From Escherichia phage ZX4221: a stretch of 64,000 nt of DNA. The stretch lies in sequence record OR498728.1; one strand, given 5' to 3'. Below, piece after piece: positions 1-64,000 of the stretch. Positions within the stretch are counted from its first letter, which is position 1. Every line of letters starts with the position of its first letter. Both the position numbers and the translations under genes were made by a program. The notes beneath the pieces were generated by a model. It made no database searches, was not told where the DNA came from, and saw only the letters and a program-made list of their open reading frames with translations.

Positions 1-1100
1 GCCCCCTTAACATTTTCTTAACAATTTCTTAACAACCCCTACATAGTTATGCTTTTAAGGCACTTGTTAGCAACTTGTTAGCCCCTTGTTAAATATCTGT
101 TAAGACCACGTAAAAGCCTTGTAAGAGTCTTTAGCATAGCCTTTAAAGCCTCTGTAAAGCCCTATAAAGAGGTGTTTGTATAGTTGGGGTGTAATTACTA
201 GGAAGAGACTTAAAAGAGCTTACAAAGAGCTATAGAGAGCTTTTAAGAGGGCTATTTAGAGAATCACTAAGAGGGAAAGGGAACGATAAGAAAAGAGATA
301 GTGACCATGTTAATAGCTTGTTAAAAAGATTAAACACTTGTTAGGAACTTGTTAATTATCTTAACAAAATAACTCTTAAAAATTAACTTGTTAGCTCTTG
401 TTAGTCATCTGTTAAGACTCTGTAAAGTCTATGTATCAACTGTTAAGAACTTGTTACACCCTTGTTAGTTCTGTTAAGAATCTGTTAAGACCTCTGAAGA
501 GATGTTAAGAGGATGTAGTAGCTGTTAAGAGATTGTTAAGGATATTTTAAAATTCTGCAAAGTACTTGTAAGGGAGCTGTTAAGGGCTACCAAGCAGATA
601 TACATCTTCTACAGATATTTTTGAGTTCCTTCAAAGACCCTAAAAAATGACTTGATAGTCCTATTTTATAAAAATTTTAAAATTCTGAATAATTACCTAG
701 ACAGTATTCTAAAAATACAGGCATAAACAGGCTTATAAGATACCTTGTTAATACCGTGTTAGACCTTGTGAGATAAGGTCTGTAAAGATATTCCTGTTAA
801 GTTTGTTAAAACAGTCTATATAGAGGTTTAGTAATACCTAGTGAACACCTATAGAGGGTAACATAGCTGACATAGAGATTAAGAGGTGTATAGGTGCTTC
901 TAAGAGATTATAGAGAGGTGGTTAAGGTGATTGTATAGGTTGTTAAGAAGGCTTGTTAGAAGGCTTGTTAGAGGGCTATTTAGAAGGTTTATACAGAGGG
1001 CTATTAAGACCACTAGATAGATACTAAGATACTATATAGTACTATATAACTATATATATATATATATAGAGAGTAAGCTTAAGAAGGTTGTTAAGAAGGG
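1..1100. repeat. Iteron-like array of short (C/T)TGTTA(A/G) motifs, partly at 10-11 bp phasing; candidate origin or protein-binding array
   Basis: About 30 copies of CTTGTTAG/CTGTTAAG-type motifs read by eye (e.g. 65, 76, 87, 98 are 11 bp apart); second recurring motif TATAGAG(A/G)G; no ORF >=60 aa; window starts inside the region so its left edge is unknown. Confidence 0.55.
1051..1068. repeat. (TA)9 dinucleotide run, possible DNA unwinding element
   Basis: tatatatatatatatata seen directly, embedded in the motif array. Confidence 0.9.
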
Positions 1101-1157
1101 TAGATATTTTATTCACATATGATGGTGACCAAGAGGTTGGGACAACCGATAAAATTT

Positions 1158-1190
1158 TATAAAAATTAAAAAGCCCCCAATTAAGGAGGC
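1158..1190 (-). terminator. Rho-independent terminator ending the leftward operon
   Basis: On the minus strand GCCTCC-TTAATT-GGGGGC hairpin followed by TTTTTAATTTTT; lies just past the stop of CDS 1203..1796. Confidence 0.6.
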
Positions 1191-1202
1191 TCTTAAGATA
1201 TT

Positions 1203-1796
1203 TTAAATCAGTGTTTCCAGAACTGTCTTCAGTGATGACTTGGTTGTCTGATAAAAATGAGTAAATCCATTGTTGTTATCAAATACCTGCATCATGATAT
1301 CATCTCCCTTGATTGGGTACACTCGGATATCATAGTGGAACCCATTAAATACAGCAGAACCATTACAGAATGAACTGAAATCATCCACTGAGATATACTC
1401 CTCATGTCCTGTGATTTTTATACAGATACCCTTACTCGGTCTCTTAGGGTTAATATCTTCCATCACAGACATACTCTGTCCACCAAGAGAGACCATAGTG
1501 ACCACTTTACGGTTCTTCTGTCTGAAGTACATCTTAACTTTCTGCAAAGTGTCTTCATAGAATGGATAAGACCTTTCTACAAAGATTCCTTCTAATGGCT
1601 CTTTACCATTTTCAACTTCTCTGTTATGCCGCACTGCAAAGATAATTTGTTGGAACCAGTCAAGATTTTCTTCGGAGAGTGCTTCCCGAATATCATTCCA
1701 GTCAAGGACTAGGTAGTTGCCTTCAACATCTTTTAAGTTATCTTTTTCCATATCTATCACACCATTATCGTAAAACTTGGTAAGCTGGAACTGCAA
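1203..1796 (-). CDS. hypothetical protein (197 aa)
   Basis: ORF-track ORF; last gene of leftward operon; overlaps next ORF so true start may be internal; no motif recognised. Confidence 0.5.
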   Translation of the reverse strand: MQFQLTKFYDNGVIDMEKDNLKDVEGNYLVLDWNDIREALSEENLDWFQQIIFAVRHNREVENGKEPLEGIFVERSYPFYEDTLQKVKMYFRQKNRKVVTMVSLGGQSMSVMEDINPKRPSKGICIKITGHEEYISVDDFSSFCNGSAVFNGFHYDIRVYPIKGDDIMMQVFDNNNGFTHFYQTTKSSLKTVLETLI

Positions 1797-2229
1797 ACTT
1801 GTTGCCGTTGTTCTTAATGAGGTCTTCTTCTGTTACTAAGAATGTAAGACCAAACAAATGTAAATAGATGCTATCACACTCAAATATCTTAAATAGGTAT
1901 TTACCGTCATGATAAACAGATTCTACTACACCTTTTGCAACAACCTCTCCAGTCTTGAAGTCTTTAAGGCGGTATACATTACCAACTTTAGGAACTGTTT
2001 TCATCTCAGGTTCTTTTAGCTTCTCACCAACTTCTACATCACCTAGTAAGTTAGAACTTTCAAAAGCTATATGTTTCATATAAGCTTCTGAGCATTCCAA
2101 GATAAAACAATGCACAAGAGCCTTAGCAGCATGTCTTGAACAATTCAACTTATCACAAATCTCTTTGTACATTTTATCTTTAGTTGAATTGTTAAGCATT
2201 GCTTTTTGAACTACTACTTTAATTTTCAT
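1765..2229 (-). CDS. hypothetical protein (154 aa)
   Basis: ORF-track ORF, tightly packed with neighbours; no motif recognised. Confidence 0.5.
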   Translation of the reverse strand: MKIKVVVQKAMLNNSTKDKMYKEICDKLNCSRHAAKALVHCFILECSEAYMKHIAFESSNLLGDVEVGEKLKEPEMKTVPKVGNVYRLKDFKTGEVVAKGVVESVYHDGKYLFKIFECDSIYLHLFGLTFLVTEEDLIKNNGNKFAVPAYQVLR

Positions 2230-2641
2230 AAGCTCTCCGAATAACCTTGTTAAGCATCTCTAAAGTCAGCTTTCCAGATTCTAAATGTGGCACAATGAGT
2301 TTTAAAGCTTCTTCAACATCATGCACAACACCTATTATACCTTCTTCATAGGCTTCTACAAGGATGTCTTTTACACCGATATAACCTTCATTGATAAGTA
2401 TTTGCATATCAAAATCTTTTGATTGCTTGTTTAACTTACCTCTCCAATACCCATCAGCATTAAAAGATATCACTTCACACTCTTTAAAATCCATATCATC
2501 TGCATTGAATGGAGTAATTATTGTGCATTGGATTGGATACTCTACACCAGTGTCGTCAACATCAAAGACCTTCACAGAAGTGAGTGGTTTCTTTGTTTTA
2601 GAGCAGTAAACTGTCAATCTTTTACCAATAAGCTCTTTCAT
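2219..2641 (-). CDS. hypothetical protein (140 aa)
   Basis: ORF-track ORF in leftward operon. Confidence 0.5.
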   Translation of the reverse strand: MKELIGKRLTVYCSKTKKPLTSVKVFDVDDTGVEYPIQCTIITPFNADDMDFKECEVISFNADGYWRGKLNKQSKDFDMQILINEGYIGVKDILVEAYEEGIIGVVHDVEEALKLIVPHLESGKLTLEMLNKVIRRAYEN

Positions 2642-2694
2642 TTCGCTACCTTTTAAGTTTCTACAAAGGGGCTATCAAATAACCCCTCAAGCTA

Positions 2695-2919
2695 CTACTC
2701 AGACTTTTCAGTCTTTTTATCGGATTTCTTACTAGTCTTCTTCTCAGCTTTCTGCTCAGGTTCCTTCTCAGAAGTTGCCTTGATAACCATATCAAGAAGC
2801 TCTGATAGGTCACTCTTCAGCAGAGTAACAGGCTGCTCATTGTAGAAGTTTTTGTCAAGATAAACTTTGAACTCTTCAATAGAAGGAAATCCAAAAATTG
2901 GTACAGGTGTCTTAATCAT
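2695..2919 (-). CDS. hypothetical small protein with lysine/glutamate-rich C-terminus (74 aa)
   Basis: ORF-track ORF; C-terminal KKTSKKSDKKTEKSE tail. Confidence 0.4.
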   Translation of the reverse strand: MIKTPVPIFGFPSIEEFKVYLDKNFYNEQPVTLLKSDLSELLDMVIKATSEKEPEQKAEKKTSKKSDKKTEKSE

Positions 2920-2995
2920 TACTTAGTTTCTCCATAGGCATCTTTTAAGATTGCCTTGTTAATCATTTCAGCGATTGCAAAACGAACACATACAG

Positions 2996-3529
2996 CTATA
3001 ATTGTAGGTTGCATTCTTTACTTACCTCTTCAAGTTTAACCTCAGAGTCCTTAAGTCGTTTCTTATGAACTCTAAACCTCATTAGTGAGATGATGATACC
3101 AACTAAAGGGACAGCATACAAGTACCAAACATCATATACCTTTGCAGTAATCTGTGTAATGGTCAAATCTTGAGCTATAGAACTGATTGCTGATACTGCC
3201 AGTAATGTTGCTAAGAAAAATGCCAGTACCATTACTGTACTTAAACAACCTCTGGCATGGTGTTCATGCTTAATGCACTTATTCTTTTCGTCAACAACCC
3301 TGTTGTAGTCGTTTGTAAAGTCTCTGTAGAAAGCTTTCAAGTATTCTTTATTGTAGCCTTCAAAGCAACCTGTACCGTACCAATAATCACCACCGAAATG
3401 TGCTATGATACCAGTTTCTCCGTTTGGTTTAGTTACTCTCAAAGATGTGTGATGACGAGTATCTTGATAGTCTATTTTGTATCTTTCTTCGTAAATCATT
3501 TTCCAATCCCTCTCAATCGTTTGTTCCAC
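2996..3529 (-). CDS. hypothetical membrane protein (177 aa)
   Basis: ORF-track ORF; one clear hydrophobic segment (VMVLAFFLATLLAVSAISSIA). Confidence 0.5.
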   Translation of the reverse strand: MEQTIERDWKMIYEERYKIDYQDTRHHTSLRVTKPNGETGIIAHFGGDYWYGTGCFEGYNKEYLKAFYRDFTNDYNRVVDEKNKCIKHEHHARGCLSTVMVLAFFLATLLAVSAISSIAQDLTITQITAKVYDVWYLYAVPLVGIIISLMRFRVHKKRLKDSEVKLEEVSKECNLQL

Positions 3530-3714
3530 TCAAGGTCAACAAGTCTTTGTAGGACTTTCCCTCTAGGTGTTACACCTTTTAAATCTGCATCGTAGCAATG
3601 GTAAAAGTCACCTTCAGCATGTCTACCATAACATTTTCTGATGTTCTGACTTCTGCGATATTGTTCTAATAATGATATCTTATAGTAATCTTCAACTGTA
3701 GTTAGTTTTTTCAT
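3496..3714 (-). CDS. hypothetical protein (72 aa)
   Basis: ORF-track ORF; stop overlaps start region of downstream gene. Confidence 0.4.
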   Translation of the reverse strand: MKKLTTVEDYYKISLLEQYRRSQNIRKCYGRHAEGDFYHCYDADLKGVTPRGKVLQRLVDLEWNKRLRGIGK

Positions 3715-4379
3715 TCTTTCACCATAGCATTTCTGAACTGACGTTGAGTTTCTCTTGTAATTTCGTCTGGAGTAAACCCTGCTTTCAGCATATCTCTGAA
3801 AAGAACTTCTAAGTGATTCTTTTCAATGATGTAAATTGCATTCTGCACAGATGTTTTAAGTTCCTTCAGGTCACTGCTAATTTCTTCGCACTTGTTGACA
3901 ATCTCTGTATCAACTTTCTTAAAGACTGGCATGGTATATCTACGACCACCATTAGCAGCATCCATGAAAAATTTAAAAGATTCCTCAGAGTCCTTTAAAG
4001 CAATCCCGATAAAGTCCTTGTAAGCACCTGTGAAAGCTAAAGACTCAATCTCAGCAGTTGAGTAAACAGTTCCTGCACACAGTCTTGCAGAGGTACTAAA
4101 TGTGTAGCTTTGTGTTATGTCAAAGTCTAAGTTCTTCAGTGGTCGAAAATAAACTGTGCCAGTATGTGAGACATGTGTTACAACAGCCTCCACACTCTTT
4201 GAAGGGTTCTGTTTAACATACAGGATAATTTTATCGTGTTCTTTCACTTTAGGCATATCTATTCTCCGGAAACTAAAAAAGGGAACTACCTCTCGATAGC
4301 TCCCATCATAGTTAATATTGTATACTCGGTCAAGAGTATTTTTTAGGCAGTAATGCGCTACGCTTGTTGCTCTCTTCAC
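3711..4379 (-). CDS. hypothetical protein (222 aa)
   Basis: ORF-track ORF in leftward operon. Confidence 0.5.
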   Translation of the reverse strand: MKRATSVAHYCLKNTLDRVYNINYDGSYREVVPFFSFRRIDMPKVKEHDKIILYVKQNPSKSVEAVVTHVSHTGTVYFRPLKNLDFDITQSYTFSTSARLCAGTVYSTAEIESLAFTGAYKDFIGIALKDSEESFKFFMDAANGGRRYTMPVFKKVDTEIVNKCEEISSDLKELKTSVQNAIYIIEKNHLEVLFRDMLKAGFTPDEITRETQRQFRNAMVKE

Positions 4380-4911
4380 TCAATAGTGCGATAAATTCAT
4401 CACCTTTCCCTTTCCACGGACTGAATGTAGGGATGTGCTCTCTGATAGCCTCAATCACTGTTTTCAGGGCATTGTTCTTTAACCACCAATCAGACACTGC
4501 CGAAGCTACGATGTAGTAAGCACCATCATCTGTGAAGATTGGCTCAGAGATACATGGTGAAATCATAGTGGTAATGATAGAGCCATTATTCATGTAGTAT
4601 GTTCTTTTTTCAACCTTGTCAAGAAGTCTATGAAGGTCTGCAAAGAGACTTACCACCTCTTTATGGTCAATATCTTTTTCAAGATTTGCCCTGTATTTCA
4701 ATAGTGCAGCATCAACCTCTTTATCATTGAATTTGAAGTATTGGACTTCTTCATTCACACATACACTAATATTGTTGGTGTTTATCGTCAATTTGCACAG
4801 TTTGACTGGAGAGTTGATGTTGGTCTGGAAAAGTGCTACACAGCCTTCTACATTCCCGAAATGTTTGACTAGTGTAACTTCTGGTTGAATGTGCTCATGC
4901 TCTTCTGACAT
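4330..4911 (-). CDS. hypothetical protein (193 aa)
   Basis: ORF-track ORF; ATGA-type overlap with upstream gene at 4911. Confidence 0.5.
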   Translation of the reverse strand: MSEEHEHIQPEVTLVKHFGNVEGCVALFQTNINSPVKLCKLTINTNNISVCVNEEVQYFKFNDKEVDAALLKYRANLEKDIDHKEVVSLFADLHRLLDKVEKRTYYMNNGSIITTMISPCISEPIFTDDGAYYIVASAVSDWWLKNNALKTVIEAIREHIPTFSPWKGKGDEFIALLSEESNKRSALLPKKYS

Positions 4912-5255
4912 TACAGTTTCCTCATTAAATACTTTTTAAGTTGTGTGTTAGGTTTCTCAAAAACTTCTATAGAAGATATCTTGACAGATTCACCGCGCAT
5001 ACCAGTATGCTTGAAAATATAGTACTCTAACATCCCTATGTATTTTGCTGGTAAGTCATATTTTACGTACACCGTTACAGAATCTTCAAATTCAACAATC
5101 TTTGTACCATCTTTGTAGTTAAACTCTTTAGGATGGTTGTAATTGTCGATGTCGTACATTAAAAAGAGTCTTTTACGCTGCATATCTAGCTTATTTGTCA
5201 AAGACTCTTTGATATCTGAAAAGTTTTTATAGACTATGACATGGAGCTTACTCAT
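4911..5255 (-). CDS. hypothetical protein (114 aa)
   Basis: ORF-track ORF. Confidence 0.5.
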   Translation of the reverse strand: MSKLHVIVYKNFSDIKESLTNKLDMQRKRLFLMYDIDNYNHPKEFNYKDGTKIVEFEDSVTVYVKYDLPAKYIGMLEYYIFKHTGMRGESVKISSIEVFEKPNTQLKKYLMRKL

Positions 5256-5541
5256 CGTTAAACTCTCTGACGAAGAAATAGTTGACTTTGTTATTACCTA
5301 CCATAAGGTCAAAGCAGGTATTCTCAAAAGGCTTGTTGTAGGCATCATATGAAGTGTACGTATCAGCTACTTGTTTAGTGTTAAGCTTTTTACTTGATGG
5401 ATTTAAGAGGCCACCATACAGTTTCTTGATAGCCTCTTCTACAACAGACCAGATGATTTCGTCAGTAATTTCTTCGTACAGGTCAAGTTCACGCTCTAGT
5501 GAGAAGTCACAAATAGGGAAAATAACCTGCACTTTACTCAT
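5248..5541 (-). CDS. hypothetical protein (97 aa)
   Basis: ORF-track ORF. Confidence 0.45.
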   Translation of the reverse strand: MSKVQVIFPICDFSLERELDLYEEITDEIIWSVVEEAIKKLYGGLLNPSSKKLNTKQVADTYTSYDAYNKPFENTCFDLMVGNNKVNYFFVREFNDE

Positions 5542-5936
5542 TAACGAATAACCTGTGTGACTTGAATTGCTTCAGTTACGGACAAATCACCTACTTTCTC
5601 TTCTTTGATAAAAGTGAAGGTGAGTTCAACAGGTTCCTCCTCTTCTTGCTCAACTGGAATGCCGTTAAGCTCATCAAAGATTGATTGAGTTGTCCAGTCT
5701 TCTCCACCATCTGGGTAGTGGATTGCGTAAAGTGGAAACTCTAAATTATACCAAGCAAAAACAGGGCAACCATCTGCATCATCTCGACATCTGTGGAGAT
5801 ATGTGTTTGTGCCTTCAAAATGCAAATGGAGATTACCATTCTTCTCAAAGAGAATAGCATCTTGCAGGTCTAGTTCCTCATTTTCGCTGTAACGGCTGAC
5901 ATCAACTTTAACGTGAATATGACTGTTATTATTCAT
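5541..5936 (-). CDS. hypothetical protein (131 aa)
   Basis: ORF-track ORF. Confidence 0.5.
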   Translation of the reverse strand: MNNNSHIHVKVDVSRYSENEELDLQDAILFEKNGNLHLHFEGTNTYLHRCRDDADGCPVFAWYNLEFPLYAIHYPDGGEDWTTQSIFDELNGIPVEQEEEEPVELTFTFIKEEKVGDLSVTEAIQVTQVIR

Positions 5937-6327
5937 AAAAACCTCTCTCTGCTTGTTCGATTTTTGCTCTTAAAATTTCACAATGTTGAAAATGGTAGTT
6001 AGCTTCTTGTTCATGTGTTGCTAACTGCCTTTCAAGAACAGTTTTATAATAACCTGCAAGTTGCTCTTTTGTCAACGGGTGTTCTGAAATAATATCAAGT
6101 CCACTTTCGCCAAGAGGGTTGAATTGTCCATACTCATTGACATTGTAAGTCTCAAACTTGAACAGGCCATTGTTCACAGACTCAATAGGCGACAGTTCAA
6201 CAAGCTCTACAGTAAACCGTGTATACACCTTGTCGCCTCTTGAAACCACATTATTTCCGACAATGCGTACAAGCGAACCATTACGTGTGTACTTAAAAGT
6301 CCCAAAGTCACTAGCCCAAAGCTTCAT
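5929..6327 (-). CDS. hypothetical protein (132 aa)
   Basis: ORF-track ORF; followed on its strand by terminator at 6342..6368. Confidence 0.5.
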   Translation of the reverse strand: MKLWASDFGTFKYTRNGSLVRIVGNNVVSRGDKVYTRFTVELVELSPIESVNNGLFKFETYNVNEYGQFNPLGESGLDIISEHPLTKEQLAGYYKTVLERQLATHEQEANYHFQHCEILRAKIEQAERGFYE

Positions 6328-6341
6328 AATTTTCTCCTTAG

Positions 6342-6368
6342 AAAATAAAAAAGGCTCCCGAAGGAGCC
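6342..6368 (-). terminator. Rho-independent terminator after endolysin gene
   Basis: Minus strand GGCTCC-TTCG-GGAGCC hairpin followed by TTTTTTATTTT. Confidence 0.7.
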
Positions 6369-6378
6369 TATGAAGATA

Positions 6379-6843
6379 TTACTTTGGGTATACACTGTCA
6401 AGATAAATGTCAGCTTCCATTCTACGTCTGTTTTTCAGACCATTTGAAGTGACCTTCTTACCTTTGACTGTAACCTTGTTCCACCACTGCATAGCTTCTG
6501 CACAACCTACCTTGTTACCAGCATTGTGGCGCTTGATAAATGTAGAATCCTGCATAGCTGTGATACCGATGTTGTATGTTTCACTTACAAGTGCATCGAA
6601 CTCATTCTGAGAAGTTGGAGCCTTGATAGCTTTATTCACTGCTGCAACAAACTTCTCAACATCTGCGAGAAGATACTGTTCAGCTTGTTCAGCCGTGATT
6701 TTCATACCCATCTTAACAGGTTTTCCGTCAATACGGATTGTACCATACCCAATTGTTGGGATTCCGGCAGAGTCTTCGTAAGCCTCTAACTTCAGACCTT
6801 CAAAGAACTTAATAGCTTCTAAACCTTTTCTTGAGAGTTGCAT
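6379..6843 (-). CDS. endolysin, T4-lysozyme-like (glycoside hydrolase family 24)
   Basis: N-terminal FEGLKLEAYEDSAGIPTIGYGT matches the T4 lysozyme catalytic Glu/Asp/Thr region; 154 aa. Confidence 0.8.
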   Translation of the reverse strand: MQLSRKGLEAIKFFEGLKLEAYEDSAGIPTIGYGTIRIDGKPVKMGMKITAEQAEQYLLADVEKFVAAVNKAIKAPTSQNEFDALVSETYNIGITAMQDSTFIKRHNAGNKVGCAEAMQWWNKVTVKGKKVTSNGLKNRRRMEADIYLDSVYPK

Positions 6844-8228
6844 TATGCCTCCCCTGCTGGGTTAACTGTAACTGTTGCCGCATTAGATGTCACAGAGCCA
6901 CCTGCACCAGTAACTACACAGGTGTAGCTTCCTGCATCAGTAGTAGTTGCACCTTCTTTGGTGTAAGTTGCAGCAGTTGCGTCTAGGATGTTTTCCTCAC
7001 CCTTCTTCCACTGGTAACCTGTTGCACCTGTTGCCACAACATTCAGCGTTAAGGTCTCACCTTCAGTGATTTCTTGATTGGCTGGTTGTTGAGTGATGAC
7101 AGGAAGAGCATTAACGGTAACCGTTGCAGCATTAGATGTGACTGTTGTACCACCTGCACCAGTAACTACACAGGTATATGAACCAGCATCGGCAGGGTCT
7201 GCTTTAGCTTTCGTGTAAGTTGCACCAGTTGCGCTAGGGATGTTCACATTATCTTTCTTCCATTGATAACCTGTTGCACCTGTGGCCTCAATGCTCAGCG
7301 TCAAACTGCCACCTTCATTGACTACTTGGTTAGTTGGCTGCTTGGTAATAACTGGCAAAGCATTTACCGTGACAGTTGCAGGGTTAGAAGTAACAGAACC
7401 TCCAGCACCAGTTACAACGCAAGTGTAAGAACCTGCATCTGCTGGAAGCGCACCAGATTTGCTATAGTTAGCATTTGTAGCTGATGGGATGTCAGAGCCA
7501 TCTTTCTTCCATTGGTAGCCTGTTGCACCTGTTGCAGTAACTGATAAGTCAATGTTTCCACCCTCATTAATGGTCTGGCTAGAAGGTTGCTGTGTAATCA
7601 CAGGTAGTGCGTTAACAGTAACCGTTGCCGCATCTGAGGTAACACTTGTTCCACCATCTCCAGATACAACACAAGTGTATGAACCAGCGTCAGAAGGTGC
7701 TACAGATTGTTTTGTATAGGTTGCAGATGTGGCACTGGAGATATTCTCACCATCCTTCTTCCATTGATACCCAGTGGCATTAGTTGCGAGAACACTTAGG
7801 GTAAGTGCTCCACCTTCATTGACTGTTTGGTTTGTCGGTTGCTGAGTAATTACTGGTGGCTTAATGGCATCCTTCAACTTAGCATTCAACATTGAGAACG
7901 GTTTAACTCTTGCCAACCATTCACAATACACTGTGTCAACGTCTTTACCATTGATAATTGCATATTGTAAATCCATGAAGAAGTCAGAAGTTCTCATTTG
8001 AGCACCGACGCTGTAAAGCAAATCATCACTAAAAGGAACTTTGTAGTCTGGTTTGTAGTCAAACTTCTTAACCTCTGCGATATCAGCTTCAGGCCAATAT
8101 GAGCTATAGGTGAGTGGTAAAATAGCTTCTTGATATGTTCTAAAATCATATCTCTTACCAGCCTTTACATTTGCGATGAAGCCCTTCACAAATTCTTTGA
8201 AGTCTGGGTAAGTCTTTGCTTTAATCAT
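6843..8228 (-). CDS. protein with four tandem Ig-like repeats fused to an N-terminal domain paralogous to the next gene
   Basis: Four repeats of ~80 aa (VITQQP..NEGG..L..ATGATGYQWKKDG..AGSYTCVV..VTVN); N-terminal ~120 aa aligns by eye with 8225..8596. Confidence 0.6.
   Translation of the reverse strand: MIKAKTYPDFKEFVKGFIANVKAGKRYDFRTYQEAILPLTYSSYWPEADIAEVKKFDYKPDYKVPFSDDLLYSVGAQMRTSDFFMDLQYAIINGKDVDTVYCEWLARVKPFSMLNAKLKDAIKPPVITQQPTNQTVNEGGALTLSVLATNATGYQWKKDGENISSATSATYTKQSVAPSDAGSYTCVVSGDGGTSVTSDAATVTVNALPVITQQPSSQTINEGGNIDLSVTATGATGYQWKKDGSDIPSATNANYSKSGALPADAGSYTCVVTGAGGSVTSNPATVTVNALPVITKQPTNQVVNEGGSLTLSIEATGATGYQWKKDNVNIPSATGATYTKAKADPADAGSYTCVVTGAGGTTVTSNAATVTVNALPVITQQPANQEITEGETLTLNVVATGATGYQWKKGEENILDATAATYTKEGATTTDAGSYTCVVTGAGGSVTSNAATVTVNPAGEA
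6900..7860. repeat. Four ~240 bp tandem coding repeats (Ig-like domains)
   Basis: Nucleotide and protein periodicity visible inside CDS 6843..8228. Confidence 0.7.
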
Positions 8229-8596
8229 TTCTTTTTAGCCTCTAAACGTGCGTTTAATCTAAAATAGCCTTTATGTTGTGGAGACACATCACCAACAACG
8301 ATACCTTCAACTTTATAACCTTTACCGATTACATACTGGATATCCATAAGAAATGTACCAAGTCCTACAATGTGGAACATTGGATATAATAACTTATCTG
8401 AATCTGGGAGATTAATATCTGGGTTGTAGGTAGGTTGTTTACTAGTAGGTGTAATATCTTCTTCAGGCCATTTACTTAGTCTCCATGTCAAAGGTGTTGG
8501 GATAACATCATTAAGATTGTACCTCCCACCATTCTCCACGGAATGGATATAGGATTGTAGGAAGCAATAAAAGTCTTTTGCACTCTTAGCTTTCAT
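8225..8596 (-). CDS. hypothetical protein, paralog of the N-domain of the Ig-repeat protein
   Basis: Shared pattern K.K...DF..F....V..G.RY.......PLT....WPE.DI ... SD.LLY ... MD.QY.I with 6843..8228. Confidence 0.5.
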   Translation of the reverse strand: MKAKSAKDFYCFLQSYIHSVENGGRYNLNDVIPTPLTWRLSKWPEEDITPTSKQPTYNPDINLPDSDKLLYPMFHIVGLGTFLMDIQYVIGKGYKVEGIVVGDVSPQHKGYFRLNARLEAKKK

Positions 8597-8607
8597 TAAA
8601 TATCCTT

Positions 8608-8636
8608 ATAAATAGATAAAGGGGCATTAGCCCCTG
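8608..8636 (-). terminator. Possible rho-independent terminator
   Basis: Minus strand AGGGGC-TAAT-GCCCCT hairpin followed by TTTATCTATTT (interrupted T-run). Confidence 0.4.
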
Positions 8637-8643
8637 TTTACAC

Positions 8644-9234
8644 TTAAGCTTTGGTCTTAAGTAGGTTCTTAAGTTTTTTGAGATTCATGCTCTCGTCAAA
8701 CTTAAAACCAAATCCATTGACATAATCAATGAACTCGGATTTCTTACTAAGTGATAGCGCGTAACTCATATCAAAGTTATTACTTGTTTCTGCGTCTGGA
8801 CTAGAGTTCACATCAAATGAAATTTCTGTAGGCTCTTGCTTGCTACTTCTCATATTATCAATCAATAGGCATGTATAGTTCGCTGGATAGAAGTTTGCAC
8901 TACCATCAACATACCCATACTTATTGTTGTGAATAAGGTTTGAAAATACCTTAAGAAATGTTTCTGAGTCGTGGCATACAAGTTTGAATTGGCTGCATTC
9001 TCCAAGAGCCACTAAAGAATAAGGGCTTTCACTATCAATGTCGTAGTTTGGATTTGATGTTGTAACCGTCACACGCATCAAGTTATTAGCAATAGTCTTC
9101 TGCTTGAAAGAATTTGGGACATAGTGAAGACCTCTATCACACTGATTAACTAACTCTTTAAGTAGGTCATTTGCATATGGTGAATTAATTGATACAGAGC
9201 CATCACTATTATAGTTAAAACTTACTGTTAACAT
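8644..9234 (-). CDS. hypothetical protein (196 aa)
   Basis: ORF-track ORF. Confidence 0.5.
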   Translation of the reverse strand: MLTVSFNYNSDGSVSINSPYANDLLKELVNQCDRGLHYVPNSFKQKTIANNLMRVTVTTSNPNYDIDSESPYSLVALGECSQFKLVCHDSETFLKVFSNLIHNNKYGYVDGSANFYPANYTCLLIDNMRSSKQEPTEISFDVNSSPDAETSNNFDMSYALSLSKKSEFIDYVNGFGFKFDESMNLKKLKNLLKTKA

Positions 9235-9461
9235 TTTTCAGTTCTCCTGCGATTTATGATTTTGCTGCAATAGAGAAACGAAGTAAACTCACTGGAAGAA
9301 ACCATTAAGTGTTGTTCACTAGATTGAGCCATTGCCCTGAAATACATTCCAGTCAAAGCATCGTAGTGACTATTCTTTCCAATTGAGGTTATATAGCCAT
9401 GACTCTTTGCAGTTTTATATAAATCTATAATATCTGCGATTTCTAATTGGGAACTACACAT
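9228..9461 (-). CDS. hypothetical protein (77 aa)
   Basis: ORF-track ORF, first gene region of leftward operon. Confidence 0.4.
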   Translation of the reverse strand: MCSSQLEIADIIDLYKTAKSHGYITSIGKNSHYDALTGMYFRAMAQSSEQHLMVSSSEFTSFLYCSKIINRRRTEKC

Positions 9462-9702
9462 AGATAATCCTCTTGTCTTCTGTAATTTTGAAAGAACAGG
9501 TACAGACCAATTTCAGAGGATGAATAGTAGAGTGACTCTACCCTTTTTGATTCCTTACAGTGATTGGTATTTTTACCTTTCTTCGGGTTGTTTGATTTTC
9601 TCATTAAGTCTCCTTTGTAGAACAAGGCAGACCTACAGCTTTAAGTAAGATGGTACAGTAATCCATACAACAAGTCAAGAACTATTGCAAGTTAAAAAAG
9701 TT

Positions 9703-9727
9703 GTTGACAAAGGACTTGACAAGGTGT
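9703..9727. promoter_or_regulatory. Conserved double TTGACAA motif (copy 1) in divergent switch region
   Basis: GTTGACAAAGGACTTGACAAGGTGT; near-identical copy at 52310..52334; spacing to any -10 is not canonical. Confidence 0.45.
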
Positions 9728-9785
9728 AGGCTTATAAATACTTAGAAGATAACTTAAAAGGTTCCTCTAAAAAGGCTATTTAAAC

Positions 9786-9805
9786 AGATATCTTTCTGGA
9801 TATCT
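9786..9805. promoter_or_regulatory. Inverted repeat AGATATC-N6-GATATCT, operator-like
   Basis: Perfect 7 bp arms seen directly, ~50 bp upstream of CDS 9854. Confidence 0.35.
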
Positions 9806-9853
9806 ATCTTTTATCTTAAAAGCCTTTTAAGAGGTCTTATAAGAGGCATACCA

Positions 9854-10225
9854 ATGAAAAACAGAACAAACAAAGGCCAGTTTAAAAAAGGCCAGTCTGG
9901 AAACCCATCTGGAAGACCAAAAGGCTCTCGTAACAAAAGCTCACTTGTAAAAGCTCAACTGACCATTGATAATTCTGCTGAGTTTGCTGCAAAGTTGTTT
10001 GAGGCGATTGTTACAAGGGATGCTGCTAAGCTTGCAGAGTTCGGTTTAAACACAGATGACGTAACCATCAAGAGCATGATTGAGGTCGGTAAAACTATCA
10101 TGACTCACTCAGCAGGTGAGATGAAAGCAATTGCAGCAGATACTAAGAAGACCCCTGATAATGGTGGTCAACCACAGACAGATAACAAACCAACGTTCTC
10201 TGCTGTAGCGACTCTCAAAAAATAA
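9854..10225 (+). CDS. hypothetical protein with GNPSGRPKG motif (123 aa)
   Basis: ORF-track ORF; AAGAGG Shine-Dalgarno 8 nt upstream of ATG. Confidence 0.55.
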   Translation: MKNRTNKGQFKKGQSGNPSGRPKGSRNKSSLVKAQLTIDNSAEFAAKLFEAIVTRDAAKLAEFGLNTDDVTIKSMIEVGKTIMTHSAGEMKAIAADTKKTPDNGGQPQTDNKPTFSAVATLKK

Positions 10226-10237
10226 TTTTAAAAGGTG

Positions 10238-10267
10238 TTGACAGACTCTACAAAGTTACTCTAAAGT
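10238..10267 (+). promoter_or_regulatory. Possible sigma70-like promoter
   Basis: TTGACA at 10238, 17-18 nt spacer, weak -10 (TAAAGT). Confidence 0.3.
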
Positions 10268-10306
10268 CTGTCACATCAAACAACAAATGAGAAAAGAGAG
10301 TAAAAT

Positions 10307-11722
10307 ATGAGCGAATTATTTAAACATGCGCACCTTCATGCAGGTCGAACTGAAAATGGTGCTGTAAACCATACTTCATCAATGTCTGCTCTGGTAGACT
10401 TCTACAAAGCCGCTGGCTCAAGCCGTAGCAATGTAGAAATCTTACCAGACCTGTTCTACAAAGCTTTGCGTGAGGATGTTGATGTTGCAGTTCGTATTTT
10501 ACTGCATATGCGAGATGTACGAGAAGGTATGGGTGAGCGTAAAGCTTTCCGAACTGTTTTACTTCAAGCGATTGAAGATAAGGTTTTAGAACCTACACAG
10601 GTTCTTCGCATTATGGATAAGATTGCAGAGCTTGGTCGTTTTGATGACTTCAAAATCTTCGTAGGTACTCGTTTTGAGACAGATGCCTTCAAACATTTAG
10701 AAGCAGCATTACTAGACCCTGCAACAGCAGGTTTAGCGGCTAAGTGGTTACCACGAGTAAAACCACGCCACAAACAGTTTGTAAAACGTTTCTGTAAGTT
10801 TGCAAACTTAAGTGAGAAGGAGTATCGCACACTGTTATCTGCACTGTCCGATACGGTTGAGCAAAAAATCTCTGCTAATGAGTTTGGTAAGATTGACTAC
10901 AGCAAGATTCCTTCACTCGCTGCTGCACGTTACCAAAAGCTCTTTAACCGTAAAGATGGTGAACGTTACAAAGCTTATATCGAGTCACTCTCAAAGGGTG
11001 AGGCTAAGATTAACGCTGGTGCTGTTTACCCATACGATGTGATTAAATCTATCAAGTATGGTAATGCAGGTGTTGCTAATGAGCAGTGGAAAGCACTACC
11101 AAACTGGATGGCAGAGGGTGAAAACATCTTGTGTATGACTGATGTTTCAAGCTCAATGTCTTGGGTGAATCTTGGTTCAATCACTGCCCTTGATATTGGC
11201 GTATCACTTGCCTTGTATGTAGCAGAACGCAATACAGGTTGCTTTAAGAATGAGTTAATGGTTTATTCAACAAACCCTCACTTCATCGAACTGAGTGGTG
11301 ATTTGAGAAACCGTCACCGTCAGGTAATGCGTCATGTTGAATATGGTTCAACTAACTTACAAGCAGCTTTTGACCGCATTCTTGAAATAGGTAAGAGAAA
11401 CAACTTGACTCAGAAAGATATGCCAAGTAAGCTTATTATCTTCTCTGATATGGAGTTTAATCAGGTTGATGGTGCAAATGGTCGTACAAACTTTGAAGCA
11501 ATTCAGAGTAAGTACAAAAAAGCTGGATACGAAATGCCACAACTAGTATTCTGGTACTTAGCAAACCGTAATGGTACTTGCGAAGTATCTGTTAAAGATA
11601 ATGGTGTAGCAATGGTATCAGGGTTCTCTCCAGCCACTTTAAAAGCTCTGCTTGGTGGTGAGAAGTTTGACCCAATCAACGTAATGCTCAAAGCAGTAAT
11701 GGTTGACCGTTACATCTGGTAA
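10307..11722 (+). CDS. vWA (MIDAS) domain protein, putatively Ro60/TROVE-like RNA-binding protein
   Basis: 471 aa; C-terminal half has MIDAS-like TDVSSSM ... GSTN ... FSDME; N-terminal TENGAV...ALVDFYKAAGSSR resembles the start of TROVE domains from memory; good RBS; gene is certain, TROVE assignment is inference. Confidence 0.6.
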   Translation: MSELFKHAHLHAGRTENGAVNHTSSMSALVDFYKAAGSSRSNVEILPDLFYKALREDVDVAVRILLHMRDVREGMGERKAFRTVLLQAIEDKVLEPTQVLRIMDKIAELGRFDDFKIFVGTRFETDAFKHLEAALLDPATAGLAAKWLPRVKPRHKQFVKRFCKFANLSEKEYRTLLSALSDTVEQKISANEFGKIDYSKIPSLAAARYQKLFNRKDGERYKAYIESLSKGEAKINAGAVYPYDVIKSIKYGNAGVANEQWKALPNWMAEGENILCMTDVSSSMSWVNLGSITALDIGVSLALYVAERNTGCFKNELMVYSTNPHFIELSGDLRNRHRQVMRHVEYGSTNLQAAFDRILEIGKRNNLTQKDMPSKLIIFSDMEFNQVDGANGRTNFEAIQSKYKKAGYEMPQLVFWYLANRNGTCEVSVKDNGVAMVSGFSPATLKALLGGEKFDPINVMLKAVMVDRYIW

Positions 11723-11730
11723 AAAGTTTA

Positions 11731-11768
11731 AAAAGGGTATTGACAATGTGTTTAATACCCTTTAATAT
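11731..11768 (+). promoter_or_regulatory. Sigma70-like promoter for the tRNA array, embedded in a hairpin
   Basis: TTGACA 11740-45, 17 nt spacer, TAATAT 11763-68; flanked by 9 bp inverted repeat AAAGGGTAT/ATACCCTTT. Confidence 0.55.
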
Positions 11769-11830
11769 GTTCTACATAGAAACGAAATGAGAGCTTTTCT
11801 AAGATACTGAAAAATATTTTAAAAAAGTTC

Positions 11831-11860
11831 TTGACAACCACTAAAAAATAATGTTAAAGT
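11831..11860 (+). promoter_or_regulatory. Possible second promoter upstream of first tRNA
   Basis: TTGACA at 11831-36 with weak -10 about 17-18 nt downstream. Confidence 0.3.
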
Positions 11861-11886
11861 GGTTACATAGAGTTTGAAAAGTTTAT

Positions 11887-11963
11887 CTCTGTTTAGCTCA
11901 GCTTGGTAGAGCGTTCCGTTTGGGGCGGTAAGGCCGGAGGTTCAAGTCCTCCAACAGAGACCA
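11887..11963 (+). tRNA. tRNA-Pro (anticodon TGG)
   Basis: Hand-folded: acceptor CTCTGTT/AACAGAG, D-stem GCTC/GAGC, anticodon loop TTTGGGG, T-arm GGAGG-TTCAAGT-CCTCC, CCA encoded. Confidence 0.75.
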
Positions 11964-11970
11964 AATTAAT

Positions 11971-12048
11971 GTTCCAGTAGACAAAACGGTAAAGTCACCA
12001 CTCTTTCAAAGTGGATATTTGAGGGTTCAAATCCCTTCTGGAACGCCA
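11971..12048 (+). tRNA. tRNA-Glu (anticodon TTC)
   Basis: Acceptor GTTCCAG/CTGGAAC, anticodon stem CCACT/AGTGG with loop CTTTCAA, T-loop TTCAAAT, CCA encoded. Confidence 0.7.
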
Positions 12049-12055
12049 GTCTTGA

Positions 12056-12128
12056 CAGAAGACCAATTGCAGCAAACTTAATCTTATTCATCTGACACGA
12101 AATCGGACAAAGAAGAGATTTGGTCTGG
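12056..12128 (+). ncRNA. Stem-closed structured element A (CAGAAGACC ... GGTCTGG family), Y-RNA-like candidate
   Basis: 5' CAGAAGACCAA pairs with 3' TTGGTCTGG (7 bp); conserved 5' box CAGAAGACCnnnTnCAGCAA; inner hairpin AATCT/AGATT; directly follows tRNA-Glu. Confidence 0.4.
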
Positions 12129-12139
12129 TCATTAAGAAT

Positions 12140-12216
12140 TGCGGGTATAGAGAAAGGGCGTCTCACATGTCTCATTAGCATGGTATCGGCAGGTTCGACT
12201 CCTGCACCCGCCTCCA
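12140..12216 (+). tRNA. tRNA-Met (anticodon CAT), copy 1
   Basis: T-arm GCAGG-TTCGACT-CCTGC, acceptor TGCGGGT/ACCCGCC with mismatch at pair 1-72, anticodon loop CTCATTA; CCA encoded. Confidence 0.6.
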
Positions 12217-12222
12217 ATTTTG

Positions 12223-12283
12223 CAGAAGACCGTATTCAGCAACAAACTACTTTTTGCGGATAAAAGAAAAAAACACGGTCTGG
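12223..12283 (+). ncRNA. Stem-closed structured element B (same family)
   Basis: 5' CAGAAGACCGT pairs with 3' ACGGTCTGG (7 bp); same 5' box as element A. Confidence 0.4.
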
Positions 12284-12294
12284 CAATGTATTAA

Positions 12295-12371
12295 GGTTAG
12301 GAAGCACATAAGGTATGTGCGGTCGCCTGTTAAGCGAATGGCACAGGGTTCGAATCCCTGACTAACCGCCA
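12295..12371 (+). tRNA. tRNA-Asn (anticodon GTT)
   Basis: D-stem GCAC/GTGC, anticodon loop CTGTTAA, T-arm CAGGG-TTCGAAT-CCCTG, acceptor GGTTAGG/ACTAACC, CCA encoded. Confidence 0.7.
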
Positions 12372-12380
12372 AATTTAAAT

Positions 12381-12468
12381 GTGTCGTTATCCCGTAGATG
12401 GTAGCGGTGGGGACTGTAAATCCCTTGTCATTGAGACTCGGTAGGTTCGACTCCTACACGGCACACCA
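12381..12468 (+). tRNA. tRNA-Tyr (anticodon GTA), long variable arm
   Basis: 88 nt; acceptor GTGTCGT/ACGGCAC, anticodon stem GGGGA/TCCCT loop CTGTAAA, T-arm GTAGG-TTCGACT-CCTAC, CCA encoded. Confidence 0.7.
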
Positions 12469-12474
12469 AATAAA

Positions 12475-12552
12475 GGTTATGTAGTTTAATCTGGTTAAAA
12501 TACTCCCCTGTCACGGGAGATGATGAGGGTTCAAATCCCTTCGTAACCGCCA
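12475..12552 (+). tRNA. tRNA-Asp (anticodon GTC)
   Basis: Anticodon stem CTCCC/GGGAG perfect, loop CTGTCAC, T-loop TTCAAAT, acceptor GGTTATG/CGTAACC, CCA encoded. Confidence 0.75.
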
Positions 12553-12639
12553 AATTATAATAAGTATTTCAAGATGATGTTTTGAGAGGGCTATTTAGCC
12601 CCTCCCTTAAAGAGTTCTTACGAGTATTCTTTAAAGGAG

Positions 12640-12713
12640 CAGAAGACCAAATGCAGCAAGAATGTATGAAATTTCAAGCCAATTTAATTTTGAAAATTTA
12701 AACTTGGTCTGGC
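12640..12713 (+). ncRNA. Stem-closed structured element C (same family)
   Basis: 5' CAGAAGACCAA ... 3' TTGGTCTGG; inner hairpin AAATTTCAA/TTGAAATTT. Confidence 0.4.
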
Positions 12714-12725
12714 TCAACAAATTTA

Positions 12726-12857
12726 CAGAAGACCGTTTACAGCAAAACTTAAACAATCTATTTCTCCGGTAAAGAAAAGGCGAAGGTTCGATTCCTTCAC
12801 TCGGCAGATGTCGAGTTGGTGTAATGGTAGCACTTAAGATGATAAACAACGGTCTGG
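12726..12857 (+). ncRNA. Stem-closed structured element D enclosing a circularly permuted tRNA-like module; Y-RNA (YrlA-type) candidate
   Basis: Outer 8 bp stem AGACCGTT/AACGGTCT; inside, in order: anticodon-like arm TTTCT-CCGGTAA-AGAAA, T-arm GAAGG-TTCGATT-CCTTC, ACTCGGC-A-GAT-GTCGAGT acceptor hairpin, D-arm GTGT-AATGGTA-GCAC. Confidence 0.5.
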
Positions 12858-12860
12858 TAA

Positions 12861-12999
12861 TTATCTTTGTAGATAAGTTATTAAGCTTCCCTGTGAGTAT
12901 GCGACCACAAAGGTGAAAGGGTAGATTCTAGATTTAACCCGAAAAGACACATCGCTACAGACCTTAAGCAAGTCTGGGTAGCTTATCTACAAAGATAAT
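12861..12999 (+). ncRNA. Structured element bounded by a perfect 17 bp inverted repeat
   Basis: TTATCTTTGTAGATAAG (12861-77) and its exact reverse complement (12983-99) enclose ~105 nt with internal hairpins. Confidence 0.4.
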
Positions 13000-13004
13000 T
13001 TAAT

Positions 13005-13080
13005 GGAAGTGTAGCAGAATGGTGATGCGGCAGACTTTTAATCTGACAGGCGATGGGTTCGAATCCCTCCACTTCTACCA
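13005..13080 (+). tRNA. tRNA-Lys (anticodon TTT)
   Basis: Acceptor GGAAGTG/CACTTCT, anticodon loop CTTTTAA, T-loop TTCGAAT with imperfect T-stem ATGGG/CCCTC, CCA encoded. Confidence 0.6.
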
Positions 13081-13084
13081 ATAT

Positions 13085-13161
13085 GGTTCAGTCGCAGATA
13101 AGGTAATGCAGGGGTTTCATAAGCCCTATGAATGTGGGTTCGATTCCCATCTGAACCTCCA
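13085..13161 (+). tRNA. tRNA-Met (anticodon CAT), copy 2 (initiator, elongator or Ile-lysidine not resolved)
   Basis: Acceptor GGTTCAG/CTGAACC perfect, anticodon stem GGGGT/GCCCT loop TTCATAA, T-arm GTGGG-TTCGATT-CCCAT, CCA encoded. Confidence 0.7.
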
Positions 13162-13162
13162 A

Positions 13163-13238
13163 GCTGGTATAGTTAAGAAGGTTATAACACTCCCCTGATA
13201 AGGGAACATCGGTGGTTCGATTCCACCTACCAGTACCA
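13163..13238 (+). tRNA. tRNA-Ile (anticodon GAT)
   Basis: D-stem GTTA/TAAC, anticodon loop CTGATAA, T-arm GGTGG-TTCGATT-CCACC, acceptor GCTGGTA/TACCAGT, CCA encoded. Confidence 0.7.
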
Positions 13239-13253
13239 ATTCCAATAAAGTTG

Positions 13254-13282
13254 TTGACATTGAGATGTGACCACTTTATAGT
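13254..13282 (+). promoter_or_regulatory. Internal sigma70-like promoter within tRNA array
   Basis: TTGACA 13254-59, 17 nt spacer, TATAGT 13277-82. Confidence 0.55.
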
Positions 13283-13574
13283 AACTAAAATACTTCATAA
13301 TATGTATAATTCAAACACCAATACATGAGTGTTAGACGTAACACAATGTGGGGAAATTTGTTGTACATATTCTGAATAGTTTTCGTTGCGTAGCGTCTAT
13401 TTTGCAAACTTAAAATAAATGCAAACGACAATGTTTTTCTGGCAGTAGCTTGATAGGCTAAACACCAGTGAGGTCTTCCAACCCCTCATCAAAGAATTTG
13501 GCGTACTCGCCCACGGTATGATTAATAAGGTGGGCATCTTTAAGGGCTTTTTAAGAGAGTCTTTAAAGATTAAT

Positions 13575-13651
13575 GCACCCTTAGTTCAACTGGACAGAGC
13601 AAATGACTTCTAATCATTGAGTTACAGGTTCGAATCCTGTAGGGTGTGCCA
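13575..13651 (+). tRNA. tRNA-Arg (anticodon TCT)
   Basis: Anticodon stem AATGA/TCATT perfect, loop CTTCTAA, T-arm ACAGG-TTCGAAT-CCTGT, acceptor GCACCCT/AGGGTGT, CCA encoded. Confidence 0.75.
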
Positions 13652-13793
13652 AATAGTTAGCAGATTGCTTAGACGACCTTATCGGGTCTCCGTGTAAGGA
13701 GGTGGTCTGTATCTCATGTTTTCCAGAACATGTAAATAATCTGAGAAGGGGCTTTACAGTGTTGCGAAAATACGGTAAGCTTCGAATTATAGT

Positions 13794-13876
13794 GTGGGAC
13801 GATGTTAAGACTCTAAGGCATGAGCAACGGCCTCCAAAACCGTTTCAAAGGGGTTCAACTCCTCCGTCCCATGCCA
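13794..13876 (+). tRNA. tRNA-Trp-like (anticodon CCA) with atypical extended D-region
   Basis: Acceptor GTGGGAC/GTCCCAT, anticodon arm ACGGC-CTCCAAA-ACCGT, T-loop TTCAACT, CCA encoded; about 8 extra nt between acceptor and D-stem, so canonical fold not achieved by hand. Confidence 0.4.
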
Positions 13877-13889
13877 AAGTCTTATTAGG

Positions 13890-13977
13890 GGTAGGTAGCG
13901 GCTAATGGTAGCCAAACTGTCTTGAAAACAGTTGCCACTGTAGAGATACGGTGAGGGTTCGACTCCTTTACTTACCG
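13890..13977 (+). tRNA. tRNA-Ser (anticodon TGA), long variable arm, CCA not encoded
   Basis: Acceptor GGTAGGT/ACTTACC, 3 bp D-stem, anticodon stem ACTGT/ACAGT perfect with loop CTTGAAA, ~20 nt variable arm, T-loop TTCGACT. Confidence 0.6.
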
Positions 13978-14235
13978 CCTAATAAGATTTTACACCGTCC
14001 ATGCTTGCTCGCATTTTCGGTTTATCCCTCGTGTATTGTCGTACACACTGATAAAGCACCTAGTAGGTGTCACGGAGAAGAGATAATATCAAGCTCTCCA
14101 AAGGTTCTAGTCACCGGATTGAACAAGACTATGCAAAGACCTAAATAGGTCTTTTTAGAGGGCTTCTAAGGTTATTACAGCTTGTTGTGGAACCTTGTTG
14201 CTTAGGTTCTTAGAAGTTCTCTAAAAAGATTTAAT

Positions 14236-14312
14236 GCACCTATAGCCCAACTGGTAGAGGCAGCAGACTTAGAATCTGCTCAGTGTGAGTTCGAATCTCT
14301 CTAGGTGTACCA
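14236..14312 (+). tRNA. tRNA-Leu-type anticodon TAG, class I (short variable arm) architecture
   Basis: 77 nt; acceptor GCACCTA/TAGGTGT, anticodon stem GCAGA/TCTGC perfect, loop CTTAGAA, 5 nt variable loop, discriminator A, CCA encoded. Confidence 0.6.
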
Positions 14313-14319
14313 AATTAAT

Positions 14320-14395
14320 GCAGGTGTAGCAAAATGGTTATGCGGCTGACTCTTAATCAGTAAGACGATGGGTTCAATTCCCTCCACCTGTACCA
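14320..14395 (+). tRNA. tRNA-Lys (anticodon CTT)
   Basis: Paralog of tRNA-Lys(TTT): acceptor GCAGGTG/CACCTGT, anticodon loop CTCTTAA, T-loop TTCAATT with same imperfect T-stem, CCA encoded. Confidence 0.6.
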
Positions 14396-14401
14396 AACAT
14401 T

Positions 14402-14477
14402 GGGGATGTAGTTTACATGGTTAAAACATAAGTTTTGCAAACTTAAGTACAGGGTTCAATTCCCTGCTTCTCCACCA
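14402..14477 (+). tRNA. tRNA-Ala (anticodon TGC)
   Basis: G3:U70 wobble pair present in acceptor stem; anticodon stem TAAGT/ACTTA perfect, loop TTTGCAA; T-arm CAGGG-TTCAATT-CCCTG; CCA encoded. Confidence 0.75.
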
Positions 14478-14483
14478 ATTAGT

Positions 14484-14558
14484 GCATCCATAGTTTAAAC
14501 GGGAAAATTACAGTCTTCCAAACTGAGGTTGAGGGTTCGATTCCCTCTGGATGCTCCA
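14484..14558 (+). tRNA. tRNA-Gly (anticodon TCC)
   Basis: Acceptor GCATCCA/TGGATGC perfect, anticodon loop CTTCCAA, T-arm GAGGG-TTCGATT-CCCTC, CCA encoded. Confidence 0.75.
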
Positions 14559-14565
14559 AATTAAT

Positions 14566-14641
14566 GCTCCTATCGTATAATTGGCTATTACGGTTGCCTT
14601 GTAAGCAACTTATCAGGGTTCGAATCCTTGTGGGAGCACCA
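14566..14641 (+). tRNA. tRNA-Thr (anticodon TGT)
   Basis: Anticodon stem GTTGC/GCAAC perfect, loop CTTGTAA, T-arm CAGGG-TTCGAAT-CCTTG, acceptor GCTCCTA/TGGGAGC, CCA encoded. Confidence 0.75.
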
Positions 14642-14645
14642 ATTC

Positions 14646-14731
14646 AGAGGTCAAGTGAAAGACCGCTGGTGTCAACTGAAGACCGTAACAAATTCCACGG
14701 AGTTGAGTTAGCGGCACAACTTCAGACCTCT
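14646..14731 (+). ncRNA. Structured element E, divergent relative of the CAGAAGACC family
   Basis: Outer stem AGAGGTC/GACCTCT; contains CTGAAGACCGTAACAAATT resembling the family 5' box; nested stems CCGCT/AGCGG and CTGAAG/CTTCAG. Confidence 0.3.
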
Positions 14732-14736
14732 TTCAT

Positions 14737-14811
14737 ACTCGCTTAGTTTATATGGTAAAACATCACCCTTACAAGATGGAGAAAAAGGTTCAAGTCCTTT
14801 AGTGAGTACCA
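14737..14811 (+). tRNA. tRNA-Val (anticodon TAC)
   Basis: D-stem GTTT/AAAC, anticodon loop CTTACAA, T-arm AAAGG-TTCAAGT-CCTTT, acceptor ACTCGCT/AGTGAGT, CCA encoded. Confidence 0.7.
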
Positions 14812-14812
14812 T

Positions 14813-14890
14813 GTTCCAGTATCCCAATTGGCAGAGGATGCAAGCTCAAACCTTGTACTAGTGACGGTTCGAATCCGTCTTGGAACACCA
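14813..14890 (+). tRNA. tRNA-Leu-type anticodon CAA, class I (short variable arm) architecture
   Basis: 78 nt; acceptor GTTCCAG/TTGGAAC, anticodon stem GCAAG/CTTGT, loop CTCAAAC, ~6 nt variable loop, T-arm GACGG-TTCGAAT-CCGTC, discriminator A, CCA encoded. Confidence 0.55.
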
Positions 14891-14895
14891 ATTTT

Positions 14896-14971
14896 GCAGG
14901 ATTAGTTCAAATGGATAGAGCAACAGTCTACGAAGCTGTTAATAGGGGTTCGAATCCCTTATCCTGCGCCA
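14896..14971 (+). tRNA. tRNA-Arg (anticodon ACG)
   Basis: Acceptor GCAGGAT/ATCCTGC perfect, D-stem GTTC/GAGC, anticodon loop CTACGAA, T-loop TTCGAAT, CCA encoded. Confidence 0.75.
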
Positions 14972-14989
14972 GATAAGTAAGAGGAATTT

Positions 14990-15232
14990 ATGCAAACATT
15001 AATCGTCGTTGAACATGAAAATTCCAATAGTATTGAGTTTGTAAGGGTTCCCACTATAGATACCCACATTTTCTTGAAAGTCGGATGGGGATGTGACCCA
15101 ATAAAAGTAGAAAATTTTATTGGTCATTACTTTGGTGGAAGACAACTTAAAAGCGTCAATTTTGAGACAATGTTACCAGAAAACTCAGAAACAAATAATA
15201 ATGTTTATCTCCTTACGAGGATTAGACAATGA
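14990..15232 (+). CDS. hypothetical protein inside tRNA array (80 aa)
   Basis: AAGAGGA Shine-Dalgarno 6 nt before ATG; stop overlaps next start (ATGA). Confidence 0.45.
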   Translation: MQTLIVVEHENSNSIEFVRVPTIDTHIFLKVGWGCDPIKVENFIGHYFGGRQLKSVNFETMLPENSETNNNVYLLTRIRQ

Positions 15233-15786
15233 GATATCTGAAGTATGCTTCATGGATTTTCCTAGCTTTGTTAGACCCATTGGCAGCAACCTTAGCAGTT
15301 ATCTTAGCACCCTTTGTAGTCCCATTCTACAGTGAGAAGAAAGGCCATCTACCTTTTGGATTCAGATGGATGGAGACATATGACAACCCGATTGATGGCG
15401 ATGAAGGTCATATGAAACGATGGGCTAAGATTAGAAAGATTGGTAAGCTCGGTGTCTATATGCAGAGAGTTGGCTGGCTCTGGAGAAACAAAGCTTATAA
15501 CTTCTCTTACCATGTGTTAGGAAGAGATGTAAAAGATGTTACTAAGTGGAAAGGTAATATCAACGTGAGTTCTGACCCTGAAGATAATCAGACAGGTTAT
15601 CTCCTAATGTGGAACAGTAATGCTTGGGGATTATTTGCTTTTATCCCATCAATTAAAATCTTTGGTAAACAATTCTACTGGAGAATTTATGTTGGATGGA
15701 AACTTAAAAGTGTTGTCCCAGAAGAAAGAGCATTCTCAAGGGAAAGAGTTATGTTGGCATTCTTTATTCATCCACTGAGAAAGTAA
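15229..15786 (+). CDS. hypothetical protein with hydrophobic N-terminus inside tRNA array (185 aa)
   Basis: ORF-track ORF; translationally coupled to 14990..15232; N-terminal WIFLALLDPLAATLAVILAPFVVPF looks membrane-associated. Confidence 0.5.
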   Translation: MRYLKYASWIFLALLDPLAATLAVILAPFVVPFYSEKKGHLPFGFRWMETYDNPIDGDEGHMKRWAKIRKIGKLGVYMQRVGWLWRNKAYNFSYHVLGRDVKDVTKWKGNINVSSDPEDNQTGYLLMWNSNAWGLFAFIPSIKIFGKQFYWRIYVGWKLKSVVPEERAFSRERVMLAFFIHPLRK

Positions 15787-15794
15787 AGATTTAA

Positions 15795-15870
15795 AGGGGA
15801 TTAGTTTACAAGGTTAAAACCTCGGTCTTTGAAATCGAAGAAGTTGGTTCAATTCCAACATCCCCCGCCA
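15795..15870 (+). tRNA. tRNA-Gln (anticodon TTG)
   Basis: Anticodon stem TCGGT/ATCGA, loop CTTTGAA, T-arm GTTGG-TTCAATT-CCAAC, A1-C72 mismatch at top of acceptor, discriminator G, CCA encoded. Confidence 0.65.
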
Positions 15871-15872
15871 AT

Positions 15873-15951
15873 GCTCCATTACTCCAATTGGCAGAGAGGC
15901 CAGACTTAAAATCTGTGTTATGTATCGGTTCGAATCCGATATGGAGTACCA
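15873..15951 (+). tRNA. tRNA-Leu-type anticodon TAA, class I (short variable arm) architecture
   Basis: 79 nt; acceptor GCTCCAT/ATGGAGT, anticodon stem CAGA/TCTG, loop CTTAAAA, ~7 nt variable loop, T-arm ATCGG-TTCGAAT-CCGAT perfect, discriminator A, CCA encoded. Confidence 0.55.
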
Positions 15952-15956
15952 AATTT

Positions 15957-16032
15957 AGCGGTATAGCATAACTGGCAATGCAGCAGTCTCTGAAGCTGTC
16001 TTATTAAGGTTCAAATCCTTATGCCGCTGCCA
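15957..16032 (+). tRNA. tRNA-Gln (anticodon CTG)
   Basis: Acceptor AGCGGTA/TGCCGCT, D-stem GCAT/ATGC, anticodon loop CTCTGAA, T-arm TAAGG-TTCAAAT-CCTTA, discriminator G, CCA encoded. Confidence 0.65.
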
Positions 16033-16063
16033 CTTCTAAGGGTTCTTACGAGAGTCCTTAAAT

Positions 16064-16139
16064 GTGGCCTTATCATAAATGGTAATGACCCATGCTGTGA
16101 ACATGGTCTATACGGGTTCAAATCCCGTAGGTCACCCCA
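16064..16139 (+). tRNA. tRNA-His (anticodon GTG)
   Basis: Anticodon stem CCATG/CATGG perfect, loop CTGTGAA, D-stem TCAT/ATGA, T-arm ACGGG-TTCAAAT-CCCGT, discriminator C; no encoded G-1 (preceding base is T). Confidence 0.7.
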
Positions 16140-16145
16140 ATTTAT

Positions 16146-16221
16146 AGTCCAAGTAGCTTATATGGTTAAAGCGCGTGTCTGAAAAACATGAGAAGAGGGT
16201 TCAAATCCCACTGGACTACCA
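16146..16221 (+). tRNA. tRNA-Phe (anticodon GAA), irregular acceptor/linker geometry
   Basis: Anticodon stem CGTGT/ACATG, loop CTGAAAA, D-stem GCTT/AAGC, T-loop TTCAAAT; acceptor pairs only as 6 bp or with a 4 nt linker to the D-stem; boundaries uncertain. Confidence 0.55.
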
Positions 16222-16237
16222 ATTTCAAAGGTGCTTA

Positions 16238-16972
16238 ATGAAAGAGATGACAGAACAAGGTAAGGAGATTTTTAATCTCTTAAAAACCGGTAGAGGGTTT
16301 TCTAATCCCCTTATTACTGGTGCAGCAGTTCTCGGTGGAACCGTAGCTGCCTCTACATCACTTGTAAGCTCTATTAGCTCTGTAACAGACCCTACAATAA
16401 AGGATAAGCTTATTGCTGCTGGACTTACAACAGTTCTGCTTAACAGCTTTACAACGAGTCTGACAAGCACTACATCAACCACTAAGACACTGACAGATTA
16501 TGGTCAAAAGTCCATTGATGAGTTTTCATCACGTATGCAGGTAGCAAAAGGATATTCCAATGTTATGGGTGCAGCAGGAGAACAAGTCGGTTGTACACCA
16601 TTTAGTGGTATTATGGGTGTTGCTACAGAATATGGTCAAAAAGCTATTGACACAATTAACAGTGCACTAGATGGTGTTAATGATGTGTTAAGTGACTTAC
16701 AAGATGCTATTGATGAAGGTCTTGATACTATTTCTGATTTAGCTAACCAAGCTGTTAGCAAGATTAATGAAGGTATCTCGAAGATTACAGCTTATGCAGA
16801 TGAAGTTGTGCAGATGATTGAAGAAGAAGCTGCCCTTATTGCAGAGTACCTTAAAACGAATATCAATGGGTTCTTAGCAGGTATCTTACCAGACTGGTTT
16901 GATGATGCTTGTAAAACTGGTGTAATTGATACTATTGCAACACCAGAAATGAAGAACGCATTACAGAAATAA
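16238..16972 (+). CDS. hypothetical Ser/Thr-rich protein (244 aa)
   Basis: ORF-track ORF trimmed to first ATG with RBS (AAAGG) that does not overlap tRNA-Phe. Confidence 0.5.
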   Translation: MKEMTEQGKEIFNLLKTGRGFSNPLITGAAVLGGTVAASTSLVSSISSVTDPTIKDKLIAAGLTTVLLNSFTTSLTSTTSTTKTLTDYGQKSIDEFSSRMQVAKGYSNVMGAAGEQVGCTPFSGIMGVATEYGQKAIDTINSALDGVNDVLSDLQDAIDEGLDTISDLANQAVSKINEGISKITAYADEVVQMIEEEAALIAEYLKTNINGFLAGILPDWFDDACKTGVIDTIATPEMKNALQK

Positions 16973-16973
16973 T

Positions 16974-17066
16974 GGAAGATTAACCCTAAAAGGTAAGGGA
17001 GCAGTTTGCTAAACTGCCAGTAGCTGAGAAATCGGTGTACCAGTTCAAGTCTGGTATCTTCCTCCA
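16974..17066 (+). tRNA. tRNA-Ser (anticodon GCT), long variable arm
   Basis: 93 nt; acceptor GGAAGAT/ATCTTCC perfect, anticodon stem GCAGT/ACTGC perfect, loop TTGCTAA, T-arm ACCAG-TTCAAGT-CTGGT, CCA encoded. Confidence 0.75.
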
Positions 17067-17070
17067 ATTT

Positions 17071-17146
17071 GAATCCGTGACAGAAATGGCTATGTGCCTG
17101 TCTGCAAAACAGGTTTATAAGGGTTCGAGTCCCTTCGGATTCTCCA
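17071..17146 (+). tRNA. tRNA-Cys (anticodon GCA)
   Basis: Acceptor GAATCCG/CGGATTC perfect, anticodon stem CCTGT/ACAGG perfect, loop CTGCAAA, T-arm AAGGG-TTCGAGT-CCCTT, CCA encoded. Confidence 0.75.
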
Positions 17147-17183
17147 AGTTATTTTACTCTCTCTCAATTAAAATAATAATAAT

Positions 17184-17243
17184 GCCCTGCTATAAGTATT
17201 CTTCCTTTCGCTACCGAAGAGTATTTTTAGACAGGGCTTTTTT
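17184..17243 (+). terminator. Possible terminator after tRNA array (long-loop hairpin plus T-run)
   Basis: GCCCTG ... CAGGGC stem with ~42 nt loop containing an inner hairpin, followed by TTTTTT. Confidence 0.45.
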
Positions 17244-17308
17244 ACAGAGTTATACTTTATAAGAAGACTTATACAGTATGTCTCTGACGTACATTGTGGT
17301 TTCTCCTT

Positions 17309-17332
17309 GACGGTCTCTGTACCGTCTTTTTT
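17309..17332 (+). terminator. Rho-independent terminator
   Basis: GACGGT-CTCTGT-ACCGTC hairpin followed by TTTTTT. Confidence 0.7.
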
Positions 17333-17368
17333 AAGGAGAAACATGGTTAATTATTTGGAGAAAACATA

Positions 17369-17569
17369 ATGAGCGAGACCGTTTATAAAGAACTTTATGA
17401 AGCTAATAAGAAGCTAGAATTTATGCAGAACACTATCATGGCAATTGCAGACAGATTGTCTGTAGCAACAGGTATTGATATCAAAGAAGCCTCTATGGAT
17501 GCACTTCTTGATGCTGTTGATGCAAAGTTCGAAGTTAAGAAAGAAGAGACTGCTACAGACTCTGAATAA
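17369..17569 (+). CDS. hypothetical small protein upstream of large terminase (66 aa)
   Basis: ORF-track ORF with GGAGAAA RBS; too small to call small terminase with confidence. Confidence 0.45.
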   Translation: MSETVYKELYEANKKLEFMQNTIMAIADRLSVATGIDIKEASMDALLDAVDAKFEVKKEETATDSE

Positions 17570-17590
17570 TTCTATTTGCGGAGGTGCTTA

Positions 17591-19192
17591 ATGGACTTAA
17601 ATGCTGTTAAGCAGAAGCGAGTGGAAGATGTTAGGAAAGTCCTAGCTGGAGAGTTGGGGCTTTCTGATGAAGTAAAAGAAATTATCAAATCATTCGGTAA
17701 AGACCCCTCTAAATTCCTTCCAACTCAAATTCTGACTTTATTAAGATACACACCAGACCAAGTTAGACTTATCTTCAAATTGATGACTGATAAGAACTAT
17801 GTAGCCCCTCAGCCGGGTTCTCAAGAGGTCTTTTTAAATACTAATGCTGACTTGGTTCTCTATGGTGGTGCTGCTGGTGCTGGTAAAACTGCTGCATTGT
17901 TAATGGACTCTTTAAGGTTTATTGAAGACCCTAACTATAATGCTGTATATTTCCGTCGAAATACAACACAGTTACAAGGTGGTTTGTGGCCTGCTGCAAA
18001 GAAACTATTTGGTAAGTTTGGTGGGGTTCCTCACGAGCAGAAGATGACTATCACATTCCCTTCTGGGGCAACTATTAAGTTCACCTATCTAGAACTTGAA
18101 AAGCACGCTGAAGGTCATCAGGGTATTGAATACTCAGCTATCTACTTTGACGAAGGTACACACTTCTCTGCTTCACAGATTTCATACCTACAGACCCGTC
18201 TACGTTCTGGTGCTGAAGGTGATTCATACATGAAGATTTCTATGAACCCAGATAGAGACCACTTCATTTATGATTGGGTAGAGCCATTCTTAGATGAAGA
18301 AGGTTACCCAGACCCTGAGAAGTGCGGTCGTATTCGTTGGTATGTTATGAATGATGGTGTGATGGTTTCTGATTGGGAAAGAGACAAGATTCTTGAAATG
18401 TTCCCTCTTGAGATTCCCCAGACATACACCTTCATCTCTGGTACGATTGATGATAACCCAATTCTTGACTTCTTAGAACCTAAATATCGTGGTAAGTTGG
18501 AAAACAACACACCTGTAAACGTTGCAAGACTTCGTTTCGGTAACTGGAAGGCTCGTGCAGAAGGTTCAAACTATTGGCAAAGACAATGGTGTGAGATTGT
18601 TGATTCACTCCCAGAAGATGTGTTTGATGTCAGAGCATGGGACTTAGCAGCGACTTTACCATCTGAAATTAACCCTAATCCAGACTGGACAGCGGGTGTT
18701 AAGATGGGTAAATCTAAAAAAGACGGTTGCTATTATATCATTGATGTAGTAAGATTTAGAGATAGACCCTCTGGAGTCGAAACACAAATTAATTTGACTG
18801 CTGAAAGTGACGGTAAGCGAACTGGTATTTTTATCCCTCAAGACCCAGGCGCTGCTGGTAAATCCTATGCAACATCCCTCATCAGGAAACTTGCCGAGAA
18901 AGGTTATCGCGCAAGAGCTAAACCAACAAATAAAGATAAAGTTACCCGCTTTGCGGGATTTTCTGCTGCTTCTGAAGCTGGACTTGTAAAAGTCTTGAGA
19001 GGTAGTTGGAACGAAGCTTACTTTCAAGAACTTGAAGGTTTTTGTGGTGATGGTAAAACTAAAGATGACCAAGTGGATGCTACCAGCGATGCTTTCAACA
19101 GTCTTAACGAAGTTAAATTATTCAAGCCACCATCAATGGGTGCTCACACAGACTTAGTGAGAGGAAACCCATACGAGGGGCTTAGACGTTGA
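17591..19192 (+). CDS. terminase large subunit
   Basis: Walker A-like LVLYGGAAGAGKT near N-terminus; size and position ahead of portal; start set to ATG after GGAGGT RBS. Confidence 0.85.
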   Translation: MDLNAVKQKRVEDVRKVLAGELGLSDEVKEIIKSFGKDPSKFLPTQILTLLRYTPDQVRLIFKLMTDKNYVAPQPGSQEVFLNTNADLVLYGGAAGAGKTAALLMDSLRFIEDPNYNAVYFRRNTTQLQGGLWPAAKKLFGKFGGVPHEQKMTITFPSGATIKFTYLELEKHAEGHQGIEYSAIYFDEGTHFSASQISYLQTRLRSGAEGDSYMKISMNPDRDHFIYDWVEPFLDEEGYPDPEKCGRIRWYVMNDGVMVSDWERDKILEMFPLEIPQTYTFISGTIDDNPILDFLEPKYRGKLENNTPVNVARLRFGNWKARAEGSNYWQRQWCEIVDSLPEDVFDVRAWDLAATLPSEINPNPDWTAGVKMGKSKKDGCYYIIDVVRFRDRPSGVETQINLTAESDGKRTGIFIPQDPGAAGKSYATSLIRKLAEKGYRARAKPTNKDKVTRFAGFSAASEAGLVKVLRGSWNEAYFQELEGFCGDGKTKDDQVDATSDAFNSLNEVKLFKPPSMGAHTDLVRGNPYEGLRR

Positions 19193-19208
19193 TAGCTAGG
19201 TGAGAAGA

Positions 19209-20675
19209 ATGGCAGATATTACAGAAACACAAGAAAGCTTACCACCATTTAGAATGGGTGAAGTAGGTTCTTTGGGTCTGAAGGTTAAGAATGGTAGAAT
19301 CTATGAAGAACCTCGTCAGGCACTAAGGTTCCCTGAAAGTATTAAAACTTTCCAATTAATGATGCGTGACCCTGCTGTAGCAGCATCTGTAAATATTATT
19401 AAGATGTTTGTCAGAAAAGTCAACTGGAGATTCGTACCTCCAAAGGGAAAAGAGCAAGACCCTAAAATGCTTGAAAGAGCAGACTTCTTTAATTCTTTAA
19501 TGGATGACATGGAGCATGATTGGGCAGATTTTATTAACTCTGTAATGTCATTCTGCACTTATGGGTTCTGTGTTAACGAAAAGGTTTATAAGAAACGTCA
19601 GGGTAAAAAAGGAAAGTATCAGTCGAAATTTGATGATGGTCTAATTGGGTGGGCTAAATTACCAATCAGAAACCAGTCAACACTTGATAAGTGGTATTTT
19701 GACGAAGACTTTAGAAAAGTTACTGGTGTTAGACAAAATCTAAGAAATGTTTCACATATTGCTGGAGCAATTAATCTTGGAGAAAGACCACTAACAAGAA
19801 AACTTCCACGAGCTAAATTCATGCTGTTTAAGTATGATGATGAGTATGGTAACCCAGAAGGTCGTTCACCATTACTTAATGCTTATGTACCGTGGAAGTA
19901 TAAAGTACAGATTGAAGAGTATGAAGCTGTTGGTGTTTCAAGAGACTTGGTAGGTATGCCAAAGATTGGTTTACCACCAGATTATCTGGATGAAAATGCA
20001 GAACCTGAAAAGAAAGCTTTCGTACAATACTGCAAAACTGTTGTTAATGATATGATTGCTAACGACAGAGCAGGTTTAATCTGGCCTAGATATATTGACC
20101 CAGATACTAAAGAGGATATTTTTGAGTTCTCATTAGTTTCTAGACAGGGTGCTAAAGCATATGACACAGGTTCTATCATTGACAGATATTCTAAGCAGAT
20201 TATGATGGCATTTATGTCAGATGTTCTTGCTATGGGTCAGTCAAAATACGGTTCATTCTCTCTTGCAGATTCTAAGACAAGCTTATTAGCAATGTCAGTA
20301 GATATTCTGCTGAAGCAAATTAAGAACGTAATTAACCGTGACTTAGTTGCACAGACTTATGCTCTTAATATGTGGGATGACGAAGAACATGTACAAATCA
20401 CATATGATGATATCGAAACTCCAGACCTTGAAGCAATTGGTTCTTATATTCAGAAGACTGTTGCAGTAGGTGCTTTGGAAGTTGACAAAGAGCTATCTAA
20501 CAAACTTAGAGAGCATATTGGTCTTCCTCCTGCTGATGAGTCTCAGCCAGTATCTGAAAAGCTTTCTCCAAATAGCCAAAGCCGTTCAGGAGATGGTTAT
20601 AAGACCGCTGGAGAAGGTACTGCAAAGACACCTTCAGCGAAAGACCCAAGCACAGCAAATAAGGCAAATAAATAA
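19209..20675 (+). CDS. portal protein (putative)
   Basis: ~490 aa ORF immediately after large terminase; acidic C-terminus; assignment by position and size. Confidence 0.6.
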   Translation: MADITETQESLPPFRMGEVGSLGLKVKNGRIYEEPRQALRFPESIKTFQLMMRDPAVAASVNIIKMFVRKVNWRFVPPKGKEQDPKMLERADFFNSLMDDMEHDWADFINSVMSFCTYGFCVNEKVYKKRQGKKGKYQSKFDDGLIGWAKLPIRNQSTLDKWYFDEDFRKVTGVRQNLRNVSHIAGAINLGERPLTRKLPRAKFMLFKYDDEYGNPEGRSPLLNAYVPWKYKVQIEEYEAVGVSRDLVGMPKIGLPPDYLDENAEPEKKAFVQYCKTVVNDMIANDRAGLIWPRYIDPDTKEDIFEFSLVSRQGAKAYDTGSIIDRYSKQIMMAFMSDVLAMGQSKYGSFSLADSKTSLLAMSVDILLKQIKNVINRDLVAQTYALNMWDDEEHVQITYDDIETPDLEAIGSYIQKTVAVGALEVDKELSNKLREHIGLPPADESQPVSEKLSPNSQSRSGDGYKTAGEGTAKTPSAKDPSTANKANK

Positions 20676-21175
20676 TGGCTGAAGTTATCTCTATTTCAAA
20701 TGCTACACGAGTGCATTCGTATAGAGGTGTCCTTATCATTACTGATAAGCTATCTGTAGAGGCTGGCTCAAGGGTCAGCCTTTCAGGTTATGTTAGTGAT
20801 GGTGGAATCTCTGACGTTTTCACTATTTGTAGGTTACTTGATGCACCAATGAGTGGAAAACCGTTTATTTCAGGAAATTGTAGTGAAATTGTTAAAATTC
20901 CATTTGACAGTTCATGCCTTTTGGGTGTAAAGTTATATAACTGCGAGAATAAACGTATCAATGTTAATAGCATTGAAGCCGCTTTCATTACCCTCGACAC
21001 TGCATTTCAATCTCCAATGACAGTTAATAAAGAAACAAACAGACTTGAATACATTTTTTCACAAAATGATTACAAAGTACTTGTCAAAGGTAAAGTATAT
21101 GATATGATTGTAAATGTGGTAGATGAATCTGGTAACCATTCAACAGTCCTTAAACAAAAAGTAAGGTTTAATTAA
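20675..21175 (+). CDS. hypothetical head-module protein (166 aa)
   Basis: ORF-track ORF, start overlaps portal stop. Confidence 0.5.
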   Translation: MAEVISISNATRVHSYRGVLIITDKLSVEAGSRVSLSGYVSDGGISDVFTICRLLDAPMSGKPFISGNCSEIVKIPFDSSCLLGVKLYNCENKRINVNSIEAAFITLDTAFQSPMTVNKETNRLEYIFSQNDYKVLVKGKVYDMIVNVVDESGNHSTVLKQKVRFN

Positions 21176-21507
21176 TGGGAACATTAACTATTGATGGTAA
21201 GAATAAAATCCTCGCCACGCTAACCCCAACGACTATTATTTTACACAATGTAGACCCAACGGCAGACCCTACAGCAAATAAGGTTACTCAGCCAGTGGCT
21301 ATTTATTTTTCTGAACCGGATAATGGCTTAATTGCCTCAGAAGACACAGTTAATATTACTGTTCCAGCTTCTGCAACGGTCTCACACTATAGCTTGTGGG
21401 ATGCTAACGATAAATGCGTGGCAACTGGTGCTCTTAGCAAACCTCAATTCTTTGCTGAAGAAGGTATCTATGTTATCTCTTCAGTCTCTGTAGATTTAAA
21501 CAAATAG
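21175..21507 (+). CDS. hypothetical head-module protein (110 aa)
   Basis: ORF-track ORF, ATGA overlap with upstream gene. Confidence 0.5.
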   Translation: MGTLTIDGKNKILATLTPTTIILHNVDPTADPTANKVTQPVAIYFSEPDNGLIASEDTVNITVPASATVSHYSLWDANDKCVATGALSKPQFFAEEGIYVISSVSVDLNK

Positions 21508-21518
21508 GGTGAGTAAAA

Positions 21519-22865
21519 ATGAGTTCGAATATCTTCAGACTTGCTGATAGATTATTCAACCAACCTTTACTAGCCACTGAATCATTAGCTCACTCAGCAG
21601 CAACTTATGTGAATAACAGATTGCTGGGTGATGTCCAAGCAGCAGTAAACTTTGATAAACCCAAAGGTGATGCAAGAAGTCTTTTAAAAGTAAAAGATGA
21701 CATTGCTATTATCCCTATTATGGGTGGCTTAACTCACCGTATGACATTCATTGATGCAATGTGTACAGGTGGTCTAAGCTCTTATGAAGGTTTACGTAGA
21801 GGCTTTGATGAAGCTTTAGCAGACGAGTCAATCAAGACTATTGTTCTGCATATTGATTCTGGTGGTGGTGAAGCTTCAGGTTGCTTTGAATTAGCACGTC
21901 ACATTATGGCTTCAAGAGGCCAAAAGAAAATTATTGCTTATGTAGATGAGTTCGCTTGTTCCGCTGCATATGCTCTTGCATCTTCTGCTGAAGAAATTAT
22001 TGCGTCACCAGATGCAGATGTTGGTTCTATTGGTGTAATCATGGTTCATCAGGAATTAACTAAGGCATTTGAAAAGAATGGCGTAACAATTAACGTCATC
22101 AAAGCTGGTGAGTTTAAAGGTATGGGTTCACCATTCCAAGCACTTTCAGAAGAAAGCAAAGAAAGACTTCAAAAGAGAATTAATGATACCTACGCAACCT
22201 TTACAGGTTTTGTAGCTGAATCTCGTAATCTCTCTGAAGAAGCTGTAAAGAATACTGAGGCGAATGTTTATTCTGCTCAGGAAGCTCTTGAACTTGGTTT
22301 AATTAACTCAATCATGTCTCAAGATGATTTCTTAAATTACTTACAAGGTTCTGAAGAGGCTCCTGTAAGTTTAAACGTTAACAATTCAGGTGAAGAAATG
22401 ACTGAACAAGAAAAGCAAGAACTAGAAGCTTTGCGTCTTCAGGTTGCTCAAATGAAAGCTAAAGAACAGGAAGCTGCTTTGTCAGATTTGACTAATAAGA
22501 TTTCTGCTTCTGCTGAAGCTTTTGGGTTTGATGCAAAAGAAGCTGCAACGACTATTTTAGGTGCTGGTCTTGATAACCCTCTGAGTGTTCTGTTTATGAA
22601 TGCTATGGAAGGTGCTAACCAGAAACTTAATGAAACTATCGCGTCCCATGCTTCTGCAATGGAAGAAAAAGAATCAGAAATTACCAAGCTGAAAGAAACT
22701 GCTGGTGCTGTTCTTGAACACTCCAACGCTATGGAAGAAGTGGGTAATGACGGCGAAGCTGATTTGGTTGAAGAAGAAAAAGAACCAGCTAAGAATGCTT
22801 CCGAAGACACCGCTGAACAACGCAAACTGGCTCTCCAGAATGCTCTAAAATCTCTTATCAAATAA
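21519..22865 (+). CDS. prohead protease (S49/ClpP-like) fused to scaffold-like acidic coiled-coil C-terminus
   Basis: IAIIPIMGG ... HIDSGGGEASG ... SAAYALASSAEEIIASPDADVGSIGV resembles S49-family serine peptidases; C-terminal half is E/K/A-rich. Confidence 0.65.
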   Translation: MSSNIFRLADRLFNQPLLATESLAHSAATYVNNRLLGDVQAAVNFDKPKGDARSLLKVKDDIAIIPIMGGLTHRMTFIDAMCTGGLSSYEGLRRGFDEALADESIKTIVLHIDSGGGEASGCFELARHIMASRGQKKIIAYVDEFACSAAYALASSAEEIIASPDADVGSIGVIMVHQELTKAFEKNGVTINVIKAGEFKGMGSPFQALSEESKERLQKRINDTYATFTGFVAESRNLSEEAVKNTEANVYSAQEALELGLINSIMSQDDFLNYLQGSEEAPVSLNVNNSGEEMTEQEKQELEALRLQVAQMKAKEQEAALSDLTNKISASAEAFGFDAKEAATTILGAGLDNPLSVLFMNAMEGANQKLNETIASHASAMEEKESEITKLKETAGAVLEHSNAMEEVGNDGEADLVEEEKEPAKNASEDTAEQRKLALQNALKSLIK

Positions 22866-22876
22866 GGAACACAATA

Positions 22877-23254
22877 ATGGCATATCAAGGTTTTACTAAG
22901 TTAGGTAAAAGAGAACCTCTGAATGATATCATTCTTTGGGAACAGGTTACCCCAACAGGCCACTCTCGTAAAGAGTACACTCCACAGGCATCTACAGAAT
23001 ATCGTGTAGGCGAAGTTCTGAAAGCAGATGGTACTAAAGTTACAGCAGGACAAGAAGCTCAGGCTGATTCGGTATGTATCGTTAACTTTTATGCAGACCT
23101 GCAACTGTCTTACCACGGTCAGTTGAAAGTTGTTGGCATTTACCGCGACGCAGAACTAAAAGACCTGCTTACTCTTGAGTCAGGTGTTGATGCTGCCGCA
23201 GTCAAGACAGCTCTGGCTGCTAAAGGTATTGATTTCGTACCAACTGGCCTGTAA
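22877..23254 (+). CDS. hypothetical protein, possible head decoration protein (125 aa)
   Basis: Position between protease-scaffold and major capsid gene. Confidence 0.4.
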   Translation: MAYQGFTKLGKREPLNDIILWEQVTPTGHSRKEYTPQASTEYRVGEVLKADGTKVTAGQEAQADSVCIVNFYADLQLSYHGQLKVVGIYRDAELKDLLTLESGVDAAAVKTALAAKGIDFVPTGL

Positions 23255-23287
23255 TAACAATAATAAGACATTCTGGAGAATTTTACA

Positions 23288-24394
23288 ATGTTGACTAATT
23301 CTGAAAAAAGCAGATTTTTCCTTGCTGACCTGACTGGTGAAGTCCAGTCTATCCCAAATACTTACGGGTATATTTCCAACTTAGGTCTGTTCCGTTCAGC
23401 ACCAATCACCCAAACTACTTTCCTTATGGACTTGACTGATTGGGATGTTAGCTTGCTTGATGCGGTAGACCGTGATAGCCGTAAAGCAGAGACTAGCGCA
23501 CCTGAGCGTGTTCGTCAAATCAGCTTCCCAATGATGTACTTCAAAGAAGTTGAAAGCATCACTCCTGACGAGATTCAGGGTGTACGTCAGCCAGGCACTG
23601 CAAACGAACTGACTACTGAAGCTGTAGTACGTGCTAAGAAGCTGATGAAGATTCGTACCAAGTTCGATATTACTCGTGAGTTCCTGTTTATGCAAGCTCT
23701 GAAGGGTAAAGTTGTTGATGCTCGTGGTACTCTGTACGCTGACCTGTACAAGCAGTTCGACGTTGAGAAGAAGACTATCTACTTCGACCTTGACAACCCT
23801 AATGCTGACATCGACGCTGCTATTGAAGAACTGCGTATGCACATGGAAGACGAAGCTAAGACTGGCACTGTAATCAACGGTGAAGAAATTCACGTAGTTG
23901 TTGACCGCTTATTCTTCAGCAAACTGGTTAAGCATCCTAAGATTCGTGACGCTTATCTTGCACAGCAGACTCCGCTGGCTTGGCAACAGATTACTGGTTC
24001 TCTGAGAACTGGTGGTACTGACGGAGTTCAGGCTCACATGAACACTTTCTACTACGGTGGTGTTAAGTTTGTCCAGTACAACGGTAAGTTCAAAGACAAG
24101 CGTGGTAAGGTTCACACTCTGGTGAGCATTGACAGCGTAGCGGCAACTGTTGGTGTAGGTCATGCTTTCCCTAACGTTTCTATGCTGGGTGAAGCAAACA
24201 ACATCTTCGAAGTGGCATATGGTCCATGTCCTAAGATGGGTTATGCAAATACACTTGGTCAGGAACTGTACGTATTCGAATACGAAAAAGACCGTGACGA
24301 AGGTATTGACTTTGAAGCTCACTCTTACATGCTGCCATACTGCACACGTCCTCAGTTGCTGGTAGACGTTCGTTCTGACGCTAAACCAGACTAA
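23288..24394 (+). CDS. major capsid protein (putative)
   Basis: 368 aa ORF after protease-scaffold with strong AGGAG-type RBS; assignment by position and size. Confidence 0.6.
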   Translation: MLTNSEKSRFFLADLTGEVQSIPNTYGYISNLGLFRSAPITQTTFLMDLTDWDVSLLDAVDRDSRKAETSAPERVRQISFPMMYFKEVESITPDEIQGVRQPGTANELTTEAVVRAKKLMKIRTKFDITREFLFMQALKGKVVDARGTLYADLYKQFDVEKKTIYFDLDNPNADIDAAIEELRMHMEDEAKTGTVINGEEIHVVVDRLFFSKLVKHPKIRDAYLAQQTPLAWQQITGSLRTGGTDGVQAHMNTFYYGGVKFVQYNGKFKDKRGKVHTLVSIDSVAATVGVGHAFPNVSMLGEANNIFEVAYGPCPKMGYANTLGQELYVFEYEKDRDEGIDFEAHSYMLPYCTRPQLLVDVRSDAKPD

Positions 24395-24415
24395 TATTCT
24401 TAAGGAGGGTTATGA

Positions 24416-24865
24416 ATGTGTTATACAGGCGACCCAGCCAATAACCCTCTTGATAGAGTAAGAATCCTCTGCACAGACACCAATAATGATGAAATTCTTA
24501 TTGAGCAGTCTGTGCTAGAGTGGTTCTATCTAGAATCTGGAAAGGATGAAAAGAAAGCAGCCATCAAAGCTCTTAAATATTTACTCTTTCAAGTAGCCAA
24601 GATGGGAGATGAGAAAGTTGGTGGTGTTTATTTACGTAACTCTTCCAGATTCAAATCTCTGAAAGCTGTTTATGACGACCTTGTTAAAAGCTCTGTTTCA
24701 GGACTGCCCTATGCAGGTGGTATTAATCAGTGCGATATTGACATGCGTCGTCAGAATCCTTGCTCTGTCAAGAAATACACAGAATATGGTGATGCTGCCA
24801 GATACGAAGGCAGAGATTACTGCAACCGTGTTAATGGCGTATTTATTATCGAGCGAGATGAATAA
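24416..24865 (+). CDS. hypothetical protein, head-tail connector region (149 aa)
   Basis: ORF-track ORF with AAGGAGGG RBS. Confidence 0.45.
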   Translation: MCYTGDPANNPLDRVRILCTDTNNDEILIEQSVLEWFYLESGKDEKKAAIKALKYLLFQVAKMGDEKVGGVYLRNSSRFKSLKAVYDDLVKSSVSGLPYAGGINQCDIDMRRQNPCSVKKYTEYGDAARYEGRDYCNRVNGVFIIERDE

Positions 24866-25347
24866 TGGTTAAAAGGGTTATTCACCCCGCTAGAGCAAAA
24901 TTAGTCGGGGCTATGAAGAACTTGCAAACGGCTAATGCTCAAGTTGGGTATTTTCAAGAACAAGGTCAACATAGCTCTGGTTTTTCTTATCCTGCTTTAA
25001 TGTATTTACAAGAAGTTATTGGGGTTCCTTCAGCTTCTGGTAAAGTATATCGTAGGTTGTTTGAAATCACTATGATGCTAAACAGACAGACCTTGTTAGA
25101 GCAGACTAAGAAGAATCTATATAAGCAACTTAGTAGTCTTAACACAGACCCTTCAAATACCTTAGAAGCATTTGCAAAGAATGCTCAGAAGGCAATTAAA
25201 AGAGGTTTTGGTAATTCTGCTATCCTCCCTCCTAACGCACCTTCCACAGTCAAGAAAAAAGGCTTTAATGCACCTCTTGTTGAGACAGGTGACTTAAGGG
25301 AGAACCTTGCTTATAAAATTTCTACTAAGAAGGGTATTAAAAAATGA
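24865..25347 (+). CDS. hypothetical protein, head-tail connector region (160 aa)
   Basis: ORF-track ORF, overlapping start/stop with neighbours. Confidence 0.45.
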   Translation: MVKRVIHPARAKLVGAMKNLQTANAQVGYFQEQGQHSSGFSYPALMYLQEVIGVPSASGKVYRRLFEITMMLNRQTLLEQTKKNLYKQLSSLNTDPSNTLEAFAKNAQKAIKRGFGNSAILPPNAPSTVKKKGFNAPLVETGDLRENLAYKISTKKGIKK

Positions 25348-25745
25348 GGCTCTTAAACAGACACAGCTTTGTAGTAAAGCGTAAAGTCTCTGAAGATGGT
25401 TATTATAATGATGATGGTGATTGGGTAGCTTCACAAGATATTGTAGAGGTTAACTGTAAAGGTAATATCCAGCCGTATATCAAAGGTTCTGTAAAGAATG
25501 GTACACAGATTGCTTTACCGGAAGGTATTAGGCTTACCGATACAAGAATCCTGTATACCACATATAAACTTAGAACTTCAGATGATGTAGAGTGGAATGA
25601 GTCTGACATTGTTATGATTGATGGTCATGAGTATGAAGTATTTATGACTATGGATTGGTCACAGCAATTAGCCCATACGTCCCATTATGAATATATCATT
25701 ATTAGAAGGGATAAAATGAATGCAGTTAGAAACAGCAGAACTTGA
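25344..25745 (+). CDS. hypothetical protein, head-tail connector region (133 aa)
   Basis: ORF-track ORF. Confidence 0.45.
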   Translation: MRLLNRHSFVVKRKVSEDGYYNDDGDWVASQDIVEVNCKGNIQPYIKGSVKNGTQIALPEGIRLTDTRILYTTYKLRTSDDVEWNESDIVMIDGHEYEVFMTMDWSQQLAHTSHYEYIIIRRDKMNAVRNSRT

Positions 25746-26319
25746 AAAAGGTCTAGTTAGAACCTTAGTGGATGTTATTGGTCACAGACTAGCTCGTGAT
25801 AAAAATAATAGACCAAATGTAATTAGAGCTTACCCTTCTGATAACTCAAATGACAAAGGTTTAAAACCTGACCAACCATTTATTACCGTATATTGTCAAG
25901 ATGCTGCAACACCTTATGGTTGGGTTCTTGATAAGTTTGTTGAGGATGATGTAGTTTGCTACAGAATTGCTTTTCAGATTCCAGTATTAATTACGGTGAA
26001 TGGTAAAGGTGCTCACAGTATTATGCTTGAGCTTAAACAACGATTAGAGATGAGTTCAGTCAGGGATTTAATTCTTGAAGAGACAGGAGCTACAGTTTTA
26101 GACACTGGAGCTATCCCAAATGACTACACTTATCTTAATACAGATTTCGAAAATTCTGCACCTCTTGTTGTAACTCTTGTAAAAAATTCAGTCCTGAAAG
26201 ATGAACGTGGAGGTATTATTGAACGTGTCATTGTTGATGGTGAATTAGTTTACGAAGAAGGACAAGAGCCACCAGAATATACTATCCATCTAGATGTAGA
26301 CTCCAAAGGGGTAAAATAA
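25720..26319 (+). CDS. hypothetical protein, tail completion region (199 aa)
   Basis: ORF-track ORF. Confidence 0.45.
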   Translation: MQLETAELEKGLVRTLVDVIGHRLARDKNNRPNVIRAYPSDNSNDKGLKPDQPFITVYCQDAATPYGWVLDKFVEDDVVCYRIAFQIPVLITVNGKGAHSIMLELKQRLEMSSVRDLILEETGATVLDTGAIPNDYTYLNTDFENSAPLVVTLVKNSVLKDERGGIIERVIVDGELVYEEGQEPPEYTIHLDVDSKGVK

Positions 26320-27672
26320 ATGTGGAATCCAATTGTTAATGTAGATATTACATTGAACACCGCAGGAACTACAAGAGAAGGTTTTGGGCTACCACTATTT
26401 TTAGCTTCAACAGATAACTTTGAAGAAAGAGTCCGTGGTTACACTTCCTTAACTGAAGTTGCTGAAGATTTCGATGAAAACTCTGCTGCATATAAGGCTG
26501 CTAAACAACTTTGGAGTCAGACTCCTAAAGTAACCCAGCTTTATATTGGTAGACGTGCTATGCAGTACACTGTATCAATTCCTGACTCTGTTACTGAAAG
26601 TACCGATTATTCTTTAACTGTAGCTGTTAGAGGTGGAGTTTCTCAACCATTCCAGTACACTTCACAGTCAGAAGATACTGCTGAGAAGGTGTTACAGCAG
26701 CTTAAAACACAGATTGAAGCAGAACCTTCTGTAAAAGACCTTGTTACTGTCAATGTAACTGGTACTGGTGGTTCAGCAACAATGGTAATCACCAAAGCTG
26801 GTGACAACGACTTCGTGAAGGTTACTACTACAGCACAAACAGTGTCAATTGCAAGCACAACTGCTGACACAGCATCGACTGCTCTGGCAGCTATTGAAGC
26901 TTATTCGACTGACTGGTATTTCATTGCAGCAGAAGACAGAACTCAACAGTTTGTCTTAGCAATGGCTTCTGAGATTCAAGCTCGTAAGAAGATTTTCTTT
27001 ACAGCTAACTCTGATGTAGCAGCACTGCAAGGTACAGAATTAGCCAGTGCAAATGACGTTCCAGCACAACTTGCTAAGAATAAGTACACTCGTACAGTTT
27101 GCTTGTGGCATCACACAGCAGCAGAAGATTATCCAGAAATGGCATACATTGCTTATGGTGCTCCATATGATGCAGGTTCAATTGCTTGGGGTAACGCACA
27201 GTTAACTGGTGTAGCTGCTTCTCTACAGCCATCTAATCAAAGACCTCTGACAAGTATTCAGAAGTCAGCTTTAGATGCACGTCACTGTAACTTTATTGAC
27301 CTTGATGGTGGTGTTCCAGTGGTTCGTAGAGGGATTACTTCTGGTGGGGAATGGATTGATATCATCCGTGGTGTTGACTGGTTAGAATCAGACCTGAAAA
27401 CTTCTCTGAGAGACTTGCTAATTAACCAGAAGGGTGGTAAGATTACTTATGATGATACTGGTATTACCCGTATTCGTCAAGTCATTGAAACCTCTCTGCA
27501 AAGAGCAGTCAACAGAAACTTCCTGTCATCTTACACAGTTAATGTTCCTAAAGCCTCTCAAGTTGCTTTAGCAGACAAGAAAGCTCGTATCCTGAAAGAT
27601 GTTACCTTCGCAGGTATCTTAGCAGGGGCTATCTTGGATGTTGACTTGAAAGGTACAGTGGCTTACGAATAA
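26320..27672 (+). CDS. tail sheath protein (putative)
   Basis: 450 aa ORF directly upstream of a ~150 aa tube-like gene and the tape measure gene; assignment by synteny. Confidence 0.55.
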   Translation: MWNPIVNVDITLNTAGTTREGFGLPLFLASTDNFEERVRGYTSLTEVAEDFDENSAAYKAAKQLWSQTPKVTQLYIGRRAMQYTVSIPDSVTESTDYSLTVAVRGGVSQPFQYTSQSEDTAEKVLQQLKTQIEAEPSVKDLVTVNVTGTGGSATMVITKAGDNDFVKVTTTAQTVSIASTTADTASTALAAIEAYSTDWYFIAAEDRTQQFVLAMASEIQARKKIFFTANSDVAALQGTELASANDVPAQLAKNKYTRTVCLWHHTAAEDYPEMAYIAYGAPYDAGSIAWGNAQLTGVAASLQPSNQRPLTSIQKSALDARHCNFIDLDGGVPVVRRGITSGGEWIDIIRGVDWLESDLKTSLRDLLINQKGGKITYDDTGITRIRQVIETSLQRAVNRNFLSSYTVNVPKASQVALADKKARILKDVTFAGILAGAILDVDLKGTVAYE

Positions 27673-27687
27673 TAGAGGTAAATTGGA

Positions 27688-28134
27688 ATGGCTATGTATC
27701 AGCAATATTCCCCTAAAGACGTTGTGTGTAGCTGGAATGGTATTGCCATTGAAGGCTTTGCCCCAGACTCATTCTTACGTCTACAGAGAACATCACCACT
27801 TGTGACACCAGTTGTAGGTGCAGGTGGTCAAGTTGCTCTGACAAGAAATGCAGACAAGACAGGTACTATTGAGATTGAGCTAATGCAGACTTCTCTCTCT
27901 AATCAGATGCTTTCTGCAATTCAAGCTAAACAAGACAATATGGAACTTGAAGAAGATATCTCTTCTAACTTCGTAATCTACGACCCATCAGGCTCTGTTC
28001 TGGCAACTGGTATTAATGCTTGGTTGCAGGAACTACCACAGATTGAACTTGGTCGTGACCAGAACTCTAAAACTTGGATTTTTGGTTGTGAGAAGCTAGA
28101 CTACACTTCTACAATTCCAGCGTCAAGTGTTTAA
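27688..28134 (+). CDS. tail tube protein (putative)
   Basis: 148 aa ORF after sheath, followed by a strong terminator. Confidence 0.5.
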   Translation: MAMYQQYSPKDVVCSWNGIAIEGFAPDSFLRLQRTSPLVTPVVGAGGQVALTRNADKTGTIEIELMQTSLSNQMLSAIQAKQDNMELEEDISSNFVIYDPSGSVLATGINAWLQELPQIELGRDQNSKTWIFGCEKLDYTSTIPASSV

Positions 28135-28146
28135 TAAATCCTATAA

Positions 28147-28178
28147 GGGGGAGACTTTAAAAGGTCTTCCCCTTTTTT
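28147..28178 (+). terminator. Rho-independent terminator after tail tube gene
   Basis: GGGGGAGAC ... GTCTTCCCC hairpin followed by TTTTTT. Confidence 0.7.
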
Positions 28179-28207
28179 GTTTCTTTTAAAAGTATTAAGG
28201 AATCACA

Positions 28208-28606
28208 ATGAAAACAGAAGCTAGAGTAATTAATGGTAAGAAAGTAAATATCGTTCTGCTTGGGGCAAGAGATGGTATTAAGATGTCTATGAAGTTGGGT
28301 AAAATTGTTGTTCCAACCTTTGCACAGATGCTGTCAAGCCTGACTGATAAAGATAAGAAAGAAGCTCCAATGGTTCCATTTAAAGAACTTGTTGAGGCTT
28401 GTTTTGACAGAATTGAAGAAATTAACCTTGAAGAAATGGCTACCCTGCTATTTCAAGGGGCAACTGTTGATGACTTCCCACTTAATATTGATACATACTT
28501 CCAAGCAAACTATGGCGAATTTATTGATTACTTAGCATTTGCGCTGGAGGCAAACTTCGGAAGTTTTTTCGAAGCAAGCATTTTCAAAAGCCTAACTTCT
28601 CAGTAA
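28208..28606 (+). CDS. tail assembly chaperone (putative)
   Basis: 132 aa ORF upstream of tape measure. Confidence 0.4.
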   Translation: MKTEARVINGKKVNIVLLGARDGIKMSMKLGKIVVPTFAQMLSSLTDKDKKEAPMVPFKELVEACFDRIEEINLEEMATLLFQGATVDDFPLNIDTYFQANYGEFIDYLAFALEANFGSFFEASIFKSLTSQ

Positions 28607-28608
28607 AC

Positions 28609-28847
28609 ATGGGTAACACTCTACAGACACCACTAACTGATGCTGCTGTAGAGGCAACCTATGAAGAAGCAGACGAGATGAAATTTGTGCTTGCTATTTA
28701 TGGTATGGAAGGGTGTAAAGAAACACTTGACCAACTCTTTGCTATGACATTCTCTGATTTATTATCATTGAGACAATTTCTTGAAATTCAGAGGTCGTAT
28801 AAAGAGGAAATTGCTTACAACGAACTTAGAAGAGCAGGAAAAATGTA

Positions 28848-28848
<1 letters not shown>
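28609..28848 (+). CDS. hypothetical protein, possible second chaperone (79 aa)
   Basis: Small ORF abutting tape measure start. Confidence 0.4.
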
Positions 28849-34235
<5,387 letters not shown>

Positions 34236-34236
<1 letters not shown>

Positions 34237-35705
34237 TGGCAGGATTAACTACAACAGGATTACAAACTCTAAGATATCAGGAGATTTTTGATAATATCAA
34301 ATCAAGACTTCTTAGAGATATTTCACCCAACCTTGACGTTTCTGAAGATAGCCAATTAGGACTCTTCCTAGCTTCAATTGCAAGGTCTTTAGCAGATACT
34401 CATGAGATTCTATCAGAAATCTACGATGGGGGTACAATTGATAAGGCTGAAGGCTTTAACCTTGATGATATTACAGCTTTAAATGCGGTATACAGATATG
34501 TTGCTCAGGCAACAAGAGGTCAAGTTGAGTTTACTGGAACGACTGGTGCTACCATTCCTTCAACAACAAGATTAAGAAGTACTGCCGGAAACATCTTTTA
34601 TCCAGTTAATAATATTACCCTTACTCCATCATATTGTGTTGAAGCTATCCTTGAAGTTAACTCTTTACGAACTGATGCAGATTATGTTATTATTATTGAT
34701 AACGTCATTTTCTCATATAAACCAACCTCATCAGACACAATCACCACGCTTCTAACAAAATTAGCAGAAGCTATTAATGGTGGTATTGTAGCAAAAGCAG
34801 AAGTCATTAATGATGGAGCCTCACTAAGAGTCTATAAAGAAGAGGGTGATATCATTGCAAGAACAAACCCTATGGTTGTCACTGCAACAACATTTCTGAC
34901 CTTTACAAAAATTACAACTATTTCAGATGTAGTAGCTGAAGAGGTTGGTGCTACCCCTGCTTTGGCTGGTACGCTTATTGAGATTGAGACAACTGTTGAT
35001 GGTCTTGACAGTATTTATAACAGGTATGACTTAACAACTGGTAGAAACGAAGAAACTGACACAGAACTTAGACAGAGATATTTAGAATCTTTAGCAGTTA
35101 CTGGTGTAGGGACTTTGGATGCAATTGTAGCTGCTGTTAAAAGAGTTCAAGGTGTCTCAGATGCTTCAGGTGTTGAGAATGATACTGAAGAGACAAGCTC
35201 AGAAGGTCTTCCACCAAAATCTTTTAAGATTGTTGTAGTTGGTGGTCAAAATGATAATGTTGCTCAAGCAATCTGGGATACAAAACCTGCTGGTATTAGG
35301 GCTTATGGCTCAATTTTTGGTACAGCCCATGATTTAGGTGGTTTGGCACATAATATTTATTTTAGCAGACCAACACCAAAATACGCATTTGTTAAAGTCT
35401 CTTACTCTTTATATGATGAAGAAAGCTTGACAATCCCTGAAGAGGATATCAGAGACAGCATTGTACAAGGTATTAATGCTTATGGGAGAACTCTTAAGGT
35501 TGGTAATGATGTTATCCCTAACAGAATCTATGGATATATCTATGACGTAATTAAAGGTATTGAGATTAATGAGGTTAAAGTAGCCTTATCAAACAGTCAA
35601 TCAGTCCCACCTAGTGACGGGCAGTATACTACAGCAAGAATTACTGTTGACGGTGACCAATATACTGTTTGGGAAAGCAGCCAGTATACCATCACTAAGG
35701 AGTAA
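34236..35705 (+). CDS. baseplate J-like protein (putative)
   Basis: 489 aa ORF in wedge position; assignment by synteny. Confidence 0.45.
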
Positions 35706-35707
35706 TA

Positions 35708-36562
35708 ATGTTTGAAAAGATTGATAGTGTTTATTACAAAACACTTGATGAAAGGACTGTAACACAGTTTAAAGATAAATTTATCTATACAAGTATCTTG
35801 AAAGCAATCACTGATGAATTACAAACTCTAGAGGATGTTTGCTGGCAGATGCACACAGAGAGAAATATCAGGACGTCAGTAGGCCAACAACTTGATAACA
35901 TTGGCTCACTGATTAAAGTTCCTAGACCTTTAGGTGCAGATGATGAAACATATAGGGCTATGCTTTATATCCAAATCTTCCTAAGACGCTCTGACACCAC
36001 CCCAACATTCTTGCAAAAAGCAATTATGACGCTATATGGTGCAACTTTCTCTCAGATTTTTGAGCATATTACTCCTAAGACTGGTGGTATCGTTATCCGT
36101 ATCAACACTAGAAAAAGCGTTCTAGATGCTGCATATACATTGTCAAAGATTTCTGCAACAACTACTGGCTCCGCTGTCATCTTAAGAGATGTTACTTTAA
36201 ATGGAACTGCTTGGACTCCTGTAGAGGTTGCTGATTCATCACTTGCTATTGTTGATGATAAAGAGAACTGGTTTGTAACTGATGCTAACAGAGGTCTTGT
36301 CACAAATAACACTGGTGGCTCTCTGGAATCCAACTTAGTAGGTAGTCTTGCAGATGCTGGTGTTATTGATGGTTACTTTAGGGTTGACAGAACAGCAAAC
36401 TCACAGAGTGATGATTATATGACTGTAGATAGGTCCAATAATAGTGGCTATTTCATCGTTGGTAAAGAAGCTATCGCAGGTGGTGCATATGGAATCATGG
36501 CTGAGGTTGCACAAATTGTCAAAGGCAGAAAAGATAAATCACAACAAGAAGGAAATTCTTAA
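35708..36562 (+). CDS. baseplate wedge protein (putative) (284 aa)
   Basis: Position. Confidence 0.4.
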
Positions 36563-36864
36563 TGGCAGTTTTAAATTGGTCTACAAATGAAGTAGATACT
36601 GATGGTAACCAGTTAAAAGTTTTACCACCACCGGAAGTTCAAGAGACAGGTCTTTTAAAGGGTGAACCTATGGGTAGGCAGTGGTTCAACTATATTATCA
36701 ACTACCTGCTTAATAAAGTAAACGGCACTGTTGGTGAAGTTCGCTCATATGCAACTGAGCAACCAGATTTAGTGGCTAATGGCTGGAATCTGATTAAATC
36801 TGAGACAGGGACTGCATCAACAAGTACAGGAAACCTTTACACATATGAATATGTAGGAGCTTAA
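36562..36864 (+). CDS. hypothetical tail protein (100 aa)
   Basis: ORF-track ORF. Confidence 0.4.
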
Positions 36865-36866
36865 TA

Positions 36867-38042
36867 ATGGCAGTAGGTGAAATTCAAATTAGTGCCTTGC
36901 CACAAGCGGCCTTACCAGTTGATTTAAGTGATATCTTCCACCTTAAGCAAGGTGTTGAGGATAAAAGATGTACGCTTGAACAGTTGTTAGCACCTCACGC
37001 ATCTCTGAGGAATAATCCTCATGGTGTAACTAAATCACAAGTGGGTCTTGATAATGTTATTAACTCTCTCCAATTAGTTGCAGCCAATAACTTGTCAGAC
37101 ATTGTGAATGTTGCTGAGGCAAGAGCAAATCTACAAATTATGTCGTCAGAAGAAGTGAATAACTCAATTCAGCAACATATTGACGACAAAAGTAACCCAC
37201 ACAATACAACGAAAGCACAGGTAGGTTTAAGTAATGTTCAGAACTGGACAACATCTAATCTGTACAATGAAGATGCTGATAAGTACGCTACCGCGAGAGC
37301 AGTGAATAATTTATACAAAGCTATTCAAGCATCATATCCAGTAGGGACTATTCACCTATCTGTTAACTCTGCCAACCCATCCACTTACTTGCTTTGTGGA
37401 GGTACTTGGGAGTTAGTTTCTAAAGGTAGAGCACTGGTTGGTTATGATACAGATTCTAGACCTGTTGGTTCAACTTTTGGTTCTCAGACTGTAGTATTGA
37501 CAAATAACAATTTACCAGCACATACTCACTCTATCTATCTAACAGGGGGTGGTCATACACACTCTGCAAGTGTATCTATCTCTAGTTTTGATTATGGTTC
37601 AAAGAGTACATCAACTTTTGACTACGGTACGAAGGCAACTAACAGTGCTGGTGCTCACACCCACACATTTAGTGGAACGACAAGTAATGCTGGTAACCAC
37701 AACCATAGAGTACCTCTGAGGGGTAATGATAGAAGTGGGTCAAATGCTATTACCGCATCTGCTGATGCTGGGGTTGGTAATGCTTCATATACTGACTTAG
37801 CTGGTGCTCACACCCATAGCTTCTCAGGTACAACTGCATCATCTGGTGCTCATAGTCATACTGTTGCAATTGGTGCTCACAGCCACACTGTCAATATTGG
37901 TTCACACAGTCATACGGGCACTGTTACTGTTTCTAGCTCTGAGCATACACACTCAGGGACATCTGGTTCTGTTGGTGGTGGTCAAGCTTTCAGTGTTGAG
38001 CAGCCATCTTTTGTAGTATATGTGTGGCAGAGAACAGCTTAA
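36867..38042 (+). CDS. tail fibre protein (short), C-terminal His-box repeats
   Basis: Repeated HTHS/AHTH/HSHT motifs and C-terminus ...FSVEQPSFVVYVWQRTA shared with the next gene. Confidence 0.6.
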   Translation: MAVGEIQISALPQAALPVDLSDIFHLKQGVEDKRCTLEQLLAPHASLRNNPHGVTKSQVGLDNVINSLQLVAANNLSDIVNVAEARANLQIMSSEEVNNSIQQHIDDKSNPHNTTKAQVGLSNVQNWTTSNLYNEDADKYATARAVNNLYKAIQASYPVGTIHLSVNSANPSTYLLCGGTWELVSKGRALVGYDTDSRPVGSTFGSQTVVLTNNNLPAHTHSIYLTGGGHTHSASVSISSFDYGSKSTSTFDYGTKATNSAGAHTHTFSGTTSNAGNHNHRVPLRGNDRSGSNAITASADAGVGNASYTDLAGAHTHSFSGTTASSGAHSHTVAIGAHSHTVNIGSHSHTGTVTVSSSEHTHSGTSGSVGGGQAFSVEQPSFVVYVWQRTA

Positions 38043-38051
38043 TTTCTTTAC

Positions 38052-38072
38052 AGGGGCTTTGTAGCCCCTTTT
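38052..38072 (+). terminator. Rho-independent terminator
   Basis: AGGGGCT-TTGT-AGCCCCT hairpin followed by TTTT. Confidence 0.65.
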
Positions 38073-38088
38073 AAGAGGAAAATTTATA

Positions 38089-40638
38089 ATGGCAGATTAC
38101 AAATTGAGTCAATTAAACTCAATCGACACAATTCGTTCAGAAGACCTATTGCACATCAGAGTTAAGAAAAGACCTGAAATGTTGGGTGACGAAGACCGTA
38201 GAATGACCTATCAAGACTTCTTAGCTTCCTTCAAACTAGAAAGGTTTGTTCAGATTGCTGGGAGTACTATGGTTGGGGATTTAGGTATTGTCAAGTTACT
38301 TTACGGTGGTAAGGCAGTATTTGACCCAACAGGCTCTTCTGAGATTACTATTGGGGATATTTTAAAGACTTTTAAAATTAACTCAAATGGGCTTAAACTC
38401 ACTATTGCAGATGCCACAAGGTCGGCAACTGTTTATCATACTTTGAATAAACCAAGCCCTAATGAACTTGGTATGAGAACTAATGAAGAGAATGATGCAA
38501 GATATGCAAGGCTTGCTGTTACAAACACATTCTCTGGGACTCAGAACATTCAAGGTGATGCTAACTTACTTCGCCTTAGAAACCGAAATGCAAACAATGC
38601 ACAATACATTGAAGGTGTAAACCCAGATGGTTCAGCTAGATGGTGGGTTGGTATTGGTAGCAATGGTTCTGACGAAGTAAAACTGTACAATAACAAATAC
38701 AACTCAGTCTTGACTGTTGCAAGTAATATCTCTGTTAATAAGTCTTTAGCAATCACTGGACAAGTCCAACCTTCAGATTTCTCTAACTTAGATGCTAGAT
38801 ACTTTACTCAGACAGTTGCTAATCAGAGATTTGCACAGTTAGCTGGCAATAATACTTTTACAGGTGCTAACACATTTAGGACTATGAGTGTTATTTCAAA
38901 TGCTGCTGCTATCACACTGCAATGTGCATCAGCAAACGAATCACTGTATCTACTTGCAAAAGATTATGAAGGTGGAAACTTATGGTATCTTGGTAAAGGT
39001 AGTTCAGGTGCTGGTGTAACTATCTACAACTATACCACTAACACCTCTTTGGTCTTAGATGCTGCTGGAGTATCAGCAAATAAAAATGTCAGAATCACTG
39101 GACAAGTTCAACCTTCAGATTGGGCTAACATTGACTCTAGATATATTCCGGCAGCAACATTAAGTACAATTGCAAGAACTAATGCAAGGAATACTTTTAA
39201 TGGTGTACAGACAGTTGTTACGGATAATGAAGGTCTGATTGTTAAAAACTCTACTCAGAATAGACCATTATATATTCGTGGTGTGGACACTGCTAATGTA
39301 TCAAGATGGTGGATTGGTGTTGGTGGTGCTGATACGAATGATGTTACCCTAAATAACAGTTATTCTGGAACCCAATTGGTTCTCGGGAATACAACATCAT
39401 ACATTAACAAAACATTGACTATTGCTGGACAAGTTCAACCTTCAGATTTTTCTAACTTAGATGCTAGATACTTTACGCAAAGTGCTAGTGATAGCAGATA
39501 CCTAAGAATCAGAAGCACTAGCTTCAATGTGGGAAACACTGAGAAGTGGGCTAAAATTGCCACTGTTGTGATGCCACAATCAGCATCAACTGCTGTTATT
39601 GAGGTATTTGGTGGGTCAGGTTTTAATATTAATACACCACAACAAGCAGGTAAATGTGAAATTGTTCTGCGAACTTCAAATAACAATCCAAAGGGCTTAA
39701 ATGTTGTTGCTTGGAGAACATCAGATAACACCATCGTCAGGGATATTGGTTATGTGAATACTTCTGGAGACACCTATGATATTTACTATCTTGCTGGTAC
39801 GTATCAAAACAGCACAACGACAAGGGTTCAGTCTTCTAGGAATGCAAGTGTACAGTTGTTTGAAGTCCCACAGACATTTGATGATGCTCCACAAGGTATT
39901 GTGAAGGGTACAATTGCAAAATACTACACAAGTTTGCAAAAACCAACCCCTTCAGATATTGGTGCATACACTAAAGCAGAGACTGACCAGAAGATTGCAG
40001 ATGCAATTAGTGACTCTACAGACCTGAATAAAATCTATCCAGTAGGTATTGTGACGTGGTTTAACAGCAATGTTAACCCTAATACAGCACTTCCTGGGTT
40101 AACTTGGACGTACCTGAACAATGGTGTTGGTAGAACTATTAGGATTGCAGCAGCAAATGGTTCAGATGTTGCTACAACTGGTGGTTCAGATTCTGTAACG
40201 TTATCTGTTGGTAACTTACCTTCACACACGCATAGTTTCTATGCTACCACTTCATCATTTGATTATGGTACTAAGACGACAAATACGACTGGCAACCATG
40301 CTCATGATAGAGGTAACATGGAAATTTCTGGTGTGTTTGGTTGGTTCAGAAGTGATAACGGTGCATTCTACACTGCTAGTGGTGCATTTGTGATGGGTGG
40401 TAGTCAGGCTTCGCATGGCTTCACAGGCTCTAACTTCACTTATGGTGCGCCTGTTGATTTCCACGCGTCAAGAACTTGGACAGGTGTAACCAACACGACT
40501 GGTAACCACGCCCACAGTGTAGGTATTGGCGCTCACAGCCACACAGTTAGTGGTAACACAGGTGGTACTGGTTCTGGTTCAGCATTTAGTGTTACTAACC
40601 AGTTCTATAAGCTAATGGCTTGGGTAAGAACTGCTTAA
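38089..40638 (+). CDS. tail fibre protein (long), internal repeats and C-terminal His-box domain
   Basis: 849 aa; three internal copies of ...ITGQVQPSD(F/W)(S/A)N(L/I)D(A/S)RY...; C-terminal NLPSHTHSF ... GNHAHSVGIGAHSHTV ... MAWVRTA. Confidence 0.65.
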   Translation: MADYKLSQLNSIDTIRSEDLLHIRVKKRPEMLGDEDRRMTYQDFLASFKLERFVQIAGSTMVGDLGIVKLLYGGKAVFDPTGSSEITIGDILKTFKINSNGLKLTIADATRSATVYHTLNKPSPNELGMRTNEENDARYARLAVTNTFSGTQNIQGDANLLRLRNRNANNAQYIEGVNPDGSARWWVGIGSNGSDEVKLYNNKYNSVLTVASNISVNKSLAITGQVQPSDFSNLDARYFTQTVANQRFAQLAGNNTFTGANTFRTMSVISNAAAITLQCASANESLYLLAKDYEGGNLWYLGKGSSGAGVTIYNYTTNTSLVLDAAGVSANKNVRITGQVQPSDWANIDSRYIPAATLSTIARTNARNTFNGVQTVVTDNEGLIVKNSTQNRPLYIRGVDTANVSRWWIGVGGADTNDVTLNNSYSGTQLVLGNTTSYINKTLTIAGQVQPSDFSNLDARYFTQSASDSRYLRIRSTSFNVGNTEKWAKIATVVMPQSASTAVIEVFGGSGFNINTPQQAGKCEIVLRTSNNNPKGLNVVAWRTSDNTIVRDIGYVNTSGDTYDIYYLAGTYQNSTTTRVQSSRNASVQLFEVPQTFDDAPQGIVKGTIAKYYTSLQKPTPSDIGAYTKAETDQKIADAISDSTDLNKIYPVGIVTWFNSNVNPNTALPGLTWTYLNNGVGRTIRIAAANGSDVATTGGSDSVTLSVGNLPSHTHSFYATTSSFDYGTKTTNTTGNHAHDRGNMEISGVFGWFRSDNGAFYTASGAFVMGGSQASHGFTGSNFTYGAPVDFHASRTWTGVTNTTGNHAHSVGIGAHSHTVSGNTGGTGSGSAFSVTNQFYKLMAWVRTA

Positions 40639-40645
40639 TCCCTTG

Positions 40646-40674
40646 TTGACTGATTGTTAAGATGGTGTTAATAT
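40646..40674 (+). promoter_or_regulatory. Sigma70-like promoter
   Basis: TTGACT 40646-51, 17 nt spacer, TAATAT 40669-74. Confidence 0.45.
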
Positions 40675-40717
40675 TCTTTATGGGTATTCTCACCATCTTG
40701 GCTGATGAGGTGATTAA

Positions 40718-40915
40718 ATGCCTACAATCCTAGCAATTCTTCTAAAAAATCTAGGTAGCTTCTTCTGGAAACTCATTTTATCCCTTCTAAGTGAATACAT
40801 GATTGAGAAAGTGTTCTTTAAGCTTGCAAGATATCTTGCGAGTAAAACAGACACACCTATTGATGATGAGTTCGTAGATAACTTAGAAAAAGCTTTTAAG
40901 GGGGAGAATAAATGA
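40718..40915 (+). CDS. hypothetical small protein with hydrophobic N-terminus (65 aa), possible lysis-associated
   Basis: ORF-track ORF. Confidence 0.35.
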   Translation: MPTILAILLKNLGSFFWKLILSLLSEYMIEKVFFKLARYLASKTDTPIDDEFVDNLEKAFKGENK

Positions 40916-41283
40916 AGTGGCTAGAGGAAGCTTTTAAAAATAATATTGGTGCAATTGTAGTTGGTATTTTTAGTGTTATTGGGATGTATACCACCATGCA
41001 AGTCTCGGATGGTAAGCAAGAAGTGTCTGTCACAACAAAGTTACAGCAGCTAGATAATTATAGCAAATCTAATTACTCAGCTATTCGTGATTTACAGTCT
41101 GACATGAGACTGATTCAGCTAGGGATGGAGAACCAGAAAGTTCAGTTAGAGAATGTTAAGGGTGAGAATGCAAAACTTACTAAGACTCTTGATAAATTCT
41201 CTGACAGTGTGAACAATCTGGCTCAATCAGTATCAGCCTTGCAAGCTATTACTGAAAAGAACACAAAGAATACTGAAAAATAA
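40912..41283 (+). CDS. membrane-anchored coiled-coil protein (spanin- or holin-like candidate)
   Basis: One N-terminal TM (IGAIVVGIFSVIGMYTTM) followed by heptad-like Q/L/N-rich sequence. Confidence 0.4.
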   Translation: MKWLEEAFKNNIGAIVVGIFSVIGMYTTMQVSDGKQEVSVTTKLQQLDNYSKSNYSAIRDLQSDMRLIQLGMENQKVQLENVKGENAKLTKTLDKFSDSVNNLAQSVSALQAITEKNTKNTEK

Positions 41284-41290
41284 AATTTAA

Positions 41291-41315
41291 GGCTCCTTTT
41301 TACGGGAGCCTTTTT
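41291..41315 (+). terminator. Terminator at convergence point of rightward and leftward modules
   Basis: GGCTCC-TTTTTAC-GGGAGCC hairpin followed by TTTTT. Confidence 0.65.
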
Positions 41316-41318
41316 GTT

Positions 41319-42218
41319 TTACTTGCCTACTGACAGAGGTGCTTCAATCTTACCTGCATGTTGGTAGTTATTAATCCCACCAATAAAATCACTTGCTGTA
41401 AGATGTTTTAAGTCACTTAAAGTGTTAAGTGAGATACCAATCTCAAAAGTTGGTGCATGGAACTCTTCATTGTTCATCAGTTCATAAACCTGTTTCATAT
41501 GGTTCTGATAAATCTGAGTATCTCCAAAGACACCTATCAAGTACCGTGGAGTGTATCCAGTCATCTTACAAAGAACTTCCAGAATAAAACCGTAAGATGC
41601 AATATTAAACGGAAGTCCTAAAAAGGTGTCTACTGAACGTTGATACCATTGTAAGTCAACTTCACCCTCGTTAGTGATATAAATCTGAAACAGAACATGA
41701 CAAGGTGCTAAAGCCATTGAGTTTGCTGCAATATCTGCTGCATTCCAAGCATTAACAAGCATGTAACGGTCTGTGATATCACCCTTCATCTTCGCTACTA
41801 AGGTCTCTAGTTGGTCTACAACACAACCATTATGACCTTCAAAGTTTCTCCACTGAACTCCGTAGATTCTTCCACCTGCATCTTCTAACCAATCTTGTTC
41901 AGAGGAATAATTAGAGCTTAACCAGCGTTTAAAATCGTCTGACCAGATTGTCCAGCGTTCTCCATCATTTTCACCCCAAGTACGGTAACGGAGTTCACCC
42001 AGCTTATTCTCACCGTTCAGAAACCATAAAGCTTCACCGATAACTTGTCGTGTAAACACCTGTTTAGATGTTAAGAGTGGGAAACCAGTTCGCATATCAA
42101 AACGAAACTGAGGTGGAGCAAATGCAGAGATAACATCTCCAGTTCGTGTAGTACGCAGTTCACCAACTGATAAAACATGGTTCAGAATATTTTTGTAACT
42201 TGTATCTGCTTGTGACAT
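41319..42218 (-). CDS. thyA: thymidylate synthase
   Basis: ALAPCHVLFQIY ... QLYQRSVDTFLGLPFNIASY matches the ThyA active-site region (E. coli ALAPCHAFFQFY ... LYQRSCDVFLGLPFNIASY). Confidence 0.9.
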   Translation of the reverse strand: MSQADTSYKNILNHVLSVGELRTTRTGDVISAFAPPQFRFDMRTGFPLLTSKQVFTRQVIGEALWFLNGENKLGELRYRTWGENDGERWTIWSDDFKRWLSSNYSSEQDWLEDAGGRIYGVQWRNFEGHNGCVVDQLETLVAKMKGDITDRYMLVNAWNAADIAANSMALAPCHVLFQIYITNEGEVDLQWYQRSVDTFLGLPFNIASYGFILEVLCKMTGYTPRYLIGVFGDTQIYQNHMKQVYELMNNEEFHAPTFEIGISLNTLSDLKHLTASDFIGGINNYQHAGKIEAPLSVGK

Positions 42219-42219
42219 A

Positions 42220-42765
42220 TCAAAAGTGTCCTTTTACTTGTGGTGTATAGATATCAAAAGTTGCTTTTCCATCTGCTGATGGTCTTGACTGAATCTTAGC
42301 GAAAATTTTACGGTCATGCAACTTGTCAAAGAAGTTCTCAAAAGGTAGATACACAGTTGCCTCTTCAGTAACTTCATGGAAAACTGTATGGAACACTACA
42401 TCAGCATATGGTAAAGCACTGACAAGGATACCTGCACCACCAATTACGAAAACATCCTCTTCAATATTACTATCAAGATACTTTAAAAATGCTCCAAAAG
42501 AGTCTTTATGAGCTTTAGCAAACATAACATCATCTTTACTAAAATCTATACCGTAATAAGGCACAGAGTTTGTCAAGATAAGATTTTCACGTTCAGGTAA
42601 AGGTTTACTTCCCAGAGTCTTGAAAGTCTCGTTACCCATTACTACTAAATTGTCTTTAGTGAGTCTCTTAAACTCTTGCATATCCTCTTTATGTCGAGGC
42701 CACGGCATACCAGTTGGAGTACCAAACTCACCATTTTCACCACTTGCAAAGATTAATTTAATCAT
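42220..42765 (-). CDS. dihydrofolate reductase
   Basis: N-terminal MIKLIFA..NGEFG...MPW...LVVMGNETFKTLG..LPER.NLILT resembles DHFR; immediately upstream of thyA on the same strand. Confidence 0.8.
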   Translation of the reverse strand: MIKLIFASGENGEFGTPTGMPWPRHKEDMQEFKRLTKDNLVVMGNETFKTLGSKPLPERENLILTNSVPYYGIDFSKDDVMFAKAHKDSFGAFLKYLDSNIEEDVFVIGGAGILVSALPYADVVFHTVFHEVTEEATVYLPFENFFDKLHDRKIFAKIQSRPSADGKATFDIYTPQVKGHF

Positions 42766-43022
42766 TTTGTAAACCCTTTCTTAATGAACCAGTTGATAAC
42801 ATTCTTCACAGCTTTATTGCTATGGTAGATTAAGTGTGGCGTAGGCTGGTATGAACCATAAGCCCAGAAAGCAATAACTTCACTACACCCTGTACACCTT
42901 GTACTCTCTTCAGCAATATGACCGTTGACTATTTCACTTACCTCACCTTGTAAGTCTGTGCATCCACAATGTGGACAACGGATAGGTGCTCCGTCAGACT
43001 CATAGCAGTGTTCAATTTTCAT
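42762..43022 (-). CDS. zinc-ribbon protein (86 aa)
   Basis: CPHCGC ... CTGC cysteine pairs. Confidence 0.5.
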   Translation of the reverse strand: MKIEHCYESDGAPIRCPHCGCTDLQGEVSEIVNGHIAEESTRCTGCSEVIAFWAYGSYQPTPHLIYHSNKAVKNVINWFIKKGFTK

Positions 43023-43538
43023 TTATTTAACCTCAAAAACTGGTTCAAGAACCAATATAAAATCTACACAGTCATCTTCTTCATCCAGAATACCATCAAA
43101 GTTCTTAGGAACGAAGTCGAAGAGGCTCATAACAAAACAGTCAGAAGTAACCCTGATAGTTCCTCCCATGTTCTCTACAGTCAACACTGTACGACTTTCT
43201 TTTACCTCTCTCAGAAGATTACTCACAAAGTCATCTAAGAAGTACTTCATCAGTGACTTAAAACCTTTAGGGTAATCTGTACCAGAGTATGTTTCAATCT
43301 GGGGTACAAGCTTAACATTTATACTAGTCTTTGTTAAGAATGTGCTAGAGAACATGCTATCAGGTAACTTACAAACAGTCTTTCCAGTACCTTCATGCTC
43401 AATCTCAACAAAACCAGCTTCGTCGCCACATGTAACTATTTTAAAAGATGCTTCATTCTCATACTGTGAAGCCATAAACTTTTTAAGCATCACTTTAAGG
43501 AAATCTGCATGAGCATCTTGTAAGTATATATCAATCAT
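43023..43538 (-). CDS. hypothetical protein (171 aa)
   Basis: ORF-track ORF. Confidence 0.5.
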   Translation of the reverse strand: MIDIYLQDAHADFLKVMLKKFMASQYENEASFKIVTCGDEAGFVEIEHEGTGKTVCKLPDSMFSSTFLTKTSINVKLVPQIETYSGTDYPKGFKSLMKYFLDDFVSNLLREVKESRTVLTVENMGGTIRVTSDCFVMSLFDFVPKNFDGILDEEDDCVDFILVLEPVFEVK

Positions 43539-43551
43539 AGTTAATCACCTA

Positions 43552-43911
43552 TTATGGGAACAGACACTTGATGTCATCGTTTTTAAAAACAAAACTTGTG
43601 TAGTTGTGACCGTCAACATCCAGCCAAACCGCCTGAACATCTACACCATCAAGATTGTGGTGAAGCTCTTTGATGAAGTGGTCTTTCACAATCTGACTGC
43701 TGGTTGTTTCCAGCTTAATGTTTGAGATTGCTGAACCTACAGCCATATAACCCATGACGCGTTTCTTCTCAGTATGCTTAATCTTACCATCTTTGTAGGC
43801 CATAATGAGATTGGAAAGAATCTTCACACCATAATATTTTTCAAGGTGAGTCGGTACACCATAAAAACCTAATGCGAAGTTTTCAGAGTGGATAATGTTT
43901 TCACGTTTCAT
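43552..43911 (-). CDS. hypothetical protein (119 aa)
   Basis: ORF-track ORF. Confidence 0.5.
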   Translation of the reverse strand: MKRENIIHSENFALGFYGVPTHLEKYYGVKILSNLIMAYKDGKIKHTEKKRVMGYMAVGSAISNIKLETTSSQIVKDHFIKELHHNLDGVDVQAVWLDVDGHNYTSFVFKNDDIKCLFP

Positions 43912-43912
43912 A

Positions 43913-44242
43913 TTAATCTGCCAGCCTTAAATTAAAATTAACACCAAATTTTTCGCATACTTCCAACATATACTCAAGGGAGACATTACCAGTGAGGTGG
44001 ATTATGTTGGATACACGAGCCTGAGAGATACCACAAATTTTAGCAACTTGCTCTTGGGAAAGACCTCTGGATTTAATCTCTCTCTTAAAACGATGTGCAA
44101 CGAAATCTCTCATTTCGTCTACATCCATTGGACAAACATAACTCTCCATTTCAGCCTCTCTGTCAGCCTCCCAATCATCTTGTGGAGCATAAGGGTCAAA
44201 AACCTCATTCATCTTTCTTCTTCCGTTTGCGTGAAGTATCAA
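43913..44242 (-). CDS. helix-turn-helix DNA-binding protein (XRE-like)
   Basis: GLSQEQVAKICGISQARVSNI is a typical HTH signature. Confidence 0.6.
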   Translation of the reverse strand: MILHANGRRKMNEVFDPYAPQDDWEADREAEMESYVCPMDVDEMRDFVAHRFKREIKSRGLSQEQVAKICGISQARVSNIIHLTGNVSLEYMLEVCEKFGVNFNLRLAD

Positions 44243-44417
44243 TCAATGAATCTATGTTTGTAGCCCTAACCTTTTCACGTTCATCGTTAAGATAATCATC
44301 AAGAGCCTTTTCAATCTGTGAATCATCTTGACAGATAACTGTAAAGACTGTAAAGCCATCTGTATCGTCAATTATCTTACCATAACCGCTTCTGGGATGT
44401 AACTTTTTAAGAGCCAT
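44205..44417 (-). CDS. hypothetical small protein (70 aa)
   Basis: ORF-track ORF. Confidence 0.4.
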   Translation of the reverse strand: MALKKLHPRSGYGKIIDDTDGFTVFTVICQDDSQIEKALDDYLNDEREKVRATNIDSLIDTSRKRKKKDE

Positions 44418-44418
44418 A

Positions 44419-44802
44419 TTAGATACCTGTGCAGCTTCTGTTTTCTAAGAAATATTCAACACCGTACATAGATTTTTGCATCAAATCTTCTTTAAACTGG
44501 ATACGATGGTTGAGCATAGCCTGTACATCAATATCGTCATGGTGCTTCTCTTTAATATTTGCAGATTGCAGGAAATACTCTGCAAGAACACGATACTGAT
44601 AGTCAGTCACCTTATCTGTCATCTCTGTCAAAGACTCTTCAGAGATTGGTTTAAGTAGCTCACCATTAGCTAGGGCAACACCTTTTACAATCTGGCAAGT
44701 GTCTTCTGGAACACCTGATAAGTCCACATTTGGAAGTTCTGTTGCATTGACTGGTAAATTCATTGCCATAACCATTGCAGCAGCTAATAAAATCTTTTTC
44801 AT
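44419..44802 (-). CDS. secreted/periplasmic protein with N-terminal signal peptide
   Basis: MKKILLAAAMVMAMNLPVNA then polar sequence. Confidence 0.55.
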   Translation of the reverse strand: MKKILLAAAMVMAMNLPVNATELPNVDLSGVPEDTCQIVKGVALANGELLKPISEESLTEMTDKVTDYQYRVLAEYFLQSANIKEKHHDDIDVQAMLNHRIQFKEDLMQKSMYGVEYFLENRSCTGI

Positions 44803-44917
44803 AATGACCTCAAAGTTATATTAAATTTTGTATTACATTGAGTATAAAAATAAGCTATAACACCTGACTTGTCAACAGACTTTATAGCTTATTTGGCAGA
44901 TTTTTTATAAGGTTACT

Positions 44918-45291
44918 GCCATCCTTCCATACCAAACCTCACCTGACCTCGCCTAACCCTACCTTACCCCACCATACAGCACCTTATTAAAACACCCTGT
45001 TTAAAGACCTTTTAAAAAGGTAAGTCTCATTTTAATGTAGCTGAGACTAACTACCCATACCTCACCCTACCAGACCCTACCAGACCAGACCTTACCCTAC
45101 CAGACCCTACCGAACATCACTTAAAAACCCTCTTAGAAGACTCTTAAGTGATGTAATCGAATTTTAATGTAGCTCCGATTAACTACCCATACCTCACCTC
45201 ACCCAACCATACCATGCCTTGCCAGACCGCACCTTACCTCATTAAAAGACCCTCTTAAAAGACCTTTTAAAAAGGAGCCTCCGAAGAGGCT
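44918..45291. repeat. Composite intergenic repeat block I: three units of a pentamer-periodic CC tract (NNACC)n plus a conserved hairpin module
   Basis: Tracts such as ATACC TCACC CTACC AGACC CTACC AGACC AGACC TTACC...; conserved modules TTAAAAGACCCTCTTAAAGACCTTTTAAAAAG, GTCTCATTTTAATGTAGCTGAGAC and ATCACTTAA...TTAAGTGAT recur here and at 46428..46730. Confidence 0.7.
45265..45291 (-). terminator. Rho-independent terminator downstream of CDS 45303..45743
   Basis: Minus strand AGCCTC-TTCG-GAGGCT hairpin followed by CCTTTTTAAAAGG. Confidence 0.6.
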
Positions 45292-45302
45292 ACCTAGTCA
45301 AC

Positions 45303-45743
45303 TTAGAAAGGTTTTCTACGTTGCTTGTTAATGTTAGCTTTCATAGCAGCTAAATGGTTTTGCTGTTCAATCAGTCGTGAACGTTCTTGATGACTAAGCG
45401 CCATAGTGTTCACATTCTCAATTGCTTGAGTGGCTTGCTTTAAAGCTCGACCAATCTTACCAGACATTTTGCGTTTTGCAATAGTTGCTTGATGCTTAGG
45501 TTCAACCACACGATAACCAACACCCATTGAAGCAACCAGGTAAATCTTCTCTTCTTTAAGAAGCTTTTCAATAAACTTCTCAAGTCGGTTTAGACGTGTA
45601 AGTGCATAAGCCTTCATTTCATCTTCGTACTTAACAATGTCACCTTGATAAGTTGGCTTCACAATACCTAAGAAGGTGTCCATCTCGGAATGTGATACAG
45701 TGTCGCCGTAACTAAACTTTGCTGCTAATGCTTTTGTATTCAT
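45303..45743 (-). CDS. hypothetical protein (146 aa), cassette gene 2
   Basis: ORF-track ORF; flanked by the composite repeat blocks. Confidence 0.5.
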   Translation of the reverse strand: MNTKALAAKFSYGDTVSHSEMDTFLGIVKPTYQGDIVKYEDEMKAYALTRLNRLEKFIEKLLKEEKIYLVASMGVGYRVVEPKHQATIAKRKMSGKIGRALKQATQAIENVNTMALSHQERSRLIEQQNHLAAMKANINKQRRKPF

Positions 45744-45745
45744 AA

Positions 45746-46351
<606 letters not shown>

Positions 46352-46427
46352 TTAGTTGATTGTTAAGTTGTTTGTAAAGAACCCTCAACAGAAGACTCTT
46401 TAGAAACTTGGTAGATTTTTAACGTGG

Positions 46428-46730
46428 CTACTACCATCCACCCACACCGTGCCACACCACACCACACCATACCCAACTCCACCTAATCCTACCACACCTT
46501 ATTAAAAGACCCTCTTAAAGACCTTTTAAAAAGATAAGTCTCATTTTAATGTAGCTGAGACTAACTACCCATACCGAACCTCACCGCACCATACTACACC
46601 TGACACCACCTTACACCACCGCACCATACCTGACCGAGCTACACATCACTTAAAAACCCTTTTCAAAGACTCTTAAGTGATGCTGGTGAGTACCCGTTGG
46701 TTTATGCTGCTCAGTATACTCACCAAATTT
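46428..46730. repeat. Composite intergenic repeat block II: two units of the same CC-tract plus hairpin module
   Basis: CTACCATCCACCCACACCGTGCCACACCACACCACACC... tract and the same hairpin modules as block I; ends with inverted repeat GGTGAGTA/TACTCACC. Confidence 0.7.
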
Positions 46731-46736
46731 TCTATG

Positions 46737-46925
46737 TCAACAAATTTCTAATAAAGTTTTATGAAGATTTTGCTTAACAACCCGCCTCACATGCCTGTGC
46801 TCTTTCTTAATAAAGAGTGACCTCTTCTTGATAGAGCGCCTATTCTTGTAAGTGTTGCTAGGGTACTTATCATGAACCGGACAACAACTACCCGTATTTG
46901 TAAACTTGATAATCTCTCTTTTCAC
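46737..46925 (-). CDS. hypothetical small basic protein (62 aa)
   Basis: ORF-track ORF; Arg/Lys-rich. Confidence 0.35.
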   Translation of the reverse strand: MKREIIKFTNTGSCCPVHDKYPSNTYKNRRSIKKRSLFIKKEHRHVRRVVKQNLHKTLLEIC

Positions 46926-48061
46926 TATTCATAATCCCTAATAACTAGCCCGACAGGGAACTGTAAAGAACCCTTACGAGTCATCTTCTGGAACTGTACT
47001 GTTAAAGGCTTCCCGATAAACTCATCAGGATGCTCAGCAAGATACTGTTTCTTCTCATGAGTAGTCTTCCATGAGACATCTACAAAGACGTTAGGAAGAG
47101 TCTCTACAACGAACTTACCGTGGCCACGCTTATCAGTCTTTACACCAGTCACTTTAAACTCTTCAGTGTGCATCTTCTTATGCTTAATCAAGAAGTATGA
47201 ACGGTGACCACACTCGTAGAAAGATTCTTCAGAGATTGAGCGGTACATTGCACCTTCAAACTTAGCTTCAACCCACTTATCATGAGCTTCATCAAACTCT
47301 TCCCAAGAGTTAACACGGATAGTCTGTACAGGAACAACTCTACAGGTATCACCAAACTCAACAATGGGTGAGTTATCAATAACTTCACGACGCTCAGGCC
47401 AAGTTTTTGAATTGTCGCAGATATCATACCAGTAGAACTTAAGAAGGTGACGGTCTGGATTGTCAGCATTCTTAATCATAGACACAATATCTTCTAAGTC
47501 CCAACCATGAGCATAAATCTCACCATCAAAGTCTTCTACTTGTGGATGCAATTTAAGCAACAAAAGCAAATCTGGGATTAGTTCTTCTGGGACGTTGTAA
47601 ATAGTATTCTCACGAGAATAAGCCGTGAAGCTAACTAAATCAGCATCTCTTGAAATTCTACAACGTACACCATCAAGTTTTGGTTGAGCATCAGCAGGGA
47701 ATATTAAATACTTTGCATGACTCACCTTTGCAGCATCATGAGCAAGCTGCACACCTACCTTCTCAGTATTCTGTGCAGACTCTTTTGTGTAAGCATAACC
47801 TTTACGGTCAACTTGCTTTTTATACTTAGCAGCAACTTCAAAGAGAGCTTGCTGTTCAGCGTTACGCTCATTCTTTTTACCGATGTTTTTAGGTTCTGCT
47901 GTATACTCTTCAAACATCATCTTGCCATTTTCTTTACCGTAGGTTGTAATAACTTTGTCACCTACAGCAACACATGACCAGACATTGAAAGAGCCATCTT
48001 TATTTTGTTTGTACAGTATTGTCATTTTTAACCTCTGAGTGATACCAAGTGTAACAAGCAT
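46925..48061 (-). CDS. ATP-dependent DNA ligase
   Basis: KxDG adenylation motif (PKLDGVRC) in a 378 aa protein. Confidence 0.8.
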   Translation of the reverse strand: MLVTLGITQRLKMTILYKQNKDGSFNVWSCVAVGDKVITTYGKENGKMMFEEYTAEPKNIGKKNERNAEQQALFEVAAKYKKQVDRKGYAYTKESAQNTEKVGVQLAHDAAKVSHAKYLIFPADAQPKLDGVRCRISRDADLVSFTAYSRENTIYNVPEELIPDLLLLLKLHPQVEDFDGEIYAHGWDLEDIVSMIKNADNPDRHLLKFYWYDICDNSKTWPERREVIDNSPIVEFGDTCRVVPVQTIRVNSWEEFDEAHDKWVEAKFEGAMYRSISEESFYECGHRSYFLIKHKKMHTEEFKVTGVKTDKRGHGKFVVETLPNVFVDVSWKTTHEKKQYLAEHPDEFIGKPLTVQFQKMTRKGSLQFPVGLVIRDYE

Positions 48062-48218
48062 TACATGCGTAAAGCTCTAAGTCATTTTTATCTGGTTTAT
48101 GGAAACAGTTTGACCCACAACGACACCGGAATAGTTTACCATCAACACGAAGAATGAATGTTTCAAGCTCACCATCTTCTGTAAGAACTGCGTTCTTAAA
48201 TTTATCTTCTACAGTCAT
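48000..48218 (-). CDS. hypothetical Cys-rich small protein (72 aa)
   Basis: CRCGSNC ... CNAC cysteine pairs. Confidence 0.4.
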   Translation of the reverse strand: MTVEDKFKNAVLTEDGELETFILRVDGKLFRCRCGSNCFHKPDKNDLELYACNACYTWYHSEVKNDNTVQTK

Positions 48219-48520
48219 TTTCTCTTACCACCAATCTCTACGTCGATAACTTGAACATCGCCAGCAACATCAAACTTATGAATGATGCTTTCCACAGTGT
48301 AAGTCCAACCCCCAATGCGAACCAACTCACCTTCTCGTGGGACGATTGGATTACGTTGAGCTACGGTTGTAGTGGAGTGAACAACATCATAACAGTAGAT
48401 ATAGTTTACTAGGACTTCCATCGTAAAAACCTCACTCAATAACCGTAGTATGTGATTGACTATTTTTATCATATCTATAAGATGTTGTTGTTTGAGAGTT
48501 TGGACATCTGACAACAACAA
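48215..48520 (-). CDS. hypothetical protein (101 aa)
   Basis: ORF-track ORF; start probably internal as it overlaps the next gene. Confidence 0.4.
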   Translation of the reverse strand: MLLSDVQTLKQQHLIDMIKIVNHILRLLSEVFTMEVLVNYIYCYDVVHSTTTVAQRNPIVPREGELVRIGGWTYTVESIIHKFDVAGDVQVIDVEIGGKRK

Positions 48521-48668
48521 TATCTGTGCTTATTGCATCACCATTTAACTTATAGACTTTGCAATCTTGCATCTCTGGTGGGAGGCTATAAGAAGCGTTT
48601 TTGTCCTCGTAAGAGGGATTACAGCCAGATAGAAAAATAACACCAAGCGCAATTACTACTTTCCACAT
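48432..48668 (-). CDS. putative lipoprotein (78 aa)
   Basis: MWKVVIALGVIFLSGC: signal peptide with lipobox-like LSGC. Confidence 0.5.
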   Translation of the reverse strand: MWKVVIALGVIFLSGCNPSYEDKNASYSLPPEMQDCKVYKLNGDAISTDIVVVRCPNSQTTTSYRYDKNSQSHTTVIE

Positions 48669-48855
48669 AATACTTCTCCTATTTACTGTTCACGATGTTC
48701 TACTTCTCTGTACGTTCGTCGATAGTTTATAATAAGCTGTGCTAATTCGTTGCTTTTAACATCTGAACGTAGCAGTTGCCAATCAAAACCTTTACCGACT
48801 CTTCCATATAAACTAAAGAATTTTACTTTGCGTTTCATTTTGGTGTTCCCAATAC

Positions 48856-49083
48856 TCAGAGGTCAACGCTAATACGTTCACCCTTAAGGACTCCTGTACG
48901 GTCTCTTGCAATCTTACCGTCAACAATAAGGATATGCGCAGACTTTAAAGATTCACTATTAAAACCTTTTACGAACTTACTAGGCATCACCACAATAAGC
49001 ATCTCTTGAATCAACTCTGGAGTGTAGCAATTATCGTGAAGTTGCTGAATAACGTCTGCAAGTGTCATTTTTGATGTCTCCAA
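48856..49083 (-). CDS. hypothetical small protein, paralog of 49271..49489
   Basis: Shared C-terminal pattern (I/F)(V/A)(D/G)GKIA(R/K)D(R/K)TG.LKGER(I/V). Confidence 0.45.
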   Translation of the reverse strand: METSKMTLADVIQQLHDNCYTPELIQEMLIVVMPSKFVKGFNSESLKSAHILIVDGKIARDRTGVLKGERISVDL

Positions 49084-49274
49084 TATTCAATATCAATAAG
49101 TTCTTGTGCAATGCTTTTCAGATTACCTTTCAAGAAAACCTTCTCAGAACCTGAAAGAGATGAATTGTCAATTAACCTGTTCATTCTCTCAAACAACTTC
49201 TGCTTACGGTTCTTGATAGTTTCCTTTGAAGCACCTTTCATCATCGCTGCATGGGTTCTTCCACGGTGGCTCAT
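49065..49274 (-). CDS. hypothetical small protein (69 aa)
   Basis: ORF-track ORF between the two paralogs. Confidence 0.4.
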   Translation of the reverse strand: MSHRGRTHAAMMKGASKETIKNRKQKLFERMNRLIDNSSLSGSEKVFLKGNLKSIAQELIDIEYWRHQK

Positions 49275-49489
49275 AGTAAACTCTCAATATTTACACGCTC
49301 ACCTTTTAAGTAGCCTGTCTTATCTTTTGCGATTTTACCTCCAGCAATAAAGATATCTACTCTACGTAGAACTTCAGGGTTTACCTTCAAATTCCTACAG
49401 CTACTGCAAAGAACAATAAACATCCCTTCAATCTCTTTTTGAGAATAACCTGCACATTGCAACTGAACTTCAATCTCTGAAAGTGTCAT
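49271..49489 (-). CDS. hypothetical small protein, paralog of 48856..49083
   Basis: See paralog. Confidence 0.45.
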   Translation of the reverse strand: MTLSEIEVQLQCAGYSQKEIEGMFIVLCSSCRNLKVNPEVLRRVDIFIAGGKIAKDKTGYLKGERVNIESLL

Positions 49490-49550
49490 GTGACCTCCTA
49501 TACAAGATATAGTATAAGGTACTCTTCCATGAGCACCTTGTCAATACTAA

Positions 49551-52250
49551 TTAGTGTACTTCAAGCCAGCTTTTGCCAACCTTACCAGTACCTGTAACAA
49601 GCGTTTCTTTCTTAAGACCTAAGTTTTTAGAAGCTTGTCCATAATACCAGTCAGTAACTGCTTTCACATCTGCCGTCATACTCTCTGGACATTCCCAACT
49701 CGTCTCGTCGTGATATGCGCAGAGCAAACGAGCACCAATAGCTGGTTGACGACCATTCAACTTCATCAAACCTTCGTCAATCATACGACGACAAGCAAGG
49801 TTAATCGCCTCATTTTGAATCTGAGCCTCTGAACCCATTAGCAAATAATTCAATAACTTATGTGGAGATTTACACCACAACCAAGCTCCAGCAACCCTTA
49901 CAAAACCCCCTTTAGAGATTGCAGCAGTTTTACCAAACACCTCTTCAAGTGCCTTTTTAGTTGCTTTGTAGTCAGCTTCCAAGTCATCTAGCAACTTCTT
50001 AATTTTAGGCAAACGAATAAAGTAAGTCTGTTTAGTCAGTGCACCTTCCTGAGTAGTTGCAGCTTTAATCGTCTTAGCAAACTTCTCATCACCTGCACCG
50101 AACAGTAGTGCATAGATACCATTCTTAGCTTTCTTACGGCCCTTGCTAATCTCATGGAGAAGGTTCTCATCCTGAGTAGCTCGACAAGTCAAGATATCCT
50201 GCTCATCATTCAAGCTAAAGTAAATACTGTTCAGTGTGTGTGCATCAGTCCCTGAATAGACAACGTAAAGGTCGTTCTCAGAGTCATAGCGAAGGTACTT
50301 ATCAATCTCTGGGTTGAGGTACTCATCAAAGTGTTTGCAGTAATAGCGTCCATCTTCTTGACGAATAAACTCAATCTCTTCTTTACCTTGCGTTACCGCT
50401 TTGGTGAAGTCTTTGTCACCCATAAAGTTACAAAGAAGAACTAGCTGGGCTGAGTTCATGTCTACAGAGACAACGTTAGTACCTTCCTCACAAATCCATA
50501 CTGCCCTCATTGGTTCCCCATAGACAGCAGCACCAGACGGTACGTTTACAATACCATACTGTGTCATACGTCCAGTTGAAGTACCAAATACCATTGCACC
50601 AGCACTAAGGCGACCATCTGGACGAATCTGGTTCAACCAACCTTTTTCATCATCCTTTGAGTTCTCAATAGTTCTGCGTCGGTGCATCAAGGTATAGTAC
50701 TTAGCAATCTTCTGTCCAAGCTCACCTTCAATCGTATCATAAGATGATTCAGTAAGTTTTGGTGAAGTACGGATTAAGCAAGGCTCAAGCAAATCTGTGT
50801 ACTTCTTCACAGACCAGTTATGCTCAATGTATTGGACACCTTCATGTTCAACATAACTCAAACCACACCGTTCAACCATCTCCTGCCACTTAGGATGCTT
50901 GGTAATCATCTTTTTGTTGTCTTTGAAACGACAAACCTTAACAGGACGACCATCTGAGTCTTTCTTGTAGTTCCAGTCATCTGGAATCCAACCAACTGAT
51001 TTCAAGTAGTCTTTAACAACTGCTACCTGAGTCATACGAGAAACTTCGAACTCAATTGGTGTATATGGTGCATCAATCAAACCTGTGTAGCGACTTGACT
51101 CAAGTTCAAAGTGGTTAACAACATGACTGTTATAGTACTTCACAGTCTTAACTGTTTTTACTGGCTTCCAGTCTTTGCACTTCTTACCAATCTTTGCATT
51201 CAACTCATTGCAAATTGCACGAGCATCCTTCATTGCTACAAAACCTTCCTTGTACTCTTCACCAGTTACAGAGTTGGTTGGGGTATAGCAATTCCGCTTT
51301 TCAATGTTAAAAATCTTGGTAGTTGGTTTACCAAATGGCTTGATTTCATATGTCTGCATCTCACCGTTACGTACCTGTTGACGATACTTTGTCTTAGGGT
51401 ACTTGGTAATTCTTTTCAGTCCATCTGCATGACCAAACGCTTCAACATACTCATTCCAAGCTTTTGCAAACTCTTCTCCAGTAACTTTACCTTTGGTTTT
51501 AATAGTTGGAGGAAGATGTGGTTCAACTTCTGAAGCAAGCTCATTAGTCAACTTGTCAAGTTCCTTTACATGGAACTCCATAAGCTCTTTATCAGCTTTC
51601 CAACCATTGATAGCCTGTTGACTCATCCAGAAAGATGTTTCTTTAGCTCGCATGTAGGTTTCATAAGTATCTACGCCACACTTCTTCAGCTTGAGATATT
51701 CATTATCCAGTGCACGTTTAGTTTTGGCGTTAATACGAATATCCTCTACGACACGAGTGAAGATTTCTGCATTCCACACACCCCAATGTTCAATCTCTGG
51801 TTTACGTACACCAACACGAGCACCCCATGCTGCCAAGCCATGAGCACCTTTATAGCCCTTTGGAGTTGGTCTATCCATCCACTGAACACGAGACTGGATA
51901 AGAGAATCCTGAAAGAAATTACTCCACGGCTTACACTTTGGATTATCAAAGTTCCATAAATCAGGTGCAATGTGATTGAAAACCCACCAGTCATAACCCA
52001 GACCATTATGGATGCAAAGTCGTTTTGCCTTTAACGCAAACTCAATACCTTCACGCAAACCACCCTTGATGTACTTGGTGTATTTGTGACCGAGGATAGG
52101 CTCATCTGTAAAGACCCATACAGGTGGCTCTTCATCGTCAGATTTATAGTCTGCGAAAGCCATTACGTGCACTTTAGTGAACTCAAGGAGTAAACCATCA
52201 GTTTCTGTATCACCAACTAAATGTAAGTTTTTAAAATCTACGTTTTCCAT
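49551..52250 (-). CDS. DNA polymerase, family A, with 3'-5' exonuclease domain
   Basis: N-terminal DTETDGL (exo motif I); VDMNSAQLVLL (motif A-like); KNGIYALLFGAG (motif B-like); YHDE (motif C); start set to ATG following AGAGGGAG RBS. Confidence 0.85.
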   Translation of the reverse strand: MENVDFKNLHLVGDTETDGLLLEFTKVHVMAFADYKSDDEEPPVWVFTDEPILGHKYTKYIKGGLREGIEFALKAKRLCIHNGLGYDWWVFNHIAPDLWNFDNPKCKPWSNFFQDSLIQSRVQWMDRPTPKGYKGAHGLAAWGARVGVRKPEIEHWGVWNAEIFTRVVEDIRINAKTKRALDNEYLKLKKCGVDTYETYMRAKETSFWMSQQAINGWKADKELMEFHVKELDKLTNELASEVEPHLPPTIKTKGKVTGEEFAKAWNEYVEAFGHADGLKRITKYPKTKYRQQVRNGEMQTYEIKPFGKPTTKIFNIEKRNCYTPTNSVTGEEYKEGFVAMKDARAICNELNAKIGKKCKDWKPVKTVKTVKYYNSHVVNHFELESSRYTGLIDAPYTPIEFEVSRMTQVAVVKDYLKSVGWIPDDWNYKKDSDGRPVKVCRFKDNKKMITKHPKWQEMVERCGLSYVEHEGVQYIEHNWSVKKYTDLLEPCLIRTSPKLTESSYDTIEGELGQKIAKYYTLMHRRRTIENSKDDEKGWLNQIRPDGRLSAGAMVFGTSTGRMTQYGIVNVPSGAAVYGEPMRAVWICEEGTNVVSVDMNSAQLVLLCNFMGDKDFTKAVTQGKEEIEFIRQEDGRYYCKHFDEYLNPEIDKYLRYDSENDLYVVYSGTDAHTLNSIYFSLNDEQDILTCRATQDENLLHEISKGRKKAKNGIYALLFGAGDEKFAKTIKAATTQEGALTKQTYFIRLPKIKKLLDDLEADYKATKKALEEVFGKTAAISKGGFVRVAGAWLWCKSPHKLLNYLLMGSEAQIQNEAINLACRRMIDEGLMKLNGRQPAIGARLLCAYHDETSWECPESMTADVKAVTDWYYGQASKNLGLKKETLVTGTGKVGKSWLEVH

Positions 52251-52309
52251 TTTTACTCCCTCTAAAATCATTAACCTCATACATTACTGCAAAAAATTAT
52301 AAAAAGCAA

Positions 52310-52334
52310 GTTGACAATGTACTTGACAAGGTGT
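52310..52334. promoter_or_regulatory. Conserved double TTGACAA motif (copy 2) in divergent switch region
   Basis: GTTGACAATGTACTTGACAAGGTGT; matches 9703..9727 at 22 of 25 positions. Confidence 0.45.
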
Positions 52335-52422
52335 TAATCTTTGCGAAGTGGGTTTTTACTTAAAAGGTTACTTAACAGTTTAACTATACAGATACTTTAA
52401 AACTCTTAAAAGATTATTTAAT

Positions 52423-52464
52423 AGCTTTTAAAAAGCTTTAAAGTATAACGTATAGAATACGTTA
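52423..52464. promoter_or_regulatory. Two operator-like palindromes upstream of the rightward replication module
   Basis: AGCTTTTAAAAAGCT (perfect 15 bp palindrome) and TAACGTA-TAGAA-TACGTTA (7 bp arms). Confidence 0.35.
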
Positions 52465-52507
52465 AGATAAAAGATTAAAACTTAATAGTTACTTAAAAGA
52501 GGCTTAC

Positions 52508-52930
52508 ATGCAGAAAATGTTTGTTCACCCAGACATAGCTGACTTTGTTAGAGCTTTGCAGAAGTTGGAAGAACTTGACATTGCTGCTCAACGGGAATAT
52601 GCTCACCATCACAGGAGAATGGTTGATATACAACATGAAATAGAGTTGTCTGAAAACTATGAAGATGACTTAAAATGCTCTGTATTTGAGCATATGAAAG
52701 ATGTTGCTACAGCGAGACGTAAAGCTAAAGACACAGTTGCTTTACTAGATTCTCTTAAAAAGAGGTTGCAAAGTGGTACAGACCTGTGTAATCTAGCGTC
52801 ACTGATTAATGATGTTGAAACTTCTTGGGATAGACATTACTATCCACGTTCTGAAAAGACACTTGACTTTTCTTCATCCGAAAACTTAAAATGTTCTAGA
52901 AAGAAACTTAACCAACTGAGAGAGAAATAA
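52508..52930 (+). CDS. hypothetical protein (140 aa)
   Basis: ORF-track ORF, AAAGAGG RBS. Confidence 0.5.
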   Translation: MQKMFVHPDIADFVRALQKLEELDIAAQREYAHHHRRMVDIQHEIELSENYEDDLKCSVFEHMKDVATARRKAKDTVALLDSLKKRLQSGTDLCNLASLINDVETSWDRHYYPRSEKTLDFSSSENLKCSRKKLNQLREK

Positions 52931-52931
52931 T

Positions 52932-53744
52932 ATGAACACTACTGTAGACCAAATGCTTAAAGAAAAAGGTATTGACGAAGCATTCTTAATCAATGCCGTA
53001 GAAAGCATGGCTATGATTCTTCGTGGAAACAACTACACAGAACGGTTTATGCCTGCAAGCTATAACTTGCCTAAAGACAAGTCTGATAACGGTGCTTTTG
53101 CAGAACAGGTTAACATGATGTTGACAGACACTTCACTAGCTCTGGCATCTATCGCTGTTGGTGTTGACGCACTTGCTGAGTTCATTTTTTATGAAATGCA
53201 AAAGAATGACTATATCAGGATGTCAGACGAAAATAAAGAGCTGTTGCTGACTCAGGATAATGATTCCCTTATTGATACAATCATTGCATCAACAAGTGCT
53301 GTTATGGCTGCTCTTGAGAAGCGCATGGAAGAGAAGCTTTCACGATATGAAAAGTTTGATTGGGGTGTAGAAGAGTTAACCCCACGAATCAGAGAGATTA
53401 TCCAGCAAACTAAAGAGTCTTTAGCAGAAGCTGTGAAAGATGATTCTGTAGCTGATGTAGAACCACTACAGGTGAAGGTCGCTCTGATGATTCCAGCTAT
53501 TTCTACAATGATGAATATCGTTGCACTAATCCAACTTGCTCAGATGTTGGGTGTAACCATTGAGTTCGTTGAGGAGATGACTGGTGGTGTCAGTATGCAA
53601 GCAATCAATGATGTTTTGGTAAACATTGGTGCTTCAATCATTGAAGAGAAGCTTCGCATTCACTTTGGTGACGATTTTGTGAAGCAAGTCTCAGCTATGG
53701 CTGAAAAAGAGCACTCACAAATTACTAGTGAACAACTTCACTAA
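52932..53744 (+). CDS. hypothetical protein (270 aa)
   Basis: ORF-track ORF. Confidence 0.5.
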   Translation: MNTTVDQMLKEKGIDEAFLINAVESMAMILRGNNYTERFMPASYNLPKDKSDNGAFAEQVNMMLTDTSLALASIAVGVDALAEFIFYEMQKNDYIRMSDENKELLLTQDNDSLIDTIIASTSAVMAALEKRMEEKLSRYEKFDWGVEELTPRIREIIQQTKESLAEAVKDDSVADVEPLQVKVALMIPAISTMMNIVALIQLAQMLGVTIEFVEEMTGGVSMQAINDVLVNIGASIIEEKLRIHFGDDFVKQVSAMAEKEHSQITSEQLH

Positions 53745-53763
53745 GCATTTATAAATCTTACAA

Positions 53764-53786
53764 GCCTCCTTAATTGGGGGCTTTTT
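53764..53786 (+). terminator. Rho-independent terminator
   Basis: GCCTCC-TTAATT-GGGGGC hairpin followed by TTTTT; same hairpin sequence as the minus-strand terminator at 1158..1190. Confidence 0.7.
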
Positions 53787-53804
53787 AGTAATTAAGGGGA
53801 TAAA

Positions 53805-54548
53805 ATGAGTAATATTATTGCGTTTACTGGGAAGGCACGTTCTGGAAAAGATACCTCATGTTCTATTGTTAAGAATATCTTAGAAGATGAGTATGGCTAC
53901 AATGTTGCAGTAATGGCCTATGCAGACAATCTTAAGCTGTCTGCATCAAAGATATTTGACTTGACATGGAATGACCTGTACGGTGAAACTAAAGAGACTC
54001 CACAGGTTTTTGATTTATCATACTCTGAACTGATGTTCAAAGTTACAGAAGCTATGGAGTTCACCTTCAGAGATGAACGTTACCATATGGACTTTAAGCT
54101 TATGTCGGAGTTAACCGGACGATTAATCATGGAACTTAAGAAGGTTGCTAAGCCAACTCTATTGACACGTCTGGGATTTAGCAAGAAGTATAAATTCTCA
54201 TCAAGACAAATTCAACAGATTTGGGGCACTGAAGTAATACGTAAAGTTATGGGTGACAAATTCTGGGCTAAAGACCTTGAAAAAAGAATGGTAAACTTCT
54301 TTGACGTTTGCTCACTTAGGAATCAAGAAGGTGTTGTTTTAATCAGTGACTTAAGGTTTGACTCTGAAGCTGAGTGGCTGAGTAGATTTGCACACCAGAT
54401 TATTGAAGTAAAAAGAGACAATGTGGACAAGGTTTCATCACATGTTTCAGAAAATGGAATTTCTACTAAATATGCGCGTGACATTATCCATAATAATGGT
54501 ACTCTTGCAGACCTTGAAAGTAAGCTGAGAGCTATCCTGAAAATTTAA
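53805..54548 (+). CDS. deoxynucleoside monophosphate kinase (putative)
   Basis: N-terminal P-loop IIAFTGKARSGKDT typical of phage dNMP kinases. Confidence 0.55.
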   Translation: MSNIIAFTGKARSGKDTSCSIVKNILEDEYGYNVAVMAYADNLKLSASKIFDLTWNDLYGETKETPQVFDLSYSELMFKVTEAMEFTFRDERYHMDFKLMSELTGRLIMELKKVAKPTLLTRLGFSKKYKFSSRQIQQIWGTEVIRKVMGDKFWAKDLEKRMVNFFDVCSLRNQEGVVLISDLRFDSEAEWLSRFAHQIIEVKRDNVDKVSSHVSENGISTKYARDIIHNNGTLADLESKLRAILKI

Positions 54549-54556
54549 AAGAGAGA

Positions 54557-54757
54557 ATGAAGATGAGAGTAAAAGATAATTTTAAGGTTATTGACCATCG
54601 TTTAGTGGAACTCTCATCTCTTTCCAATGAGGTAATGATTGAACGTCTTAAGAGAGTTGAATCACGAAGGAAAGAGATTGCAGATGAGATTCATGAACTG
54701 GACAAGATTGAAAATGGATTGAAGGCAGAACTACAACGAAGAGGTGCTAATGTCTAA
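54557..54757 (+). CDS. hypothetical small coiled-coil protein (66 aa)
   Basis: ORF-track ORF. Confidence 0.4.
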   Translation: MKMRVKDNFKVIDHRLVELSSLSNEVMIERLKRVESRRKEIADEIHELDKIENGLKAELQRRGANV

Positions 54758-56735
54758 AGGTCGTAAATTGAAAGAGGCTGGTCAGTTTATTGGTCATTGT
54801 GCATGTCCACGTTGTGGTTCATCAGATGCTGGTTCAATCTACCATCATGACGATGATTCTTATTCAATGACTTGCTTTAGCTGTAACAAAGGTTTCCCAG
54901 AGTGGGATTTTGATAAAGGACAAATCGTGAGCACTTATTCTACTGGTTCAGATAATAAAAACCGTACTTTCCGTGGAATGGATTTAGACGATGTAAAAGA
55001 AAACCTAGAAGCAATGGACTTGAAAGATAGGAAGATTCCTGCAAAAGTCCTTGAACGTTTAGGTATCAAGGTTGACATTGATAGTGACGGTGAAATTGAT
55101 GCACATTTCTATCCAACTTACAAACGTAATGAAGATGGCAAACTAGAACATGTTGGTTATCGTGTTCGTCACCGTTACCCAGAAGACCATCCAAAAGAAC
55201 ACCTACGTGGTAAGTTAAAAGACTTTTCAGGTGGTGTTGGAGATATTAAAGGTGAACTGGCAATGTTCGGTTCATGGATTGCTCCAGAAGGTGGGAACCG
55301 ACTGTTCATCTGGGAAGGTGAGATGGAATGTGCGACAGCTATCTACATGACTTCTTTGGCGATTAAAGATAAGTCTCGTCGTAAGAATTACTGTCACGTA
55401 TCTGTTCCATCAGGTGCAAACATTAAGTCTATCAAAGACAACTATCAGTACATCACATCATTTGATGAGATTTACTTGTGCTTTGATAACGATGAAGCAG
55501 GTGCTAAAGCTACCAAAGAGGCGGCTGGTATCCTACCTATTGAGAAGGTTCGTTTGTTCCAGTATCCAGAAGGTGTAAAAGACCTTAACGAATGGTGGAC
55601 AAAGTTCTATAAAGAGAAAGACACAGTTCTGGAAGGATTTAAACAGCGTATCTACAACGCACCTCGTTACTGCCCTGCTGGTATCAAGAACTTTGCAGAT
55701 GGTTTTGAGGCAATGAAGAATCGTGGTCAGATTCCATTGATTCCTTTCCCAGAATCTTTCGGGGATTTGAACAGGTTGACTTATGGTGGTTATGGTTTAG
55801 GTGAGATTACAACTCTGGCAGCACCATCTTCAGTAGGTAAATCAGCATACACCCGTGAAATGATTTACACTGCTTGGAAGGAAACCGATTACAATATTGG
55901 TGTAATTCCAGTTGAAGATACCTATGAAGAGTTGATGGAGATGCTCTGTGCAATCCACCTGAGCAAGCAGATTTCTGAGATTCCTTATGACGAACGTGAT
56001 TGGGATGAATTAAAGGAAGCACACGCAGAACTATCTAAAGGTCGTCGTATCCACATCGTAGACCATCAAGGGGCAATTGACCAAGATAACCTGCTGGAAT
56101 TTGTTGACTATCTTGTTAACAGTTTAGACTGTAAGATTATTATTCTTGACCCTATTACGTTGGCTCTGTCACGTTCAGATACGGATGAAGAGGAAGTTTT
56201 GTCTGAACTATTGCGTCGTTGCAAACGCTACCAGTATGCACAGGTTAACGTCTGTCACGTTCGTAAGAGTGCAGGTGGTCAGAAAGCTAACTCTGAAGGT
56301 GGGGATATTTCTGAAGAGGATATCAAGGGTTCTGGTGCATACTTCCAGATTTCCATGAACAACATTCTGTTAATGCGTAACAAGGTTGACCCAGACCCTG
56401 TTAAGAAAAACTTGACAAAAATCAAGTTAACTAAGTGTCGTCGTCATGGTAAGTCAACAGGTATTGCTGGACACACTTGGTACAATCCAGATACAGGCCG
56501 CCTTATCAAAGCTTCTGGATGTGGTGTTGACATTGATGGTGCAGCAGAAAATATCCGTCAACAGTTTGGCATTGGTGAAGCTGAAGACCATTACGATGAC
56601 TCTTTACCTCATTATGAGGATGAAGTGTTTGACCGTGAGACTGGTGAAGTCTATACTGAAGAACAGCGTCAAAGCTCAACGATTCCACCTGTATTAAGTG
56701 AGGATGCAGATGACTGCCCGTTCGAAACTGAGTGA
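54750..56735 (+). CDS. bifunctional primase-helicase
   Basis: N-terminal zinc-binding CPRCGS ... CFSC; TOPRIM-like E ... CFDNDEAG; helicase Walker A AAPSSVGKSAYT; start set to first ATG after GAAGAGG. Confidence 0.8.
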   Translation: MSKGRKLKEAGQFIGHCACPRCGSSDAGSIYHHDDDSYSMTCFSCNKGFPEWDFDKGQIVSTYSTGSDNKNRTFRGMDLDDVKENLEAMDLKDRKIPAKVLERLGIKVDIDSDGEIDAHFYPTYKRNEDGKLEHVGYRVRHRYPEDHPKEHLRGKLKDFSGGVGDIKGELAMFGSWIAPEGGNRLFIWEGEMECATAIYMTSLAIKDKSRRKNYCHVSVPSGANIKSIKDNYQYITSFDEIYLCFDNDEAGAKATKEAAGILPIEKVRLFQYPEGVKDLNEWWTKFYKEKDTVLEGFKQRIYNAPRYCPAGIKNFADGFEAMKNRGQIPLIPFPESFGDLNRLTYGGYGLGEITTLAAPSSVGKSAYTREMIYTAWKETDYNIGVIPVEDTYEELMEMLCAIHLSKQISEIPYDERDWDELKEAHAELSKGRRIHIVDHQGAIDQDNLLEFVDYLVNSLDCKIIILDPITLALSRSDTDEEEVLSELLRRCKRYQYAQVNVCHVRKSAGGQKANSEGGDISEEDIKGSGAYFQISMNNILLMRNKVDPDPVKKNLTKIKLTKCRRHGKSTGIAGHTWYNPDTGRLIKASGCGVDIDGAAENIRQQFGIGEAEDHYDDSLPHYEDEVFDRETGEVYTEEQRQSSTIPPVLSEDADDCPFETE

Positions 56736-56991
56736 TAGTTATAAAAGAGAGGGGTTCATACCCTTCTTTGAAGAAAAAAGTTTAAATAAATTTCAGGAAG
56801 AGTGTTTGACAAAGATTGATAGGTTCTATAGAATGCTCCTCATGAAATGCGATGGGGAGGTTGCTATAAAAGAAGACTCCTACCAAAGCACGATTACAGT
56901 CATCATTACACTGCCTCAGCATAATATTAGTTGGCTGTTTATAATTAAAGAAAATGTGTTTGAATATCAAGTATATCGGAGAATATCATGA
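56698..56991 (+). CDS. hypothetical protein (97 aa), overlaps primase-helicase 3' end
   Basis: ORF-track ORF only. Confidence 0.3.
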   Translation: MRMQMTARSKLSDSYKREGFIPFFEEKSLNKFQEECLTKIDRFYRMLLMKCDGEVAIKEDSYQSTITVIITLPQHNISWLFIIKENVFEYQVYRRIS

Positions 56992-57137
56992 AACACTCTA
57001 AAGCATTTGAAAAAGTTTTTGGGGATTCCTTAAAAGCCACTGCTGGCAAACCAGCAAAATACTATGAAGAGAAGCGTGTAAGAACTGGAAAAACTGCACG
57101 CAAAGCAGCTTCTAAAGATAAGCACAACTTCCAGTAA
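56988..57137 (+). CDS. small basic protein (49 aa), not in ORF track
   Basis: ATG preceded by GGAGAA; reads MKHSKAFEKVFGDSLKATAGKPAKYYEEKRVRTGKTARKAASKDKHNFQ, lysine-rich. Confidence 0.3.
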   Translation: MKHSKAFEKVFGDSLKATAGKPAKYYEEKRVRTGKTARKAASKDKHNFQ

Positions 57138-57144
57138 TTAATGT

Positions 57145-57173
57145 TTGACAATAGAGTATCAACAAATTAGAAT
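57145..57173 (+). promoter_or_regulatory. Sigma70-like promoter
   Basis: TTGACA 57145-50, 17 nt spacer, TAGAAT 57168-73. Confidence 0.5.
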
Positions 57174-57209
57174 TGGTACTCTTCATAAATTGAGATAGAG
57201 GTTTAAATA

Positions 57210-58067
57210 ATGTCTAAAGTTGTTAAAATGAAAGCTCCGGTAGAGAAGTACAATGGTACTGAACGTCAAACTCTGCGTTACCTGCTGAAAGATGTTTGGT
57301 TTTATTACCTGAACACTTCCCCACGTCCGGGAAAAGGTAAATCCATTGATAAGAAATTCCCAGGAAAAGACTGCAACTACAGTGTTTCAATTCTGGCAGA
57401 AGATGGTAACAAGCTGTTTAAAGAGTTCACTAAGTCTAAGAAAAACCCAGAAGGTTGGGATAAGGTTACTACTGAAGCAGTTGATGCAGATGACTTCGAA
57501 GAGAAGTTTGGTTGCAAACCACCTTTTGAAGCAGACACTTACTACATCTTGAAAGTAAGTCGTGCAGCAGCTTATAAAGATGGTGCTGTGTGGACAGCTA
57601 AACAGTCATTCCCTGTAATGCTGATTGAAGAAGTAAATGGTAAGCGTGTAGCTGTTAAACAGCCGATGAAGAAAATCAAAGCTCAAGCATCTGATAAGCA
57701 TGAAGATGACAAGAACTATGATGTAATTCATCCAGATATTGCAGTTGGTAACGGTTCTTTTGGTAGTGTGATTCTTTCTACTCACTTCTACACCTTTGAG
57801 AACAATGTTCTGACAAAACCTATTCAGGAACAGTTTATCATTGATACACTTGTACCTTACACTGGTGGTAATGGTGCTAATGGCGAACCTGAACTGGATG
57901 AAGACGAACTGGCTATGCTTGGCCTTGATGGTGTTGAAGATAACGGTGAAATCACTGAAGAAGATGCAACAGACCACAAACCTTCGAATGATTCTGATGA
58001 TGGTGACGATGAAGACTTACCAGACCCAGATGACGAAGAAGATGAAGACTTCGATACAGAAGACTAA
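57210..58067 (+). CDS. single-stranded DNA-binding protein (putative) with acidic C-terminal tail
   Basis: C-terminus DSDDGDDEDLPDPDDEEDEDFDTED resembles the acidic tails of phage SSBs; strong RBS and promoter; terminator follows. Confidence 0.45.
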   Translation: MSKVVKMKAPVEKYNGTERQTLRYLLKDVWFYYLNTSPRPGKGKSIDKKFPGKDCNYSVSILAEDGNKLFKEFTKSKKNPEGWDKVTTEAVDADDFEEKFGCKPPFEADTYYILKVSRAAAYKDGAVWTAKQSFPVMLIEEVNGKRVAVKQPMKKIKAQASDKHEDDKNYDVIHPDIAVGNGSFGSVILSTHFYTFENNVLTKPIQEQFIIDTLVPYTGGNGANGEPELDEDELAMLGLDGVEDNGEITEEDATDHKPSNDSDDGDDEDLPDPDDEEDEDFDTED

Positions 58068-58086
58068 TCTCTAAAAGTTACTTTAA

Positions 58087-58113
58087 AGCCCTGTACTTAG
58101 TATGGGGCTTTTT
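58087..58113 (+). terminator. Rho-independent terminator
   Basis: AGCCC-TGTACTTAGTAT-GGGGCT hairpin followed by TTTTT. Confidence 0.6.
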
Positions 58114-58129
58114 CATATGGAGAGTCACA

Positions 58130-59170
58130 ATGGAGAAGTATACGCTAACAAAACTTCCCGATTCAGTTACACATGTCTTTATTGACTCTGATAGTATTGC
58201 CTATAAGGGTGCTTGTGTAGTTGAGAAAGCAAAATATAAATACGTCAATAAACTCACAGCAGAAGAATCTGAACCATTTGATAATGCAAAAGATGCTGCA
58301 AGATGGTTAGCAGACCAGAGAATCCTTGTAGAAGAGCTTGGCCTAACATTTGATGAAGATGAATGGGAAAGACAGACTTGGAAAGAAGCTAAGAGTGAAA
58401 AAGAAGCTATAATGGCGACTCAGCAGGTTCTTCAGGAATGGCTTAAGGTTGTTGGTAAAGAAAGAACTTGGGTAGGTTACTTAACAGAGAAGGGTGTACA
58501 TAAACATAAAGACGTTAAAGGTCTTGAGCACCAATATCAAGGTAACCGTAAAGATGCCGTCACACCAACACACTTAGTCGCTTGTCGTGAATATCTTTTA
58601 TCCAGACCAGAGTTCAAACTCTTAAAGGGAGGCTTCGAAGCCGATTCCATCGTAATTGCTAAAGCTGAAAAGATGGGTAAGAAGGCTGCTCTTATGAGTA
58701 TTGACAAAGACCTTCGACAAGCTGAAGGTACTTATTGCATTGATATGACTTATGAAAAGTCACCACTAATTTTTATTGCTGATAATAATGTTGGTGATAT
58801 CTGGGATTGTCCTATCAAATCAAAACCAAAAGCTGCAAAAACAGTTGGTGTAGGTTTTAAATTTTTGTGTTATCAGGCTGTTGCTGGAGATAATGCAGAT
58901 AACTACTTTGGCCTTAAAGGTGCTGGAAAAGTAGCTGTGATGAATGCTTTAGATGGTAAAGAGACTTATAAAGAGTGTCTTGATGCTATCTATGAACTCT
59001 ATGCTAAAAAAGAGTCTTATACCTATGTATCGTGGGATGGACAGACTGTTACCAAAACACCATTAGAGTTAATGGAACAGCATTTCTGGATAGCATATCA
59101 AGAGAGAAATCCAAAAGATAATTTCTCTTTTAAGAAATATAATTGGGAGCCGTGTATGAATGAAGATTAA
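58130..59170 (+). CDS. 5'-3' exonuclease / flap endonuclease (FEN family)
   Basis: VFIDSDSIAY, YQGNRKD, EADSIV and SIDKDLRQ match the conserved FEN/RNase H-like nuclease motifs. Confidence 0.7.
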   Translation: MEKYTLTKLPDSVTHVFIDSDSIAYKGACVVEKAKYKYVNKLTAEESEPFDNAKDAARWLADQRILVEELGLTFDEDEWERQTWKEAKSEKEAIMATQQVLQEWLKVVGKERTWVGYLTEKGVHKHKDVKGLEHQYQGNRKDAVTPTHLVACREYLLSRPEFKLLKGGFEADSIVIAKAEKMGKKAALMSIDKDLRQAEGTYCIDMTYEKSPLIFIADNNVGDIWDCPIKSKPKAAKTVGVGFKFLCYQAVAGDNADNYFGLKGAGKVAVMNALDGKETYKECLDAIYELYAKKESYTYVSWDGQTVTKTPLELMEQHFWIAYQERNPKDNFSFKKYNWEPCMNED

Positions 59171-59657
59171 AGGATTTGGCAATTGTCCTACCTATGGTCA
59201 TTGGGTATCTTTATGTGGGGAAGTTGACCCCACTAAACATTTTGGTTTTGTCTATTTAGTACACTGTAAGAAAACCGGACAATATTATATTGGAAAGAAA
59301 CAGCTTAATAGCGTGACCAAAAGAAAAGTTGCTGGCAAGACTCGGAAGAAAGTAGTCACTAAGGAGAGTGATTGGATGACTTATGAGACTTCTTCTGAGT
59401 ATATTAAAAAAGATATTGAGAACTTTGGAAAAGAATTTTTTGACTTTTACATTATCCAAACCTACTACACGAAAGGTGGTCTAGTTTATGGTGAAGCAAA
59501 CCTCCAACATAAATTCGATGTAATGACAAAAAGGATTGACTCTAAGCTCAGACTCTTCTACAATGCCAATATTGCAGCAATTAAGTTTATCACTAAAGAA
59601 ACTTATGAAGATGCTGAAAAAAGAATCCATAAGGTAATGAAAGCAAATTGTGCTTGA
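59160..59657 (+). CDS. GIY-YIG-like endonuclease (candidate)
   Basis: FGFVYLVHCKKTGQYYIGKK has VY(L)...YIG spacing like GIY-YIG nucleases; remainder not diagnostic. Confidence 0.4.
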   Translation: MKIKGFGNCPTYGHWVSLCGEVDPTKHFGFVYLVHCKKTGQYYIGKKQLNSVTKRKVAGKTRKKVVTKESDWMTYETSSEYIKKDIENFGKEFFDFYIIQTYYTKGGLVYGEANLQHKFDVMTKRIDSKLRLFYNANIAAIKFITKETYEDAEKRIHKVMKANCA

Positions 59658-59663
59658 TAACTA

Positions 59664-59909
59664 TTGAGAGAGAATAAAATGTTTAACAAAAGTAAAGCTG
59701 TGAGTCATGTAGCAAAGGTTGACAGCAAGATTGAAGAACTTGAGCGCATTCTTGCAAATGCCAGAGAGTCAATAATTAAAGAGGTTGAAGCTGTTGAATC
59801 TCAAATGCAGCACCTAATGCTTAAACGTCAAGAGTTACGTGAGCATCTGGAATATATTGAAACACGAGAGCTAAAAGTTAACAGATTTTTAAGGAGTCCG
59901 AATGTTTAA
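59664..59909 (+). CDS. hypothetical coiled-coil protein (81 aa)
   Basis: ORF-track ORF. Confidence 0.4.
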   Translation: MRENKMFNKSKAVSHVAKVDSKIEELERILANARESIIKEVEAVESQMQHLMLKRQELREHLEYIETRELKVNRFLRSPNV

Positions 59910-60657
59910 CTCAAGAGAATCAGTAAAAAACTGGAATCTTCGTTGCGGAAACACCCAAAAGCAACCTTACAGTGATGAGTATTGGGAATCTTTGAAATCC
60001 CAATCTCTGTGTATGCTTGAAGAAGCAAAAGAGCTTGTAAAAGCAATTGAAGAGAAAGACCCCATTGAGACACTGGATGCTCAGGCAGATTTGCAATACG
60101 TTCTTGACGGTCTGATTTATCTGTCACAACATGACCACAATGGCGCTATGGAAGCTGTTTGTCATAATAATGACCTGAAGTATACAGACAACTATGAAGA
60201 AGCTTTAAAGCGTCTTGCAGATGTTGAGAAGCGTACTGGTCAAGAGTGTATCATCAGAATGTCAGTGGTTGATGGTAAAGAATGGTATGCGATTGTCCGT
60301 GCAGCCGATGGGAAGATTATGAAGCAATCAAATCTCCCTAAAGTACAGCTTGGTGAATACATTGTAGAGCTTGAAAGCCAAGAACTTTTTGTGGTAGTAT
60401 CTGAGACATGCGTTATCTGCAAAGGTATTGTAGGTAGCTTAAAGGATTTGGGTGTAGATGGTTTTGTAGAAGTTAATCCAATTACCTCTAAAGCAGATAA
60501 AGATTTCTGTAAAGAGAATGGACTATGGATTGCAGATATTGTCTACTACGATGGTGAGCAGTTCCATGTAACCTCATACCCGAAACTGAATTATGATGCT
60601 AATAACCTGAAGTGCTGGTTAAAAGGGGTTGGTTATAATGGATTCACAGAACATTAA
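59902..60657 (+). CDS. hypothetical protein (251 aa)
   Basis: ORF-track ORF; acidic helical N-terminal region. Confidence 0.5.
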   Translation: MFNSRESVKNWNLRCGNTQKQPYSDEYWESLKSQSLCMLEEAKELVKAIEEKDPIETLDAQADLQYVLDGLIYLSQHDHNGAMEAVCHNNDLKYTDNYEEALKRLADVEKRTGQECIIRMSVVDGKEWYAIVRAADGKIMKQSNLPKVQLGEYIVELESQELFVVVSETCVICKGIVGSLKDLGVDGFVEVNPITSKADKDFCKENGLWIADIVYYDGEQFHVTSYPKLNYDANNLKCWLKGVGYNGFTEH

Positions 60658-60961
60658 TAAAGAAGGTGTGGCTCAGAAGAGCCACTTCTCAAACTACAAT
60701 ATTTCTATGACGGTGTTTATGAATGACCCGTTACTTGAGAAGTATGGTGAGACTCCAGATACACTTCTGGATAATGAACAAGTTTTAAAAGCAGTCCTGT
60801 ACAAATATGGGATTGATATTGAGAAAGAGTATTCCTTTGAAATCTGCCAACACAGAAATACTTTTGGTAAAGTTGTGATGGCTCCACTCTTCATGGGTGT
60901 AGAAAGAACTGACTATGGTTGGTTATATCTAAAAAGAAACTTGGAGAAATACCGTGTCTAA
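60629..60961 (+). CDS. hypothetical protein (110 aa)
   Basis: ORF-track ORF. Confidence 0.45.
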   Translation: MVIMDSQNINKEGVAQKSHFSNYNISMTVFMNDPLLEKYGETPDTLLDNEQVLKAVLYKYGIDIEKEYSFEICQHRNTFGKVVMAPLFMGVERTDYGWLYLKRNLEKYRV

Positions 60962-61295
60962 AGCAAAAAAGTTATCTTATGATGACATTATCTCAGGTGC
61001 TAAGTTAGGTGTTGACAGTATCGGACAAGACGTTAAGCACGGAGACACAGTTATGTACTGTGATGACCGAAGAGGGAGAAGTGCAATCTTGTTTGGAAGG
61101 ATTGTTTGCAAGATGCGAGGTAATTACGTTGTTGCAGACATGGATGTGAACGTTACACAAAAACTTGAAACACTTATGGATGATAATACATCATCATCAT
61201 GGTTCTTCCTGAATTGTATGCACACTTCTTCAGTCACAAAAGTAAGTGATAAGTTTTACGATATGTGGCAGAATGAGCAAATTTTCAAGATTTAA
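60954..61295 (+). CDS. hypothetical protein (113 aa)
   Basis: ORF-track ORF. Confidence 0.45.
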   Translation: MSKAKKLSYDDIISGAKLGVDSIGQDVKHGDTVMYCDDRRGRSAILFGRIVCKMRGNYVVADMDVNVTQKLETLMDDNTSSSWFFLNCMHTSSVTKVSDKFYDMWQNEQIFKI

Positions 61296-61301
61296 ACTAG
61301 G

Positions 61302-61324
61302 GAGCCTCTTTGGAGGCTCTTTTC
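61302..61324 (+). terminator. Rho-independent terminator
   Basis: GAGCCTC-TTTG-GAGGCTC hairpin followed by TTTTC. Confidence 0.65.
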
Positions 61325-61341
61325 ATCTGTAGGATTTAAAA

Positions 61342-63576
61342 ATGATTAAGACAATTAAAAAATCAAACGGTACAGTAGTAAACTTTGACCCAGAAAGACT
61401 GAATAAGTGGGCATCATGGGCAGATAAGCGTGGTATTATCTGGTCAGAAGTCACTATGGAAGCTATGAAACGTGTCTATGAAGGTTGCACTACAAAAGAG
61501 ATGCACCAAGCCATGATTGATGTTTGTGTTGATAAACAAACTCAAGAGTACTCAGATATGGCTGGACGGCTACTGCTGGGAATTATCTACAAAGAAGCCT
61601 TTGGAGGCTTTACTAAGGTTCCTACGTTGGTTACCTTCGTTAAAAATATGGAGAGAGCAGGACTTTGGGAGAAGATGGACTATTCTCAGGAAGAGCTTGA
61701 ATATCTGCAAGGGTACATTGTACACTCAAAAGATATCTCTTACGGTTATGCAGTCCTGAAACAGTTCAGAGACAAGTATGGTATCCGTGATATTAAAACG
61801 GGAAGACTTTTTGAGTCACCACAATTTATGTTTATGGGTATGGCTATGAAAGCCTTTGAGAAGCAACCAAAGCACCGTAGACTGCAAGATGTTATCAAGC
61901 TGTACACTTACCTATCTGACCTGAAGATTAACGCTCCTACGCCTTATCTGAATGGTTTAAGAGCTACTAAATCAGGTTATGCGTCATGCTGTTTGATTAA
62001 GGCGAATGATACCGCTGAATCACTTGGTATTGCTGCAAAGGTTGCTTATGATATGACTACAAAGCAAGCTGGTATTGGGATGCTGATGGAGACTCGTACT
62101 ATTGGTGATGGTATCCGTCAAAATACTATTGAGCACATGGGTAAACTACCTTATTACAAGCTTGTACGTTCATCTGTAGAGGCAAACAAACAAAAGAGCC
62201 GTGGTGGTTCAGCTAACAACTTCTACACCGCTCTAGACCCGCAGATTGAAGATTTACTGCGTTTGAAGCACCCTACAACGGTTCCTTCGAAACGTATTAA
62301 CGAGATGGACTACTCATTTGGTACAAATGATTATTTCTGGCAGTGTGTTCAATATGATACAGACTGGTTGCTATTCTCTTACAAGGATGCACCAAAGCTC
62401 TATGACATGTTCTACACAGCATCTGCTGATGAGTTTGCTATGGCAGTTGGTCACGCAGTACATTCAGGTGTTAAGCACAGACGGGTGAAGGCTCGTGAAA
62501 TTGCTAAACTGTTTATCCAGCAGCGTTATGCAACAGGCCGTGTGTACCCATTCTTCACGAATAATGCAAACACACATACACCATTTAAAGAGCCTTTGAA
62601 GATGTCAAACCTTTGTATGGAAATTGTGTTGCCAGTGTACGGCTTTGAGAAAGAGACAGACCTTTACAGAGATGATGCTGTGAAAGAGGATGGTGAGGTA
62701 GCTCTTTGCTTCCTAGCTAGTTTGGTTGCAGGGAGAATTTCAGAAGATGAATACGCTGACGTTGCTTATTATGCTCTTGCAATGGTTGACTCCGTTATTG
62801 ACCTTATGGATTATCCGTATCCGTCGATGCGTAACCATGTTCAGAAGCGTCGTTCTGTTGGTATTGGCCTTACAAATGTGGCTCATTACCTTGCAAAAAA
62901 CTACGTGAACTACTCTTCAAGAGCAGGTAAGACGAAGCTTCATGAGCTTGCTGAAATGCACTCTTACTACTTACACGAAGCTTCTTTAAGACTTGCTAAA
63001 GAACGTGGTGTACCTGAGTATATGCAGTTCACTAAGTATCCTGAAGGTTGGGTTCCTCCGAAGACAGCTAACAGGAAGATTGATGAGAAGCATGATGCAA
63101 AACTTCGTTATGATTGGGATGACTTAGCACAACGTATTAAAGAAAATGGTGGAATCCGTAACTCTGTATTAGAAGCTTACATGCCTAATGAGAGTTCTTC
63201 ACTGGCAACTAATACGACAAACGGCTTGTACCCAATTCGTGACTTTATTTTAACTAAAAAGTCTGCAACTGGTAACGTACTGTTTATTGTTCCAGATTAC
63301 GAAGAGTTGAAGTATGTCTATGAAATTGCTTGGGATATTGACACCTTTGACCTGATTGATTGTTATGCAATTGTTCAAAAGTTCACTGGTCAAGCTATCT
63401 CTTCAGATTTCTATGTTGACTACGCAAAAGCTAAGAAGGTATCATTGGCTCAAGCTTTGAAGTATATGATTTATGCCAACTCAGTAGGTATGAAAACCAT
63501 GTACTACCTTAACAGTCGCATTGGTGTAGGTAAATCTGCACTACAAGATGCTTATTGCGAGGGTTGTGGTGTTTAG
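61342..63576 (+). CDS. nrdA: ribonucleotide reductase large subunit (class I)
   Basis: 744 aa; active-site-like SNLCMEIVLP and C-terminal CEGCGV cysteine pair. Confidence 0.85.
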   Translation: MIKTIKKSNGTVVNFDPERLNKWASWADKRGIIWSEVTMEAMKRVYEGCTTKEMHQAMIDVCVDKQTQEYSDMAGRLLLGIIYKEAFGGFTKVPTLVTFVKNMERAGLWEKMDYSQEELEYLQGYIVHSKDISYGYAVLKQFRDKYGIRDIKTGRLFESPQFMFMGMAMKAFEKQPKHRRLQDVIKLYTYLSDLKINAPTPYLNGLRATKSGYASCCLIKANDTAESLGIAAKVAYDMTTKQAGIGMLMETRTIGDGIRQNTIEHMGKLPYYKLVRSSVEANKQKSRGGSANNFYTALDPQIEDLLRLKHPTTVPSKRINEMDYSFGTNDYFWQCVQYDTDWLLFSYKDAPKLYDMFYTASADEFAMAVGHAVHSGVKHRRVKAREIAKLFIQQRYATGRVYPFFTNNANTHTPFKEPLKMSNLCMEIVLPVYGFEKETDLYRDDAVKEDGEVALCFLASLVAGRISEDEYADVAYYALAMVDSVIDLMDYPYPSMRNHVQKRRSVGIGLTNVAHYLAKNYVNYSSRAGKTKLHELAEMHSYYLHEASLRLAKERGVPEYMQFTKYPEGWVPPKTANRKIDEKHDAKLRYDWDDLAQRIKENGGIRNSVLEAYMPNESSSLATNTTNGLYPIRDFILTKKSATGNVLFIVPDYEELKYVYEIAWDIDTFDLIDCYAIVQKFTGQAISSDFYVDYAKAKKVSLAQALKYMIYANSVGMKTMYYLNSRIGVGKSALQDAYCEGCGV

Positions 63577-63631
63577 TTTTAATAACTATGAGGGTCGTAA
63601 AAGACCCTCTAAAATTAACTTTGGAGAAACT

Positions 63632-63889
63632 ATGAAAGACCTAATAGAAAAACATGAGAGACCAATATACCTGTTCTACAAACCCCGCAAAACATTATAC
63701 TACGTGAGCAGCACAGGCATCATGATAAAGCAGAATGATGACTTATGGGTAACTGGAGCCTCTTACATCTCTACAGCAGATGGTAAAATCTACGCAAGAC
63801 CTTACGAGATGTTCAATGAAGAAAATTGGGAAGTTTTAGACAGAAAACAAGCCTTAGAGATGATAAAGAAAGGAGAAATCACACTATGA
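63632..63889 (+). CDS. hypothetical small protein between RNR subunit genes (85 aa)
   Basis: ORF-track ORF trimmed to ATG after GGAGAAA RBS. Confidence 0.4.
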   Translation: MKDLIEKHERPIYLFYKPRKTLYYVSSTGIMIKQNDDLWVTGASYISTADGKIYARPYEMFNEENWEVLDRKQALEMIKKGEITL

Positions 63890-64000
63890 TTAACCAACAC
63901 CCAATCTTTTTAGGTGGTGAAAGAAAAACATTTGACTCCCTTAATAAACACTACCCAAAAATCTTTGAGCTATACAAACAACAAAAAGCGCAAGACTGGT
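63886..64000 (+). CDS. ribonucleotide reductase small subunit (putative), 5' partial at window edge
   Basis: ATG after AAAGGAG RBS; N-terminus ...KHYPKIFELYKQQKAQDW resembles the NrdB N-terminal region; truncated by window. Confidence 0.45.
   Translation, partial: MINQHPIFLGGERKTFDSLNKHYPKIFELYKQQKAQDW

What the first reader, a model, noticed from the sequence alone, without database searches (positions are those of the whole stretch)
52423..52464. Perfect palindromes in the leader of the rightward replication module
AGCTTTTAAAAAGCT and TAACGTA-TAGAA-TACGTTA lie 45-85 bp upstream of CDS 52508, and a third inverted repeat AGATATC-N6-GATATCT lies upstream of CDS 9854. These are operator-like symmetric sites. 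An HTH protein is encoded at 43913..44242, though nothing links it to these sites.
Basis: seen in the sequence. Interest (0 to 1): 0.35.

Follow-up and report, generated by a model that had tools for sequence, protein, structure and literature searches.

The report
Conserved palindromes in phage early leader
The palindromes are real, conserved parts of a long AT-rich untranslated leader behind a strong host-type early promoter of a Felix O1-like phage, but there is no good evidence that they are repressor operators, and their function remains an ordinary unsolved regulatory question.

Summary
The window is a Felixounavirus (Felix O1-like) genome. All three inverted repeats exist as described. 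Composition alone does not make them significant: two perfect repeats with arms of 7 bp or more in this 75% AT spacer has P about 0.08.

Conservation does. The spacer is the local diversity minimum (pi 0.003 against about 0.04 in flanking genes). TAACGTAT-AGA-ATACGTTA keeps its pairing through two compensatory double substitutions in Suspvirus and Mooglevirus.

The repeats lie about 77 to 118 nt downstream of the predicted start of a sigma-70-type promoter (TTGACA-N18-TAATCT). They sit inside a roughly 96-nt imperfect dyad made of a strongly enriched 8-mer, CTTAAnAG. The promoter plus leader cassette occurs exactly twice per genome. The other copy precedes CDS 9854 and carries the third repeat.

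The operator reading is only partly supported. The three repeats share no half-site, none recurs in the window, and none overlaps the mapped promoter. The HTH protein (43913-44242, minus strand) occurs in the same genera, but its recognition helix does not track the half-site changes.

My best reading is a structured cis-acting early leader. Whether it acts as RNA or as DNA is unresolved. Interest is modest.

The parts
52281..52309 (-). Inferred leftward promoter for the DNA polymerase gene (ATG 52250, SD GAGGGAG). It reads -35 TTGCTT (rc of 52304-52309), 17-bp spacer, -10 TAATGT (rc of 52281-52286). It stands back-to-back with the rightward promoter.
   Evidence: Read from the sequence. AAGCAA is invariant, and the T, A and final T of the -10 are kept (TAGGGT in Mooglevirus) in the 8-genome alignment. 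This is an inference with no experimental support.
52300..52340 (+). Rightward sigma-70-type promoter: A-tract, -35 TTGACA 52311-52316, a second TTGACA 52323-52328 inside the 18-bp spacer, and -10 TAATCT 52335-52340. The predicted start is near 52347.
   Evidence: The same site is annotated as a promoter in phage AYO145A. The 24-nt core TTGACA-N6-TTGACAAGGTGT occurs exactly twice in the window, against 0.15 expected, and twice per complete Felixounavirus contig. In contigs with unrelated downstream sequence, the same core is followed at N17 by TATGAT, TACATT or TATCGT.
52347..52507 (+). Untranslated leader of 161 nt, about 25% GC, with no ATG, GTG or TTG in it. It is the local nucleotide-diversity minimum.
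   Evidence: Diversity pi is 0.003 at 52408-52607 against about 0.04 in the flanking genes. At least 99% identity was found in 176 of 258 phage records. Identity between genera is 0.77-0.79, against 0.56-0.75 for the two downstream genes.
52359..52499 (+). Same-strand array of the 8-mer CTTAAnAG and close variants. Copies start at 52359, 52371, 52384 (CTATACAG), 52405, 52417 (TTTAATAG), 52436 (CTTTAAAG), 52481 and 52492.
   Evidence: There are five CTTAA.AG copies against 0.10 in dinucleotide shuffles of the leader itself (P<0.001). The window-wide count is 58 against 12.9 expected. The array is kept in the leaders of Suspvirus, Mooglevirus, Kolesnikvirus and Pectobacterium phage Arno162.
52371..52466 (.). 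Imperfect dyad of about 96 nt centred near 52419. The left arm carries CTTAAC, CTATAC, ACTTTAAA and CTTAAAAG. The right arm carries their inverted copies. Both reported palindromes lie in the right arm.
   Evidence: The + strand folds as RNA to -23.3 kcal/mol with z -3.93, and 0 of 200 shuffles do as well. The antisense strand gives -27.6 with z -5.84. As DNA the z-score is -3.53. The outer parts degrade in Suspvirus and Mooglevirus.
52423..52437 (.). Palindrome 1, AGCTTTT-A-AAAAGCT. It is the core of a longer 31-bp imperfect palindrome, 52415-52445.
   Evidence: I7. It shows no compensatory change. Two column pairs vary on one side only, giving T.G in 1 and in 3 of the 19 leaders, and one pair is C.A in 3 of 19. 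As RNA it gives only -3.5 kcal/mol, z -0.41. Look-alike dyads NCTTTTAAAAAGN occur at 45007 and 45263.
52446..52464 (.). Palindrome 2, TAACGTAT-AGA-ATACGTTA. The centre reads TATAGAAT, which resembles a -10 element.
   Evidence: Two column pairs show changes on both sides (A-T to T-A in 9 versus 10 leaders; C-G to T-A in 4). No cell is broken in the 7 inner pairs. RNAalifold keeps it. As RNA it gives -5.8 kcal/mol, z -2.69. It is unique in the window. The arms are absent in Kolesnikvirus and Arno162, but the core is kept there as TATAAT or TATAGAAT.
52497..52930 (+). Shine-Dalgarno AAGAGG (52497-52502) and CDS 52508-52930, encoding 140 aa of unknown function (PHROG 4039).
   Evidence: The protein is 99-100% identical across Felixounavirus.
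53766..53790 (+). Intrinsic-terminator-like hairpin plus T-run after the second gene (52932-53744) and before the dNMP kinase and primase/helicase genes.
   Evidence: A terminator is annotated at the same place in AYO145A and Michonne.
9690..9853 (+). Paralogous promoter and leader cassette upstream of CDS 9854. It comprises an A-tract, TTGACA 9704-9709, TTGACA 9716-9721, -10 TAGGCT 9727-9732, ACTTAAAAGGTT 9752-9763, the inverted repeat AGATATC-N6-GATATCT 9786-9805, and the palindrome TCTTAAAAG-C-CTTTTAAGA 9814-9832.
   Evidence: It folds to a long hairpin, -28.4 kcal/mol, z -2.79. The third repeat is identical in Suspvirus and Mooglevirus. It is a local diversity minimum, pi 0.002-0.009.
43913..44242 (-). 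Cro/CI-type HTH_3 protein, 99-109 aa.
   Evidence: Its recognition helix is compared with the palindrome 2 half-site.

Best explanation
The two palindromes are conserved sub-elements of the 161-nt, 75% AT untranslated leader. This leader separates a strong host-RNA-polymerase (sigma-70-type) early promoter (TTGACA 52311, N18, TAATCT 52340) from the first gene of the rightward replication module. The leader is built from a repeated 8-mer (CTTAAnAG) arranged as a roughly 96-nt imperfect dyad.

Promoter and leader together form one of two paralogous cassettes per genome. The other drives the operon starting at 9854 and carries the third inverted repeat at the tip of its own long dyad.

I think the most likely mechanism is cis-acting secondary structure in the early transcript. 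In this view the local hairpin TAACGUAU-AGA-AUACGUUA, or the alternative long irregular hairpin, sets the stability, processing, translation or terminator read-through of the early mRNA. The palindromes would not be classical repressor operators.

Shown: the sequence, the conservation, the compensatory changes, the paralogy and the motif enrichment. Inferred: the transcription start, that the element acts as RNA, and which downstream step it controls.
For: - Promoter. The site is annotated as a promoter in a relative. The exact core occurs twice in the window and twice per genome. In contigs with unrelated downstream sequence, good -10 hexamers follow the same core at N17.
- Non-coding leader. 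It has no start codon and no Rfam match.
- Constraint. The leader is the diversity minimum of a 5.4-kb stretch. The same holds for the paralogous spacer. Identity between genera exceeds that of the downstream genes.
- Pairing is selected. Palindrome 2 keeps all 7 inner pairs through two double substitutions in 19 distinct leaders. RNAalifold retains it.
- Fit to the long hairpin. Its z-score is -3.93. Most of the few substitutions seen within the genus fall on its unpaired positions (52390, 52402, 52432) or give U.G at 52403. One, C52403G, breaks a pair.
- The paralogous leader also folds into a long hairpin, z -2.79. One of its pairs changes from CCUCU/AGAGG to CUUCU/AGAAG in Suspvirus (read by eye).
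- Symmetric changes in both arms occur without any change in the HTH recognition helix. Base pairing explains this more simply than a shift in protein specificity.
- A terminator lies 1.3 kb downstream inside the operon. The Felix O1 genome paper states that read-through and temporal control are unexplained (PMC3185647, section 2.5).
Against: - There is no strand asymmetry. The antisense strand folds as well or better, and G.U and A.C mismatches are about equally frequent. The data therefore fit a DNA-level dyad equally well.
- The RNAalifold consensus energy is weak (-14.7 kcal/mol, covariation term -1.2).
- Only two independent compensatory events support palindrome 2, and none supports palindrome 1.
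- Near-total sequence invariance, including loops, suggests sequence-specific recognition rather than structure alone.
- The arms of palindrome 2 are missing in Kolesnikvirus and Arno162, although the leader architecture persists there.
- The transcription start is predicted, not measured.
Confidence: 0.4

Rival explanations
1. DNA-level operator. Palindrome 2, and possibly palindrome 1, is bound as double-stranded DNA by a dimeric phage regulator, the HTH_3 protein of 43913-44242 being the obvious candidate. It would act either as a roadblock about 100 bp downstream of the early promoter or by covering a second promoter whose -10 is the TATAGAAT at the centre of the palindrome. Either way it would shut off or tune the first genes of the replication module.
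For: - The site is a 19-bp perfect dyad with half-site centres about 11 bp apart.
- Symmetry is kept through two double substitutions.
- There is no strand bias in folding.
- An HTH_3 'transcriptional regulator' is present. Its homologues are found in exactly the same 258 records and three genera as the palindrome-bearing leader, and not in the Erwinia or Pectobacterium relatives that lack the arms.
- A -10-like core (TATAGAAT, TATAACAT or TATAAT) is kept at this position in all genera.
- Extreme sequence conservation, including the centre, within Felixounavirus.
Against: - No second copy or half-site pair exists anywhere in 64 kb, including near the HTH gene.
- The three palindromes share no half-site.
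- The recognition helix is the same in lineages with ACGTAT and with ATGTAT half-sites.
- No convincing -35 exists for the putative second promoter, and the simple scan did not call it.
- The co-occurrence amounts to one clade-level event.
Confidence: 0.22
2. The palindromes are by-products of the 8-mer array. What is selected is the array of CTTAAnAG or CTTTAAAG units, which are themselves nearly self-complementary. These would be read by some factor: a phage DNA-binding protein also bound to the 1.66-kb non-coding array, a nucleoid protein on phased A-tracts, or ribosomes/S1 on AU-rich enhancer-like RNA. Perfect local palindromes then arise incidentally where units abut in opposite orientation.
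For: - Motif enrichment is far stronger than palindrome enrichment: 5 against 0.10 expected, P<0.001, compared with P about 0.08.
- The array, but not the palindrome arms, is conserved out to Kolesnikvirus and Arno162.
- Palindrome 1 is essentially CTTTTAAAAAG and has look-alikes at 45007 and 45263.
- The right arm of palindrome 2 read on the minus strand is CTTAACGT, an inverted unit. It changes in step with the distal unit CTTAAC at 52371.
- The same motif family is massively repeated in non-coding window 1-1150.
- Unit spacing is mostly 11-13 nt.
Against: - The left arm of palindrome 2 (TATAACGTAT) is not an array unit, yet it co-varies perfectly with the right arm.
- Phasing is only suggestive and the period differs between genera: 11.0 (P 0.09) against 12.7.
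- No factor has been identified.
Confidence: 0.23
3. Transcription-activated replication origin. A strong promoter followed by an AT-rich, easily melted dyad between the DNA polymerase and primase/helicase genes would serve as an origin. The analogy is the T7 primary origin (promoters 1.1A/1.1B plus an AT-rich stretch) and T4 origins (a promoter plus an unwinding element). The palindromes would form hairpins in unwound DNA.
For: - The stretch is about 25% GC over 160 bp, directly downstream of a consensus -35 promoter.
- It lies between a family A DNA polymerase gene and a T7 gp4-like primase/helicase gene.
- Dyad symmetry is independent of strand, and the DNA fold z-score is -3.53.
- Conservation is extreme.
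- The cumulative GC-skew minimum lies near 52 kb.
Against: - The GC-skew switch coincides with the switch in transcription direction, so it is uninformative.
- A near-identical cassette also precedes the tRNA and structural operon at 9.7 kb.
- The 1.66-kb non-coding repeat array looks more origin-like.
- No initiator is known, and no experimental origin data were found.
Confidence: 0.1
4. Lambda-like antitermination site (nut or put type). Paralogous leader elements just downstream of the two main early promoters would modify RNA polymerase so that it reads through internal terminators.
For: - There are two paralogous leader elements per genome, each downstream of an early promoter.
- A terminator lies inside the operon.
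- CTCTTAAAAG followed by a hairpin loosely recalls the lambda nutL boxA, spacer and boxB arrangement. This is from my own recollection of the lambda sequence and was not tested.
- The published genome paper calls terminator read-through unexplained (PMC3185647).
Against: - The rrn boxA consensus GCTCTTTAACAA has no match with 2 or fewer mismatches in either leader.
- The hairpin loops (1-3 nt; AGA) are not boxB-like pentaloops.
- The homologous parts of the two leaders do not contain the palindromes.
- No N-like or Q-like protein was identified.
Confidence: 0.05

Closest known systems
Lambda-type Cro/CI operators (OR, OL)
   Same: Both are short dyad-symmetric sites in a divergent early control region of a phage that encodes a Cro/CI-type HTH protein.
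   Different: Lambda operators are several related copies sharing a half-site consensus, and they overlap the -35 and -10 elements. Here the three dyads are unrelated in sequence, each is single-copy, and each lies about 80-120 nt downstream of the predicted start. The phage is strictly lytic.
Irregular RNase III hairpins of T7 early mRNA, and the structured leader of lambda N
   Same: Both are long imperfect hairpins in host-polymerase early transcripts and are present as paralogous copies. Here the hairpins span about 90-100 nt with z-scores of -3.9 and -2.8.
   Different: No cleavage data exist. The stems are almost entirely A-U. The antisense strand folds as well, so strand-specific RNA selection is not demonstrated.
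T7 primary origin (promoters 1.1A/1.1B plus an AT-rich region) and T4 promoter-plus-unwinding-element origins
   Same: A promoter is followed by a very AT-rich stretch next to family A polymerase and gp4-like primase/helicase genes.
   Different: The promoter is a host sigma-70 promoter rather than a phage polymerase promoter. A second, paralogous copy sits in front of a non-replication operon. There is no functional evidence.
Iteron-plasmid rep promoters (pSC101, F, P1), where partial inverted iterons form the autoregulatory operator
   Same: A short motif is repeated in one orientation in a large non-coding array (window 1-1150). It also occurs, partly inverted, in the leader of the replication module.
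   Different: No initiator is known. The motif copies are degenerate. The same array also occurs in the leader of the tRNA and structural operon.
Lambda nutL/nutR and HK022 putL/putR
   Same: Two paralogous cis elements lie just downstream of the two early promoters, with terminators downstream.
   Different: The boxA consensus is not matched and there is no boxB-like loop. No antiterminator protein was identified.

Membership tests
Cro/CI-type repressor operator | Dyad-symmetric site of about 14-20 bp with half-sites one helical turn apart | tested here: met
   Palindrome 2 is 19 bp with 8-bp arms and half-site centres about 11 bp apart.
Cro/CI-type repressor operator | The site overlaps the -35, -10 or start of the regulated promoter | tested here: not met
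   Relative to the only well-supported promoter (52311-52340), the palindromes lie at about +77 to +118. Overlap with a hypothetical second promoter (TAGAAT 52453-52458) is possible, but that promoter is not supported by a -35 or by the scan.
Cro/CI-type repressor operator | Several operators share one half-site consensus | tested here: not met
   The three dyads share no half-site. Each dyad is unique in the 64-kb window.
Cro/CI-type repressor operator | A cognate HTH protein is present and co-distributed with the site | tested here: inconclusive
   An HTH_3 protein is present. It is found in the same 258 records as the leader and is absent from the Erwinia and Pectobacterium relatives. Its recognition helix does not follow the half-site change. 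Binding cannot be tested with these tools.
Intrinsic (rho-independent) terminator | G+C-rich stem followed by a T/U run | tested here: not met
   No terminator-like site was found in 51800-53000. The stems have 2 to 4 G-C pairs, give -3.5 and -5.8 kcal/mol, and have no T-run.
Lambda-type nut site | boxA consensus sequence | tested here: not met
   GCTCTTTAACAA with up to 2 mismatches has no match in 52347-52507 or 9740-9853.
Lambda-type nut site | boxB hairpin with a 5-nt GNRA-like loop downstream of boxA | tested here: not met
   Palindrome 1 leaves a 1-nt centre (3 nt if folded as RNA). The loop of palindrome 2 is AGA or AAC.
Lambda-type nut / HK022 put site | Paralogous copies just downstream of the early promoters | tested here: met
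   Two cassettes per genome share the promoter core and about 55 nt of leader.
RNase III processing hairpin of phage early mRNA | Irregular double-stranded stem of 20 bp or more in an early transcript | tested here: inconclusive
   The predicted 52371-52466 hairpin has z -3.93, and the 9753-9843 hairpin has z -2.79. The antisense strands fold as well, and the outer stem is not conserved between genera. Cleavage cannot be tested here.
Iteron-type origin or autoregulated rep promoter | Array of a short repeated motif plus an AT-rich stretch | tested here: met
   The leader has five CTTAA.AG copies against 0.10 expected. Window 1-1150 has 11 against 0.32. The leader is about 25% GC.
Iteron-type origin or autoregulated rep promoter | An initiator protein binds the repeats, and replication starts there | not testable with these tools
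   No initiator was identified. The two downstream proteins have no informative family.
Any curated RNA family (Rfam 15) | Match at the gathering score | tested here: not met
   Only tRNAs pass in the window. Nothing better than E 1.4 was found in 52200-52600.

The most novel reading that the evidence does not exclude
The 8-mer family CTTAAnAG / CTTAACAG / CTAACAAG defines a genome-wide cis-element system read by one unidentified factor. It builds this leader, the paralogous leader at 9.7 kb and the 1.66-kb gene-free array at window 1-1150. One version is an origin-and-initiator circuit: the big array would be the origin, and the leader dyads, including the two palindromes, would be autoregulatory sites for the replication and early operons. 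Another version is an RNA-level system in which the array acts as a decoy for a factor that also binds the two early leaders.
Probability: 0.12. Interest if true: 0.6.

Novelty: new member of a known kind. Interest (0 to 1): 0.3.

Why it matters
Felix O1-like phages are widely used for Salmonella and E. coli typing, biocontrol and therapy. Even so, the reference genome paper reports no recognisable promoter in this spacer, and says that neither temporal control nor read-through of the many terminators is understood (PMC3185647).

This work adds three things:
- a concrete, testable map of two paralogous early promoter and leader cassettes;
- an inferred back-to-back promoter for the DNA polymerase gene;
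- one dyad element with compensatory evolution.

These are natural targets for 5' end mapping, reporter fusions and engineering, for example safe insertion sites or tunable early expression. It is not a new kind of biology on present evidence.

Tried and rejected
- Terminator reading. Rejected: no T-run, weak stems, and no hit in the scan.
- Known RNA family. No Rfam match.
- Operator regulon. Window-wide searches for the palindromes, for their half-sites at any spacing, and near the HTH gene found nothing.
- Late-promoter motif built on GTATAGAATA. Not enriched: 5 found against 5.8 expected.
- boxA or nut reading. The consensus is not matched.
- G.U versus A.C asymmetry and sense versus antisense folding, used to decide between RNA and DNA. 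No asymmetry was found.
- Co-evolution of the HTH recognition helix with the half-site. None was seen.
- Helical phasing of the 8-mers. Only suggestive, and the period is inconsistent between genera.
- Metagenome scan with AAAAAGCAAGTTGACAA. The pattern was too unspecific. It gave 120 mostly random hits and only one new divergent leader, L211.
- Literature. No transcriptome, 5' end or origin data were found for Felixounavirus. PhageMaP on Bas63 reports gene-level data, with nothing on these spacers in the passages retrieved.
- Pairing of the mRNA 5' end (GUGGG) with the Shine-Dalgarno region in the full-leader fold. It is not conserved in Suspvirus or in L211, by inspection.

Full report
IDENTITY OF THE WINDOW. 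The 6 kb around the finding matches 261 phage records at 90-97% identity. Almost all are Felixounavirus (Felix O1-like myoviruses, about 88 kb), and the best hit is Escherichia phage HMD-P10 at 97%. The finding lies in the 257-bp spacer between the family A DNA polymerase gene and a rightward block. The polymerase gene is on the minus strand, with its ATG at 52250 preceded by GAGGGAG. The rightward block comprises CDS 52508 (140 aa, unknown), CDS 52932 (annotated 'minor tail protein'), a terminator, dNMP kinase, a 66-aa ORF and primase/helicase.

THE OBSERVATION. All three inverted repeats are present as described:
- AGCTTTT-A-AAAAGCT at 52423-52437.
- TAACGTAT-AGA-ATACGTTA at 52446-52464, with 8-bp arms, one more than reported.
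- AGATATC-TTTCTG-GATATCT at 9786-9805.

A longer perfect palindrome, TCTTAAAAG-C-CTTTTAAGA at 9814-9832, was missed. The HTH claim is right: ORF 43913-44242 on the minus strand matches HTH_3 and PHROG 1373.

CHANCE. The window holds 53 perfect inverted repeats (arm 7 bp or more, loop 6 nt or less), against 32 +/- 6 in shuffles. In this 75% AT spacer, 36% of dinucleotide shuffles contain at least one and 7.8% contain at least two. On composition alone the two palindromes are unremarkable. The pair upstream of 9854 is less likely by chance (P 0.014). Neither palindrome recurs: no second copy of palindrome 2 exists within 3 mismatches, and no half-site pair at any spacing. Palindrome 1 has loose look-alikes (ACCTTTTAAAAAGGT at 45007, CCTTTTAAAAAGG at 45263) in another non-coding stretch.

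CONSERVATION. Among 22 Felixounavirus sequences, diversity over a 5.4-kb stretch is lowest at 52408-52607 (pi 0.003). It is about 0.03-0.06 in the flanking genes. In GenBank, the 281 bp around the spacer are at least 99% identical in 176 of 258 records, whereas the surrounding 6 kb are mostly 90-95% identical. Between genera the leader is 77-79% identical, against 56-75% for the two downstream genes. The spacer upstream of 9854 is likewise a local minimum (pi 0.002-0.009).

COVARIATION. I collected 19 distinct versions of the leader from Felixounavirus, Suspvirus, Mooglevirus and one metagenomic relative.
- Palindrome 2 keeps all seven inner pairs in every sequence. Two positions changed on both sides: A-T to T-A (9 against 10 sequences) and C-G to T-A (4 sequences). 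The centre changes from AGA to AAC. RNAalifold retains this helix.
- Palindrome 1 shows no compensatory change. It carries T.G or C.A mismatches in seven sequences.
- The right arm of palindrome 2 also co-varies with a distal CTTAAC at 52371-52376. The variable positions there are the degenerate positions of a repeated motif, so I give this less weight.
- In Kolesnikvirus (Erwinia phages) and Pectobacterium phage Arno162 the arms of both palindromes are absent. A -10-like core is kept at the position of palindrome 2, as TATAAT or TATAGAAT.

LARGER ANATOMY.
- Promoter. A sigma-70-type promoter sits at 52311-52340 (TTGACA, 18 bp, TAATCT) behind an A-tract, and is annotated as such in phage AYO145A. 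Its 24-nt core TTGACA-N6-TTGACAAGGTGT occurs exactly twice in the window, at 52311 and 9704, against 0.15 expected. It also occurs twice in every complete Felixounavirus contig. The same core occurs in viral contigs with unrelated downstream sequence, where TATGAT, TACATT or TATCGT follows at a 17-bp spacing. This fixes the position of the -10.
- Polymerase promoter. A back-to-back promoter for the polymerase gene (TTGCTT, 17 bp, TAATGT on the minus strand) can be inferred from invariant columns. If so, only rightward transcripts cross the palindromes.
- Leader. It is then about 161 nt long, and the palindromes lie at about +77 to +118.
- Paralogy. The first 55 nt or so of the two leaders are homologous (ACTTAAAAGGTT ... 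ACAGATA). The palindromes lie in the non-homologous distal parts.
- 8-mer array. The leader is built from a same-strand 8-mer, CTTAAnAG. It has five strict copies against 0.10 in shuffles of the leader itself (P<0.001) and eight copies with close variants. The array is conserved in all five genus-level groups examined.
- Long dyad. The units are arranged as a roughly 96-nt imperfect dyad (52371-52466) whose right arm contains both palindromes. It folds with z -3.93 as RNA, and the paralogous leader folds into a comparable long hairpin with the third inverted repeat at its tip (z -2.79). Most within-genus substitutions fall on unpaired positions of this model or give a wobble pair.

RNA OR DNA? 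This could not be settled. The antisense strands fold as well or better (z -5.84 and -2.82). G.U and A.C mismatches are equally common. The DNA fold is also significant. The consensus RNA energy is weak.

THE HTH LINK. Homologues of the HTH protein occur in 258 records, with the same taxon breakdown as the records carrying this leader. None was found in Erwinia or Pectobacterium phages. This co-occurrence is compatible with an operator, but it amounts to a single clade-level event. The recognition helix (SQ[A/S]RVSNI) is the same in lineages whose half-site is ACGTAT and in those with ATGTAT. The three palindromes share no half-site, none recurs, and none overlaps the mapped promoter. One repressor acting on all three is therefore not supported. 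At most palindrome 2 could be a single operator.

OTHER READINGS. The palindromes are not terminators. No Rfam family matches. A nut-like reading fails the boxA test, and the loops are not boxB-like. A T7- or T4-like transcription-activated origin is possible, given the AT-rich dyad next to polymerase and primase/helicase genes. Against it stand the second cassette in front of the tRNA and structural operon, and a far more origin-like 1.66-kb repeat array elsewhere.

LITERATURE. The Felix O1 genome paper assumed divergent promoters in this spacer but found no recognisable ones. It states that temporal regulation and terminator read-through are not understood, and its RT-PCR shows the polymerase and neighbouring genes transcribed within 5 min (PMC3185647, section 2.5). 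I found no 5' end, transcriptome or origin data for the genus.

VERDICT.
- The operator interpretation is only partly supported.
- The best-supported description is as follows. The palindromes are conserved dyad sub-elements of a structured, motif-built, AT-rich leader. That leader belongs to one of two paralogous early promoter and leader cassettes.
- I put about 0.4 on action as secondary structure in the early transcript and about 0.2 on a DNA operator.
- I put about 0.2 on the palindromes being by-products of the selected 8-mer array.
- I put about 0.1 on an origin function and less on antitermination.
- This is a useful but ordinary regulatory feature of a known phage group.

Noticed in passing
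window 1-1150 (continues to about 475 bp before the window start in relatives; L034 2027-3691): A gene-free region of about 1.66 kb lies between two converging operons. It is packed with about 30 copies of CTTAACAG, CTAACAAG or TTAACAAG, mostly on the minus strand, with a few inverted copies at window 1-40. It also holds a (TA)n run at 1049-1069 and AT-rich blocks. CTTAA.AG occurs 11 times against 0.32 expected. It lies downstream of the terminator of the leftward operon (about 1155-1190). It is not the physical genome end: the 608-bp terminal repeats of UAB_Phi87 map near window 17.2 kb. It could be an origin, an iteron array or a decoy.
   Followed up: partly
window 44803-45302 (minus-strand sense): A 500-bp gene-free stretch inside the leftward early operon holds at least two repeat units and the start of a third. 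Each full unit has a TTTTAAAAGG / TAAGAGG block, a G/T-rich run (GGTAGGGTCTGGTAGGG...) and a conserved GGTATGGGTAGTTA...CTACATTAAAAT tail. A G+C-rich hairpin resembling a terminator lies at 45276-45291. The stretch may encode small RNAs or processing sites.
   Followed up: no
window 10307-11719 (+) and tRNA cluster 11887-17146: A 471-aa protein with DUF2828, DUF7788 and VWA domains (PHROG 850, 'RNA-binding protein') sits directly upstream of 26 tRNA genes. The PhageMaP preprint (10.1101/2024.10.10.617714) describes a Bas63 protein (gp130) in the same position, directly upstream of the tRNA genes, as Ro60-like and as a counter to the Ppl defence, so this is probably already known. I did not compare the two sequences.
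   Followed up: partly
L048, L035, L074, L089; L068, L104, L077, L053, L067; L063 (viral contigs): The exact promoter core A-tract-GTTGACAAnnnnCTTGACAAGGTG-TAnnnT also occurs in metagenomic viral contigs whose downstream sequence is unrelated to either Felixounavirus leader. Either the promoter module is shared horizontally or it is a convergent optimum.
   Followed up: partly
Its right arm contains a decoy Shine-Dalgarno-like TAAGAGG upstream of the real one at 9839-9845.
   Followed up: partly
window 54608-54707: A second sharp diversity dip (pi 0.004 against about 0.06 around it) lies at the 3' end of the 66-aa ORF 54557-54757, just before the primase/helicase start at 54744.
   Followed up: no
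window 52932-53744: This gene is annotated 'minor tail protein' (PHROG 4251) in relatives. It is the second gene of an early promoter-proximal mini-operon inside the replication module and has no Pfam or NCBIfam match. The annotation looks doubtful.
   Followed up: no
window 43916-44212 (-): The best PDB sequence hit of the HTH protein is chain 8vd6_A, named 'CAP REPEAT' (E 6e-12, residues 19-71). The next hit is the antitoxin PezA. I did not look into what 8vd6 is.
   Followed up: no
window 9620-9700 (minus strand): A plausible leftward promoter in the other divergent spacer reads TTGACT, 17 bp, TACCAT, followed by a short leader and AAGGAG. Only the rightward units carry the long leader. This was read by eye only.
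   Followed up: no
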